In this document: one piece after another, positions 1-64,000 of the stretch
Numbering within the stretch: position 1 is the stretch's first letter
How the letters are laid out: each line of letters opens with the position of its first letter
Made by a program: the position numbers and the translations under genes
Notes under the pieces: generated by a model
The model's database searches: none
What the model saw: the letters and a program-made list of their open reading frames with translations, nothing else
Told to the model about the DNA's origin: nothing
NCBI GenBank assembly: GCA_027923505.1
Contig: BROI01000016.1
Coordinates: 310,001-374,000, forward strand
DNA length: 64,000 nt
From: Mayamaea pseudoterrestris
Taxonomy: Eukaryota
Direction of reading: 5' to 3'

Positions 1-1902
1 GTAACGACCCGACTACCAAGATTCGGACTCTTGGTGCCAAGAAGGAGATTGCATTGAAAGGGCGCCACGTTCGCGTTCGAGCAGCGCGAGGAAAACATTG
101 CAAGTAGCAAACATCTTCGGGCAGAAAAGGTGTCGCGCCCTTAAGAACACTCTCATGCATGATAGTGTAACGTAGCCTCATAATGATTGATAAATGAAGA
201 TCCAAATCTCGTTGTTTGTATGAACGTGGCAAAAGTAGAAACAGCAGTAACATCGCATCGAACAAAACTTTCGCAGGTCGATGCCAGTACACCCGACGAC
301 GACCGCTTAATGTTTGCTTGACGCAAGCCAGCGATGCCTTGCGGCGACGAAGAGCTCAATCTTGCAAGCTTCGAGTGCAGTGCCGCCTTGCTGCCTTTTG
401 ACGAACTGAATTCTGCCGGCGCAGCAAATTCCAGAGTAGCCTTGGCGATTGTAGCCTGGTTTGCCTTAAAAAACCGTCCAGGAATTCCGCAGACAACGAT
501 GGCGAATAGCAAGTCAAGTAGATTGTCAGTTTTAGCAATCTTGTTTCTTCGAGCAGACGCAGAGGTCATATTGGATCGTGCAGGTAACACTTGCAGGTAT
601 CAGTTTGGTACGGCACCTTTCATTGGCGCGTACACTGGCAAACTAGATCCAATAAGGCTCCAACAGAGCGCTGCCACTAGCAAGCACGAGACAGATGAGT
701 CAAAGCTCCTCCAAGTCTCGTCTCTGTCGTCATCGTCTGTACTTCTCCAAGAATGTATTGCACGACGTGAAGGTGTAATATTGTCACATCCCAGCGCCAG
801 CAGCCGAGTCTCGAGCTCCTGCTGCACACCGCACCAGAGTCTGCTTGCTTGGAAAACAAATTCTCACTTGTTTCTGTCGTGATCCAGTCTACCTTTGCAA
901 TATTCTTGTACGTTGCCTTTCAAGTCTTGTCGCTTTCCATTTGGAGCGTGCCTCGCGTAGCATGGATGGAGTTTCTGCAATGGCAAATCTTCGCTTCCTC
1001 TTGCTTATACATTGCCGACAGATCCAATGACACTCACGATTGACGGATTATCCCATTTCCAGACACTTTCATATGAATCTGCGTTATACTGGGTACGATC
1101 ATATGTGTGCGAACTTGTCTCAGTTGACTGTGATGGGAACGAACGAGGTTCCGTCCATCAAGCGTCAAGTCTCGCTTGTGAATGATGCCATCGTCGGGTC
1201 ATTGCGACTGCTCTTTTTTATCCAGTAGTCTGAAAGATTCGTTGCTGACAGTGTATCTTTTTCGCTTGAAGTAGATGCAAGGTTGTAGCGAGGAGGATGC
1301 ATCACAAGTGTGTCAGGCATTCCAATCGATTATTTTTGTGGTTGCCATGGCGCGCGCGGTAGATCGTGCGAACCAACACTACTTGTGAAAAGGCCGCAAA
1401 AACGGTACAAAATACAAAAACCCGCAATTATGGCAGCAAAGCATCATTGGTTTAGTGGTAAAATCCGACGTTGCCATCGTCGGGCCCCGTGTTCGATTCA
1501 CGGATGATGCAGATCCTAAATATTTTGATCTATAGATCGGACAATTCTTTTTGTTCAGTCGCAACATACAGGCAGAGTGGTCGCAACGATACTTCATAAC
1601 GAAAGTAAACTTAAGCAAAACTCACTACCTTTCAACAACAGTCTTAAAATACATGTTGGAATCTACTACATGATACTCGTCGTCACTTCAACAAAGAATA
1701 TTTAAACTATAGACATGCACAGCAAACGCATAGCAAACTGTTGACTGTGCGTTCGGCCACATAAACTACTTCGGGTAGCCACTTGCGCAACAACGTTGTG
1801 AACCCGTCGGGCTGGAACTTGAAACCACTTGCTCGTCCAGAAAGCAATCGCGTCAATCGCTGCGTAAACTGAAAGTCCATCATTTGCATTTCATACAGCT
1901 TG

Positions 1903-2952
1903 TCAAACCGCAGCCGTTCGAATCGGATACTGACTGTCATCAACGACGGGAACATACTGACTGTCATCAACGACGGGAACATTCGAAACGGCATCATTGA
2001 CTGCATCAGGTCGCTCGAATAAAAGGAGAGCTCTTGTCGCTTCCGCGTTCCATTCTAGTAGTGTACTCTCTCGAGCGTCCATCACTTCGTTTGACGTGAC
2101 ATTGCCCTCGCTAGCAGTCGCGTCAACGGCCAATGGTGCAGCGACAACTGGTTCGTCAATGTTGCTGTATGATGCCGCTTCCGATTCACTCAATGCATGG
2201 ACTGTAGTAGGCAAAGACGCACTTCCACAAACAACAATTCCCTTTTGCTTGTTTGGCCGATTCTCCAATCGCAACGCTTCAAACACCATGTTCAAGTACA
2301 CTGGCAATCCGATGCGATTTTTGCTCATGCTTTGACTCGTCGATGTCAACTTGAGCTCGATGAATTGCCTCTTGACGCGCGCCGGCATGTTGATGCACGA
2401 ATTCTTGATAAAGTGCCGATCCGCCAAATTGTAAATGACTGCCGCAACGTGCCCCAAACGACCTGGATGCATGACGCTGCTTCCAGTGGAGCCACAATTC
2501 GTCGCCCGCGCGCAAGCGAGACATTGTACGCCAATGTCACCAAATTCAACGTTGCGCCGTCGATTTGTAGGTAAGGCAGCGTCCTGTGCACTAACTTGGA
2601 CGAAACCAATCCATTCCGTCAGCAGATAATTGTAATCGGAGAGTTGAACGCGAAAGCAGCCAAGCGACGTGGGTTTCAAGCTTCCAACGGAAGTGAAAGT
2701 TGCATCATCCGTAACGCCAGACTGCATTTGATCGATTGTCATACATCCACTCCGATGACTTCCAAAGGCTTGACTGCGAGTGAACGAACGCTTGCCGCAC
2801 CCTTTGCACATCCAGGGTCCTGTCGTGTTGCGTCGCTTGCCGTCGCATTTCGACGCGTGACAATGAGCGCTGCTGGCGTCGGAAAACTGAAAGCGGCCGC
2901 ACTTGGCGCAAGCCAAATCAATGAGGTATTCTTGCTGTAGTATATCAGACAT
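1903..2952 (-). CDS. Zn-finger protein with a diatom-type Cys/His domain (349 aa)
   Basis: Two N-terminal CxxC..H...C fingers (CAKC..HASKC; CKGC..HRSGC), followed by an LSDY..LL / GDIGVQCLAC / RHF..SC..MP block resembling a recurrent diatom domain. Confidence 0.7.
   Translation of the reverse strand: MSDILQQEYLIDLACAKCGRFQFSDASSAHCHASKCDGKRRNTTGPWMCKGCGKRSFTRSQAFGSHRSGCMTIDQMQSGVTDDATFTSVGSLKPTSLGCFRVQLSDYNYLLTEWIGFVQVSAQDAALPTNRRRNVEFGDIGVQCLACARATNCGSTGSSVMHPGRLGHVAAVIYNLADRHFIKNSCINMPARVKRQFIELKLTSTSQSMSKNRIGLPVYLNMVFEALRLENRPNKQKGIVVCGSASLPTTVHALSESEAASYSNIDEPVVAAPLAVDATASEGNVTSNEVMDARESTLLEWNAEATRALLLFERPDAVNDAVSNVPVVDDSQYVPVVDDSQYPIRTAAV
1927..1980. repeat. Perfect 27-bp tandem duplication inside the CDS (VPVVDDSQY x2)
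   Basis: atactgactgtcatcaacgacgggaac occurs twice, at 1927 and 1954. Confidence 0.95.
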
Positions 2953-3454
2953 GGTGTGACGTTATAGTGTAACGGCAAGGCTTGCTGCAAGTTTTGCTTC
3001 GCGAAGCAAGCACTAAAGCAATTGAGCCAAATGAGTTACTCTGTTAGACGCTTGTATCATACACTAGAGTTTGATGATTGCCGGCTTCTTTTGAGAGCGA
3101 GAGCAAGAAATCGTCTCATCGACCTCATGGTTGTCACGGAAACGGACGGTGTGTCACGCTTTTCACTAGCGCTTGTCGTCCCGGTGTGACACGCTCTCCA
3201 GCTAGCCATTGTCTCCCATTTGGCACATCAGTTGCAGTCTAGACGAGACGAATGCTGAAATTGTTGGCTCCAAAGTCTACTCTATCATGGTTGGATATGC
3301 TTTATTGTGTTTAGAACCTGCCAGGAGATGTTGCTTTTATAATAGACGCAGCCATTCCAGCGAATCTGAAAATCAATAGCTGATTTTCCTCCCGGCAGCA
3401 ATTCGGCATTTGTCAGTGATTAAAATATACACTCTCACACAAAATTTATAATGT

Positions 3455-5320
3455 TTAGGGGACATCCTTTGCGGTTGCTCCGTAAAGCTGCGACGCCACG
3501 TGAAAGCCGATTAAATATGCCGTCATTTGCGGACTCACGCGCGGTAGATGCGTCGCCGACAAGTCTGCCACGTGAACGTTGCAGCTCCCATGCACCAAAC
3601 CCGTCCTTTGGCGACTCGACTCTCCCGTGTCGGCCGCGTCGGAGAAGACGCAGCCACCAGCCATGTGCTGCTCCGATAGCAACGAATTCTTGCTGTAGTG
3701 GTCAACATACTCGTCAACTTGGGAGGCGCTAAACGGAATTTTGGTGAGACTATGATATATGAACTGAAGCCACTTGGGAGGCTTTTGGCCAAGTTTTTCC
3801 ATCAAACTCAAGCGCTCCTTCAAAATGTCCTTGGCGACTCGTTTGTCCTGATCGTCGTCAAACCAGCGCAACGTAATGCGATTGTCCTTGTCCGTTTCGT
3901 ACTGGCCTTCCGATGCGGCATTGTACTTGATAATGGCACTGACAAAGACGACATCACCAACCAATAGCGTAATGAGCACGTTGATTGACGATACAAGACC
4001 CCGCACCACATTCTTGGTCAGAAAGAAGAGAAACGGAATATTCAGCATGGGCGATTTAATAAAGTTGGGAAGAAACGCAAGATACAAGTGGGATGTCATG
4101 TATAGTAGCTGCTGAAGTTGGCCAGAAAAGAAGTCAAAGCCAACTGCTGTATCCTTTCCGTGAGGATAGTTTCGCTCCTGGGCCCGCCACGTTGCAATGG
4201 CAAAGACGGGCGCGTAGATATCCTTTGGCGAAAGTAGCAAATCTTTTTTGGAAAGATAGATTCCTAGTGGCATGGCGAAATGGTCGTTCACAAACTTTCC
4301 AATGGCGGCATTGCCCAAGGTTTCGCGATGCGGCATGAGGAGCCTTGGGCTCGCGGCTCCGGCGCAAAGAATGACGCGACCATGCTTGGCCACATGAATG
4401 GTCTCCTCCATTTTGCTCGACTGCTGTCGAATCTTCATAGCGACACATGCTGACAACTGTCCGTCTCGTGGTTCAAAGACGAGTTCATCGACTGAAACTC
4501 GCGTCCGGAGCTCAATGCGGCTGTCCTCCCAGTTGACGAGAGATACACCGCTATTTGTCCGCTGTCCAAACATGTCAAACTGCGTCGGAAACTGTATGAG
4601 CTGATTGTCAACGTCCTCCTGGTAGCTTGGAATGTTGGCAATCATGTCTTGGTCTATCGTAAAGCCTTCGGCGGCAACATTTTTGACAATGTGATTGGTG
4701 ATTGGCGTTTCTCGCTGGGTTGGATCCGATCGACGGAAACGCTGATTCAAGTCGTGTTTCAAGTCATCCCAGTATTGTTCAGAATGTCCCAGCATTCGAG
4801 CCAGCCACTTTGATGATTCATGAATCATGGTGTAGTTGATACTTCCGCCTCCGCCCATGGTGCAGGCTCGACCGGAAACGATTGGGGTTCCATTGCTTGT
4901 ACGCGCGTTATGTAACTGAAAAATGTCGCCCTCCGAATAAGACTTGGTCCACGCAAGTTGATGCGTAATGTCGCTCGTGTAGAAAAAGTTGCCGCCTTGC
5001 TCCAGTACCAAGACTCGCTGCTCGTGGTTGTCGACTTGTTCGAGGTACTTGGCAAGGAAGCCGCAGGCGCCGTTTCCCGAGCCGACGACCACCAAATCGT
5101 ATCCGTCGTCGGGAGGCTCATCATTCAGTGAGAACAGCCCGTAGAGCTTGGTACTTGAACGTGACAACACCTGCTTGCTTTGCTGTATTTGAAGCGATTC
5201 TTGGCGAGGCGATCGCCTTGTTGCAGCAGCAACTGCTGGTCGGACTCTGACTTGGTGGAATGCCATTGTTGACTGGCCAACATGCCAAAGGATCAAAATC
5301 TTGCATAGAATGAGTTTCAT
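3455..5320 (-). CDS. GMC family FAD oxidoreductase, probably plastid-targeted
   Basis: YDLVVVGSGNGA FAD motif, GRACTMGGGGSINYTM, VILCAGA..SPRLL, EQHMAGGC and VHG..NVHVADLS motifs. Likely start MKLILCKILILWHVGQSTMAF (ATG at 5320) looks like a signal peptide plus AF. Confidence 0.85.
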   Translation of the reverse strand: MKLILCKILILWHVGQSTMAFHQVRVRPAVAAATRRSPRQESLQIQQSKQVLSRSSTKLYGLFSLNDEPPDDGYDLVVVGSGNGACGFLAKYLEQVDNHEQRVLVLEQGGNFFYTSDITHQLAWTKSYSEGDIFQLHNARTSNGTPIVSGRACTMGGGGSINYTMIHESSKWLARMLGHSEQYWDDLKHDLNQRFRRSDPTQRETPITNHIVKNVAAEGFTIDQDMIANIPSYQEDVDNQLIQFPTQFDMFGQRTNSGVSLVNWEDSRIELRTRVSVDELVFEPRDGQLSACVAMKIRQQSSKMEETIHVAKHGRVILCAGAASPRLLMPHRETLGNAAIGKFVNDHFAMPLGIYLSKKDLLLSPKDIYAPVFAIATWRAQERNYPHGKDTAVGFDFFSGQLQQLLYMTSHLYLAFLPNFIKSPMLNIPFLFFLTKNVVRGLVSSINVLITLLVGDVVFVSAIIKYNAASEGQYETDKDNRITLRWFDDDQDKRVAKDILKERLSLMEKLGQKPPKWLQFIYHSLTKIPFSASQVDEYVDHYSKNSLLSEQHMAGGCVFSDAADTGESSRQRTGLVHGSCNVHVADLSATHLPRVSPQMTAYLIGFHVASQLYGATAKDVP

Positions 5321-5713
5321 TGTTAAGAAGCCGCTATTGAAAGCATTGCAATATAAAAACAATCTACAATAAGGCTTGGATCGTTTCAAGGAAAGGCATG
5401 CCGATGATCGTGTCGTTGAGCTTTCCAAGATCCTGTGACTCGGAACATGCGGTACACGTGGCTATTGTGAAAAGGCAGGGGTTTTATCTATTTAGCGTCG
5501 GAGGCTTATGCCGGCCGCCTTATCTGAGTCATGTGCAAGATTCAACCGAGTCGAATGGTTCCTATTGGCCAAGCAGGATTGAAAATGACATCGTGCCAAA
5601 GCGATCTTTCAACATCAACGTTGCGTGCATGTTCGCCCTTCCAATCATCATCCGCCAGCCGTAACCCGAGCAGCGTGAATCTCCATTGACTGCCACTTAT
5701 TTCCAAAGCCACC

Positions 5714-6616
5714 ATGATGCATCACAGGAGTACATGGCAGTTGTTTTCGTTGGTGGTGCTGCTGATCCTGCCTCGGTCAGCAACATCGCAACAGTCTGCT
5801 GCATACGTGACGGGCGGCGACCGCATCAAGCAAGGCGTCTACACGTACTTTTACAGCAAGTCGGCGCAAGCCTCGTGTCAAACGGTCCTGTTTCTAGGCG
5901 TCGGAACCGCCATGGATACGGTCGACTATTCAACTCTCTCATCTTTGATAGTGAACAAGATGGAACAAATGGTCGTGGTTGTGATTGACGACAATCCCAA
6001 CAGTATCACCAAGCAAGATCCCAAAAAGTTTTCCGCCCTCGTCGAGGAACTAAACACCAACTTGCGTCAATATGTGCCACTCTGCGCGGCGAGCGCATCG
6101 CCGCAATATTTGATTGGCGGTCATTCGGCGAGCGGACAAGGAGCGGTCGAGGCACTGCCGCTGCTGTCAGAATCCGTCACGTCTAAACTGATTGGTTTCG
6201 TCGGTCTGGCGCCCTACAAGCTAAGCTCCAACATGAGAATCAATCTACCAACCTTGGTGTGGGACTCTGTCAGCGACAGCTGCGGCGTGACTTACAACGC
6301 CGCTGGCCTCATGGCCTATAAAATTGCCGAGGGAAACAATCGCGTCCTGTTTCAGCTTCCAAAGCGTTCCTTCTTTCAAATTGGCTTTCACTGCGTCTAC
6401 ACCAACACGGGGTGCAAGGGAATGTGCTACCCCAAGGATGGAGCGTGGGTGCGAGAGAGTGTGGCGCAATCGCTGCAAGTGTTCGTCGAATCACTTCAGT
6501 CTGGAACGTTTGTTGAATCAAACTTTCAAGCGATTCTCTCCAACAATGTCACGATGCAGTTTGCAAGTGTTGTATCTGGCAATGACGAGTCATTGTCAAC
6601 GGCGCGGGAGCTATAG
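5714..6616 (+). CDS. Secretory-pathway alpha/beta hydrolase, chlorophyllase-like
   Basis: Signal peptide, nucleophile elbow LIGGHSASG, VLFLGVG..M....YS block, candidate catalytic His in GFHC, C-terminal AREL. Confidence 0.7.
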   Translation: MMHHRSTWQLFSLVVLLILPRSATSQQSAAYVTGGDRIKQGVYTYFYSKSAQASCQTVLFLGVGTAMDTVDYSTLSSLIVNKMEQMVVVVIDDNPNSITKQDPKKFSALVEELNTNLRQYVPLCAASASPQYLIGGHSASGQGAVEALPLLSESVTSKLIGFVGLAPYKLSSNMRINLPTLVWDSVSDSCGVTYNAAGLMAYKIAEGNNRVLFQLPKRSFFQIGFHCVYTNTGCKGMCYPKDGAWVRESVAQSLQVFVESLQSGTFVESNFQAILSNNVTMQFASVVSGNDESLSTAREL

Positions 6617-7119
6617 TTGTCAATGGTGTGTAAGTGTTTGCTACCGTAGCTTTCGCGGCGAGTGGCGAGAATATGAGCTGTAACACTTACAGCTCCCAGG
6701 CTCATCCTCACCTAGATAGCATATTATATTCTTCTTTTGCATCGCACCTTTATCATTTATTTTCTGCCTCCTACACTAACAGGCTTGCACTACCGATGTG
6801 CAGTTTGATTATGGACCGCCGTCATAGTTACTCACGTGGCGCCACGTTTTCATTGCCGTTGACCCTTCCTTCGTCGACCATCGACACGATTGGCCGGCGT
6901 GGCCGAAACGTCCTAGTCGCGCCAGCCTTGTCACTATCGCTCGCACTGTACAATCGCACGAGCTCGACACGTTTTGTGTGGAACGCCACCGACTTTTGCG
7001 CAACCCCATCATTCGCACCTTTGTTGTAGCGTTTGAATCTCGTCGCTCTCTCTCTGCATCTATAATTCGTAAACCAAGCGAGAGAGCTCTTACTAGGTTT
7101 TAACAATTTCACAGTGACT

Positions 7120-8391
7120 ATGCATCCGCTGCCGTCTCCGTCGTCCTTTGCGCGATCAACGTCCGGATCAGCAGGAGCAGGAGCTCCTCGCGCTACCTCA
7201 AATTCTTCCGTGTACGCGACCGCCGGGTCATGTTCTCCCTTTAGCAAAAGCCTTTGTCGAATGCTGCTGCTGCTCAGTGTACTGGGATTGATTGCCATGA
7301 TTCGCGAGAGTCAATCGCTGCGCGACTTGTCGGCCGTCATGCTCTGGACGAATCAACAAGCAAATGAGGAGAATGATGACTCGTCGCAGAAAGCCTTTCG
7401 CATCGCATGGCTCTTGAGCTACCCCAATTCCGGAACGAGCTACACCATGACGCTCGTCGAGCGCGCCTCCAACTTGTCGACGGCGACCAACTACGGCGCC
7501 GAAGTCACGCCCCGCGCCCTACGCGCCAGTGAAGCGTTACCAACCTACTCCGCCAGTCAAGGACCCTACTGGGAAGGCTTGGAGGGAGCGGCTGTCTTGA
7601 ATCGCACCATCCGCCAACTACCGGATCCATATAACGCCTTTGTATTGACCAAGACGCACTGCGGCGGCCGCTGCATCAACTGCGGGCCGTCCGACTATGT
7701 CATTCAAGAGCCACGCGACTTTTTGGAGGCGTGCCTCAAGACGAGTTATCTCGATGCTGACGGCCATCGTCACGAGTCGCACATGCCGCAGGAGCGCGTC
7801 GCCAAGTTGGTGCACTTGATACGGAACCCGCTGCACAATATCGTGGCGCGATATCACTTGGAGCGACGGCACTTTGTGCTGAAAAACAAGTCACTCGCGA
7901 AACAGTTTCCCAACGATGCGTCTGGTTTTCAAAAATGGTGCAGCAAGCTGGATGACACGTATATGAAGGAGGAGCGAAAACATTTTTTAAAGTCGGATCC
8001 GCAGTTACTAAAACTGTTTGAAAATGTCCCATGCCACGCCGAGTTCTTCAAATACACGCAGTGGCACAACTCCGTCATTCACATGCACCCGCTCCTGCAC
8101 CGTCCACCGCAACTCACAATATTCTACGAAGACTACCAGTACGCCTTTCGCAACAACGTTGATTCCATCATGCAGTTTGTATCGCAACCCTACAACGCCA
8201 GTCGGCTGCGCGCGTTTCGGTCGCTGCCCACCTACGAAGACTACTTTAGTGAAGCGCAGATTGAATCGATACATCAACTCATTAAACATGTGGCGCTGCC
8301 GCAAGTTTATGGGATGCTGCAGCGGTATTTTAATAATATTGGTGAACATGAATCGGATGCTGATGATGTTGATGCCTTGGCGAGTCAATAG
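7120..8391 (+). CDS. Membrane-anchored sulfotransferase-family protein
   Basis: N-terminal TM helix, 5'-PSB-like LLSYPNSGTSY, 3'-PB-like LIRNPLHNIVAR and IFYEDY motifs. Confidence 0.8.
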   Translation: MHPLPSPSSFARSTSGSAGAGAPRATSNSSVYATAGSCSPFSKSLCRMLLLLSVLGLIAMIRESQSLRDLSAVMLWTNQQANEENDDSSQKAFRIAWLLSYPNSGTSYTMTLVERASNLSTATNYGAEVTPRALRASEALPTYSASQGPYWEGLEGAAVLNRTIRQLPDPYNAFVLTKTHCGGRCINCGPSDYVIQEPRDFLEACLKTSYLDADGHRHESHMPQERVAKLVHLIRNPLHNIVARYHLERRHFVLKNKSLAKQFPNDASGFQKWCSKLDDTYMKEERKHFLKSDPQLLKLFENVPCHAEFFKYTQWHNSVIHMHPLLHRPPQLTIFYEDYQYAFRNNVDSIMQFVSQPYNASRLRAFRSLPTYEDYFSEAQIESIHQLIKHVALPQVYGMLQRYFNNIGEHESDADDVDALASQ

Positions 8392-8697
8392 CGCATGACT
8401 TGATGAGGTGCGATCGTTGTCAATTGTCGCCAATAATTCGTCGTGACGGAATCTGACGGGAATCTTTGGCCATGCTGCAACCTTATTGGAATACTACATG
8501 TAGAAACTGTACGATTAAATCATAGATTGGGGAATGTGAACGTTATAATGGTATTTCGACTGAGCGAATGTACAAGGATGCAGCTATTGGCGATCTTGTA
8601 CGCGCCACTAGAATCGAAGAGTATGTTACACACACAAAATGATACCAATGACGAATACGAAAGGCTATCATATGTAAGAAGTGTCGCTTATGATTCT

Positions 8698-9549
8698 CTA
8701 TGCCTCGGCCGCAGCCTCCTCCTCCTTCGTAGCACCACCATTCTCGTCATTCTCCTCCACGAGCGTGCACAGAATATCCACCATTTTCACAACACTATAA
8801 GTCTTGCCTTCAATCTCAATATCATTTCCCGCATAGTCTTTAAACTTGACGAAATCTCCCACTTGCACTGGACTCTTTGACAATTGTCCATTGGCCGCCA
8901 TGCGTCCCTCACCAACCTTGACGACCAAGCCTTGGCAGGGCGCGTAGTCCTTGAGCACTTGATTCGCGACCACGACACCCGACTTTGTCGTCAGTTGCTC
9001 CTTGGCGAGTTCCACTAACACGTAGTCGCGGACCGGAACGATTTTCTCGAGTCGCATCGTGACGCCCTCATAAGTCAACAGCACGTTGTCGTCGCGAATG
9101 ACTTGACAGTCCTGCCCATTGTACTCGACTTGCTTGCCGTCGTACTGTCCGTACACCACCGACTGACCCACGGAAATGGGATTGGTAATCAGCACGCCCG
9201 TGTGTGGATGACGCTTGCCGGGTCCCACCGCCACAACACTTCCCTCGGTCGGACGCTCCTGCGATTGATCGGGCAATAAAATGCCGCCGCTGGTGGCCAC
9301 GAGCGTGTCGCGGACCTGCACCCACACGGAGTTTCCCGTGGGCTCAATGGTAGCGTCGACTGGTAATTCAATGCCGTCGAGTGTATTGGGAGTAGCGTGT
9401 AGCAAAGTGTTGGAAAAGGAGCGAGTGATTCTTGAAAGTTGTAAATTCTGTACTAGCGATGTTGCAGGAGCAACGGTAAAGGCAGACACGTTGCAGATTG
9501 CAAGACTGACAAGCAGTTGCGATAATGCGAGAGACTTCTTGCTATTCAT
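8698..9549 (-). CDS. cpn20: Plastid co-chaperonin Cpn20 (two GroES domains)
   Basis: Two GroES repeats (TSGGILLP..EGSVVAVGPG; TKSGVVV..GLVVKVGEG..VGDFVKFKDYAG) and a bipartite leader ending VSAFTVAP. Confidence 0.93.
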   Translation of the reverse strand: MNSKKSLALSQLLVSLAICNVSAFTVAPATSLVQNLQLSRITRSFSNTLLHATPNTLDGIELPVDATIEPTGNSVWVQVRDTLVATSGGILLPDQSQERPTEGSVVAVGPGKRHPHTGVLITNPISVGQSVVYGQYDGKQVEYNGQDCQVIRDDNVLLTYEGVTMRLEKIVPVRDYVLVELAKEQLTTKSGVVVANQVLKDYAPCQGLVVKVGEGRMAANGQLSKSPVQVGDFVKFKDYAGNDIEIEGKTYSVVKMVDILCTLVEENDENGGATKEEEAAAEA

Positions 9550-9651
9550 TGTGAGTAGAGTAATATCTTAGAGTATATGGATGTAGTATGGTTGATAGTG
9601 ATGGCATGTTAATGTCGCCATGGTCGAATTGACGGATGGCTCTCGCGCCGA

Positions 9652-9663
9652 ACTGACGTCAGT
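9652..9663. promoter_or_regulatory. Palindromic bZIP site (TGACGTCA) upstream of cpn20
   Basis: Perfect 12-bp palindrome actgacgtcagt about 105 bp upstream of the ATG. Confidence 0.4.
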
Positions 9664-10252
9664 GTCAGAGTGGTTGTGAAATGAAAGAAATATCAGTCGT
9701 AGCGGGTATCGCGACAGCCGTTTCGCCTTCGCCGTGAAAACGACGTACGCACTTGATCGTAACTTGCGTCATTGGCCAACGAGACGATCATGGCATTAAA
9801 TTGTATGTGCTACCCGATGGATCAATCGTTTCAATCTATCGTGCCAAAAGTTTACACATGTAAATCTTTGAAGCTGCGCGATTCTGATTGGATGGCGAAA
9901 GCTTGGCACACGTTGATTCGACAAGACGCGGTCGTGTTAACGCTTCACACATAAAAATATGAGTCACTTTCAGCAAAAGGCTGTCGTGCTACAGCTCGTA
10001 GAATATCAAACTGAGTCATCTTCGCATCAAATCAATCTTGTCAATTTAAGCAAGCTCAAGTTTGAAAAATATAGCTTAACCATTGAAATCTTCCGCTAAA
10101 GAAGCACGCGCGACTGCGCGACCAGCGACACCGCGTCGTCGACTTGCTTCATCACTCTTGCTCCATCGTTCACACTTTTGCAGATCTCGGCTTGACGAGA
10201 GGATCCGCTGCTGCATCTGCTCATACTTGCAACGTTTTGATATCGCTCAAGC

Positions 10253-11539
10253 ATGACAGCTCTTGCTAGTCTTCTCGGTCTGTTGCTCGTGCTCTCACAG
10301 GGACCCTCAGCTGTTCATGCTCAGTGGAACAACATTGTTCGCATCGAAGGCGAAGGACTCACCCCCCAAGAGTTTGCCGACCAATGCCTTCCGCGCAGCC
10401 CCTTTGACACTTGCGTGAAGCGATGCGGACAGACCAAAAACTTCAAGAACTGTGTGACTCGAGGAGCTGTCAAACGGTGCAAGGACTTGATCAGGCGGTT
10501 GGATGAGTCGGACAGTGCCGCAGCCCAGCAAGCCTTGATCGACGCCGTCGCCGCGCAGAGATGCAACACCAAAAAACCAACGAAAGCTCCAACGAAACAG
10601 CCAACAGTGAAACCAGTCATGGGAATGATGATGATGCGAACGACTCCAGCGCCAAGCGTCTCTCGGTCCGCCGCACCGTCCAAACCCCCAAGCAAGCAAC
10701 CCAGTCGCGCACCTAGCGGCGTGCCTAGCCAGCGCCCGAGTTTGACTCCAAGCAAACAACCAAGCTTTCTTCCAAGCCGCAGTCCAAGCGTATCACCGAG
10801 CCGTCTTCCAAGCAACAGTCCAAGCAGAACACCCAGCCGCCTCCCGAGCAACAGTCCAAGCGGCGTTCCCAGTCGAACCCCCAGTCGCAGCCCGAGTCGT
10901 CTTCCAAGCAGCACCCCGAGCAAGACTCCAAGTAAAACTCCCAGTCGCTCCCCAAGTGGCGTTCCCAGTCAAATCCCCAGTCGCACCCCAAGTCGTCTTC
11001 CAAGCAGCACCCCGAGCAAGACTCCAAGTAAAACTCCCAGTCGCTCCCCAAGTGGTGTTCCCAGTCGCACTCCAAGCAAGACTCCGAGTAAAAATCCCAG
11101 TCGCACCCCAAGCAAGACCCCGAGTAAAACTCCTAGTCGCACCCCAAGTCGTCTTCCAAGCCGCACCCCGAGCAAAACTCCGAGTAAAACTCCAAGTCGC
11201 ACCCCAAGCAAAACCCCCAGCAAAACCCCAAGTCGCACTCCCAGTCTCACGCCCAGCAAAACCCCAAGTCTCACTCCCAGTCTCAATCCCAGTCTCACGC
11301 CCAGCAAAACCCCAAGCAAAACACCCAGCAAAACTCCGAGTAAAACTCCAAGTCGCACTCCAAGCAAAACACCCAGCAAAACACCGAGTCTCACTCCAAG
11401 TCTCACTCCAAGCAAAACACCCAGTAAAACACCCAGTCTCACCCCCAGTCTCACTCCAAGCAAAACACCCAGCAAAACACCTAGTCTCACTCCAAGTCTC
11501 ACTCCAAGCAAGACACCTACCAAACTACCTACCTTGTAG
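10253..11539 (+). CDS. Secreted basic Pro/Ser/Thr tetrapeptide-repeat (mucin-like) protein
   Basis: Signal peptide, 6-Cys N-terminal domain, MGMMMM tract, then about 70 in-frame PSxx repeats (PSKT/PSRT/PSLT) with synonymous codon variation. Confidence 0.88.
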   Translation: MTALASLLGLLLVLSQGPSAVHAQWNNIVRIEGEGLTPQEFADQCLPRSPFDTCVKRCGQTKNFKNCVTRGAVKRCKDLIRRLDESDSAAAQQALIDAVAAQRCNTKKPTKAPTKQPTVKPVMGMMMMRTTPAPSVSRSAAPSKPPSKQPSRAPSGVPSQRPSLTPSKQPSFLPSRSPSVSPSRLPSNSPSRTPSRLPSNSPSGVPSRTPSRSPSRLPSSTPSKTPSKTPSRSPSGVPSQIPSRTPSRLPSSTPSKTPSKTPSRSPSGVPSRTPSKTPSKNPSRTPSKTPSKTPSRTPSRLPSRTPSKTPSKTPSRTPSKTPSKTPSRTPSLTPSKTPSLTPSLNPSLTPSKTPSKTPSKTPSKTPSRTPSKTPSKTPSLTPSLTPSKTPSKTPSLTPSLTPSKTPSKTPSLTPSLTPSKTPTKLPTL

Positions 11540-12195
11540 AATCGACGTCTAAGCGTTTTTGGGATGAGTTTTTACTGAAATGTACAGCTTTAACAGTCAG
11601 TCCAATGTCTATAAATCAATATAGCAACATTTGACTATTGCTTAATGATTTAGCTAGCTTGGGACAACTTCTGTGTCTGGTGAAGAGCCTCGGCTAACAG
11701 TGGTTTGAAGTCTGTAGTTGGGATTCTTCCAGATCAACCTCCGGAAGCAGTTTTGTAATGTGCTATGTGCAAGGTCAGTTGACAATAGGCGACGGATTTA
11801 TCAAGCTGTCATGCAAAGTCTTTATGCTCGTTGCAGCTATGTATATGTACAACAACAGAAGTAAAATTCGTGTCTCCGTGCGACTTTACATTGTCAATCA
11901 GTCAATCCCAAAATTGGTGTGTGTGAATGTCGTGTATAGACATCATCGTACCGGGAATGACTGATGTCGTGACCCGACAAACGCCTCGACGAAAAAATGG
12001 TTGCGGCAGCAAGTGGCTGAAGAGCCAAACCTCCACACCCTATGACGTGCCGAGTTATACTACTTTAGCGTTACTGACGAGGAGAAGAGTGCCACCCGGT
12101 ACCGCTTGAAGCGCTAAAAGCGAGGAGCAATATCGCAACGAAGTACAAGTCATGAGAATGTCAACGGGGTCTAATGTGTTGTTCGTTGTATATCC

Positions 12196-12432
12196 TTAAA
12201 TGTCGGAAGTGTCAAGCAACTGTAGGGCCTCGCTCAAAAGGATGTGTAGCCTCCAACGAGCTTCCCTCGCTTTTTGAAGTGAATGATGCATTGCCGAGCG
12301 GTCATCTTGCTGCTCCTGCAGCCTTGCCGACAGACTCGTTTCGAATGCAGCCGCTTGCGACTGCTGTGGCAATGGTGAAGCTTGAGAGAGAGCAACGGAA
12401 TTCGAACAAGTGACGCGAATGTTGGAAGTCAT
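12196..12432 (-). CDS. Small hypothetical protein (78 aa) with an AR.RL..LL.EAL.LLD helix
   Basis: ATG start; shares its C-terminal motif with the neighbouring ORF 12982..13251. Confidence 0.5.
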   Translation of the reverse strand: MTSNIRVTCSNSVALSQASPLPQQSQAAAFETSLSARLQEQQDDRSAMHHSLQKAREARWRLHILLSEALQLLDTSDI

Positions 12433-12981
12433 GTCTGTGTATTGATAAAACGAAAGAGTGCTGATATCGTGTGCATAATTCTAGCTTGACCTGAACGTAC
12501 TTAGCAGACATTTTTCACTGGTTCCTCGCAGATTTAGGAGTCCGTGGTTGATTCCTCCGTTACAAGACCACAGCTTCCGGTAATTTTGTCAGCCATTGAA
12601 CTGACGTACTCGTACGGGACAAGAGGGCGATCTTCCGCGTTTAAATACCATTCGACCGCCAATGTGTCAATCCACGCCAATGTTGACGTGGAAAGACGCA
12701 GCATTAATAAACCCTGTTGAAGTACACGCCCGTTATAACCGTCTGCAGGAAGCGGAGCGTCAAAAGCGGGTAAATAGGCCTTGGCGTGTTACAGTATCGA
12801 GCCAAAAACGTCTGCCGGTAAACATCGGTTGGGAGATGACTTCTGCCTTATCTTGTTAATTGGAGTAGCGTATTATCGTCGAGCCGACGAGAGGTGAGCG
12901 TGTCGAGCAGCGTAGAAAATGATGCGTCGGGTGTAGGGAGTCGAAGTCGTTATGTGCAGGTCCTCGCGCGCGCAAGCGTAA

Positions 12982-13251
12982 CTATGAATGACGGCTCTTT
13001 GGTGCCAACGAAACGTCCGTCGCTTGCCCCATTTGTAAATCGGAAAGGCTTGTTGAATCAATGAGGTCGAGTGCGTCGGCGAGGATTGACCGTAGTCGTC
13101 GTCGGGCGTCTTGTGGGTCTCGAGGAGGAATTGCGCCAGCTGATGATGAACCGTTTGCATTGTTTCGAAGACTCATTGCTTGCGTCGAACCTCTTGATTC
13201 TCTCAATAGACTTGTTTGAGTTCCTTGTGTTGTGCTTGCCGTGGTCTTCAT
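12982..13251 (-). CDS. Small hypothetical protein (89 aa) with an AR.RL..IL.DAL.LID helix
   Basis: ATG start; motif shared with 12196..12432, same strand. Confidence 0.55.
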   Translation of the reverse strand: MKTTASTTQGTQTSLLRESRGSTQAMSLRNNANGSSSAGAIPPRDPQDARRRLRSILADALDLIDSTSLSDLQMGQATDVSLAPKSRHS

Positions 13252-13860
13252 GGCTGTTCGTTGCCTCGAGTAAAAAGTGCAAGGGCGTGTTTCGCGATTT
13301 TGTGAGCAACGAAGCGAATGGTCGTAAAAGTCACTGGGAAGACCGTGGATAAATAATCGTGACTGATAACTGATGTGGTTCAGATTGACAGCAGGCGATC
13401 ATTGCCCATGAACGTCTCACTGACGCATGAGTAACGTTCGTCAGTCGAACTTCAAGTTGATACTGACTCACTCGTCACTTGCTAGCCAATCAAACGGCAT
13501 CAATCGTTCCCATCGGAATGCGTGAGTGCTCACGTGCGTGTAGTGACACTGGCGGCCCAGCCAGAAATCAAAAATGGATGGAGTAACGCCGTCATGCCCT
13601 TCTTCCAACACGTCATTGGTATTGATACGGTCGCTACACATCGTTTCGATTGAGGTGCCAGCAATCGACCATGGCGGACCACCAGAAAGGCACCGTTGGT
13701 GCGGAAGTCTCCAGCAGAATGGCTGTCGAAAGTCGTCATGTGATTGCGAAATTATTCATGATCCAATCTACCACTTTTTGGCGAGTCTGCGAGCATCCTG
13801 CGGGCGCCGTCGCTCCAAAACGACAATATTCACATTACTCCTGCCTCTTAATCTTTTACC

Positions 13861-15576
13861 ATGACAAATGTACGCATCATCTACAGTGCTGCTTCCTACG
13901 ATGATTCTCTGAGTGCACAATCAGAAATTGGCGCTACAGACTCGACAAGTAGCAGCGACAATGCCAACAATGACGACGAAGTTTTCGAGCTGACAAGTCT
14001 CGACACGTTGTCAATCTACGATCCAGAAAATGCTAGTCTTGATCAAGGCAAGGAAGAATCTGACGAGGCATCCAGCATCAATCATGACGACGCATTGCTT
14101 AAGCGCATTACCCATTTGCGCGCAACCATGCAGCTCTGCGAGTATTGTGATGGTTTCGGCGACCGCGACGACGTTTCGCTACGACGGCAAGACTTTTGGA
14201 CGGCACGATACTTGCGACGATTGAAACATGGAGGCAATAGTCACGTTTACGGGATTCTTGGCTTGTTTGAATACGTATGCGAGCTCAAGGTGGATTTTTC
14301 GTGGGCCAATGAGGCGGCGCATCGAAGGTTGCCGACGAAAATGAACGGACAGCAAGTCAAGGGTATGCTTCCGCCAAACGACGATTCAGTTTGCACGAGT
14401 GACAAAGACTGCATATCAGTTTCGTCCGCCGAATCAAAGGCGTTTCAACGAAGCAAGATTGTCGAGGCGCCAATGAATAGAAGCAATTCCTACTTGTCGT
14501 GGAGTGACTTTGAGCGCCTACACAGTCATCGCCATCGAATCCCCTACTTTACCATTGTCTTGTTCCTTCTCTGCACGATATCACTTCTCGCATCCATTGC
14601 CGTCAATGACTGGAAGCTTGCTCCGCTTGCGGACAACCCAATGCTGGGCCCGCCGGCGCAAGTGCTCATTCACATGGGTGCCTTGGACGCCAATCGCATG
14701 GTACTACAGGGAGAATGGTATCGTTTATTCACGGCCATTATTTTACATGCAGGTATCATTCACTACGCAATAAACATGATGGCGCTCTTGCTCATTGGTC
14801 CCGCCGTTGAAAAGGAATTTGGTTCTCTATATATGGCGGCTATTTTCGTCGTGGCGGCGGTTGGAGGCAACGTTGCGAGCGCCCTGTTACTGGCGTCATC
14901 CTATACGATTAGCGTCGGCGCCAGTGGCGGCTTGTTCGCCTTGATGGGAATTTGCTTGGCCGACGTGTTGGCGAATTGGGACTTGATTACATTGTGCGAT
15001 CCACAACAGCATGAACCGGGAGTGTCGTGTCGATGGGTTGTCTTTTGGTTGGTGGTCGAATTGTCTGTATCATTATTGATTGGATTGACACCATACGTGG
15101 ATAACTGCATTCACCTTGGAGGTTTTGTGTACGCAATCGGCTTTGGTATTCCATTCTTGAACAAGTGCAGCAGCAGCACGTTTTTTGGGCATGCCGAGGC
15201 GTCTAGGCGACAATGCATTGGACGGCTCTGGAGCTTGATTGGATTGCTATTGACGCTTACCTTGTACTTTGGAACTCTGGCGCTCTCGCTGACACAAGCT
15301 ACTCGCCTGGATGACCAGGGACGACCAACGCCAGTCTGCCCGTCATGTCGGTACATTTCCTGCGTTCCCTTTCCCTTTTGGACGGAGCACAAGTGGTGGT
15401 ACTGCGATGGATGCGAACATGTTGGAGTAATTGTTTACTATGAAGAAAAGGGTGCCCATGTGGAAATGGTGTGCCCGTTTAGCGGAACTGTTGAAGCTGA
15501 ACTTGACGGCGTTTGGGACGGAATGACAATCCTAGAGGAGCTGGTTGGTTTGTGTCGTACATCTTGTCGTGGCTGA
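13861..15576 (+). CDS. Rhomboid intramembrane serine protease
   Basis: WYR, HAGIIHYAIN, catalytic GASGG and DNCIHLGG motifs, multiple TM helices and a Cys-rich C-terminus. Confidence 0.92.
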   Translation: MTNVRIIYSAASYDDSLSAQSEIGATDSTSSSDNANNDDEVFELTSLDTLSIYDPENASLDQGKEESDEASSINHDDALLKRITHLRATMQLCEYCDGFGDRDDVSLRRQDFWTARYLRRLKHGGNSHVYGILGLFEYVCELKVDFSWANEAAHRRLPTKMNGQQVKGMLPPNDDSVCTSDKDCISVSSAESKAFQRSKIVEAPMNRSNSYLSWSDFERLHSHRHRIPYFTIVLFLLCTISLLASIAVNDWKLAPLADNPMLGPPAQVLIHMGALDANRMVLQGEWYRLFTAIILHAGIIHYAINMMALLLIGPAVEKEFGSLYMAAIFVVAAVGGNVASALLLASSYTISVGASGGLFALMGICLADVLANWDLITLCDPQQHEPGVSCRWVVFWLVVELSVSLLIGLTPYVDNCIHLGGFVYAIGFGIPFLNKCSSSTFFGHAEASRRQCIGRLWSLIGLLLTLTLYFGTLALSLTQATRLDDQGRPTPVCPSCRYISCVPFPFWTEHKWWYCDGCEHVGVIVYYEEKGAHVEMVCPFSGTVEAELDGVWDGMTILEELVGLCRTSCRG

Positions 15577-15910
15577 TCAAGTCAGTAGCAGTGTTTCCCG
15601 TGTCGCGACATCGTATATTATCAAATGTATAGGATTTATACTTGTACTAAACATAACGAGTAATGTGAACTCGAGAGCTACTATTTTACTTGTACGCGTG
15701 TGCTAGCTATGTTTCGCAACGTGAAAGAGTCATTCAAAATGCCAGTCGTGCCGCGGAACGAACTGACAATGAGTCATTAGGCCCAGACTAAGTTGGGACT
15801 TTGATAAGCCCTCATTTCAAAACGAGGTCGCCAAGCAAGCCATCACAATTTCGACGACCAAACCGTTGCCGCACCCCTCCCTTCATCAATCAATCGATCA
15901 ATCCATCACC

Positions 15911-16675
15911 ATGGTTTACTTGGAGCAGCCTCCTTCAATATCATCCGGCAGCTCGCTTAACTCAGCTCCGCTGCGAGAACGACGCGCCATGGCGCCTGGC
16001 CGCAGCAAGAGCAGCGACTGCGTTCTTCTTCATGCGCCGTTTGAACCGCTCCGTCGTCCACCTCCCAGGCGGACCAACTCGGCGGCGGAAAAGTCGAAAC
16101 GCGTCATGGCAATCAGTAACGAAACTATATCAGTGACAAGCTTGGCTACTTTAGCAAGCGTAGGAGTAAATGTTCCAATTTGTCACGACTTGTTCGAGGC
16201 GGAAAAGTACGATCAAGCGCTCGAATATTACACGAACATTCTCCAATCAATCAACGACAACCACACGACAAAAGTACAATGTCAAGCGTCCGACGTGAAA
16301 GCAGTCAAGGAGTATGTTTCAGTTGCTTGCCACGCTGCCAAGTGCTGCTATTATTTGCATCAGTACGGCGACGAGGAATCATTTTACCAACGAGCCTTGC
16401 ATCGCATGAGTCAAGTCACGGACGACAACGATTCGTTTTCACTCGGTGAGCTCCAGATTCAATGCACGTTGCAAATGGCCAAGTCGATTGGAAGGCAGCG
16501 CAAGACGGTGGAAAGTGTTCAAGCGCTGCGCGAATGCCGAGGCTTGATTCAGAAATATACAGTCTACAAGACGGTGAAGGATTACATGAGCAAGATGGAA
16601 CCAATGGATCAAGTTGGTTTTGTCGGGGGAGCGACGCAACGAAGTAATTCCTTGGTCATTTCAGGCTTGTCGTAA
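15911..16675 (+). CDS. TPR-like helical repeat protein
   Basis: KYDQALEYY, EESFYQRAL and ESVQALRE helical repeats; first ATG at 15911. Confidence 0.65.
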   Translation: MVYLEQPPSISSGSSLNSAPLRERRAMAPGRSKSSDCVLLHAPFEPLRRPPPRRTNSAAEKSKRVMAISNETISVTSLATLASVGVNVPICHDLFEAEKYDQALEYYTNILQSINDNHTTKVQCQASDVKAVKEYVSVACHAAKCCYYLHQYGDEESFYQRALHRMSQVTDDNDSFSLGELQIQCTLQMAKSIGRQRKTVESVQALRECRGLIQKYTVYKTVKDYMSKMEPMDQVGFVGGATQRSNSLVISGLS

Positions 16676-16944
16676 AATACTGTTTCCTTTCAAGCAGCGT
16701 TCAGCGGTCGTTGGTACATCGGCAACCTATCGCTTCACTGTCAGAATTCATGCAATGGCGCGATGCTATATAAAAGTCTACATAACATCATTTTACTTGT
16801 CGTTCGCTAGTCATTGCAACTGGCAGCGTTAATCCAAGTAACTATTGTTCATAGAGGAACGCGACAGCGCTGCCGTCACTCCTCGACTTTTTGCTCCAGA
16901 TTTTGCAGGTTCAACCCTTCGAATGCTGCATGAACAGCGATAGA

Positions 16945-17013
16945 CTAAGCTATATCAACCAAGGAGAAAGGTCCCAAGAAAAGTAACCCATTCTCCCAGT
17001 GTCATTCAGCTAG
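16945..17013 (-). promoter_or_regulatory. Candidate SECIS element in the selenoprotein 3' UTR
   Basis: Minus strand reads ctagctga ATGAC actgggagaa...ttctccttggt TGAT atagcttag: lower helix, AUGA/GA core and a ~10-bp upper helix, about 50 nt after the stop codon. Confidence 0.75.
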
Positions 17014-17054
17014 ACTGCCGATGAGCATGTTGTCGCGTCGGACGAATGAGGCGC

Positions 17055-17711
17055 CTACGTTGCTTGCCCTCGTCCAATGACTTTTCGCCTTCGCCTCTGT
17101 CGAATACCAACAAGCAATACTATGGAACCGACACCAACCATGAATTGCAACATCTTGGAGTATCCTGGTGGCTGCGTATACTGGATGCGCCGTTCCTTGC
17201 TTTCGTCTCGTCGCTTCAAAAGCGCCTCGTGTCGCGCGTCAAGTTTTTCCGTGCTGCTGTCATCCTTGAGCTTTCTCATTTCCTCCTCCTCTTGCTCTTG
17301 CTGATGCTCCTGTTTCAAAACAAATCCCTTGTCCTTCATCATTTGATGCATTTGATCTCGTGTTTCCAGTGTATGCAATACAATCTGTTCCTGCTCGACG
17401 CCGTCTTGATATATAGTCATGACGGCCGTACGTCCCGCCACATACTTGACGACGACTCCTTGGTAACTCTCCGCTTCCCCCTCTTTCAAAAACTGCTTGA
17501 GTTCGGGGAAGCGGTTCAAGGCTCAGCCGGAGCAACTGACGATTTCGGCAGTCATGGTTGGTGAGGAAGAAGGAGAAGCGACGGAACCTGCAGCTACCTG
17601 GAATGAATTTTGAAACAGCAGCGCAGCAAATAGCAGCAATAATTGCAGCATGAAATACTGCCTGTAATTTCGCATGACTGTAGTCGTTGCAACTATAGTG
17701 CAGGACGACAT
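17055..17711 (-). CDS. SELENOM: Selenoprotein M/Sep15-family protein; in-frame UGA (17523-17525) read as Sec
   Basis: The two track ORFs join in frame as AEIVSCSG-U-ALNRFPELKQFL, a CxxU motif like SelM CGGUQLNRL. Signal peptide, later KGF motif and downstream SECIS. The start could instead be 17675 or 17651. Confidence 0.88.
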
Positions 17712-17924
17712 ACAGCTGGCCGCCGTTGCAACGAGTGGCCGCCGTCATGGTGGCAGCGCGGGGTCACGGAACCCTTCCGAGCTGGCGCGCCAAGTCATTC
17801 TTTGCGTCACATCGTTACTCACAGCTCCGGGTCTCTTCAACCTTTCGTTGGACCTCCATCCGACCGTGCCTGCCGTCGCCACTGTCACCTTACTTTCACA
17901 CTTCATCACTTTTATATCACAACT

Positions 17925-18917
17925 ATGCAATTCATTCAAGCCGCCGTCTCCAACTGCTTTCAAGACTTGAGTGAATTCCAGCAAGCCAGTCGCGATGGAA
18001 GCGCCAAGGCTGTGGAGCTTGGCCAGCTCATATCGTCGGCGCAAACGAGAGCAGAGTCTGCGTCAAACTATTCCAACCAAGTCATGGAAACGCTGCAGTC
18101 GTTTGGCAAGATTGATGCAACGCTCTTTGTCAAGATTCAAGACTTGATACAACGTGGAACGCAGGAGAAGAATTTATACATTGACATGGAGCAGTCGGCC
18201 AGGGAAATGACGGTCAAGGCCAAGGACTTGACGGAAACGCTGCAAAAGGGAATTGACAGTCTGCCGCAGCTTATTCAAGACGAGTTGGCCGATGATGACG
18301 AGCAGCAGGAAGCGACAACGAATGTTGCGAGCCGATCAGTCACTGGCGACAAGCATGCAGCTGGAGCAAGCAGCGATACGCAAGGCAATGAGGATGCCAA
18401 TCAATTACGCCAACTCTTGAGCCACATTGATAATGACGTTGATGAGACGCAAACCATGTCGAGAGGAATGCAAGACATGGATATTTTCTCAGCCGCCACC
18501 AAGGGAAAGGATGCCTATAGAGGAGTCTTGCAAAAGAAGCAAGTTTGTTCGCAACTGCTGGATCACTTGCAGAAACTTGGACGAACCGTCACGGAGCAAC
18601 TGCAACTACTGGCCGGAAATAGTGGATCCACTTGCTGTGACCAACTGACGGGTTTGTATGCGCGAGCCAAGGCATTGCTTCAATGCTTAAAATACTCGAA
18701 ACTTATACAAAGCGCCATTGACGCTGTGCAAAAACTGCTGCAGTCAATTGTTCAGTTTGCAACAACAGCTTGGAACAAGTTTACAGGCTTTTTGGATGAG
18801 TTTGACGCAGCAAAAAAACTAGGCAGGCTTGTTGGGAATATGCCAAGGCCCTTAAAGAATAGCAAAATGGGACAGTCAGCCATGGAATTTGTTGGTGGCA
18901 TGTTGGGGCAACGGTGA
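17925..18917 (+). CDS. Hypothetical all-helical/coiled-coil protein (330 aa)
   Basis: Long ORF from the ATG at 17925 with protein-like composition; no motif recognised. Confidence 0.7.
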   Translation: MQFIQAAVSNCFQDLSEFQQASRDGSAKAVELGQLISSAQTRAESASNYSNQVMETLQSFGKIDATLFVKIQDLIQRGTQEKNLYIDMEQSAREMTVKAKDLTETLQKGIDSLPQLIQDELADDDEQQEATTNVASRSVTGDKHAAGASSDTQGNEDANQLRQLLSHIDNDVDETQTMSRGMQDMDIFSAATKGKDAYRGVLQKKQVCSQLLDHLQKLGRTVTEQLQLLAGNSGSTCCDQLTGLYARAKALLQCLKYSKLIQSAIDAVQKLLQSIVQFATTAWNKFTGFLDEFDAAKKLGRLVGNMPRPLKNSKMGQSAMEFVGGMLGQR

Positions 18918-19039
18918 TAGTCTGAGCTATTAGAAGCAACCCCATATAATATTGAATGTATAGATAAAAATTGTATGCCAGAGATATTGGCTGGAAAAAC
19001 ACCAGAAGGCAACATACATGACCACATGGAGGGGTTCCA

Positions 19040-19362
19040 CCATGCCAATTGAAAATATGGGACAAGAGTTTTACCATGCAGTCAAAGGATGCTACACCTG
19101 GTGCACCTGTGGCACCTTCTCGGCAGATGACCCTTCAGCACTGCTCAGACAATTTTGATGCTTCTTGCCATCACTGAGATACTTGGATGCCATGGAGTGG
19201 TTTCACCACACCAAATGAACATATGGGACAAGGGTTTGGCCATGCAGGTGCTCTTAGGATGCTTAACCGGTGCTACATTGGTGCTTCCTTTGCAGATGAC
19301 CCATTAAGTGGTGCTCAAAAGGTTTTCTTTCTTGCCATCATTGAGCCACTTGAATGCCATGG
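19040..19362. repeat. Degenerate ~166-bp duplication at the edge of the satellite block
   Basis: atatgggacaag..ccatgca at ~19055 and ~19221; gcagatgaccc and cttgccatca.tgag also recur. Confidence 0.7.
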
Positions 19363-19364
19363 GC

Positions 19365-21195
19365 CGTGAGTCTAGCCAAGGTGCTCAAAGTGATGAAATG
19401 TCAGTGGTGCCTGTCTGGTTACAATTTTCCTGTGTTGCGGCGGCAACAAACCCATGCCCCTGGAGCCGCACCCAAATCCTGGAGCTCCATTGGAAGGTAA
19501 CCACAACATGTATAAGGCATCATTAGAGGCGTCTGTATGTTTTGAGTCCAGCCAAGGTGCTCAAAGCCATGAAATGTAAGTGGTGCCTGTGTGGTTACAA
19601 TTTGCCTGGTTACAATTTGCCTGTGTTGCGGCGGCAACACACCCGTGCCCCTGGAGCTGTACCCAAATCCTGGACCTCCTTTGGAAGGTAACCACAACAT
19701 GTATAAGGCATCATTAAAGGCGTCTGTATGCCCTGAGTCCAGCCAAGGTGCTCAAAACCATGAAATGTCAGTGGTGCCTGTCTGGTTACAATTTTCCTGT
19801 GTTGCGGCGGCAACAAACCCATGCCCCTGGAGACGCACCCAAATCCTTGAGCTCCTTTAGAAGGTAACCATGACATGTAGAAGGCATCATTAAAGGCGTC
19901 TGTATGCCCTGAGTCCAGCCAAGGTGCTCAAAGTGATGAAATGTAAGTGGTGCCTGGTTACAATTTTCCTGTGTTGCTGGTGGCAACAAACCCAAGCCCC
20001 TGGAGCTGCACAAAAATCCTGGAACACCATTGAAAGGTAACCATGACATGTAGAAGGCATCATTAAAGGCGTCTGTATGCCCTGGGTCCAGCCAAGGTGC
20101 TCAAAGTGATGAAATGTCAGTGGTGCCTGTGTGGTTACAATTTTCCTGTGTTGCGGCAACAAACCCATGCCCCTGGAGCCGCACCCAAATCCTGGAGCTC
20201 CATTGGAAGGTAACCAAGACATGTATGGGGCATCATTAAAGGCGTCTGTATGCCCTGAGTCCAGCCAGAGTGCTCAAAGTGATGAAATGTCAGTGGTGCC
20301 TGTGTGGTTACAATTTTCCTGTGTTGCGGCAACAAACCCATGCCCCTGGAGCCGCACCCCATTCCTGGAGCTCCATTGGAAGGTAACCAAGACATGTATG
20401 GGGCATCATTAAAAGTGTCTGTATGCCCCTGAGTCCAGCCAGAGTGCTCAAAGTAATGAAATGTCAGTCGTGCCTGTGTGGTTACAATTTTCCTGTGTTG
20501 CGGCGGCAACAAACCCATGCCCCTGAGCCACAATCCAGCTATAAGTAACATATATGGGGCAATAAAGGTGCTACCCTCCAGCAGAGTGCTCAAAGTGATG
20601 AAATGTCAGTGGTGCCTGTCTTGTTACAATTTTCCTGTGTTGCGGCAACAAACCCATGCCCCTGGAGCCGCACCCAAATCCTGGAGCTCCATTGGAAGGT
20701 AACCAAAACATTTATGGGGCATCATTAAAGGTGTCTGTATGCCCTGAGTCCAGCCAGAGTGCTCAAAGTGATGAAATGTCAGTGGTGCCTGTTTGGTTAC
20801 AATTTTCCTGTGTTGCGGCAACAAACCCATGCCCCTGGAGCCGCACCCAAATCCTGGAGCTCCATTGGAAGGTAACCAAGACATATATGGGGCATCATTA
20901 AAGGTGTCTTCTGTATGCCCTGAAACCAGTCACTCTCGGTGAGTTCGTCTCCTCCACTGCAGCCAGGAACAGCCTCGCCCACGTTGCGCCACAGGCACCA
21001 CTGACATTTCATCACTTTGAGCACTCTGGCTGGACTCAGGGCATACAGACGCCTTTAATGATGCCCCATACATGTCTTGGTTACCTTCCAATGGAGATCC
21101 ATGATATGGGTGCGGCTCCAGGGGCATGGGTTTTTGCTGCAACACAGGAAAATTGTAACCAGACAAGCACCACTGACATTTTATCACTTTGAGCA
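19365..21195. repeat. Satellite A: ~173-176 bp monomer, about 9 copies plus one inverted copy (20991-21195)
   Basis: The gagtccagcc anchor recurs at 19368, 19544, 19735, 19911, 20084, 20257, 20431 and 20746. Confidence 0.95.
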
Positions 21196-21199
21196 GCCT

Positions 21200-24100
21200 G
21201 ATTGATAGCTTGGCCAATGGTGGCATTGCTGGTAATTGATGGGGATGCCCAGCGGACCTGGTGGTGTGGTTTGGCGACATACAGGATACTTAGCTATGTG
21301 GAAGCTAGCATGTCTACTCCCAAAACTTGAAGGATTTGCATAACCACCAAGGTTGTAGAGGTTGATTGACCTTACCAAAACCTTTTTACAAGGTGGGAAT
21401 GCTTCAAATGACAGGGACGGTCAAAGTTTTGCGGGTGCTGCCGCTGCTGCTGCGGGACATACAGTCGCACGGAATACAGCATATCTACTCCTGTTTGGGC
21501 AGGAACACATGAGTTGTCCAACATTGTATGTGTCATAGTACCTCATGTATACCCTGTTGAAAGGTGGCAATGACTAAAAAGACAATCACAGCCATAGTTT
21601 GATTGGTTAGGATTCATAGACTGCACTGTTGTTCTATTTGGCCCATCTACTCCCACAGCTTTCCCAAAACTTGAGCTTGCCAGGTTTGTTTGTCTTTGTA
21701 GGCCTCATGGATAGCTTGGCCAATGGTGGCAATGTTGGTAATTGATGGGGATGCCCAGTGGACCTGGTGGTGTAGTGTGGTGACGTACAGGATACTTAGC
21801 TATGTGGAAGCAAGCATGTCTACTCCCAAATCTTGAAGGATTTGCATGACCGCCAAGGTTGTAGTGGATGATTGACTTTATAAAAAGCTTCTTGAAAGGT
21901 GGGAATGCTTCACATGATGGAGATGGCCAAAGTTTTGCGGGTGCTGCTGCTGCTGCTGTGTGACATACAGTCGCACAAAATACAGTATATCTATTCCTGT
22001 TTCGCCAGGAACACATAAATTGTCCAACATTGAGCTTGCCAGGTTTGTTTGGTTTTGTTTGCCTCATTGATAGCTTGGCCAATGGTGGCATTGCTGGTAA
22101 TTGATGGGGATGCCCAGCGGACCTGGTGGTGTGGTGTGGCGACATACAGGATACTTAGCTATGTGGAAGCTAGCATGTCTACTCCCAAAACTTGAAGGAT
22201 TTGCATAACCACCAAGGTTGTAGAGGTTGATTGACCTTACCAAAACCTTTTTACAAGGTGGGAATGCTTCAAATGACAGGGACGGTCAAAGTTTTGCGGG
22301 TGCTGCCGCTGCTGCTGCGGGACATACAGTCGCACGGAATACAGCATATCTACTCCTGTTTGGGCAGGAACACATGAGTTGTCCAACATTGTATGTGTCA
22401 TAGTACCTCATGTATACCCTGTTGAAAGGTGGCAATGACTAAAAAGACAATCACAGCCATAGTTTGATTGGTTAGGATTCATAGACTGCACTGTTGGTCA
22501 ATTTGAAATCCCATCTATCCCACACACCCAAACACCGATAAGGTGTGGCACATGAGTACCGTTTCATTTGCCAGCCTGTGACGGATGCCCAAAATGCAAC
22601 CGGCACGGCTTGAGTGTTGGCACATTTCAGGCAATTCTTGCGTTTATATGATGGCTTTAGTTGTCAAGGTACGGCATCTAGCGTTGCTTGTTTTTTGCAT
22701 CATGGGACGATATCGTTGCCGTCCTTCCTCATCTGCAGTTGCAGCCGCAATTTGAGTGCTATTCTCATCCTTCCAATAGTATGCACTTACACACCATCTG
22801 TTTACTTTATGCAAAATAGATTTACTTGAATCCATTAAATGGCGCTTGGGCATGACGTCGCAAAAGAAGGTGGCCAATGCAGGTCACTAAAGCTGTCGAA
22901 TGACTCCCAGCAGCCAGCCTGGCCTCATTTGTTACATCACTAGTCTACCCGTTGCAGCTGAGGAGGATTCGGCCAACAGTCAATCCGTTCAAATTGCAAT
23001 AAACAAGCCAACAAGCCGCCTAGGTCAAAAAAGTGTTTTGTTGATGTGGGCCCAATTGTACGTAGGTAGGAAAGGTGGCAATGACTAAAAAGACAATCAC
23101 AGCCATAGTTTGATTGGTTAGGATTCATAGACTGCACTGTTGTTCAATTTGACCCATCTACTCCCACAGCTTTCCAAAAACTTCAGCTTGGCAGTTGTGT
23201 CAGGGTTTGTTGGCCTCATGGATAGCTTGGTCGATGGTGGCAATGTTGATAATTGATGGGGATGCCCAGCGGACCTGGAGGTGTGGTGTGGTGACATACG
23301 GGATACTTAGCTATGTGGAAGCTAGCATGTCTACTCCCAAAACTTGAAGGATTTGCATAACCGCCAAGATTGTAGAGGTTGATTGACCTTACCAAAAGCT
23401 TTTTGAAAGGTGGGAATGCTTCAAATGACGGGGACGGCCAAAGTTTTGCGGGTGCTGCCGCTGCTGCTGCTGCTGCGGGACATACAGTCGCACGGAATAC
23501 AGCGTATCTACTCCTGTTTTGCCAGGAACACATAAGTTGTCCAACATTGTATGTGTCATAGTACCTCATGTATACCCTGTTGAAAGGTGGCAATGGCTAA
23601 AAAGACAGTCAGAGCCATAGTTTGATTGGTTTGGATTCATAGACTGCGCTGTTGTTCTATTTGGCCCATCTACTCCCACAGCTTTCCCAAAACTTGAGCT
23701 TGCCAGGTTTGTTTGTCTTTGTAGGCCTCATGGATAGCTTGGCCGATGGTGGCAATGTTGGTAATTGATGGGGATGCCCAGCGGACCTGGTGGTGTAGTG
23801 TGGTGACATACGGGATACTTAGCTATGTGGAAACTAGCATGTCTATTCCCAAAAACTTGAAGGATTTGCATGACCCCCAAGGTTGTAAAGGTTGATTAAC
23901 CTTACCAAAAACTTAATGAAAGATTGGCATGCTTCAAATGATTGAGATGGCCAAAGATTTGCGGGTGCTGCCACTGCTGCTGTGTGACATACAGTCGCAC
24001 AAAATACAGTATATCTACTCCTGTTTTGCCAGGAACACATGAGTTGTCCAACATTGAATGAGTCATAGTTGCTCACGTATATCTTGTTGAAAGGTGGCAT

Positions 24101-26750
24101 TTGCTAAAATGACAGTCAGAGCCATAGTTTGATTGGTTTGGATTCATAGACTGCGCTGTTGTTCTATTTGGCCCATCTACTCCCACAGCTTTCCCAAAAC
24201 TTGAGCTTGCCAGGTTTGTTTGGTTTTGTTGGCCTCATTGATAGCTTGGCCAATGGTGGCAATGTTGGTAATTGATGGGGATGCCCAGCGGACCTGGTGG
24301 TGTGATGTGGCGACATACGGGATACTTAGCTATGTGGAAGCTAGCATGTCTACTCACAAAACTTAAAGGATTTGCATAACCGCCAAGGTTGTAGAGGTTG
24401 ATTGACCTTACCAAAAGCTTTTTGAAAGGTGGGAATGCTTCATATGACGGGGATGGCCTAAGTTCTGTGGGTGCTGCCGCTGCTGCTGCGGGACATACAA
24501 TTGCACAAAATACAGCGTATCTACTCCTGTTTTGCCAGGAACACATAAGTTGTCCAACATTGTATGTGTCATAGTACCTCATGTATACCCTGTTGAAAGG
24601 TGGCAATTTGCTAAAAAGACAATCACAGCCATACTTTGATTGGTTCGGATTCATAGACTGCGCTGTTGTTCTATTTGGCCCATCTACTCCCACAGCTTTC
24701 CCAAAACTTGAGCTTGCCAGGTTTGTTTGTCTTTGTAGGCCTCATGGATAGCTTGGCCAATGGTGGCAATGTTGGTAATTGATGGGGATGCCCAGCGGAC
24801 CTGGTGGTGTAGTGTGGTGACGTACGGGATACTTAGCTATGTGGAAGCAAGCATGTCTACTCCCAAATCTTGAAGGATTTGCATGACCGCCAAGGTTGTA
24901 GTGGATGATTGACTTTATAAAAAGCTTTTTGAAAGGTGGGAATGCTTCACATGATGGGGATGGCCAAAGTTTTGCGGGTGCTGCCGCTGCTGCTGTGTGA
25001 CATACAGTCGCACAAGATACAGTATATCTATTCCTGTTTCGCCAGGAACACATAAGTTGTCCAACATTGCATGTGTCATAGTACCTCATGTATACCCTGT
25101 TGAAAGGTGGCAATGGCTAAAATGACAGTCAGAGCCTTAGTTTGATTGGTTTGGATTCATAGACTGCGCTGTCGTTCTATTTGGCCCATCTACTCCCACA
25201 GCTTTCCCAAAACTTGAGCTTGCCAGGTTTTTTTGGTTTTGTAGGCCTCATTGATAGCTTGGCCAATGGTGGCAATGTTGGTAATTGATGGGGATGCCCA
25301 GCGGACCTGGTGGTGTGATGTGGCGACATACGGGATACTTAGCTATGTGGAAGCTAGCATGTCTACTCACAAAACTTAAAGGATTTGCATAACCGCCAAG
25401 GTTGTAGAGCTTTTTTAAAGGTGGGAATGCTTCAAATGATGGGGACGGCCTAAGTTCTGTGGGTGCTGCCGCTGCTGCTGTGGGACATGCGGTCGCACAA
25501 AATACAGCGTATCTACTCCTGTTTCGCCAGGAACACATAAGTTGTCCAACATTGTATGTGTCATAGTACCTCATGTATACCCTGTTGAAAGGTGGCAATG
25601 GCTAAAATGACAGTCAGAGCCTTAGTTTGATTGGTTTGGATTCATAGACTGCGCTGTTGTTCTATTTGGCCCATCTACTCCCACAGCTTTCCCAAAACTT
25701 GAGCTTGCCAGGTTTGTTTGGTTTTGTTGGCCTCATTGATAGCTTGGCCAATGGTGGCAATGTTGGTAATTGATGGGGATGCCCAGCGGACCTGGTGGTG
25801 TGATGTGGCGACATACGGGATACTTAGCTATGTGGAAGCTAGCATGTCTACTCACAAAACTTAAAGGATTTGCATAACCGCCAAGGTTGTAGAGGTTGAT
25901 TGACCTTACCAAAAGCTTTTTGAAAGGTGGGAATGCTTCAAATGATGGGGACGGCCTAAGTTCTGTGGGTGCTGCCGCTGCTGCTGCGGGACATACGGTC
26001 GCACAAAATACAGCATATCTACTCCTGTTTCGCCAGGAACACATAAGTTGTCCAACATTGTATGTGTCATAGTACCTCATGTATACCCTGTTGAAAGGTG
26101 GCAATGGCTAAAAAGACAATCACAGCCATAGTTTGATTGGTTCGGATTCATAGACTGCGCTGTTGTTCTATTTGGCCCATCTACTCCCACAGCTTTCCCA
26201 AAACTTGAGCTTGCCAGGTTTGTTTGTCTTTGTAGGCCTCATGGATAGCTTGGCCAATGGTGGCAATGTTGGTAATTGATGGGGATGCCCAGCGGACCTG
26301 GTGGTGTAGTGTGGTGACGAAATGTCTACTCCAAATCTTGAAGATAAGATGCTTAGGCAGATGACGGTTGTGGGAGGCTGGTGGTGCTAGAGCATGTCTA
26401 CTCCCAAATCTTGAAGGATTTGCATGACCGCCAAGGTTGTAGAGGTTGATTGACCTTACCAAAAGCTTTTTGAAAGGTGGGAATGCTTCAAATGATGGGG
26501 ATGGCCTAAGTTCTGTGGGTGCTGCCGCTGCTGCTGCGGGACATACGGTCGCACAAGATACAGTATATCTACTCCTATTTTGCCAGGAACACATAATTTG
26601 TCCAACATTGTATGTGTCATAGTACCTCATGTATACCCTGTGGAAAGGTGGCAATGGCTAAAAAGACAGAGTTGGTTTGGGTGACATACGGGATACTCAG
26701 CTAAGCGGAAGCAAGCATGTCTACTCCCAAATCTTGAAGGATTTGCATAA
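21200..26750. repeat. Satellite B: ~506 bp monomer, about 10 copies, interrupted at ~22525-23069
   Basis: The ctcat.gatagcttgg anchor recurs at 21704, 23215, 23727, 24234, 24741, 25247, 25732 and 26238. Confidence 0.95.
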
Positions 26751-27265
26751 CTTATGGAATCATACTACTACAATGCCCCGTGCCCTGATCACCCAACAAC
26801 CCAATGAGTCATGCAAAACATGTCCAGGGTGTGCCATTGACATGAGGATGGTCTGGCATGGTGCAAAACGGACTGCCTTGAGGCCTACAGCATGGAATGA
26901 TCTGCAAGATGGGTGTGGCCAACACCCCAAATTATGGAACCATACCACTACAATGCCCCATGCCCTGGCCAACCAACAACCCAAGGAGTCAGGCAAAACA
27001 TGTCCAGGGTGTGCCATTGACATGAGGATGGTCTGAAATGGTGCAAAAGAGACTGCCTGAGGCCTACACTTCTGCAAATTGGGTGGCCAACACCCAAATT
27101 ATGGAATCGTACCACTACAATGCCCCATGCCCTGATAACCCAACAACCCAATGAGTCATGCAAAACATGTCCAGGGTAGGCCATTGACAAGAGGATGTTC
27201 TGACATGGTGCAAAACGGACTGCCTGGAGGCCTACAGCATGGAATGGTCTGCAAGATGGGGGGGC
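26751..27265. repeat. Satellite C, first block (about 3 monomers)
   Basis: ttatggaa recurs at 26752, 26932 and 27099. Confidence 0.9.
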
Positions 27266-27269
27266 AAAA

Positions 27270-28805
27270 AAAGTGACAAGTTGTCACCAAATACATTACA
27301 TCCCCTGAGAAGCAAGCACCATCTTGTAGCGCATCCTGAATGATGAGCTGTTGGCACTATTCTGGTGTATTTTAGTTTACAAGGTGGGGTGGACAGTTGG
27401 GGCACGCGGGGTTTGATGTCATGGATTGGGCTGAGACTGGTGACAAGTTGTCACCAAATACATTGCCATGCCTGAGACACGAGCAAGCTACCATCTGTAG
27501 CGCAGCTGAATGAGGATGTTGGCATTTGGTTCAAGTTGTGTAGGGCGTTTTGAATGTCATGGATCGGAGTGACAAGTTGTCACCAAATACACAAGCCATG
27601 CCCGAGACACCAGCCAAGCCTACCATCTTGTAGCGCAGCCTGAATAAGGATGTTGGCAATCATCGGTAGAATTTTAGGCACCTACAGGGCTTTGCTGTAG
27701 GGGCATTTGAATACGATCGGGGGAGGAGACTGTGACACGTTGTCACCAATAAACCGAGACAACCACGAGCGCAGCTGAATATGATGGTGGCACCATTCTG
27801 GTGTGCATTTGCACCTACAGGGCTTTCTGTGGATTTGAATGTCACGGCATCGCGGGCTGAGATGAGACAAGTTGTCACCAAAGGGCCATCCCTGCGACAC
27901 CAGCCAAGCTACCATCTTGTAGCAGTCGAATAAGGATGTTGGCACCATTCTGGTGTTTTTGGGGCGTGGAGGAGTACAAGTACAATAATTGCCATGCCTG
28001 AGACACGAAATCCAACATTTAGGCGCAGCTCGAAATAAAGAAAGGGGGTTTTGTCATGGTGTTTGTCTGAGAGTGATAAGTTGTAAATACCACCTGAGAC
28101 ACCAGCCAAGCCTACCATCTTAGAAGTAAGCCTGAGCAATGATGTTGGCACCAAGTCGTACAATAATAAATACAATAAGAATACACACACATGTATAAAT
28201 ACAAATAATAGCAATAATGGGTTCTAGGTTGCAGGGCGTTGAATGTCACCACATCTGAGACTGGTGACAAGTTGTCACCAATGCCCTGAGATGCCCAGCG
28301 TCTTGTAGCGCAGCTGGAATATTGATGGTGGCAATCATTCTGGTGTTTGGGCACCTACAGTGGTCAGCTGAAGTTGAGCCACGATCTGCTGGCTGGAGAC
28401 TAAGGAGCAAGTTGTCACCAAATGCATTAAGAACTCTGAGACACCAGCCATGCCTACCATTTTGTAGCGCTGCCTGAAGAATGATGGTGGCACCATTGTG
28501 GTATATTTTGGGCACCTACAGGGCTTGCTGTAGGGACGTTTGAATGCCATGGCATCTGAGCTGACAAGTTGTCACGAATACATTGCCATCCCCTGAGATT
28601 ACCAGCAAGCTAACATTAGGCAGCCGAATATGATTCTGCGTATTTTGGGCACTACAGGGCTTGCCAGGGGCGTTTGAATGTCACGGTTCGGCGAGACTGG
28701 TGACAAGTTGCAAACATTGCCATCCCCGAGACACCAGCCAACTACCATCTTGTAGCGCAGCTCGAATAATGATGCTGGCAACATTCTTTTGGGCACCTAC
28801 AACAC
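27270..28805. repeat. Satellite D: ~130-200 bp noisy monomers with the palindrome TGGTGACAAGTTGTCACCA
   Basis: About 10 recurrences of gtgacaagttgtcacc and ctaccatcttgtagcgcagc. Confidence 0.85.
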
Positions 28806-28809
28806 TATC

Positions 28810-31800
28810 TGATGGTGTGGGCCAACACCCCAAATTATGGAATCATACTACTACAAATGCCCCATCCCCTGATCACCCAACAACCCAATGAGTCATGCAA
28901 AACATGTCCAGGGTGTGCCATTGACATGAGGATGGTCTGACATGGTACAAAACGGACTGCCTGGAGGCCTACAGCATGGAATGGTCTACAAGATAGGTGT
29001 GGCCAACACACCCAAATTATGGAATCACCTACTTTCACAATGCCCCATGCCCTGGCCCCCCAACAACCCAATGACGTCAGGCAAAAACTACATTCCAGGG
29101 TGTGCCATGTGACATGAGGGGATGGGCTGAAATGGTTACCAAACGGACTGCCTGGAGGCCTACACCATCACCAAAATGGGTGTGGCCAACACCCCAAATT
29201 TTATGGAATCCCATCACAACTTACTGACCCCCCGTCCCCTGATCACCCAACAACCCAATGAGTCATTCAAAAACATCTTCCGGGGTGTGCCATTGACACG
29301 AGGATGGTCTGACATTGTACAATACGGACTGCCTGAGAGGCCTACAGCATGGAATAAGTCCACAAAGATGGGTGTGGCCAACACCAAATTATGGAATCAC
29401 ACCACTACAAATGCCCCATGCCCTGGCCACCCAACAACCCAATGAGTCAGGCAAAACATGTCCAGGGTGTGCCATTGACATGAGGATGGGGCTGGAAATG
29501 GTGCAAAACGGACTGCCCGGAGGCCTACACCATCTGCAAAATGGGTGTGGCCAACACCCCAAATTATGGAATCATACCACTACAATGCGTCCCTGATCAC
29601 CCAACAACCAATGAGTCATGCAAAACATGTCCAGGTGTGCATTGACATGAGGATGGGTCTGGGTACAAAACGGACTGCCTGCAGGCCTACAGCATGGAAT
29701 GGTCTACAAGATGGTTGTGGCCACACCCCCAAATTTTAATCACAAGAGTTGTGCCATAACATGGTGTGGCCAACACCCCAAATTATGGAATCATACCACT
29801 ACAATGCCCCCATGCCCCGATTCAACAACAACCCAATGAGTCATGCAAAAACATGTCCAGGGTGTGCCATTGACATGAGGATGGTCTGACATGGTGCAAA
29901 ACGGACTGCCTGGAGGCCTACACCATGGTGTCTGCAAATGGGTGTGGCCAAACCAAATTATGGAATCATACAATTACAATTGATCACCCAACAACCAATG
30001 AGTCAGTGCAAACATGTCCAGGGTGCGGACAGGCGAATGCTGACAAAAGAGGTGTATGAAAAGAATAAACCCTGACCTGCCCCCGTCACCCAACAACCAA
30101 TGAGTCAGCAAAATATGTGGGTGTGATGAAGAGCTAGTGAAAAGGAGGAGGCTACACTCTCAAAAATGGGTGTAGCTAACACAAATTAAGTGGAATCATA
30201 CCATCACAATGCCCTGCCCCTGATCACCGTAACAACATGTGTCAGGGAAAACACATTATATGTCTAATGGTACAAAACGGACTGCCTGGAGGCCTACAGA
30301 TGGAATGGTTCACAGAGTTGGCCTACACTCCAAAATTATGGAATCATACCACATGCCCCATGTAACAAAATCAATGAGAAAAATGTCCAGGGTGTGCTGA
30401 GGATGGAGAAATGGTAAAAAACACCGCAAAGGCAAACCCAATGGAATCACACAAAATGTCACCAACAACCAATGAGTCATGCAAAAACATGTCAGGGTGA
30501 CATGAGGATGGTCTGACAGCACAAACGGACTGTCTGAGGAATAAAAGTGTGTGGCCAACACCAATGGAATCAACCAAAACTCCCGATCACCCAACAACCC
30601 AAATGTGATGAATAGGGATGGTCTGACATTAAAGATAAGTAGGGTGTGGCAAACCCCAAATATGGAATCATACCACTACAATGCCCCATGCCCTGCCACC
30701 CAACAAACCCAATGAGTCAGTGTGGGGGACATGAGGATGGGCTGAATTGGTGCAAAACGGACTGCCTGGAGGACTTTGCAAAGTGTAAAATTATGGAATC
30801 ATACCAATTATAATAATGCCCCTGCCTCTGATCACTCCAACAACCCAATGAGTCAAAGTAAAACATGTCCAGGGTGTGCCATTGACATGAGGATGGTCTG
30901 ACATGGTATAAAACGGATCGCCTGGAGGCCTACAGCATGGAATGGTCTACAAGATGGGTGTGTGGCCATTATGGAATCATACAAAATGCCATGCTGGCCA
31001 CCAAACAAAACTCCAATGAGTCAGGCAAAAATGTCCAGGGTGTGCCATTGACATGAGGATGGGCTGAATGGTGAAACGGACTGCCTGAGGCCTACACTAT
31101 CTGCAATGTGGCCAACACTCCCAAATTATGGAATTCACCACTACTAATGCTCGCTGCTCTCCGCCTAACAACCCAATGAGTCAAGGCAACAGTGTCGTGT
31201 GCTGGCTAGGATGGTCTGATTACAAAAGGAATGCTGGAGGCCTACAGCATGGAATGAACACAAGATGGGTGTGGCTGGCCCAAATTCATGGAATCATACC
31301 ACTACAATGCTCCCATGCCCTGGCCACAAAAAACGAATCAGACAAAACATGTCCAGGGTGCCACTGGACAGAGGATGGGAGTGCGCCTACACACCATCGT
31401 GCAAAATGGGTGTGGCCAATGGACCTCAAATTATGGAATTATACCACTACAATGCCCATCCCTGATCACCCAACAACCCAATGAATAAAAACAGATGTCC
31501 AGGATGTGCCATTGACATGAGTGATGGTCTCACATGGCAAAAACGGACTGCCTGGAGGCCTACAGCATGGAATGGTCTACAAAAAGGTTGGCCAACACCA
31601 AATTATGGAATCTGGCAATACTTGCAATGCCCCATGCCCTAACCCAACAACCAATGAGTCAGGCAAAATGTCCAGGGTGTGCCACTGACAGTGAGTGATG
31701 GGCCGATGGTGCAAAACGGACTGCCCGGGAGGCTCACACCATCTGCAAATGGGTTGTTTGTCACCCCAAATAGTGGAATCATACCACTACAATACTCGTT

Positions 31801-32841
31801 CTGATCACCCAACAACCCAATGAGTCATGCAACATGTTCAGGGGTGTAATATTGACATGAGGATGGTCTGACATGGCACAAAACAGACTGCCTAACAGCC
31901 TACAGCATGGAATGGTACAGAGGGTGTGGCTAACACCCTAAATTATGGATTCCATACCACTACAATGCCTCATGCCCTGGCTACACAACAACCCAATGAA
32001 GGAAACATGTCCAGGGTGGTGTGGCATTGACATGAGGATGGGCTGAAATGGTGCAAACGGACTGCTGGGCCTACACCATTCGCAAAACGGTGGTGTACAA
32101 CACCCCAATTATGGAATCATACCACTACAATGCCTCGCTTCCTGATCACCCAACAACCCAATGAGTCATGCAAAACATGTCCAGGAGTGCTACTGACACG
32201 AGGATGGTTCGGACATGTACAATGGACTGCCTGGAGGCCTACAGCATGGAATGGTCTACAAGATGGGTGTGGCCAACACCCCAAATTAGAATCACTGGCA
32301 ACAAAACCAATGAGTCAGGAAAATGTCCGTGTGCCATTACATAGGATGGGCTGAAATGGTGCAAAACGGACTGCCTGGAGGCCTACACTATCTGCAAAAT
32401 GGGTGTGGCCAACACCCCAAATTATGGAATATACCACTACAATGCTCCCTTCCCTGATCACCCAACAACCCAATGAGTCATGCAAAACATGTCCAGGGTG
32501 TGCCATTGACATGAGGATGGTCTGGACATGGTACAAAAACGGATCGCCTGGAGGCCTACAGCATGGAATGGAGCCCCACAAGATGGGTGGGCCAACACCC
32601 CAAATTAAATCATACCACACATGTTCTGGCTACAATTAACAACTCAATGAGTCAGGCCAAATGTCCAGGGTGTGCCATTGACAGGAGGGATGGGCTGAAA
32701 TGGTGCAAAACGACACTGGGAGGCCTACACCATCTGCAAAATGGGTAGCTACCCTCAAATTATGAATTCATACCACTACAATGATCATCAAAAAGTGCAA
32801 AAATGATGTCCGTGTGCCATTACATAGGATGGTCTGACATG
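28810..32841. repeat. Satellite C main block: alternating ~180/~168 bp monomers, over 20 copies
   Basis: Recurring aattatggaatcataccactacaatgcccc...caatgagtca...gtccagggtgtgccattgacatgaggatgg, with two alternating variants. Confidence 0.92.
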
Positions 32842-35817
32842 TTAGAAGCCGCTTCAACCGAAAGTACCCGAAGATGCATTCCTGCAGTTCGCCTGGAACG
32901 AGTCCTGCATTGCTGGCTTTGACGAGCCACATTTCTCACATACCAAGGAAGCAGATGACGCTGGCTTCCATTGCAGAGAACAAGGGTGACATCCTCACGT
33001 ACTGTTCCAACCGATCGACTGGAATGGTTGTCGTCCGATCCAACGTTCGTCCCTTCTCCGAAGGGCGAATCCTACGCGCGAAGCTGAAAGCGCCCTGAAC
33101 CCAAGTCCGAACGACCACTGTTCGCGGAACCTGTTCGACGCGCGCCCGCGCGTGAACGCAGTCCAAGTCGAAACTGTCGACGAGTTTGACGATGAGTATG
33201 ACCTAGCCGGTCCGTGTTTGAACACGACCTTACACCGACTCCCAGCGCCTGGATTCTGGGGGAACTGTGGATGAAGACGAGATTCACGCTGGAAAGCGCT
33301 GCCGAAGTTAGTCGCCCGATCCCGACGACCGCGCCGCTTTTACCTGGCTGAACTGATGTGGACGACTGTCCTGACGAGGGCACGCCCACGCGACGCTGGC
33401 AAGGCTATCGGCAACCGAACGATCGCGATGAAGCCAACCACAAGATCACGTCTGATTGAGTCTCGGCGACGGCCACGTCGTATGAGCTTATTACCTACAA
33501 ATCTAACTAGCTGACCTGTGCCAGGCAAGACTTTACGACTGGGGGGACGTATGACAACGACGACCAGTACTACAAGTTTATTTCATTGACGGACATGAAG
33601 GTCCACTGGACACAAGCCGACGCCATTTATCGCGCTCATCCTACAACTTGCTCTTCATCCAATGGGCAAATGGCGAGAAGACCTGGAGCCACTCATTGAT
33701 TATCAAGTCCGAATTCTGTGACCGCTTGGCCAGTATGGCAAGCGCAAGGGATGCTGGACAAGGATGGATGGAAGCGCTTAGCGCATGGCAGGACGCACTC
33801 AAATTGTTTAACCGCATGTGCAAGGCTGCAAAGAAGAACCGTCCAAGAAGCGTTTCAAGTTTTGATGCTCGTTCCTAATACCTGGAAGGAAGCGAACCGC
33901 CTCACGCTGCTAATGGAAACACACTGTGGCTGACGCCGTCAAGACCGAGATGGAGCAGCTACACGAAAGTACCATTAATTTTCAAACGGCAAGGGCATTG
34001 GTGCCTTCATGGAAAGTGACTGGAAGCGATCAACGCGCATCTTGTTTTCGACTGCAAGAACTATCTACGACGTAGCGCCCGACTCGTCGGGGACATCTGA
34101 CCGCTTCTCCGCCAAGGACTCCGCCACTCGTTGTATCTACGGCTACGCGAACCATAGCACTGTTAGCTGAACTGAATGACCTCAAGTTTTGGGCTGTCGA
34201 CGGGTAAACTTCTTACTGAGGCCAAGCATTAAGGAAGATAGTCTACATTGTTGCCGGGTCCTATTGAAGGCCATACCTTGGTCATCTACAAGGCACTATA
34301 CGATTGGGCGCACTTTCTGGCGCATAAGGAGCACTTTGCCGACACACTCCGCGACATTGATTCTACCTAAGCCACGCGGATCCTGACGCCTGGATGAAGG
34401 ACTGTGGCACTCACTAATGAGTATCGGGCCGGCGTGTTCGCCGACGATCTGGCTATGGCCATGAAAGATCCACAGCCTTCAATGACCTCCTCAAAGAGAA
34501 GTACAAGTACAAGTTGAAGGGCGCGGCGACATCATATCACCTTTGAGCCGACTTCTATCGTGATCCCGATGGAACTCTCTGTATGAGCGCGCAAAGACCT
34601 ACGTCGGTCGCATGCTCAAGAACTACGAGACCATGTTTACGAGAGGGCCACGCAGGCTAGTCACTGACGACGGGGACCACCCCGAACTTGACCTACTGAG
34701 AGCTGGAGCCTGTGGCATTCAACAGTACCAGCCCTTATCGGTGACCTCCAGTGGGCAGTGGACCCGGCGTCGACTTGATTCATTGTGCTGTAATGACACT
34801 TAGCTTCCGCTGCGCCCAAGGCCAAGGATTACCTGACTGAGCTAAGCGAAATCGGCAACTATTTCCAGCTGAGTACCCTGATGCGGCGATTCGTTTCCGG
34901 ACGAAGATCGTCGATCACGGGAACCTACCAAGTATGATTGTCGCAATCGGCCCACGGCAACTCAAGCGGCAGCCTGCGGAACATGCCGATCCCGAAGGGC
35001 AAGCCTGTGCAACTAACTACCTTTATGGACGCGGAAACCTGTACCATGATTAGTACTACTGACGTTCCGCAATGGGAGTCCTGCATTTCCTGAACCAGAC
35101 GCCTGTCTAATGGTTCTGCAAGGCCAGAATACTGTCGAGACTGCAACATATGGATTCGAGTCTGCTGCCGCCAAGACCGCGATGGAACAGATTATGGATT
35201 CGATACCCCACGAATGCTGGGAGTTCCTTTGAGTGGACCAGCCTGGATGTTCGGGCGACAAACGAAAGTGTCAAGAAGTCAACAACCATCCCGCACTCAC
35301 CTCTAAGCGACACAATGCGCTGCCTACCATCGATCTGCGAGGCCATTGCGCAATGTTCTGTACTTTGAACATCTTCGGGTAAGCAGAACGTCACGATTTA
35401 CCAAGTTCTTGCCGCATGCCACGCCCGAACCCTGACTATTCCGATTTTTTGTGATAATGGCAAACGACAAGGTCACAAGCAGATCAAGGGATGACACAAA
35501 TTATTGAGTTGCTGACCAGCGCCTTATGACAAGACGGTTAGCTACCTGTGTTTTTGTATGCATTTAATCCTGTGCAGGGGTTGAGTCACACTTAGACCGA
35601 ATCCTCACATACATGAGAGTGAATGCTGACGATCGAGGCGTGAACCTCGACCAGAACCCAGTGAGAACGGGAGAAGGAAGAGAGCAGAGTAGTGAGTAAC
35701 ATCCACTATTCTAGCAAATTGAGTTTTGTTTGTTTGCTTTACGCTGACCTAAGAGGTTGATCGCTCCGAGTCCATTGTAGTCGCTTGAATAAAGGTTCGC
35801 CTGATATTATCGTGTCA
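32842..35817 (+). mobile_element. Ty1/Copia (diatom CoDi-like) retrotransposon, 3' half: integrase C-terminus, RT, RNase H, 3' LTR
   Basis: Frameshifted remnants IAENKGDILTY, HLVFDCK, LVIYKALY, DPDAWMK, DFYRDPDGTL, DHPELD, LHFLNQTP and QNTVETATYG, in Copia INT-RT-RH order. Confidence 0.9.
35492..35817 (+). repeat. 3' LTR (~326 bp)
   Basis: TGACAC...GTGTCA termini, preceded by purine-rich agatcaaggga, internal AATAAA; reverse-complement homolog of 41545-41872. Confidence 0.9.
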
Positions 35818-36089
35818 TTTGACAGACATGTATTGAACGAACAAAACAGCAAATGGTCCATTTACAACGCATTAAAGGAGCAACAATTGAAGGACAAGCT
35901 ACCTTTCCCAAGAATGAACGACCGTTTTCTGCTCACACTAGGTGACTTACGGGATTTGGTGCAAGGGTCACTTGAGTTGTTGCACTGAAAAGGAGAAATA
36001 GGTCATGTGGTAGGTGACACACGGCTTATTGCACACTTATTGTGTACCAATACAACATTATTGCATTGAAAGTGCTTTTTCCGCATGCT

Positions 36090-39000
36090 CCTGAGCTTGG
36101 CACTTGGGCCATTTATTGGCACACTTGATAGCAAGTGCTTTGGGTGAGTGCTGGGAGACCACACTGGGAGACACAGAGGGTGACACACGCTTTGGTGCTG
36201 CACTGGGAAGAAGACTGGGTCCTGCACTGAGGACTCCACTTGGCTTGGCACTTGGGTCCTTGACGGCACACTTGATAGCAAGCTGGGTGGAGTGCTGGGA
36301 GACACACTGGGAGACATGGAGGTGACAAGCTTGGTGCTGCACTGGGAAGAAGACTCGGGTGCCCTGGGTGCCTCACACTGGCTCGGCGCTTGGGTCACTT
36401 GACGGCACACTTATGGCACACGTTTGGGCTGCTTGGGTGAGTGCTTTGGAAGACACACTGGAGCCACGCGGAGGGTGACAAGCTTGGTGCTGCACTGGGA
36501 AGAAGACTGGTCCTGCACTAGGTGACCTCCTCTGGCTTGCGTGCTTGGGTCACTTGACGGCACACTTGTGGCAAACTGCTGGCTGGAGTGAGTGCTAGGA
36601 GACACTGGGAGCCACGGAGGAATTGGTGCATACACTGGGAAACAGGCTAGGTCCTGGGCTTAGGGACTCAACCGGCTTGGCGTTAGGTCACTTGACGGCA
36701 CACTTGATAGCAAGCTGCTTTGGGTGAGTGCTGGAGACACACTGGAGCCACGGAGGTGTGACAAGCTTGGTGCTGCACTGGGAAGAAGACTGGGTCCTGC
36801 GCTAGGTGCCTCACTTGGCTCGGTGCTTGGGTCATTTGATGACACACTATGGCAAGCTGCTTGGGTGAGTGCTGGGAGACACACTGGGAGCCACGGAGGG
36901 GGTGACAAGCATTTGTGCTGCACTGGGAAGAAGACTGGTTCCTGCACTTAGGGTGACTCGCTTGGCTCGGCGCTTGGGTCACTTGACGGCACACTTGTGG
37001 CACACCTGCTTGGGTGAGTGCTGGGAGAGCACACTGGGAGCCACGGAGGGTTTGGTGCTGCACTGGGAGGTCTGTGCGCTAGGTGACTCACTTAGCTTGG
37101 CGCTTGGGTCACTTGACAACACACTTGATAGCAAGCTGCTTGGGGGTGAGTGCTGGAGACACACTGGGGAGCCACGGAGGGTGACAAGCTTGGTGCTGCA
37201 CTGGGAAGAAGACTGGGTCCGTGCGCTAGGTGACTCACTTGGCTTGGGGTCGCTTGACGGCACATATGGCACACTTGATGTGGCTGCTTGGGTGAATGCT
37301 GGGAGACACACTGGGAGCCACGGAGGGTGCAACGTTTTTGCTGCACTGGGAAGAAGACTGGGTCCTACGCGCTAATGACTCAGGGTGGCTTGGCGCTAGG
37401 GGTCACTAGCGGACGGCACATTTGATGGCAAGCTGCTTGGGTGAGTGCTGGGAGAACACTGGGAGACACGGAGGGGTGACAAGCTTGGTGCTGCACTGGG
37501 AAGAAGAACTGGGTCCTGCGCTAGGTGACTCACTTGGCTGGCGCTTGGGTCATGACGGGCACACTATGGCAAACTGCTTGGGGTGAGTGCTGGAGACACT
37601 CGGGAGCCACGGAGGGTGACAGGCTTGGTGCTGCACTGGGAAGAAGACTGGGTCCTGCACCAGGTGACTCACTTGGCTTGGCTTTTTGCTGGGTCACTTG
37701 ACGGCACCTTGTTGGCACACTGCTTGGTGAAGTGCTAGAGACGCACTGGGGGGGCCCGGGTGACAACGTCCTGGAAGAAGACTGGGTCTCGGGACTCGCC
37801 CAGCCCTTGGTCGACGGCACACTTATGGCACTGCTTGGGTGAGTGCTGGAAACTGGGCCGCGAGGGTGACAAGCTTGAGGTGCTGCACTGGGAAGAAGAC
37901 TGGGTCCTGCGCTGGGTGGCTCATAGCGCGCTTGGGTTTGACGGCACACTTGTGTGGCTGCTGCTTGGTGATGTGTGCACGGGGTGTAAGCTGGTCTGCA
38001 CTCAGGGAAGAAGAACTGGAGTCCCTGCGCTAGGTGACTCACTTCGGCTTGGCGCTGGGTCCTTGAAGCACATGATGGCAAGCTGCTTGGGTGGTGCTGG
38101 GAGACACACTGGGAGCCACGGAGGGAGTGACAAGCGGTGCTGCACTGGGGAAGACTGGGTCCTGCGCCTGGTGACTCCTCGGCTTGGCGCGCGGTTCACT
38201 TGATGGCAAGCTGCTTGGAGTGGAGTGCTGGGAGACACACTGGGAGCCCGGAGGTGACAAGCTTGGTGCTGCACTGGGAAGAAGGCTGGGTCCTGCGCTA
38301 GGTGACTCACTTGGCTTGGCCTGGGGTCACTTGGCGACACTTGATGGCAAACTGCTTGGGTGAGTGCTGGGAGACACACTGAGCTGGGGTGTGTCAGCTT
38401 TTGGTGCTGCACTGGGGAAGACTGGGTCCTGCGCTGTGACTCCTGGCGGCGCGCCGTCCCGTTGCTCTTGGGTGAGTGCTGGGAGACACACTGGGAGCCC
38501 ACGGAGGGAGTGCAAGCTTGGTGCTGCCTGGGAGGAAGAAGACTGGGTCCTCGCTAGGTGACTCACTTGGCTTGCGCTTGGTCACTGACGGCACACTTGA
38601 TGGCAAGCGGCGGTGAGTGCTGGGAGACACACTGGGGCCACGGAGGGATGACAAAAGCTTTGGTGCTGCCTGGGAGGAAGAGGGCTGGGTCGCTGGGTGA
38701 CTCACTTGGCTCGGCGCTTGCGGTCCTTGACCTTTGGCCAGCAGCTGGGTGAGTGCTGGGAGCCCTGGGGAGCCACGGAGGGTGACAAGCGGTGGTGCCT
38801 GGGAAGAAGACTGGGTCCTCCGCGGGTGGTCACTTGGGCGGCCCGGGCACAGAGGTCTGCGCTGCGATGGCAGCTGCACTTGGGTGAGTGCTGGGAGACA
38901 CACTGGGAAGCCACGGAGGGTCGACAAACGGTGCTGCACTGGGAAGAAAGACTGGGTCCTGCGCTGGACTCGCTGCCGTGCGCACACTTGATGGCAAGCT

Positions 39001-39722
39001 CTTGGGTGGTGCTGGGAGCCACACTGGGAGCCACGGGTGACAAGCCGGTGCTTACCTGGGAAGAAGGCTGGGGTCCCTGCGCTAGGTGACTCTGAGCAGC
39101 TTGGGTCTTCTTGCGGCCTGTGGCAACTGCTTGGGTGGGTGCTGGGAGACACACGGCCCGGGGGGTGACAAGCTTGGTGCTGCACCGGGGAGAAAAGAAA
39201 GCTGGGACCTGCTGCTAGTTGACTCCGCGAGTTGGCGCCGGCTGCCTGTGGCAAGCTGCTTGGGTGGTGCTGGGAGACACCCTGTCTCCTGGGGCGGGGG
39301 TCGCTTGGTGCTGCCTGGGGAGAAGACTGGGTCCTGCGCGGTGACTCACTTCTTGGCGCTGGGTCTTGGCGCGTGGCTAGCTGCTTGGGTGAGTCTGGAG
39401 AACCGGAGCCCCGGGGGGTGACAAGCTTGGTGCTGCACTGGGAAAGACTGGGTCCTGCGCTAGGTGACTCACTTGGCTTGGTGCTTGGGTCACTTGACGG
39501 CACACTTGTTGTGGCTAGCTTGGGTGAGTCTTTGGGAACACACTGGAGCCCGCACGGAGGGTGACAAGCGGTGCTGCACTGGGAAGAAGACAGGTCCTTC
39601 GCGGGACTCCTTGGAGAACCGCTTGGGTATGTAGGCGGCGCATTCTGTGGGAAGCTGCTTGGGTGGTGCTGGGGGACACACTGGGGCCACGGAGGGTGAC
39701 AAGCTTGGTGCTGCACTGGGAA
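36090..39722 (-). pseudogene. Pro-Ser tetrapeptide-coding tandem array (~144 bp unit), noisy and frameshifted
   Basis: Minus frames give SSVPSSDPSTKPSESPSAGPSLLPSAAPSLSPSVAPSVSPSTHP fragments throughout. Confidence 0.8.
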
Positions 39723-41533
39723 GAACGAACCACATGGGGGATGCGACTTAGTCCCGAATGGGGTGTGTCGATAAAAAGCGCAGTATTTCTTAATGGTCTT
39801 GCTTGACTCGTTCAGAGTGGCGTGTAGAGTAAAATTGCGACGCTTGGTAGTCAGGTTCTGTGGCATTGTGTCTTTGGCTCGGCGCGTCGTTCAACGATGC
39901 GTCGTCTGCCCCGTTTTGTTGTTCCGTGTGTGGCGTGCTCTTGGTGCGGAGTCGGCGGTTTCTTTCCATTCGTGGCGGTAAGCTCAAGTTCTTCTTCGTT
40001 CCTTCTTGTCTCGGATCCCAGGGTGTCCGCGGGAAAATGACCGTCGGATACTTTCCCTCTCTGCGTCCGGCCTCGGCACCGTCGCGGTCGCCAAGTGGTC
40101 TTGCCACAGCTGGTGACAATGGCTTGTGTTCATTCTGGAGGCCGGAGCAGCGTCTCGTCCGATCAGATGGCCGAGCACCGAAGCTGCGACGGTGCATGAG
40201 TGGTTCGCCCCCTAAGCATACTGGTTTCCGGTCCGTGGTCTCGAAGCGGCGCCGTTCCGGGTGCGTTCTCCGTTCTGCATCTAGCTTCCTGCGAGTCCCC
40301 GTTCCGCCGTCATCTCTTGGCGGGTTCGTTGCCTGCGCTCGTTCACGTGTAGGCCCGTCCCGCGGGCGGCGCGTCGCTTCCGCAACTCTGGGGTGTTGTC
40401 GCGGCGAGTGCGGAGCGCGCCGCGTGTCTTCGCGAAAGATCTAATCGTATTCCATTTTTTTGTATCGGCGTCGGGACAGCGATCGTTCTGATACAGGATG
40501 CCAGCCCGGCAGCCGCGACTGCTGGTTATTCGCGCGGTTCCGTTGTTGGCGCTCTTGTGGTGGCTGGTCTTGGTCGCGAGTTCGCGATAGACGCCTTGAG
40601 CGTCAGACGTTGTCGCATTTCATCAGGAGCGACTGGTGTCCAGGGACTTGAGAATTGCGAAACGGTGTGTCATGAAGACTTGCTGACTCCCGAATTCTAT
40701 TCTCTTCTTCCGTGACTGGAACGCACTTGCTGTCGAAAGCACGTTAGAACAGCCATGGAGCTGGCGATTGCTTTAGACGCGCTCCAACTCAACCATGCGT
40801 GGGGATGTTGGAACGTTTTGTAGTCCTTATAGTCTCGTTTCGTCTTGAGGTTCGAGAAACGACCCTTGGCATCTTCTTCCTTTTCGGCCTTCTCAGCCTT
40901 GATGGTCTCATTTTCGGAAGCTGTTTGGCAAGTAGCGCCGGCTTGCTTCTTCTTGGACTCGAAAGTACACTAGTATCCTTCTTCACGCTCCCGCGGATTT
41001 CTTGTTCCGCGAGAATCGTTATCGGGCAAGACTTGGGCTCGGGTCTTGATCGAGGACAAGGTCACAGTGGCTGGTGCTAGTCGTTTCGTATCTGCTGGTT
41101 GTTCGTCGCCGGCCGGGCGCATCGTCAGGATCGCGCGCCTTCAGGTTGTCACGCCAGCTGGATGGCGGCTCTGTCGACCCAGTAGGGGGCTTCAAGTTGC
41201 TCCTTGGTCAATCTCAACATCTGGGTAGTGGTGGTTACATTCCAAAACAAGAACGCTTCTTGGATGTCTCGTCCGAAAACGTTCGTGCAGAGAAGCTGCA
41301 AAGCTTCCGCAGTAATCGCAACCATGATAGTGAATACCTCGCTTTCCGCAAGTCCTTTCTTACACAACAACCGCTCTCAATGCAGTCGAGCCTTATACGA
41401 TCCTGTTCTACGCGCTCGTGTCAAGTATTCGGATTGACGACGCCGCAAGGAATCTGCTCTTTCTCTCTCAATTTCTCGATTCTTTCACTCTTTCTCTTTC
41501 GCACAGCTCTCTCAGGTCAAGACAAGCTAGCAA

Positions 41534-41544
41534 GACTGTTAATC
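41534..41544 (-). other. Candidate primer-binding site complementary to the tRNA-Asn(GUU) anticodon arm
   Basis: GATTAACAGTC directly follows the LTR end; its complement GACTGTTAATC fits tRNA-Asn positions 30-40. Confidence 0.7.
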
Positions 41545-41872
41545 TGACACGATAATATCAGACGAACCTTTATTCCAGCGACTACAATGGACTCGGAGCG
41601 ATCAACCTCTTCGTCCAGCGTAAAGCAACAAACAAACTCAATTGCTAGAATAGTGCATGTTACTCGCTACTCTACTCGTGCGCTTCCTTCTCGTTCTCAC
41701 TGGGTTCACGGTCGAGGTTCACGCCTCGATCGTCAGCGATTTCACTCATGTATGTGAGGATTCGGTCACAAGTGTGACTCAACCCTGCACAGGATTAAAT
41801 GCATACAAAACACAGGTAGCTAACCGTCTTGTCATAAGACGCAGGTCAACTCAACTCAATAATATTGTGTCA
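41545..41872 (-). repeat. 5' LTR (328 bp)
   Basis: TGACAC/GTGTCA inverted termini; homologous along its length to 35492-35817. Confidence 0.92.
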
Positions 41873-44180
41873 CCTCACTTGGCTTGGTGCTTGGGTCATT
41901 TGATGGCACACTATGGCACACTGCTTGGCTGCTTGGGTGAGTGCTTGGAGACACACTTGGAGCCACGGAGGGTGACAAGCTTTGTGCTGCACTGGGAAGA
42001 AGACTGGCTCCTGCACTAGGTGACTCGCTTGGCTTGGTGCTTGGGTCATTTGATGGCACACTGTGGCACACCGCTTGGGCGAGTGCTAGGAGATGCACTG
42101 GGAGCCACGGAGGTTGGTGCAGCACTGGGAAATAGGCAGGGTCATGGGCTAGGGGACTCACTCGGCTTGGCGCTTGGGTCACTTGACAGCACACTTGATA
42201 GCAAGCTGCTTGGGTGAGTGCTGGGAGACACACTGGGAGACACGGAGGGTGACAAGCTTGGTGCTGCACTGGGAAGAAGACTGGGCCCTGTGCGCTAGGT
42301 GCCTCACTTGGCTTGGTGCTTGGGTCATTTGATGGCACACTATGGCACACTGCTTGGCTGCTTGGGTGAGTGCTTGGAGACACACTTGGAGCCACGGAGG
42401 GTGACAAGCTTTGTGCTGCACTGGGAAGAAGACTGGCTCCTGCACTAGGTGACTCGCTTGGCTTGGTGCTTGGGTCATTTGATGGCACACTGTGGCACAC
42501 CGCTTGGGCGAGTGCTAGGAGATGCACTGGGAGCCATGGAGGTTGGTGCAGCACTGGGAAATAGGCAGGGTCATGGGCTAGGGGACTCACTCGGCTTGGC
42601 GCTTGGGTCACTTGACGGCACACTTGATAGCAAGCTGCTTGGGTGAGTGCTGGGAGACACACTGGGAGACACGGAGGGTGACAAGCTTGGTGCTGCACTG
42701 GGAAGAAGACTGGGCCCTGTGCGCTAGGTGCCTCACTTGGCTTGGTGCTTGGGTCATTTGATGGCACACTATGGCACACTGCTTGGCTGCTTGGGTGAGT
42801 GCTTGGAGAACACTTGGAGCCACGGAGGGTGACAAGCTTTGTGCTGCACTGGGAAGAAGACTGGCTCCTGCACTAGGTGACTCGCTTGGCTTGGTGCTTG
42901 GGTCATTTGATGGCACACTGTGGCACACCGCTTGGGCGAGTGCTAGGAGATGCACTGGGAGCCACGGAGGTTGGTGCAGCACTGGGAAATAGGCAGGGTC
43001 ATGGGCTAGGGGACTCACTCGGCTTGGCGCTTGGGTCACTTGACGGCACACTTGATAGCAAGCTGCTTGGGTGAGTGCTGGGAGACACACTGGGAGACAC
43101 GGAGGGTGACAAGCTTGGTGCTGCACTGGGAAGAAGACTGGGCCCTGTGCGCTAGGTGCCTCACTTGGCTTGGTGCTTGGGTCATTTGATGGCACACTAT
43201 GGCACACTGCTTGGCTGCTTGGGTGAGTGCTTGGAGACACACTTGGAGCCACGGAGGGTGACAAGCTTTGTGCTGCACTGGGAAGAAGACTGGCTCCTGC
43301 ACTAGGTGACTCGCTTGGCTTGGTGCTTGGGTCATTTGATGGCACACTGTGGCACACCGCTTGGGCGAGTGCTAGGAGATGCACTGGGAGCCACGGAGGT
43401 TGGTGCAGCACTGGGAAATAGGCAGGGTCATGGGCTAGGGGACTCACTCGGCTTGGCGCTTGGGTCACTTGACGGCACACTTGATAGCAAGCTGCTTGGG
43501 TGAGTGCTGGAAGACACACTTGGAGCCACGGAAAGTGACAAGCTCTGTGCTGAACTGGGTAGAAGACTGGCTCCTGCACTAGGTGACTCACTTGGCTTGG
43601 CACTTGGGTCACTTGACAGCACACTTGATTGCAAGCTGCTTGGGGGGAGTGCTGGGAGACACACTTGGAGCCACAGAGGGTGACAAGCTTAGTGCTGCAC
43701 TGGAAAGAAGACTGGGTCCTGCACTAGGTGATTCACTTGGCTTGGTGCTTGGGTCACTTAATGGCAGGTCACTTGGTGGCACACCAGATGGCAAGCTGCA
43801 GGTGAGAGCTTGGAGACAAACTTGGAGCCACAGAGGGTGACAAGCTTGGTGCTGCACTGGGAAAGAGACTGGGTCCTGCACTAGGTGATGCACTGGGACT
43901 GGTGCTTGGATCACTTGGTGGCACACTCAATGGCAAGCTGCTGGGGTGAGTGCTGGGAGACAGACTGGGAGCCACAGAGGGGGCAAGCTTGGTGCTCCAT
44001 TGGGAAGGAGAAATAGGCCCTGCGGTAGGTGATGCACTGGCACCTGGATTACCTGATGGGTCACCTGATGGCACACCTGGTGTTCAGTTGGTGATGGGTA
44101 ACATGATGGCACACTTGGTGTTCACTGTCAGTTGAGTGCAATAGATAGACCGAGAGCCAGAGGATGACAAGCTTGGTGAT
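41873..44180 (-). pseudogene. Pro-Ser repeat array: four 429-bp higher-order repeats plus a diverged flank
   Basis: Units start at 41873, 42302, 42731 and 43159, each made of three ~143-bp subunits; 43590-44180 is more diverged PSxx-coding sequence. Confidence 0.88.
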
Positions 44181-44873
44181 AAGGAGTTGTACCATACTTC
44201 ATGCATACTTAGATGGGTTGCCCCATGATCTGTCTACTTCTGTTTATGTTCTATATGCTTAACAAGCCTGCTTGTTTGCTAATATGCAATAATGCTTTAG
44301 TACCGGTAGCACTGGTCATGTGGTGCCTTGCCACGGTAATAAAATCCATTGACCGTTATGAATCCCAAGAAGCCGTGTCCGTGTAGAAATTTGTGTAGAC
44401 CTTGTACTGAAAACGTGTTCTGCGCGCCGGAATTTTCACTTTGCCACAGGGGGAAGGGACCAATTTGACAAGAGTCAGACCAAATAGCACCACAATTTGT
44501 AGTGTAGGGCTTGACTATAGCACTGCATTTTGTAAAGGCGGGCCCGCCATCGCCATTGCTCTTGTCATCCACTACCTCCAGTTCCTTGTCGGAAGCAACA
44601 GTCCTTGCGATCAACGTCTTGTTGCAATCATGCACGCGTCGTTTTGACGGAAGCGCGGAAAGAACAAATCAGAAATTTGAAAACCAGTGAGTCACGTCTT
44701 GAAAACACGCGCCTGTTTAAGCGGCGAAACTGTCGCGCCAAGAATTGCATGCCGTGTCACAAATTCGTTCGATCGAACAACCATGGAATTCCACGCCGAT
44801 GCGTTGACTTTCTTGATTGCATCGCTGGATCATCTCACAAATCACAAAAACAGCAAAAGACAATTCAATCACC

Positions 44874-45083
44874 ATGACAAGTATTACACGCAAAGTTCAG
44901 CACAACATCAACAAGATGTTTCGTCGCGGCGGCATGAATGGACCAGCTGGCCACGCCGGTGGGCACGTTCACGGACATAAAGCGCACGGACATCACACGC
45001 ATGCGCACGGGCACGGACACCAAGATCCGGTTGCCAAGGCGGAGCGAAAGACCAAGGGATTTTTCCGCAAGCTGTTGAGATAG
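44874..45083 (+). CDS. His/Gly-rich basic microprotein (69 aa)
   Basis: accATG start; GHAGGHVHGHKAHGHHTHAHGHGH tract between basic helices; AATAAA downstream. Confidence 0.65.
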   Translation: MTSITRKVQHNINKMFRRGGMNGPAGHAGGHVHGHKAHGHHTHAHGHGHQDPVAKAERKTKGFFRKLLR

Positions 45084-45359
45084 ACGCAGAGGTGTTGCTT
45101 GTAAGCTGCACTTGACTGTTGTCGTGTCTCGTGCCGGGAAGAATAGGAGAAGCTTGCGGAAATGTGAATGAAAAACGGAAGCAGTAAAACGTACAATAAA
45201 ACGCAGGATAAACGAATGTTATTTATAAAAACTTGCTAGCAGACATAGTTAGAGTAAATATTACTTTGTATAGCAAAGAGCAACAAAATTGTCGGCTTGC
45301 GTGCATTTACTAAGCATCCACATCCACTGCACCAGCATCTACTAGAAAAACGACTGCTT

Positions 45360-45944
45360 CTATAGCAGCGCCGTCTCTGGCAGAGTAGCTGAAGTCGTTA
45401 CGGAATAGATAACCAGTCCAAGCACTGCTGCAGCAATGGCAAACAAAGCGTAGGCCACCACTAGTGCACCCTTGCCCAACACGCGCTGCCCACGCGACGA
45501 CTCTGGTGCATCTTCCTCGCCAATAATGACAATCGAGTCGGAGCCTGTTCCAAACGACTCGCCGAAAGCAATTCTCCTCCAGAATTCATACGTTGCAATG
45601 GCGAACGGAATGACTCCAATGATAAACACGAGAATGGTTTGCGTCGGCGAAAGAGCAAAGGTTGATGTTGCAGCATTCACCGCGCCCGTCGTCGTCGTTC
45701 CTGCTGCCATTGGTTCATCCAGGGATAGAAACAATGACGGCAGATGAAAAGAGGAACCTTGTGCCATCCAAATCTTCGAAGCGTGTAATCGTTCTGCGAA
45801 ATGGCTGTGATCAATCGACGCAACGTGTAGATTGCTCTTGATGGATACTGCTGCCGCTTTGGCGCGATTTGAACCAGAAGAACTGACGAATGCTGAGCAG
45901 CTCTTGCCAATAGATATCAATATTTTAAAGATATATAACTTCAT
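45360..45944 (-). CDS. Plastid-targeted two-TM protein of unknown function
   Basis: Leader ending SCSAFVSS; two hydrophobic helices around [25 protein letters not shown]. Confidence 0.75.
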
Positions 45945-46456
45945 TATGACGTCAAGCGAGATTTTTAACGCGGCGCAAGAGTCGGAATCAAAGACTCTGC
46001 AATGGAATCGGAAGCAAAAAGTGACCAGTTTGTCGCGTCGTTCGACCTTGCTACTCTATATAAAGAGCTTTCAATTATTTTCCGACTCAACTAAATAGTC
46101 GGTATTCAATTGGTAGACATGACGGGAATCTGTCACTGCGTCAATTGACTGGGCGGCTTGACGGCCATGGTCGGTTTCCGCAGCCCGCTCCGTTTCTAAA
46201 TTTCGCTGACGTACGACCGCTCTACTATGGCGCGGAGTGTACTACGTGACGCTCATTGACGTTCCCAAGAGTCACACTTGCTCTTTTCAACCAATCAAAA
46301 CGCTCTGACACAGCGTACGTACGAAACATTCCGCATGACATGCCTCGAACATGGTGAGGTGAGGCTTTCGCAACGACCCATCAAGTCGCTGCCGACGAGC
46401 CATTATTGCAGAGCTTCTAAGCACCTTTTTGACTGCAGCAAGTGGACGTTTCAACC

Positions 46457-48921
46457 ATGAGGACGTCTCTTGCCTTGTTGTTGGCTCTTCCAGTGGTACG
46501 TTGCGCTGAATTTAGCAAGGAAGATGCCTGGGTCGGGCGAAAGAAAAATGGAGGCTGTTCGTCAAGAAGCAAATCGGATGTTCAACGAAGCAGTTTCGAT
46601 ACGATGCCCCTAGTGGTGGCATCTTCATTGCCAAGTCAAGATATCGCTACCATCATATGGAAAACATGCATTGTCATCTCGGATCAATTGGATGGACCGC
46701 CTCGTCGTAGCGATTCCGCCATGGTCGTTCGATCCTTGCTTTTTCGAAATTCAACATACGGGTTACTTACGTACCGTTTCTATTTTTCTTTCAGGTGGCG
46801 ACGGCATTTACCTCCCGCGCCTTCACTCCACGGTCCGTTAATAATGTCCTCAATGCTCAAGACTCTAATATTCCTGGTCCACCTTACCAAGGCCCCGCTG
46901 TAAAACCTATATTGGACTCGATTTCCTCGCCAGCTAACATGAAAACTCTCGACATGCGGCAGCTAAAACAATTGACTCACGAACTACGATGGGAAGTTCT
47001 GGAATCAGTTTCCAAAACGGGAGGTCACTTGAGTTCATCGCTGGGAGTCATGGAGCTGACTGTTGCGCTACATTATGTGTTTGACATGCCAGAGGATGAC
47101 ATTATATGGGACGTTTCGCACCAGTGCTACCCGCACAAGATTTTGACGGGCCGACGAGGTGGCATGGCAAAGTTGCGCCAGCTGGGTGGTATTTCCGGAT
47201 TCTGCAAGCGAAAGGAGAGCCCGTATGACTCGTTTGGAGCAGGACATTCGTCAACGAGTATCAGCGCCGCCCAAGGAATGAGCATTGCCAAAAGCATGTT
47301 GGGCAAGCGAAAGAACAATTGCATTGCTGTCATTGGTGATGGCGCAATTACTGGAGGAATGGCGTATGAAGCCATGAACTCGGCTGGATATTTGAACTCA
47401 CGAATGATTGTCATCCTCAATGACAATGGCCAAGTTAGTCTACCAACTGGAACACCTAGTGCTGGTGGCACGGTTCCTGCGTCGCAATTATCGACGTACA
47501 CATCAAACTTGCTCGTTTCCAAGCCATTCCAAGACTTTCGTGACTTTGCCAAAAGCTTTAACAAGCTACTACCAGAGAGCTTACAGGATGTCAACAAACG
47601 TATTGACGAATATGCTCGTGGTGTTGTCACGGGTGGAACGCTTTTCGAAGAACTCGGGTTTTATTACGTTGGGCCCGTGGATGGCCACGACCTCGAAAAC
47701 ATGATTCCAATTTTGGAAAAGCTTCGCGATAGCCCCAACAATAAGCCTGTTCTGCTGCATCTGAAGACGACCAAAGGCTATGGATATCCACCAGCTCTGG
47801 AAGCTAGCGACCGTATGCACGGAGTTGGAAAGTTTGACCTTGGAACCGGAAAACAAATTAAACCTTCAAAGCCATCGTCCCCAAGTTTGACATCAATTTT
47901 TGCAAACGCCTTGATTGATGCGGCTACAGAGGATCGAACCGTTGTTGGTATTACTGCGGCCATGCCAGGCGGAACAGGAATGGACATTTTCGGTCGACGC
48001 TTTCCCAAGCGAACCTTTGATGTCGGCATTGCTGAGCAGCATGCTGTTACGATGGGTGCGGGTATGGCTTGTGAAGGGCTCAAGCCCTTTGTTTGCATTT
48101 ATTCCACCTTTATGCAACGCGGCTACGACCAAGTCATGCACGATGTTGCTGTTCAAAACCTTCCCGTTCGCATGGTACTCGACCGAGCCGGTTTGGTTGG
48201 AAATGACGGTCCAACCCATCACGGATGCTACGACTTGAGCTATTTAGGGTGCATTCCAAACCTTACGATAATGGCTCCAAGTGACGAAATAGAGCTCAAA
48301 AACATGGTCATGACGCAGGCAGCCTACAACGACGGACCGACCGTCATGCGGTACCCACGCGGGACAGGCTATGGCGCAGAGAAACTGCAAAGCTTATTTG
48401 GCTACAAGCTGTTGAATGGCGAGATCCCAGCCAAGGGCGAGGTTATCCCTATCGGTAAAGGACGCGTTGTACGAAGACCGGGTGGCGCTCGAGGAAAGTC
48501 ACGCAAGGACCGTGTAGCTATTCTTTCGCTTGGTACCCGACTGCATGAATCGCTCGTGGCGGCAAATGAAGTTGAGGAAATTGACGACTCACTTGGCGTG
48601 ACTGTTGCCGATGCCCGATTTATGAAGCCGCTTGATGTTGATTTGGTAAGAGAGCTTGCCGACGATCATTCGGTCATCATAACGATTGAAGAAGGTAGCA
48701 TTGGTGGATTTGGAGATCATGTCTTACATTTCCTTGCACTTGATGGGCTTCTTGACGACGGCAACCTTAAATTCCGCCCAATGGTGATCCCAGACACTTA
48801 TTTTGAAACTGCTACACAATACGAACAATATGAACAAGCTGGTCTTAACTCGGAACATATCCGAGGGACCATTCTTCGGCTGACGAAACGAATTCATGTG
48901 CCGACACTGCAAGATGTTTAA
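46457..48921 (+). CDS. dxs: 1-deoxy-D-xylulose-5-phosphate synthase, plastid-targeted; exons 46457-46495 and 46795-48921
   Basis: GGHLSSSLG, WDVSHQCYPHK, GDGA..NDN, GPVDGHD, DVGIAEQHA and DRAGLVGNDGPTHHG motifs. Splicing gives the leader MRTSLALLLALPVVATAF. Confidence 0.97.
46496..46794 (+). other. Phase-0 GT-AG intron (299 bp) within the dxs signal peptide
   Basis: GTACGT donor, tacttac branch-like site, pyrimidine tract and ttcAG acceptor; removal restores signal peptide plus AF. Confidence 0.85.
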
Positions 48922-49860
48922 AAACTAACGTTCCATGACTATTAAATTATGCTTAATGCGCTTTCATCGTTGATATATTAGATGTCGACCGGCGACGTTT
49001 GAGTCATTGCGATAAAGCTGTCGCCATAGGTGTCCTCGCCATGATCCTTTTGGAGAGAGGCGGTATGATAAACTTCTTGACCCTGGACTTCGGAGAAGAC
49101 TCTGCCAAGCAAAATACCGCCACTCGGCGCGACGTTAGTTCCACTCGATTTTGAGCTCCATCCCAGTTGTAATCGACGCAAGCTCTTCCATCTACCAACG
49201 TCTTCCGAGGATTGTTGGAGTACCTCGCGCTCTCTTCGCCTCCGCAAGATCAAAGTCCAATCGTTGTATGATTGATGGAGTTTCCTCGCATTCCCGTCGC
49301 CTCCGCAAATCGAGCCAAAGGAGTCGGCTATTCCCTCGGAGCAAAGGAACGGAAAGCCAGAATGTGCTGGCAGCAGTTTGCTGCTGCTGGACCGGCGATC
49401 ATCTTATCTTGTACTCAAATCCGAACGCTTACTTGTGTGCTTGATAGGGGAGTATAATGCGTACTCGAGTACGCGAGTCTCCCGACTCGGACTTACTCAC
49501 GTGCGAAGGTTGAGAAAAGATTCTCCCATTTGACGCTCCACAAGCTCAACAACTGAATAAGCCCAAGCGAGCTACTTAGATAAAAACTTGCAGTTCCATG
49601 CAAATAAGCAGACGCACATTGTAGATCCGTGATATCATCTGCGTCGGAGAGAAACGTCATCTCAATTGACAGCGAACACCTTGTACACACCGTATCCGCG
49701 AGAATTTCCCGCGTCACTTGTTGCTCGCATCACAACAAGCGAGCTGCGAACACCAGTAATACCCCGGACTGCCGAGAATTTCTTCGTTTCCAGTTTCTCT
49801 CACAAACCGCGTTACTGACTTGCTTTCAACAGCACTCGGTCTACCTCGTTCTCGAAGACT

Positions 49861-50628
49861 ATGAGCACGCCAACTTACCAGTCTTTCATTGAACGCCCAG
49901 CATACCGCGCGGCGCTCATTCTTAACAATTTTGGTGTGCGACTTCTGGAACGACATTGCTACAATCAAGCTCTGCTAACCCTCCGAGATGCACTCACCCT
50001 TTTGCCCCTTGGCGTGGACTCCGTGAACTCGATTACGTGCTGCTGCGAGGACGTTGTGGCCAAGCATGCTGGGGAACGAATCAGGTTGGCCATGTCGCGC
50101 TTGGCGGCCCCCGAGCCCCACGAAGGCGTAATGGGGCTGCGAATGCTCGATACCGACTCTCTGTCAAAGGGCAGCTCCGCGGCTCCGTCTCCCGACGTGG
50201 CGACCATCATTTATATCCAAGAACTTGACTTGTGCCAACTGTCATCGGCAGATCAAGATCCAGCTGTGTTTGCGACAAGCATCTTGATGCAAAACTTTGC
50301 CGTCGTCTACCAGTGTCTCTCGCGCTTGTTGCTGAGTGACACGGATCGTCGAGGGTTCCTGCATGGTGCCCGAGACTTGCAAAACGCTTCAAGCAAGCTT
50401 CTTCGCAATCATCGCGACGATTGCGCCGACTACCTCCGCATGTCCAGTCTTTTGCATCTGGAGGTAATCATTCTCAGCAGCTCCGTCGCGCTACTAGACG
50501 AGATGCAAGAGGAACAAGAAGCTAAGCAGCTATACAAAGAGCTCCAGGACTTGGTGGAGTGGGTTGCGGCGGGCGCCAGCTTTTGGAAATGCATGGAGCC
50601 AGAGTCAATGACCGCCGGCGCTGCCTAA
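49861..50628 (+). CDS. Hypothetical TPR-like protein of a diatom-type family
   Basis: AALILNNFGVRLLERHCYNQALLTLRDAL start and ending TAGAA; 255 aa ORF. Confidence 0.7.
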   Translation: MSTPTYQSFIERPAYRAALILNNFGVRLLERHCYNQALLTLRDALTLLPLGVDSVNSITCCCEDVVAKHAGERIRLAMSRLAAPEPHEGVMGLRMLDTDSLSKGSSAAPSPDVATIIYIQELDLCQLSSADQDPAVFATSILMQNFAVVYQCLSRLLLSDTDRRGFLHGARDLQNASSKLLRNHRDDCADYLRMSSLLHLEVIILSSSVALLDEMQEEQEAKQLYKELQDLVEWVAAGASFWKCMEPESMTAGAA

Positions 50629-51387
50629 ATAAGACGAACATGTACACAATGCGCGTTGCACAGAGCATACTCTATAGAAGCAGCGATAAATATAAGGGAG
50701 TAACTAAGATAAACACGTTAATGTAACTAATGATTCACATGCGCATAATCCTCGTAGGCAATCCACCGAATACCGTGCGGGCGTAAATTAGCAACAGCCG
50801 CAAAAATCCTGCCGCGATCCGCTGCGGAAACAGCCAAATCAAGAGCATCGGCACATACCGGTATGGACGCGCTAAAGAGGAGATGACCTACGAAAGAGGT
50901 CTGCGAAAAAGATGGCCCGAGACCTCGATGGACGAGATGATGTTGACCGTGGTTCAAAGTCGCGCTACTGCACACACAATACTCACTCTTCGGTCCATCT
51001 ATCGCGTCGAACTTCGTGACCGCCTTCAACCGTTCTCATTCTAGCAAGCGCCCTTGGCGTCGAACCAAATGACTCTTCGGATTTTTACGCCAGGTTCATT
51101 CAACTTTGGCTGGCGGGACAGAACTCTCCGCCATTGTCCGATTCGTGACTGATAGTCACAGGACTCGCGTTTTCATGACGCCTGAAATTGGAGCACACGA
51201 ACCTTTGACGGAAAGATTCGATTCAACGAAGACGAGCGATGACCAATCATCTTCCACAGTCGCGGCAAGTTTGACGTCGGCAGTCGTCGCCATTCGGCCC
51301 GATTAGCCATCACTGCAGCTTGACAGATTTGAAGCCATTACACATACTACTACTGCATTGTACCTTACGATTGCTCTTGCTTTTACC

Positions 51388-51843
51388 ATGACCCGCTTCG
51401 TCTGCCTTGCCGTCTTGCTTGCCGCCTCTTGTCGTGCCTTTGCACCTCTACATGCGTCATTTAGAATCTCGCCGTCTAGCGCTCTGAATCTTTTGCCGCA
51501 CGAAGGATCGCAGTTGGTGGCAGCTTCGCGCACGGCGTATTCTACCAGCTCAAAGTCAGAAGACGACCAAGACCATGCTTCTCTTGACACTCCAACAGCC
51601 ATCGCTCCGTCCAAAGCCCAAGCCTTTGTCGCTCGCGTCTTTTCACTCCCAGCCTCCATTCGCCATCCACACTCACCGGAAGCGGAAACGGACGATGGAG
51701 TATTGTATCCCATTGTTGGCTTTTGCCTCGTCAAGGGAGGCAAGGCGCTGCCAACGACGAGTAATCCGGCCTGTCGCATTCCGCCGCGCGATGAAGAACT
51801 ATATGGCTGGTTTCGGGCGCCGCTAAAGTCAGTCAAACCATAA
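51388..51843 (+). CDS. Small plastid-targeted hypothetical protein
   Basis: MTRFVCLAVLLAASCRAFAP is a signal peptide plus AFAP; LYPIVGF and EELYGWF blocks. Confidence 0.8.
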   Translation: MTRFVCLAVLLAASCRAFAPLHASFRISPSSALNLLPHEGSQLVAASRTAYSTSSKSEDDQDHASLDTPTAIAPSKAQAFVARVFSLPASIRHPHSPEAETDDGVLYPIVGFCLVKGGKALPTTSNPACRIPPRDEELYGWFRAPLKSVKP

Positions 51844-52074
51844 GACAAGACGCGAAACATGGTTGACATGTGGAGTATTAGCAAGAAGGCTTGCGTTTGT
51901 GGAAGGCGTGAAGGATTGGATTGAGCGATGAGCTGTTCAATTCTCTGTATCGTCGCCTTGGCATGCGCTTGCGCACATTTATATTGTATATTAGCTAAAA
52001 AACGTTACATATTTTTATCTCGCTTAACTATTAAAATTCTACTGGAAGTACTATTGCATAGCAAAATACACGTT

Positions 52075-54123
52075 TCACGCCCAAAAATGTTGAACGACCA
52101 AATCAATCGGCAAGCGACAGACTGGACATGGATCGCTTCGCGCCTTTAGTATGCGAGCGCACTGCAAGCAGCAGGCAATGTGGCCAGTTTCTCCATGCAC
52201 CAAGGTGGCGGACCGGTCGTCATTGAGGCAAATGAGGCAGCGATTGTCTCTGGCGCCGTCAGCGGCACCGCTTGTGCGCAAGGTTGCCGCGGCAGAGTAG
52301 ACTGTTCTTGGTGACTTTGATGCGGTAGTATCGACTTGGTCATTCTCAGTGTCCAAATCCATACTGGTAGTCGCCGCAATGGGAGACACTGATGATGCAG
52401 TTAATCCTACTTGCCGGTTTTGCTCTTGCTGCACCCGCCGCATTTCTCGCAAGTGATACTCACCAGCATGTTCGGGATCAAACTCATTGTCCACTCCAAC
52501 AATTTCGACCACCACCAAGTCTTCGGGCGGTCGTTTGTTTAGCCGACAGCTCATCCAGCCACCATTGCCAGCTAGCTGGAGTCGCTCAATGCAGCGATCC
52601 GTTGGATGATCCGAGTACTTGCGACTCACAATGGTGACAATGGCGCCAAAGGGAACGTGACCAATCTGCGGGCTGGAAAGCTCCACGCCACTCCGCAGAA
52701 CGGCGCCTTGCTCGAGTACAATTCGGTACTTGACTGGACATGGAAACGGAAGTGGTTGCAATATGGGCCCGCGCTGTCCGGACAAGGGATTCAAGTACTC
52801 TGAGCACCAACCTTCGATAGTAGGCATGTCGTGACTTGTTTTGTTGTTGATGCTGTTGTTGTGTGCGAATGGAAAGGTTGGATAGATAGTCGTCGGTAAA
52901 CCTAGCTTACTTGGCGAAGCGCTGCTTCCTCCTGCATCACCATTATCGTCATTACTAATCACTTTCACTTGCAGTCGCGAAAGTCCCATGGTGTTGATTA
53001 CCTTGCGCGTCACTTGAACAATGGTACCGTACGGCAACAGCACAGTTTGCGGTGAGCTCAAGTCGAGTCCGTCACGAACAACGGCTCCTCCGGAACATGT
53101 CACGATCCATTGCCACAGCTTGGGACGACAATATTGAACGGGTAGTCCTGCCATTGCCATGCTGTAGCCATTGTGATTCAACACAATGTAGCCAGTGCAT
53201 GGTGATTCAATGCGCAGTACTTGCGTCCATCCGAGACGGCCGGATGGAAATGAGCGGCGACTCGGATCAGTTGATGTAGAGTCTGGTAGCGAGTCAACTT
53301 GAACTGGGCGCAATGTTTCGCTGTCAAGCGTGACAAGGTTTGTTCCAATGACTATTGATCCAGGCGCCAGCGACGAAACCATGGACTTGTCGTGAAGCGA
53401 TGGAACGTTTGCAAAGACTGCCAATTGATGCGAATTTGGACACTGCCACCAAAGGTCATCATCGGCAAACAAATTTGAAAATGCAGATGGCAAGGTTGTT
53501 AGCGGAGCAGCTTGGTTGCGCTGGTGCAGGCGAGCTGATTGCAGCCACTCTTGTCGATGATGCATTTCATGTTCCCGACGATCGGATTGCCAAGCGTCGA
53601 TTGCGTTCTTGTCATCGTCATGCAGCGGAAATGAGGACTGACTCGCTTCTATTTCCTCCATAGCAGTTGCATTGGACGCTCTAATTGGAGGAGAGGAAGT
53701 TGATTCTGTGGATATTTCTGCTGGTGGTTCGTCGTCGTCAGAGGTGTGAATCCAGCTTTCGGACATGTTGGCCGCTCCTCCTTGTTGCTGTTCTCCATTT
53801 GGCGGCGGCTGACTCCTAGACGATGCGTCAAAGAAGCGATCATCCTGAATGACTATAAAGTCTTGATTCGGTTCGTCGCTAACATTGTTTTGTACATCGT
53901 TTGTTTCCATCTGATTTCCGCCAGCTGTAACATCTGAGGAGGTGTCATGTCGTTGTTGCTGTACTTCCTCCTGCATGGTCTCACTTGCGTCCGTAGCATT
54001 TATTATGCCCAATGCCGGTAATTCTGGAAGTTGATCTATTGTATTTGCTCGACCATCTCCAGGAACGCCTTGAAGGACGACAAAGCTTCCAGGCAATCGA
54101 ATTCTTAAAGAATCGGTCATCAT
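52075..54123 (-). CDS. RING E3 ligase with SH3-like repeats and a C-terminal MDM2-type RING
   Basis: CLIC..HGETGHIACCLQCA..CPVC at the C-terminus; two GAV.R.G..LSS...P.G.IV...RLQ...GW.S repeats. Confidence 0.85.
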   Translation of the reverse strand: MMTDSLRIRLPGSFVVLQGVPGDGRANTIDQLPELPALGIINATDASETMQEEVQQQRHDTSSDVTAGGNQMETNDVQNNVSDEPNQDFIVIQDDRFFDASSRSQPPPNGEQQQGGAANMSESWIHTSDDDEPPAEISTESTSSPPIRASNATAMEEIEASQSSFPLHDDDKNAIDAWQSDRREHEMHHRQEWLQSARLHQRNQAAPLTTLPSAFSNLFADDDLWWQCPNSHQLAVFANVPSLHDKSMVSSLAPGSIVIGTNLVTLDSETLRPVQVDSLPDSTSTDPSRRSFPSGRLGWTQVLRIESPCTGYIVLNHNGYSMAMAGLPVQYCRPKLWQWIVTCSGGAVVRDGLDLSSPQTVLLPYGTIVQVTRKVINTMGLSRLQVKVISNDDNGDAGGSSASPSKLGLPTTIYPTFPFAHNNSINNKTSHDMPTIEGWCSEYLNPLSGQRGPILQPLPFPCPVKYRIVLEQGAVLRSGVELSSPQIGHVPFGAIVTIVSRKYSDHPTDRCIERLQLAGNGGWMSCRLNKRPPEDLVVVEIVGVDNEFDPEHAGEYHLREMRRVQQEQNRQVGLTASSVSPIAATTSMDLDTENDQVDTTASKSPRTVYSAAATLRTSGAADGARDNRCLICLNDDRSATLVHGETGHIACCLQCARILKARSDPCPVCRLPIDLVVQHFWA

Positions 54124-54483
54124 GATGTCAAGCGACCGGTAGAATGGGACAGTCAGATTGGATGGCTGATACTTTGATGCGTGTTACTCTGTACTCAATT
54201 TTTCCTAATATGACTTCGTTGCTTCCCTGTAAAAGTAGTCTAATGAGAGTATCAGACGAGTGCTTTAAAAGCCAGAATAGTGGACCTGCGAAAGCCAAAT
54301 AATAATCATCATGGTGATTGTGACGGCAAAAGGTGCATGTCGAACCGGTAATCGACGAGTAACGGAGCGACGCGAAGAAACGACGATGATGATTTTGATC
54401 TTGGGCACCTTTCATTTGTAAGTCATGCACTTGAGCATATTGTACGCAGATTATATCCCAGACTTAGTGAAACAAACGAAATT

Positions 54484-54987
54484 ATGGCAGTACCGATAGT
54501 CAGAAAGAGCAGCGGAAGCTCGCTCATGAAGGGCAACATTATGCCATTGCCGCCGGTGCCACCTGCAACATCGTCGTCTTCATTTTCATTTTACTCGCTC
54601 ATTTCCCATCGATCGGCTCTCAGAGTCACTGCCTTCGTCATGTTACTATTTGGAATACTTGGAACTGCTTTCCCGTCGAAACTGTATGCGGAAATGATGG
54701 GTGAATCGGCAGTGTTGCTGACGGAAGAAACCAAATTTTTCATATTCCTCTTTGCCATTCGAGAAATAGTCATGGCAGCCTGGCTCTTTGGTGCGTCCAC
54801 TTACCTGAATGACGAAACATGCAGAATGCTCCTTTGGAGTATTTTACTCGTGCTCATGCCTGCAGAATGCTTCCTCTGGTTGGCTTCGCGCTCATTCGTG
54901 GCGGAAAAAGATGTCGCCAAGAGTCTGACGAATCAAGCAATCTTTGTGTCTTACTTGATTGTTTCAGCTTTCTTTGGAGGCAAATAG
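54484..54987 (+). CDS. Four-TM membrane protein
   Basis: Hydrophobic helices and FAIREIVMA motif; paralog of the next gene. Confidence 0.7.
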   Translation: MAVPIVRKSSGSSLMKGNIMPLPPVPPATSSSSFSFYSLISHRSALRVTAFVMLLFGILGTAFPSKLYAEMMGESAVLLTEETKFFIFLFAIREIVMAAWLFGASTYLNDETCRMLLWSILLVLMPAECFLWLASRSFVAEKDVAKSLTNQAIFVSYLIVSAFFGGK

Positions 54988-55177
54988 AAAAGACCATATT
55001 ACCTCTTTGCACTACAGCCAGTAGCTAGCCAGGTTGACGAGGAAGCCGTCGACTGCCGCAGCGACACTTACTACATACAATCCACTGCACCGGCTTCCGC
55101 TAGCGTGTGTTTCGATCCACGATTGATGGAAGTCACTTTGATGATGGCAAGGTTCTGATCACGCTCTGTGTGGATGA

Positions 55178-55795
55178 ATGGCGACGATGAGGAACGCGCC
55201 TCATTTTCGATGGACCACCATGAGAGTCTCGTCAACACTTTTGCTCCTACTCACTTGCTTGTACGAACCATGGGAGGCGACAGCAGCATGTCTGCTGCAT
55301 CCGGAATATGTTCAAGACTATTACAATAAGATTGCTCTTGCTCCGTACAAGACTTCCGCCTTTGGTTTCGTCGTCAATCACGCCGTGGAGCATTCAGCGA
55401 GCAAGCGTAAAGAGCCGCGATTAAGGTTCCCTCAAATTGCATTGAAAGCAACATCGTTATTTTTATTGGCATATGGTATTGCGGGACTCTTATATCCGGA
55501 GACTCTTCATTGCAGACTTTTTGGATATTCGCTCGAGTCGCTGACTGATCGAGTGCAGGTGCGCTACGTCGTCTTTGCCGTTCGAGAGTTTGTGATGGCA
55601 ATCATGTCGCTATGGTTGAGTAGCGCTTTAAAGTCTACAAAGAATTCTCGGAAGGATAACTACCTGCCTTGCATTATATTCTTTGCGTTTGAAATCGCTT
55701 TGGTGCCTTATCTGTTTGGGAGTATTGGACGTGATCGTGGCGATGTGTTGTCGAAAGCTGGTTTGGCAGAGCCACAGGCAATAATCTCGCCGTAG
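55178..55795 (+). CDS. Membrane protein, tandem paralog of 54484..54987
   Basis: LLAYGIAGLLYP..FAVREFVMA aligns with LLFGILGTAFP..FAIREIVMA. Confidence 0.6.
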   Translation: MATMRNAPHFRWTTMRVSSTLLLLLTCLYEPWEATAACLLHPEYVQDYYNKIALAPYKTSAFGFVVNHAVEHSASKRKEPRLRFPQIALKATSLFLLAYGIAGLLYPETLHCRLFGYSLESLTDRVQVRYVVFAVREFVMAIMSLWLSSALKSTKNSRKDNYLPCIIFFAFEIALVPYLFGSIGRDRGDVLSKAGLAEPQAIISP

Positions 55796-56663
55796 ACACC
55801 ATAATGGACATGTTATAAACTTGCAGTATAGATAGAATGGTGCTCTGTGTTATCTGATGTAGCTGCCTAACAGTATGTAACACATGCATCGATTTCTACC
55901 ATGCAGTTCACTATAAAAGACTTGCAATGGTTCATTTTGACTGCCAATCCCTCAAAATCATCTAGTGTGTTTAAACTACGCTCTCCCTTTTTGGACGTGA
56001 GTTTGTTCCTTCAGACGAAAGATCAGATGGCCAACTTCTTCTGTCGGTTCTTCCTTGGTGTCGTCGCGAACATAGAGGAGTCGTCCAGCCAAAAGAATAT
56101 CATTCAGATAATTCGAAGACGAAGAGAAGCTAGCGATCCATCTTACTTGGGTGTTCGTTGCAGCCCCTATCGTACAATGCAAGTATCATAGCTGTAGGGC
56201 AAAGTGCAGGTAGCTCACGTTGCTACCGATCCGACAGGAAGCGAGTCGTAAATGCCTTGCAGTCAAGTAAGTGAGGCACTCAGCTACATCGATCTAGCGT
56301 GGAGTTAGTCTATATCTTGTGGATGGAATCGTATATTGTAACAAACCTTAAGAGGTAAACCGGGCAGTGCCTTGGCAATCGCTCATGTGCTGCCAGGACT
56401 CGAAGCGGACAGGCCGTATTCGCTCTGATACGCTAGCAACTAACGTCCAGAAACGTCCTGTAGGTGCAGATGACGATAGAGTCTAGCAACACATAAAAAT
56501 AATTGTTATTACATGCTAATAGTCGAGAGAATGGATGTACTGCAAAGTGGAAAAATACCAAACGTGTATCGATATAAAAGCGAGACTTTCCCGCGGCGTG
56601 CTTTGTCGAAATCGAAAGTACCTGGCATGAAGAAGGCATATTGGTGGAAGATATTGTCTCGAC

Positions 56664-57002
56664 TTAGTGGTTTGGGTCATTGCGAGTGTAGCAGCCAGTC
56701 TCGTCATTGTAGCCTTCAATTTGAATCTTGCCGGGGCGTTGCGAGGCGCGGCGGTACTGCGCAATGAAGGTAGGGTCCAAACCGTAAACGTACGTGTCTG
56801 GGCGTCCACTGAACATGCACTCCTGCACCATAAAGTCGGTGGCACTGTTGTCGAGGTTGGAAACGCTCATCTCATGCTGGAGACTGGCGCTGCTGTCGTT
56901 GTTAATGTTGCTTTTGTATGGAGCCTTCTTGGGGGAAGCCAGGGAATGCACCTTAGCCTTTGAGCTGGGAGCAGGAGAGGTTGGGATTGGTCCGTATGGC
57001 AT
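56664..57002 (-). CDS. Small hypothetical protein (112 aa)
   Basis: ATG at 57002; protein-like C-terminus RPDTYVYGLDP..IEGYNDETG. Confidence 0.5.
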   Translation of the reverse strand: MPYGPIPTSPAPSSKAKVHSLASPKKAPYKSNINNDSSASLQHEMSVSNLDNSATDFMVQECMFSGRPDTYVYGLDPTFIAQYRRASQRPGKIQIEGYNDETGCYTRNDPNH

Positions 57003-57574
57003 CGTTTGCAGTAGACTGAGTCTTTGAAGGGTGGCAGGGTGACAGTTGAAGCTTGGAGGTTGATTATCAAGTTGTGAATCGAAGTTGTGCAAGTCGGCGG
57101 TGGTAGGTTGTTCGATCTGAAATTGACACGGCCATCACAAGACTGTGTGGGACTCACTGCGAACATGTGCATGGTCATTGGGTATATGAAAAAGATCCAG
57201 CTTATCAAATCGATCTTGCATTCATTATGGCCTATGAGTCATAGTTCGGGCAACGATTTACGCTTGTCTTGAGTGGTGTCATTCTCGACAAGCCGGGCGG
57301 CCGAATTGTGACAGGAAAGCCCTTCACAACTTTCGCCAACTATCTTCTCGTTTCTCGCACCGCACGGGACCATCATGCACGGGATAGACCATTGACAATC
57401 GTTGATGGACTTCAATAAAATAGGCATCGATTTCAAGGTTCAGGTCAGCTGCTCTGCACGATATTTGAAGCATGGATCACGGAACGACGACGAACTTCCG
57501 GCTCCTGGAACTGTTCAGTACATAGGTCGCTGCTGGCGCTCGCTCAAAGCCGACTATATACTGTAAACCGCCTT

Positions 57575-58864
57575 CTACATTATTTCAGTTGGCTTTGCAT
57601 CCTCTCTATTCATCGTCAAAAGGCGGTCGTCTCGCACCGTGACGGTCAATCCAGTCTCCTTAATTTGCACTTGTACCGTAAAGTGCGTTTCGTTTTCGCT
57701 CAGTAGTATATTCACCGCAAGCTCGTCAATCAAAACAATATCGGGATGCACCTGTAGTTGCGACAAGTCATTTGTATATGTTTGGTGCTGCTCCATGTGA
57801 TATTCGAGCGCGTAGTAAACATTCATGGCCGCCAACCGCGCTGGCCAAAACGGATCGCGATAATGATCGATTAAATCGCTAGCTTGCGTCGTCGCAGTGT
57901 CTGCTTCTGCAGCTTGAACAATGTTATTCATTGCATCATTGTCATGATGAAGATTCAACTCATTTCCAAAGACAAAATATCCCCATGCATCCGGCAAGTG
58001 CATGTCCACCATGCCTCGAAACGATTTGGAAGATGCATCCCACACGAATTGGCTTTGCCACGTCCAATTCACTGCGCCTTGCAGCTCGACGCGCGAAAAG
58101 TTGACTCTCCAAAACGTGCCCGGAGTAGGAGCTAGTTGTGCTGCCGTGATGGAATCGTTGGACGACGAATTAATTTGCGAGTCGACAACGTTTCCATGTG
58201 GTTGCTCCACTGCACCTGTTCGTCTCTGCAACTCGCATAAGCTCCACTTGAGCTCCACCGTCCACGTTGCTCCCTGAACGTCGTCGTTCAAAATGCCTTC
58301 CGCGACGCGCGTTTCCGTGACTTGATCAGATACGTCATAGTAGTTGGCGTCGCCTGGCACGGCAACTCGACCCGAATGCTCGCAGCCGCCGTTGCGGTAC
58401 GGCTTGTCCAGCATCAAGTTCCACACAGTATTGACTGCGTTGAGCTCCAGTTCCTTGTAGTCGAAATGACTCGCAAAGGCATCGACAAAGACTTCAAAGT
58501 CGGAATCTAACTGGTAAATGGCAGAGTTGCGTTCCGTGAATTTAGCAATGGTGGGGAAATCGGGCGACGCTTCCAACACGGCGGCAATGTATAAATAGTC
58601 ATCGTCATACAAGGCTTTGAACTTGGTCATTGCAGGTGTATAGTCATGCTGCTCGTTGGCTGTTGTTGATTCCCCAGTAATATCGGCAAACGGCTCGCTC
58701 CACTGTGCCGCTCGCCACACTGGCTTGTCAATGTTTCCATCAATCTCAATGGAATCATGAATCTTTTGAGCCGTATACGAATGCGGATATAGTGACCAGT
58801 GTAGCTGAAAGGGAGTCGCAGCGACGAAAGCAGTCTTCATGGTTGCGACGACGAAAAGCTTCAT
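57575..58864 (-). CDS. CBM9-like/DOMON-like sugar-binding domain protein
   Basis: IDGNIDKPVW, TKFKALYDDDYLYI, DSDFEVFVD, YKELELNA.NTVW.L, WRVNFSRV and MHLPDAWG motifs. Start uncertain; the ORF extends to 59086. Confidence 0.8.
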   Translation of the reverse strand: MKLFVVATMKTAFVAATPFQLHWSLYPHSYTAQKIHDSIEIDGNIDKPVWRAAQWSEPFADITGESTTANEQHDYTPAMTKFKALYDDDYLYIAAVLEASPDFPTIAKFTERNSAIYQLDSDFEVFVDAFASHFDYKELELNAVNTVWNLMLDKPYRNGGCEHSGRVAVPGDANYYDVSDQVTETRVAEGILNDDVQGATWTVELKWSLCELQRRTGAVEQPHGNVVDSQINSSSNDSITAAQLAPTPGTFWRVNFSRVELQGAVNWTWQSQFVWDASSKSFRGMVDMHLPDAWGYFVFGNELNLHHDNDAMNNIVQAAEADTATTQASDLIDHYRDPFWPARLAAMNVYYALEYHMEQHQTYTNDLSQLQVHPDIVLIDELAVNILLSENETHFTVQVQIKETGLTVTVRDDRLLTMNREDAKPTEIM

Positions 58865-61247
58865 GGTGTTTTCTTTGGCGTGCGATTCGTTCCGTCGTAC
58901 GCGTCGCATCGTTACTGACTGAGACAAACGTTTCGCGCAGCCATAACAACCGAAAACATCATCATCAAGAGCCTGCCCATAGCCCTTGCTGCACTCCTTG
59001 TGCTCGAGTAGAATGCCCCATGACACTGGTCTTGAAGAAAGAATGCGAAAAATATTGCTATTGCCATACTCGTGAATGGCCGCCATGTGTAGAATATGGC
59101 GTTCATCGCAGATTTATCAGCCGTGGGCTCGGCCGGCACTTGCCGATGAAATGATTTGTAAATTTATTGTTCATTCCATCAGCTTGCGTTACCAAACAAT
59201 GCAATGAACGACACGTGCCTTTCGCAGCAGCGTCGTCTTGCGGCAAGGTGGCGAAAAATTTATTGGATATGAATCTACGCCAAAGTTCCTTTTGCCCTTT
59301 TCCATCGCCACTCGAGAGAGTCGTGGAGAAGCGTGGAGCGGCGCTGGCCAGACGTGGATCAAGGACCACTCGAAACGAGCAAACGATGCAGCAGCATGAT
59401 CACACACGTTTGCTTCATTTCCATCGAGCGCCGAGAACTAAAGCAATCGCAGCAGCATACATTGTGAAGGTCGTTGTTTCGGAAAGGACTCAGTGAGCAA
59501 TTCCATTGCTATTCGGTATTTGTTTCGAGCAGCAAGGTTCGGCTGGTGCTAATTGCGGTCGGTGCGACGATGTTGCAAGGGGCTGACATGTATAGAATGG
59601 GGCGCATGCCATGTCGTTGAATGCCGTTTCGTCGCTTGATCACTTGATTTACGCTCGTCCAAGAGCGACTGACTGCGTGTTGACACTATTTGCCTTATTC
59701 ATATTGAGGCTTTTGTAACTGGCAGGCGCTGGCGTTATTACGGAAAACTTTCCAATGGCTGGTACGAGAGTCGACAATTTACACGGAATCGGAAACGTTT
59801 GATGAAGAATAATGCTGTAAGATTCGTCCGTTGGCTCGACTTAAACGCTTCATCAACATTTTTGTGCTCACGTTCAACCCGCGACGTTTCACTCAATGAC
59901 TACTGCATTAAGATCACGCTACGCATCATGTCATGTCGATGCATGGGACTGTATTTTCCGCCGGAGAGGCCCAGTAATAATCGCAGAATTCGGCAGGGCA
60001 GGTTCAGTTATGCGTTTTTTGTCCTCGTCGTTCGTTGTGAAACATAATGAGCAGTTGATTGAGACAAATTGCGTTTCACTCGAACGTGCCTGCGAATCAA
60101 ATGCGTTGCAAGCCACACGGCGCGACCTCTATTCTGCGACCGTTGCTGATTGGCGATCGGCAATACTGAACGCCATGGTTCGTCATGCGGCGCTGGATTG
60201 CTTCAGCGTGCCGCAGCACAAAATGCCAACACCAGGCCTTCCTTGCATTCCCGCTGACGGTCAACCTTTAGAGGAGCGTCGGCGTTTTGGAAGCACCTTA
60301 TTCGCCAACATGGGGAGCGGTATGTTCATGACGCGACCATTCACGCATTCATCCATGCCGCCACGAAATCTTTTTATGACAGTGCCACATCAAACGGGCA
60401 AGATAGAGGAGGGACTGCTCCGCTGCGGCAGGCAGTGACGATGATCATGGTCTTTTTTCGATGAGACCTCATCTGTGCAATTTGTTGACAAACTCTATCT
60501 GTCGCTGGCGACCGCCATTGATAGAATTGAGCACTAAGCGAGAAACTATGATGTGCTGAATTGGCCGGTTTTGGGTCTCATTGCTGAGGATGAATGATTT
60601 TACTTCGCATACACCGGTTAGGCTTCGATCATTTCGCTCGTCGTCGATGAAACGAATCGATGTTTCCTGCAGTTCCTCCAGTATCTCGAATTCACGATGG
60701 TTGCACTGTAATTGCGCAATGTGCTCAAACAAGAACGTTGCGAATCATTTTTTTAAATCATGCGGCTTGGTATATCATAATATCAATGTGATTACGTTGG
60801 CTCTGCGCTGCAAATCGCAATGATCCGCGCGCAGCAAACATTGAAATATATCCATTGCCCGCCGATTTTATTGGTTTCTTGCTAATGGATAACTCGACAT
60901 GGAACCAGAACGGCATCGACTTGAATAATGCAGTCATGGGTGAAGTCGGCAAAAAGGTTACTGTACATTTTTTGCGACATTATGTCTAAATTCAATTGGT
61001 GCTTTACTTTTGGGATGTCGCTGCAAATTATTGTCAAGAAGATGGAATAAATTGCTGGAGTTGGGGCCGAAATGGCGTGTCTAATCGTAGCAGCGCTGAT
61101 CATGTAGGTGGAGTCGGTTGACGAAGAAAAGACCAGCCGGGGAGGCTGCCATGTCGTGAGAAGCAGTTCGGGCTGTCGTGGTAATTTCGGAAACGCGGCA
61201 GAGGCACTGCCACCAACACGATGTGGCCGCGCCATACTCCTTACTAG

Positions 61248-61333
61248 CACAAAAGGCAGATTACTGGCTTTTGTCGGTTTGGTAGCTCGGCACAAAAGGC
61301 AGAGTACTGGCTTTTGTCGGTTTGGTAGCTCGG
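61248..61333. repeat. 43-bp tandem duplication, each unit containing a stem-loop
   Basis: cacaaaaggcaga(t/g)tactggcttttgtcggtttggtagctcgg occurs twice. Confidence 0.9.
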
Positions 61334-62419
61334 TTTCTCCAAGTGACAGGCAGCGCATGTAGCCTAAGTGAAAGTGAAGTGAGGCGACAGGCAAAGAACG
61401 GACAACATATCGTTTCCCCAATCAAGTGTATCAAGCTCTGACGATGATCCTCGTAGAGAAAGCTCGGTAACGCGCTGTCCACGGATGTAAATTTGACGTT
61501 GCTGTTAATTCACAGTCCTTTATGTGCCCCGTCCTTCAGAGTCCAATTTTGACAGTTGATGCTTAAGCTTTCATTTGTGATCCGATGCCTGCGTGAGTTG
61601 ACAGTGAGTACACGGATTGACATCGTTCTTACAGTCAATCAATTCAGCAATTAGCATCGCGCTCTCCGTGCCTTGTCGGTTAAATTCAGTTTTTGTCGGA
61701 AACTCAGGCGGCGATTCTGTCTCAACATCGTTAAGCTGCGGCAAAAAGGCTCCAGTTACCGGGATCGTTTTTGTGCGCCTGTTGGTGTTTCCTTAGATTA
61801 GATAAGTTTACGAAAGACTAGATTCAATTGCTTGAAGCGGCGGACTCGAATCTCATCAGCATGTGCCTTCCTAAAAGTGCATGAAATCTGGCGGCAAATC
61901 TTTTGTTCACAATCAAACTACATCTGCAACAGATACTTTATAACAATATTTGTGGCGCAACGTGATCCGACTATGACTCATCAGGTGCGACTTCGTCGAC
62001 GCTCGGACGAGAATGGCGACATTCACGGAGCTGCCATTGACAGTTCTTAATTTATGGATATCCAAATGCAGCAAGTGAAAGATGGAGAGCAGCTTGTCAG
62101 CAAATTTTGCGGTTGGCGGAGTTTGGAACTTAGTCTAGGGAGTTTATGCAATCACGCTGCAGCAATTCCATGGCTGTTGCGCCGGATGTTGGCCTACAGA
62201 TCCGACTGTCGGTGTGCTGCTGAGAAACATATTGATGGAGCCATGAAGGCAACTATATCTCTCGCCGGCATTGTCGAGGGAAGTGTTTGTCGACTACTCA
62301 TCAGTGACAAGTCCTTACTATTAAAAGCATGTAGTCGGTAAACAACCTTGGCTTCTTTGAGCCAGTCGTTTGCTATCCAAAGCTGTGGATTGGACATTGA
62401 ACAGGGGCTTTCCAATTGG

Positions 62420-63280
62420 TGGCACAAGCGTGCTGCGAAAGTAGTTTGTACACGAACAGCAGCAATGTGAAAAACACTTTGCGGCGCTATCAACAAGTTT
62501 TTATTGACGGCCGTGCAACTCAAGATGAACTTCCCTTAGATTGCCCCTTTCCTCTTTGTAGGATCCATGACATGACTACCGATAGACTGCGTTTCGCGTT
62601 TAGCAAACGTTTATTCGCTGTTTCGCGGAAGTCCTACCAACGACAGTGCCGAGCACTTCTTCAAAGCTATGGGAATGGCCAAAGTTCGAAGTTGACCAAG
62701 AAATATGCAAGTTTAACAATTTAGGCAATCTGACAACGACCACATCAATAGCTATATGTATGGCGTCACCTGTGATAGTTTCACACGCCAAAGCTTCACC
62801 AGCGCTTGCGAGCTTCCGAGACGTAAACCCCAAGCCATTCTCTGAACCGATCGAGCAGTAAATCTGCGAGCCCTCGCAGATACTAGTCGGACCTGGTCAA
62901 GAAATGGTGCTTTCGTACGTCTCGAATCTTCCAGAAGACGCTGGCTGCAAGAGACTTTGGCTGTGTGTAACTATGAAACATCGCCAAGAGCTATAGTGAT
63001 TGTCAAGTTACTGGCTGATGCTTGCCTAAAGTCACAACTTGCGTATTCTTCCGTCAACTGAGACTTTGGCCATGCCCAAGCTTTGAACGAAGTGCTCGTG
63101 CACTAAATCGTTCGAGACTTCACTGCAAAGAGCGAATAAGCGACGTTCCTGCTAAAATGGCGCGAAACGCTCTTCGTTAGTTCATGTCATGGACTCTTAC
63201 ACAACGTTGATAGCGCCGCAAAGTGTTTTTCAGCCAATTGTTTGTTCGAGTATAAACTACTCTCGGCACACTTGGATGCA
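62420..63280. repeat. Long imperfect inverted repeat centred near 62871
   Basis: gaaaaacactttgcggcgctatcaac (62469) matches its reverse complement at 63206; centre atctgcgag-cc-ctcgcagat; further collinear matches lie between. Confidence 0.88.
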
Positions 63281-63537
63281 CAATAAAGCTGTAGTTGGAA
63301 CTCACGGAAGCAAGCATTCTTGATTTACGCAAATTAGTTACGCAGTCATAGTAAGCGGCACATGCAAAATGCTCTTGACGTGGACGATGCGGAGGTTGTG
63401 TAAGCGAAACGAAGACTTTTTTCATGAAAAGGTTATCGTCTTTTGAGACAAGTCCTCATATATGTTGCAGCGTTTTTGACAAGCCAAGTCTTAACAGATC
63501 TTACCATTAGGGTAAAGCTTAAATAAATTAATGAGAT

Positions 63538-63999
63538 CTACACATGATACTTTTGCTTGTTCTTAAAAACCCTGTTGAGTCGCCGCAAAAAGCCGCGTTT
63601 CTTGCGTGGACTGCTGCGTATATCCTCCTCTTCATCGTCATAATTGGCGTCAGAGTCGTCAGACTCATCATCATCCCTCTCGTCATCGTCATCATCTTCA
63701 TCATCTTCATCGTCAACTGTGCACCCACGGGAGCCGGTAGAGGATGGATGGAATGATATGGAAGTGATCGACAAATCATCACCGCGAGACGATGCAGTGG
63801 TGAAGGTTCGACGAACTCCGCTCTTGCCATCTTCCTCGATACTGTCATCGTCCAAATGCAATCGCATGCTGGTAACTTCGCGAACTACACTTGGTGTTGT
63901 AGGATGGTACAGCTCCGGTGCTTCCGCTATATGCGGATGCTTGGCATTGTCAACAAGCGATCCTTCCTCCTCAGGATCCGTGCTTTTTGACCTGGTCTT
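63538..63999 (-). CDS. 3' end of a protein with an acidic tract and basic NLS-like tail (partial)
   Basis: Frame open to the window edge; D/E tract followed by PRKKRGFLRRLNRVFK. Confidence 0.7.
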   Translation of the reverse strand, partial: KTRSKSTDPEEEGSLVDNAKHPHIAEAPELYHPTTPSVVREVTSMRLHLDDDSIEEDGKSGVRRTFTTASSRGDDLSITSISFHPSSTGSRGCTVDDEDDEDDDDDERDDDESDDSDANYDDEEEDIRSSPRKKRGFLRRLNRVFKNKQKYHV

Positions 64000-64000
64000 G

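Follow-up and report, generated by a model that had tools for sequence, protein, structure and literature searches.

A candidate primer binding site complementary to the anticodon arm of tRNA-Asn(GUU) at the 5' LTR of a truncated, likely Copia-type retrotransposon in the diatom Mayamaea pseudoterrestris

The 15 nucleotides that directly follow the 5' long terminal repeat (LTR) of a truncated retrotransposon copy, located within an analysed stretch of 64,000 nucleotides (the window), probably form the minus-strand primer binding site in a diatom family of the Copia type, one that would use the anticodon arm of tRNA-Asn(GUU) as its primer. In the mechanism proposed, this arm of the cytoplasmic tRNA would serve as primer instead of a tRNA 3' end. 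A 5' tRNA fragment whose last base is position 40, on the 3' side of the anticodon stem, would anneal through its last 15 nucleotides (G26 to C40) to GATTAACAGTCTTGC, and reverse transcriptase would then extend the fragment through a very short U5 and R to yield strong-stop DNA, the route taken by copia of Drosophila and Ty5 of yeast. In those two elements the site lies directly past the 5' LTR, its complement extends as far as the second base of the anticodon stem's 3' strand, and TGG is absent. For the diatom family we infer that a host tRNA-Asn bears the matching arm, that this tRNA is cleaved to give the primer and that priming from it actually happens.

The candidate site occupies 41544 to 41530 on the minus strand (15 nt), where the junction reads ...GATATTATCGTGTCA as the 3' end of the LTR, then GATTAACAGTCTTGC, then TAGCTTGTC... 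No nucleotide separates the LTR end (...CGTGTCA, 41545) from the 15-mer on this strand, TGG is absent from the first 20 nt past that end, and the abutting site has no complementarity to a tRNA 3' end, which bears out the claim of the initial annotation that a sequence other than TGG stands directly at the 5' LTR's end. The complement of the site, GCAAGA-CTGTTAA-TC, corresponds to tRNA positions 26-40, with G26 followed by the stem CAAGA (27-31), by the loop CTGTTAA (32-38, with U33, A37 and the anticodon GTT) and by TC, positions 39-40, which pair with 31-30. Its earlier description as a GTT anticodon loop running to position 40 was likewise correct: GA-CTGTTAA-TC satisfies the generic rules for an anticodon arm (pyrimidine at 32, U33, purine at 37, Watson-Crick pairs 30-40 and 31-39), a property shared by 522 of the 127,980 11-mers (0.41%) in the whole window. 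The 15-mer occurs once in the window when up to two mismatches are allowed, for which the chance expectation is 0.13, and at least one such match was found in 13 of 100 shuffles.

The LTR to which the site is joined extends from 41872 to 41545 on the minus strand (328 nt, termini TGACAC...CGTGTCA), with AATAAA at 41574 to 41569. Its inner edge at 41545 is fixed independently, since the BLAST alignment to a second LTR in the window starts exactly there, and one diverged contig of a public sequencing run (X9) ceases to match at 41544, which also marks the edge. The surrounding DNA is a satellite of approximately 144 bp, the left part of which (36095 to 39725) and the right part of which (41873 to 44011) together enclose the truncated copy. 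At 41873 the satellite abuts the outer end of the LTR without a gap, and behind the LTR there is 1.8 kb of non-satellite DNA before the satellite returns at 39725. This DNA comprises the leader and a decayed internal remnant (39726 to 41529, minus strand) with no ORF that has a family match. Altogether the copy spans 39726-41872 (2.1 kb, a non-satellite insert of 2147 bp), and a second LTR is absent from it. The simplest reading is that it consists of a 5' LTR, leader and internal remnant that were inserted into the satellite, the 3' part having later been lost; what is left in the window is a truncated, defunct remnant.

Searches of this region for coding or structural RNA features were largely negative. 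No retroelement Pfam family was found in the long ORFs around the site or in ORF fragments, including 18 minus-strand fragments from 39850-41545, and Rfam gave 0 matches on 35300-42000 at E<=1. ARAGORN finds no tRNA gene within 35300-42000, and the sole tRNA gene in the window is a tRNA-Gly(GCC) at 1441-1511. A gag-like ORF on the minus strand (41152-41376) had a best Atlas look-alike score of 0.86, to unrelated families, and is uninformative. The earlier description of a Copia element at this place needs correction: the piece that carries the site is a 2.1-kb truncated 5' portion on the minus strand, with no recognisable protein domain, and the Copia assignment comes from a second, decayed copy rather than from the piece itself.

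The second copy of the same family lies on the plus strand and consists of a frameshift-ridden pol remnant of about 2.6 kb (32860 to 35461), interrupted by frameshifts or stops about every 30-60 codons, a polypurine tract (AAGCAGATCAAGGGA, 35477 to 35491, 12/15 purines) and, directly 3' of the tract, a 3' LTR of 326 nt (35492 to 35817). The sense of the LTR is fixed by this order of pol remnant, polypurine tract and LTR on the plus strand, and the AATAAA found about 25 nt ahead of the 3' end in both LTR copies agrees with it. The two LTR copies are 89.55% identical over 335 columns (BLAST), and both begin with TGACACA and end with CGTGTCA, giving TG...CA ends and short terminal inverted repeats. 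They are mutually inverted and are therefore not the ends of one element. Since the right LTR stands in the opposite sense, its 3' end has the 15-mer downstream of it, which is the place of the primer site in a 5' LTR element end. Each of the two copies keeps one LTR and both are truncated; the second is without its 5' end, and the window accordingly holds one 5' LTR junction.

Membership of the Copia type is likely but not proven for this family, the assignment being drawn from the second copy and from language-model look-alikes. A fragment at 34564-34800 matches P0126, a hypothetical protein of Mayamaea pseudoterrestris at NCBI (313 aa), with 60% identity (E 6.4e-11), and tblastn of P0126 against the window covered 34591-35461 in three plus frames (E 5.9e-31, 2.9e-25 and 5.6e-23). 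As the homology is spread over all three frames, 34591-35461 represents a frameshifted homolog. The homology stops at 35461, which is 16 nt before the polypurine tract and 31 nt before the LTR, with nothing in between, and an end in this position fits the Copia order (PR-INT-RT-RH), in which RNase H comes last. By eye, its motifs tentatively place P0126 at the end of a Copia-type polyprotein, in the tether/RNase H part, and the pol remnant presumably shows motifs of diatom Copia-type polyproteins. P0126 has no Pfam family. Among its look-alikes in the language-model Atlas, a Bacillariophyta cluster at 0.97 is named 'Reverse transcriptase Ty1/copia-type domain-containing protein (Fragment)' and a cluster at 0.95 carries RVT_2 on 17% of its members, both of which are leads only; the top look-alike (0.98) is an unnamed cluster labelled viral.

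Direct domain searches of the pol remnant returned little. RVT_2 was found in 0 of 32 plus-strand ORF fragments from 32800-35500, which are short through frameshifts, and Pfam searches of all 50 ORF fragments (these 32 and the 18 from the minus strand) gave chance-level matches only, for example to MIT and DUF4746. A word-index protein search with a 92-aa fragment (33600-33875) produced 31 candidates, none of which scored. HMMER with a 107-aa fragment (33555-33875) against 1.84 billion representatives yielded five matches at E<=0.001, none with a retroelement domain, and these were rejected as spurious, Pfam assigning two to TPR repeats, one to a haemolysin-type repeat, one to PQQ_2 and one to Imm31 only. 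The sole P0126-related locus in viral contigs (L075) was also discarded as a false match, its ORFs carrying T4-like portal and terminase domains of a phage-like kind.

Real tRNA genes with the predicted arm were found in metagenomes. The full arm, GCAAGACTGTTAATCTTG, which consists of the complement of the site plus three bases supplied from stem pairing, was scanned in a collection of 241 million records and gave 74 exact matches in metagenome contigs. ARAGORN called tRNA-Asn(GTT) genes around 62 of the 74, representing 44 distinct tRNA sequences, and all called tRNAs were Asn; the other 12 comprise three tRNA-like but uncalled places and nine apparently random ones. Natural asparagine tRNAs of this form therefore exist, and GATTAACAGTCTTGC pairs at 15/15 bases with positions 26-40 of the 62 metagenomic genes. 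The pairing ends at 15 nt, position 25 being mismatched in 62/62 tRNAs. With 74 matches among 241 million records the arm is not a common one, and because tRNA stems are very diverse, finding this arm in some organism or other discriminates only weakly. The carriers are of different kinds. Many have an encoded CCA and belong to clusters of tRNA genes, and these look bacterial or phage-like, while CCA-less carriers with a T-run right downstream (L001/L002/L037, L021/L057/L051, L055/L072, L049 and L013/L019/L033/L052/L059) look eukaryotic. No link to diatoms could be made for any of the 74 contigs. When their tRNA loci were compared with the window by blastn, the only match apart from the motif itself was a chance one of 35 nt.

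The association of LTR, site and leader was also followed in contigs of four public runs (X1, X2, X3 and X9) aligned to 39900-41872, parts of which (for example 40230-40427 and 41022-41087) had no contig cover. X1 and X3 each have a single contig over 41160-41872, with four other letters and one gap, X2 has a 402-nt contig that bridges the boundary between LTR and site (41162-41563), and 2076 pieces were aligned from X9, where the summed contig depth, which is not a copy number, was 9339 in the bin of the site vs 16,324-28,457 over the LTR. Variants of intermediate frequency are located in the leader at 41361 (1909/4324, in 28 X9 contigs), 41421 and 41492, and in the LTR at 41594 and 41687, with an insertion at 41626. 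Many of the X9 variant contigs could be partly sequencing errors, the depth being extreme. The internal pieces 39979-40174, 40569-40828 and 40851-41018 are also present on further contigs, between long flanking stretches that differ, as expected of dispersed repeats, and 41160-41529, like 39979-40174 and 40569-41018, recurs in contigs of other runs. As a separate observation, the X9 depth over the leader is approximately 0.2-0.5 of that over the LTR, which resembles the proportion of 5' LTRs to all LTRs; as summed depth is again no copy number, no weight is placed on this ratio.

Conservation of the motif beside the 5' LTR had been proposed as a check by the initial annotation. LTR, site and leader occur together in 4/4 runs, contigs covering or bridging the site in each, and 41493-41593 shows no difference of at least 10% in any of them. 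Set against this, it is uncertain whether the copies are independent, and a stretch of 15 nt is too short to be significant: at about 5 variant sites per 700 nt, an invariant 15-mer is by itself unremarkable. Contigs of X1-X3 reach further than the outer LTR end, with overhangs of 890, 890 and 371 nt, and may therefore come from a single locus in related strains instead of being copies of independent origin.

The main rival to priming by a half-molecule of tRNA-Asn is coincidence, in which case the 15-mer would be plain leader sequence and the true primer another RNA, or the true site would lie further downstream or have been mutated in this dead copy. Coincidence is made easier by a generic arm pattern that, at 0.41% of positions, is not vanishingly rare, by the scarcity of the arm in the metagenome collection (74 matches) and by an invariance that is not significant over 15 nt at the observed density of variants. 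We consider it unlikely on balance: the register (0-nt gap, end at position 40) is exactly that of half-tRNA elements already described, agreement with 62 genuine tRNA-Asn genes extends over all 15 nt and not just the generic pattern, and no alternative primer is seen, there being neither TGG nor a self-complement. A different tRNA with a near-identical arm could also be the primer, for example tRNA-Lys(CUU), as for the fungal element FunCo1, at the price of one anticodon mismatch. The FunCo1 site as given in the available text of its report, ATTAAGAGTCT, is indeed one base from ATTAACAGTCT (PMC5445492). The site in the window, however, reads the GTT anticodon perfectly, all 62 of the called tRNA matches are Asn, and a 15-nt duplex interrupted by a central mismatch is a poorer fit than perfect pairing; a lysine primer is regarded as improbable.

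The remaining explanations concern the status of the LTR or of the site itself. If the LTR were solo or a 3' LTR, the 15-mer would be flanking host DNA, and the lack of a second LTR and of a recognisable ORF in this copy, together with the chance that the X1-X3 contigs are the orthologous locus, would sit well with that. Such a reading is quite improbable in the face of 1.8 kb of non-satellite DNA behind the LTR within one satellite array, of the recurrence of parts of that DNA on contigs with unlike flanks, and of leader variants of intermediate frequency in many X9 contigs (28 at 41361). In self-priming of the Tf1 type the start of the transcript would pair back onto the site; the accessible text of PMC6317226 records self-priming for certain Copia lineages, TAR among them. 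This mode would call for at least about 10 nt of complementarity, and no stretch of the LTR is complementary to the 25 nt directly past its end over more than 7 nt (LTR position 225), which renders it extremely improbable here. LTR elements of some organisms target tRNA genes, and the 15-mer could in principle be what is left of a plus-strand tRNA-Asn gene into which the element had inserted. ARAGORN and Rfam find nothing at the site, the likeness to the 62 tRNAs ends at G26 with no D arm or acceptor stem upstream, and the 15-mer is joined to the LTR in the other runs as well, leaving this last explanation with hardly any probability. Half-tRNA-Asn priming, as originally put forward, is supported in part, by the place of the site, its register, its 15/15 pairing with metagenomic tRNA-Asn and the joint presence of LTR, site and leader in four runs, the Copia label being the part that is reached through the decayed copy.

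The site is most likely a further case of the known class of half-tRNA-primed Copia elements. Like Drosophila copia and yeast Ty5, which use a 5' fragment of initiator tRNA-Met or its anticodon stem-loop, the Copia-type element in the window has the complement of an anticodon arm adjoining its 5' LTR; unlike them, it would be primed by tRNA-Asn(GUU) rather than initiator Met, its host is a diatom, and it is known from sequence alone. Priming of copia and Ty5 by half-molecules of tRNA is cited as known in section 3.6 of PMC10886601, within the text available. In the accessible portion of PMC6317226, half-tRNA priming is presented as a lineage trait confined to Ty1/copia, with plant examples in Bianca (1/2tRNA-Ile) and in Osser, Bryco and Gymco-II (1/2tRNA-Met). 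These lineages differ from the present one in tRNA and in host, being from green plants, in which Asn is recorded there only for sites matching the tRNA 3' end, in 2% of elements. The site of FunCo1 from filamentous ascomycetes, described in the available text as complementary to an internal region of tRNA-Lys, is identical to the window site at 10/11 positions, the difference lying opposite the first anticodon base (PMC5445492); FunCo1 is fungal and reads Lys CTT, whereas the diatom site reads Asn GTT. LTR families of Candida albicans, such as gamma, also have a site homologous to an internal tRNA region, in their case of tRNA-Arg(UCU) or tRNA-iMet and in a yeast host, unlike the combination of Asn and diatom considered here (PMC4139406, from the text accessible).

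The novelty implied in the initial annotation was overstated, as half-tRNA priming by tRNAs other than initiator Met has already been published. Across the available texts, it is in print for Ile, Lys, Arg, Tyr and Asp, with one text mention of Asn-GTT, in rust fungi. The mention concerns rust-fungus Copia families and their non-autonomous Helenus partners, for which the accessible text gives Asp twice and Asn-GTT once, inconsistently, and the hosts of which are fungi rather than a diatom (PMC10886601). Half-tRNA-Asn priming has possibly been published already by this route. The diatom CoDi Copia elements (PMC2806351, in the text available) come from the same host group as the present family, and the P0126 look-alike cluster, Ty1/copia-type, is likewise from Bacillariophyta. 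The accessible text of that report (Maumus 2009) contains no discussion of primer sites in CoDi elements, does not mention tRNA and uses 'PBS' for a buffer only. No statement on diatom primer sites was found elsewhere in the available texts: a Cyclotella paper mentions LTRdigest filtering only, and a paper on LTR structure mentions nothing of the kind. In the literature on tRNA-Asn and primer binding sites, represented mostly by titles and the beginnings of abstracts, no diatom element is named, and supplementary tables may hold more; the site motif and its RNA and reverse forms led, in the literature text that could be searched, to no retroelement paper as judged by title.

The known mechanism would be left unchanged by this finding. 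Should the host tRNA-Asn match, asparagine tRNA and diatoms would join the half-tRNA-primed Copia elements. If the reading is true, an LTR end followed by the complement of an anticodon arm would provide a simple sequence marker for annotating LTR elements in diatoms, elements that pipelines of the LTRdigest type, which seek tRNA 3' ends, would discard. It is doubtful that half-tRNA-Asn priming is the rule for a whole diatom Copia lineage and the first primer type described for diatom retrotransposons. If priming by Asn did extend across the lineage, the fragments of about 19 nt that are listed without further classification as 'D loop/anticodon' tRNA fragments in Phaeodactylum small-RNA libraries (PMC4247016, as far as its text is accessible) would include processed primers.

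Two features of the neighbourhood complete the description of the locus. The right part of the satellite, beyond the outer LTR end, is organised as a 429-bp higher-order repeat in five copies with 93% matches. Nearby, at 46711-48921, lies a DXS gene that is 98% identical to a protein of M. pseudoterrestris, the host being a raphid diatom.

The truncated retrotransposon copy, which consists of a minus-strand 5' LTR (41545-41872) and a leader/internal remnant (39726-41529), is enclosed by a satellite of ~144-bp units, with a left block at 36095-39725 and a right block at 41873-44011. The right block is organised as a 429-bp higher-order repeat in five copies (93% matches), and the satellite may represent an array that is near a centromere or heterochromatic. 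A further ~13 kb of tandem arrays occupies 19603-32800, a region devoid of ORFs of 180 aa or longer. Units of 173 bp make up 19603-20923 and recur in inverted orientation at 20990-21133; 21067-26765 is built from units of ~485-507 bp, and 26711-32582 from units of ~167-182 bp. The array of ~167-182-bp units extends up to the plus-strand Copia remnant on its truncated 5' side. In addition, a 12-bp periodic repeat of at least 48 copies (10772-11500) falls within 10241-11571, where long ORFs of the two strands overlap, and is probably a low-complexity or repetitive coding region.

The gene encoding 1-deoxy-D-xylulose-5-phosphate synthase (46711-48921, plus strand) is intron-less, with an open frame of 736 aa, and its product shares 98% identity with a Mayamaea pseudoterrestris protein and 86% with that of Nitzschia inconspicua, indicating that the window derives from a raphid pennate diatom. 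The sole tRNA gene of the window is tRNA-Gly(GCC) (1441-1511, plus strand).

Sequencing runs X9-X12 are four very small libraries (15-40 million letters) from one organism, in which the summed word depth of the LTR, a measure distinct from copy number, reached 16,000-28,000. A large part of these libraries therefore derives from the LTR family, and they may be RNA, small-RNA or targeted libraries.

Among the metagenome contigs that match the predicted anticodon arm exactly, 11 (L005, L008, L009, L027, L046, L053, L058, L063, L064, L070 and L071; the longest 27.7 kb) carry a near-identical tRNA-Asn followed by a T-run. The T-loop of this tRNA is unusual, reading GATCGAAAC, where GTTCGA... is present in most of the other tRNAs. 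Section 3.6 of the paper on half-tRNA-primed Copia families of rust fungi (PMC10886601) refers to what is seemingly one primer class twice as tRNA-Asp and once as tRNA-Asn-GTT; since GTT is the Asn anticodon, the mentions of tRNA-Asp may be slips.
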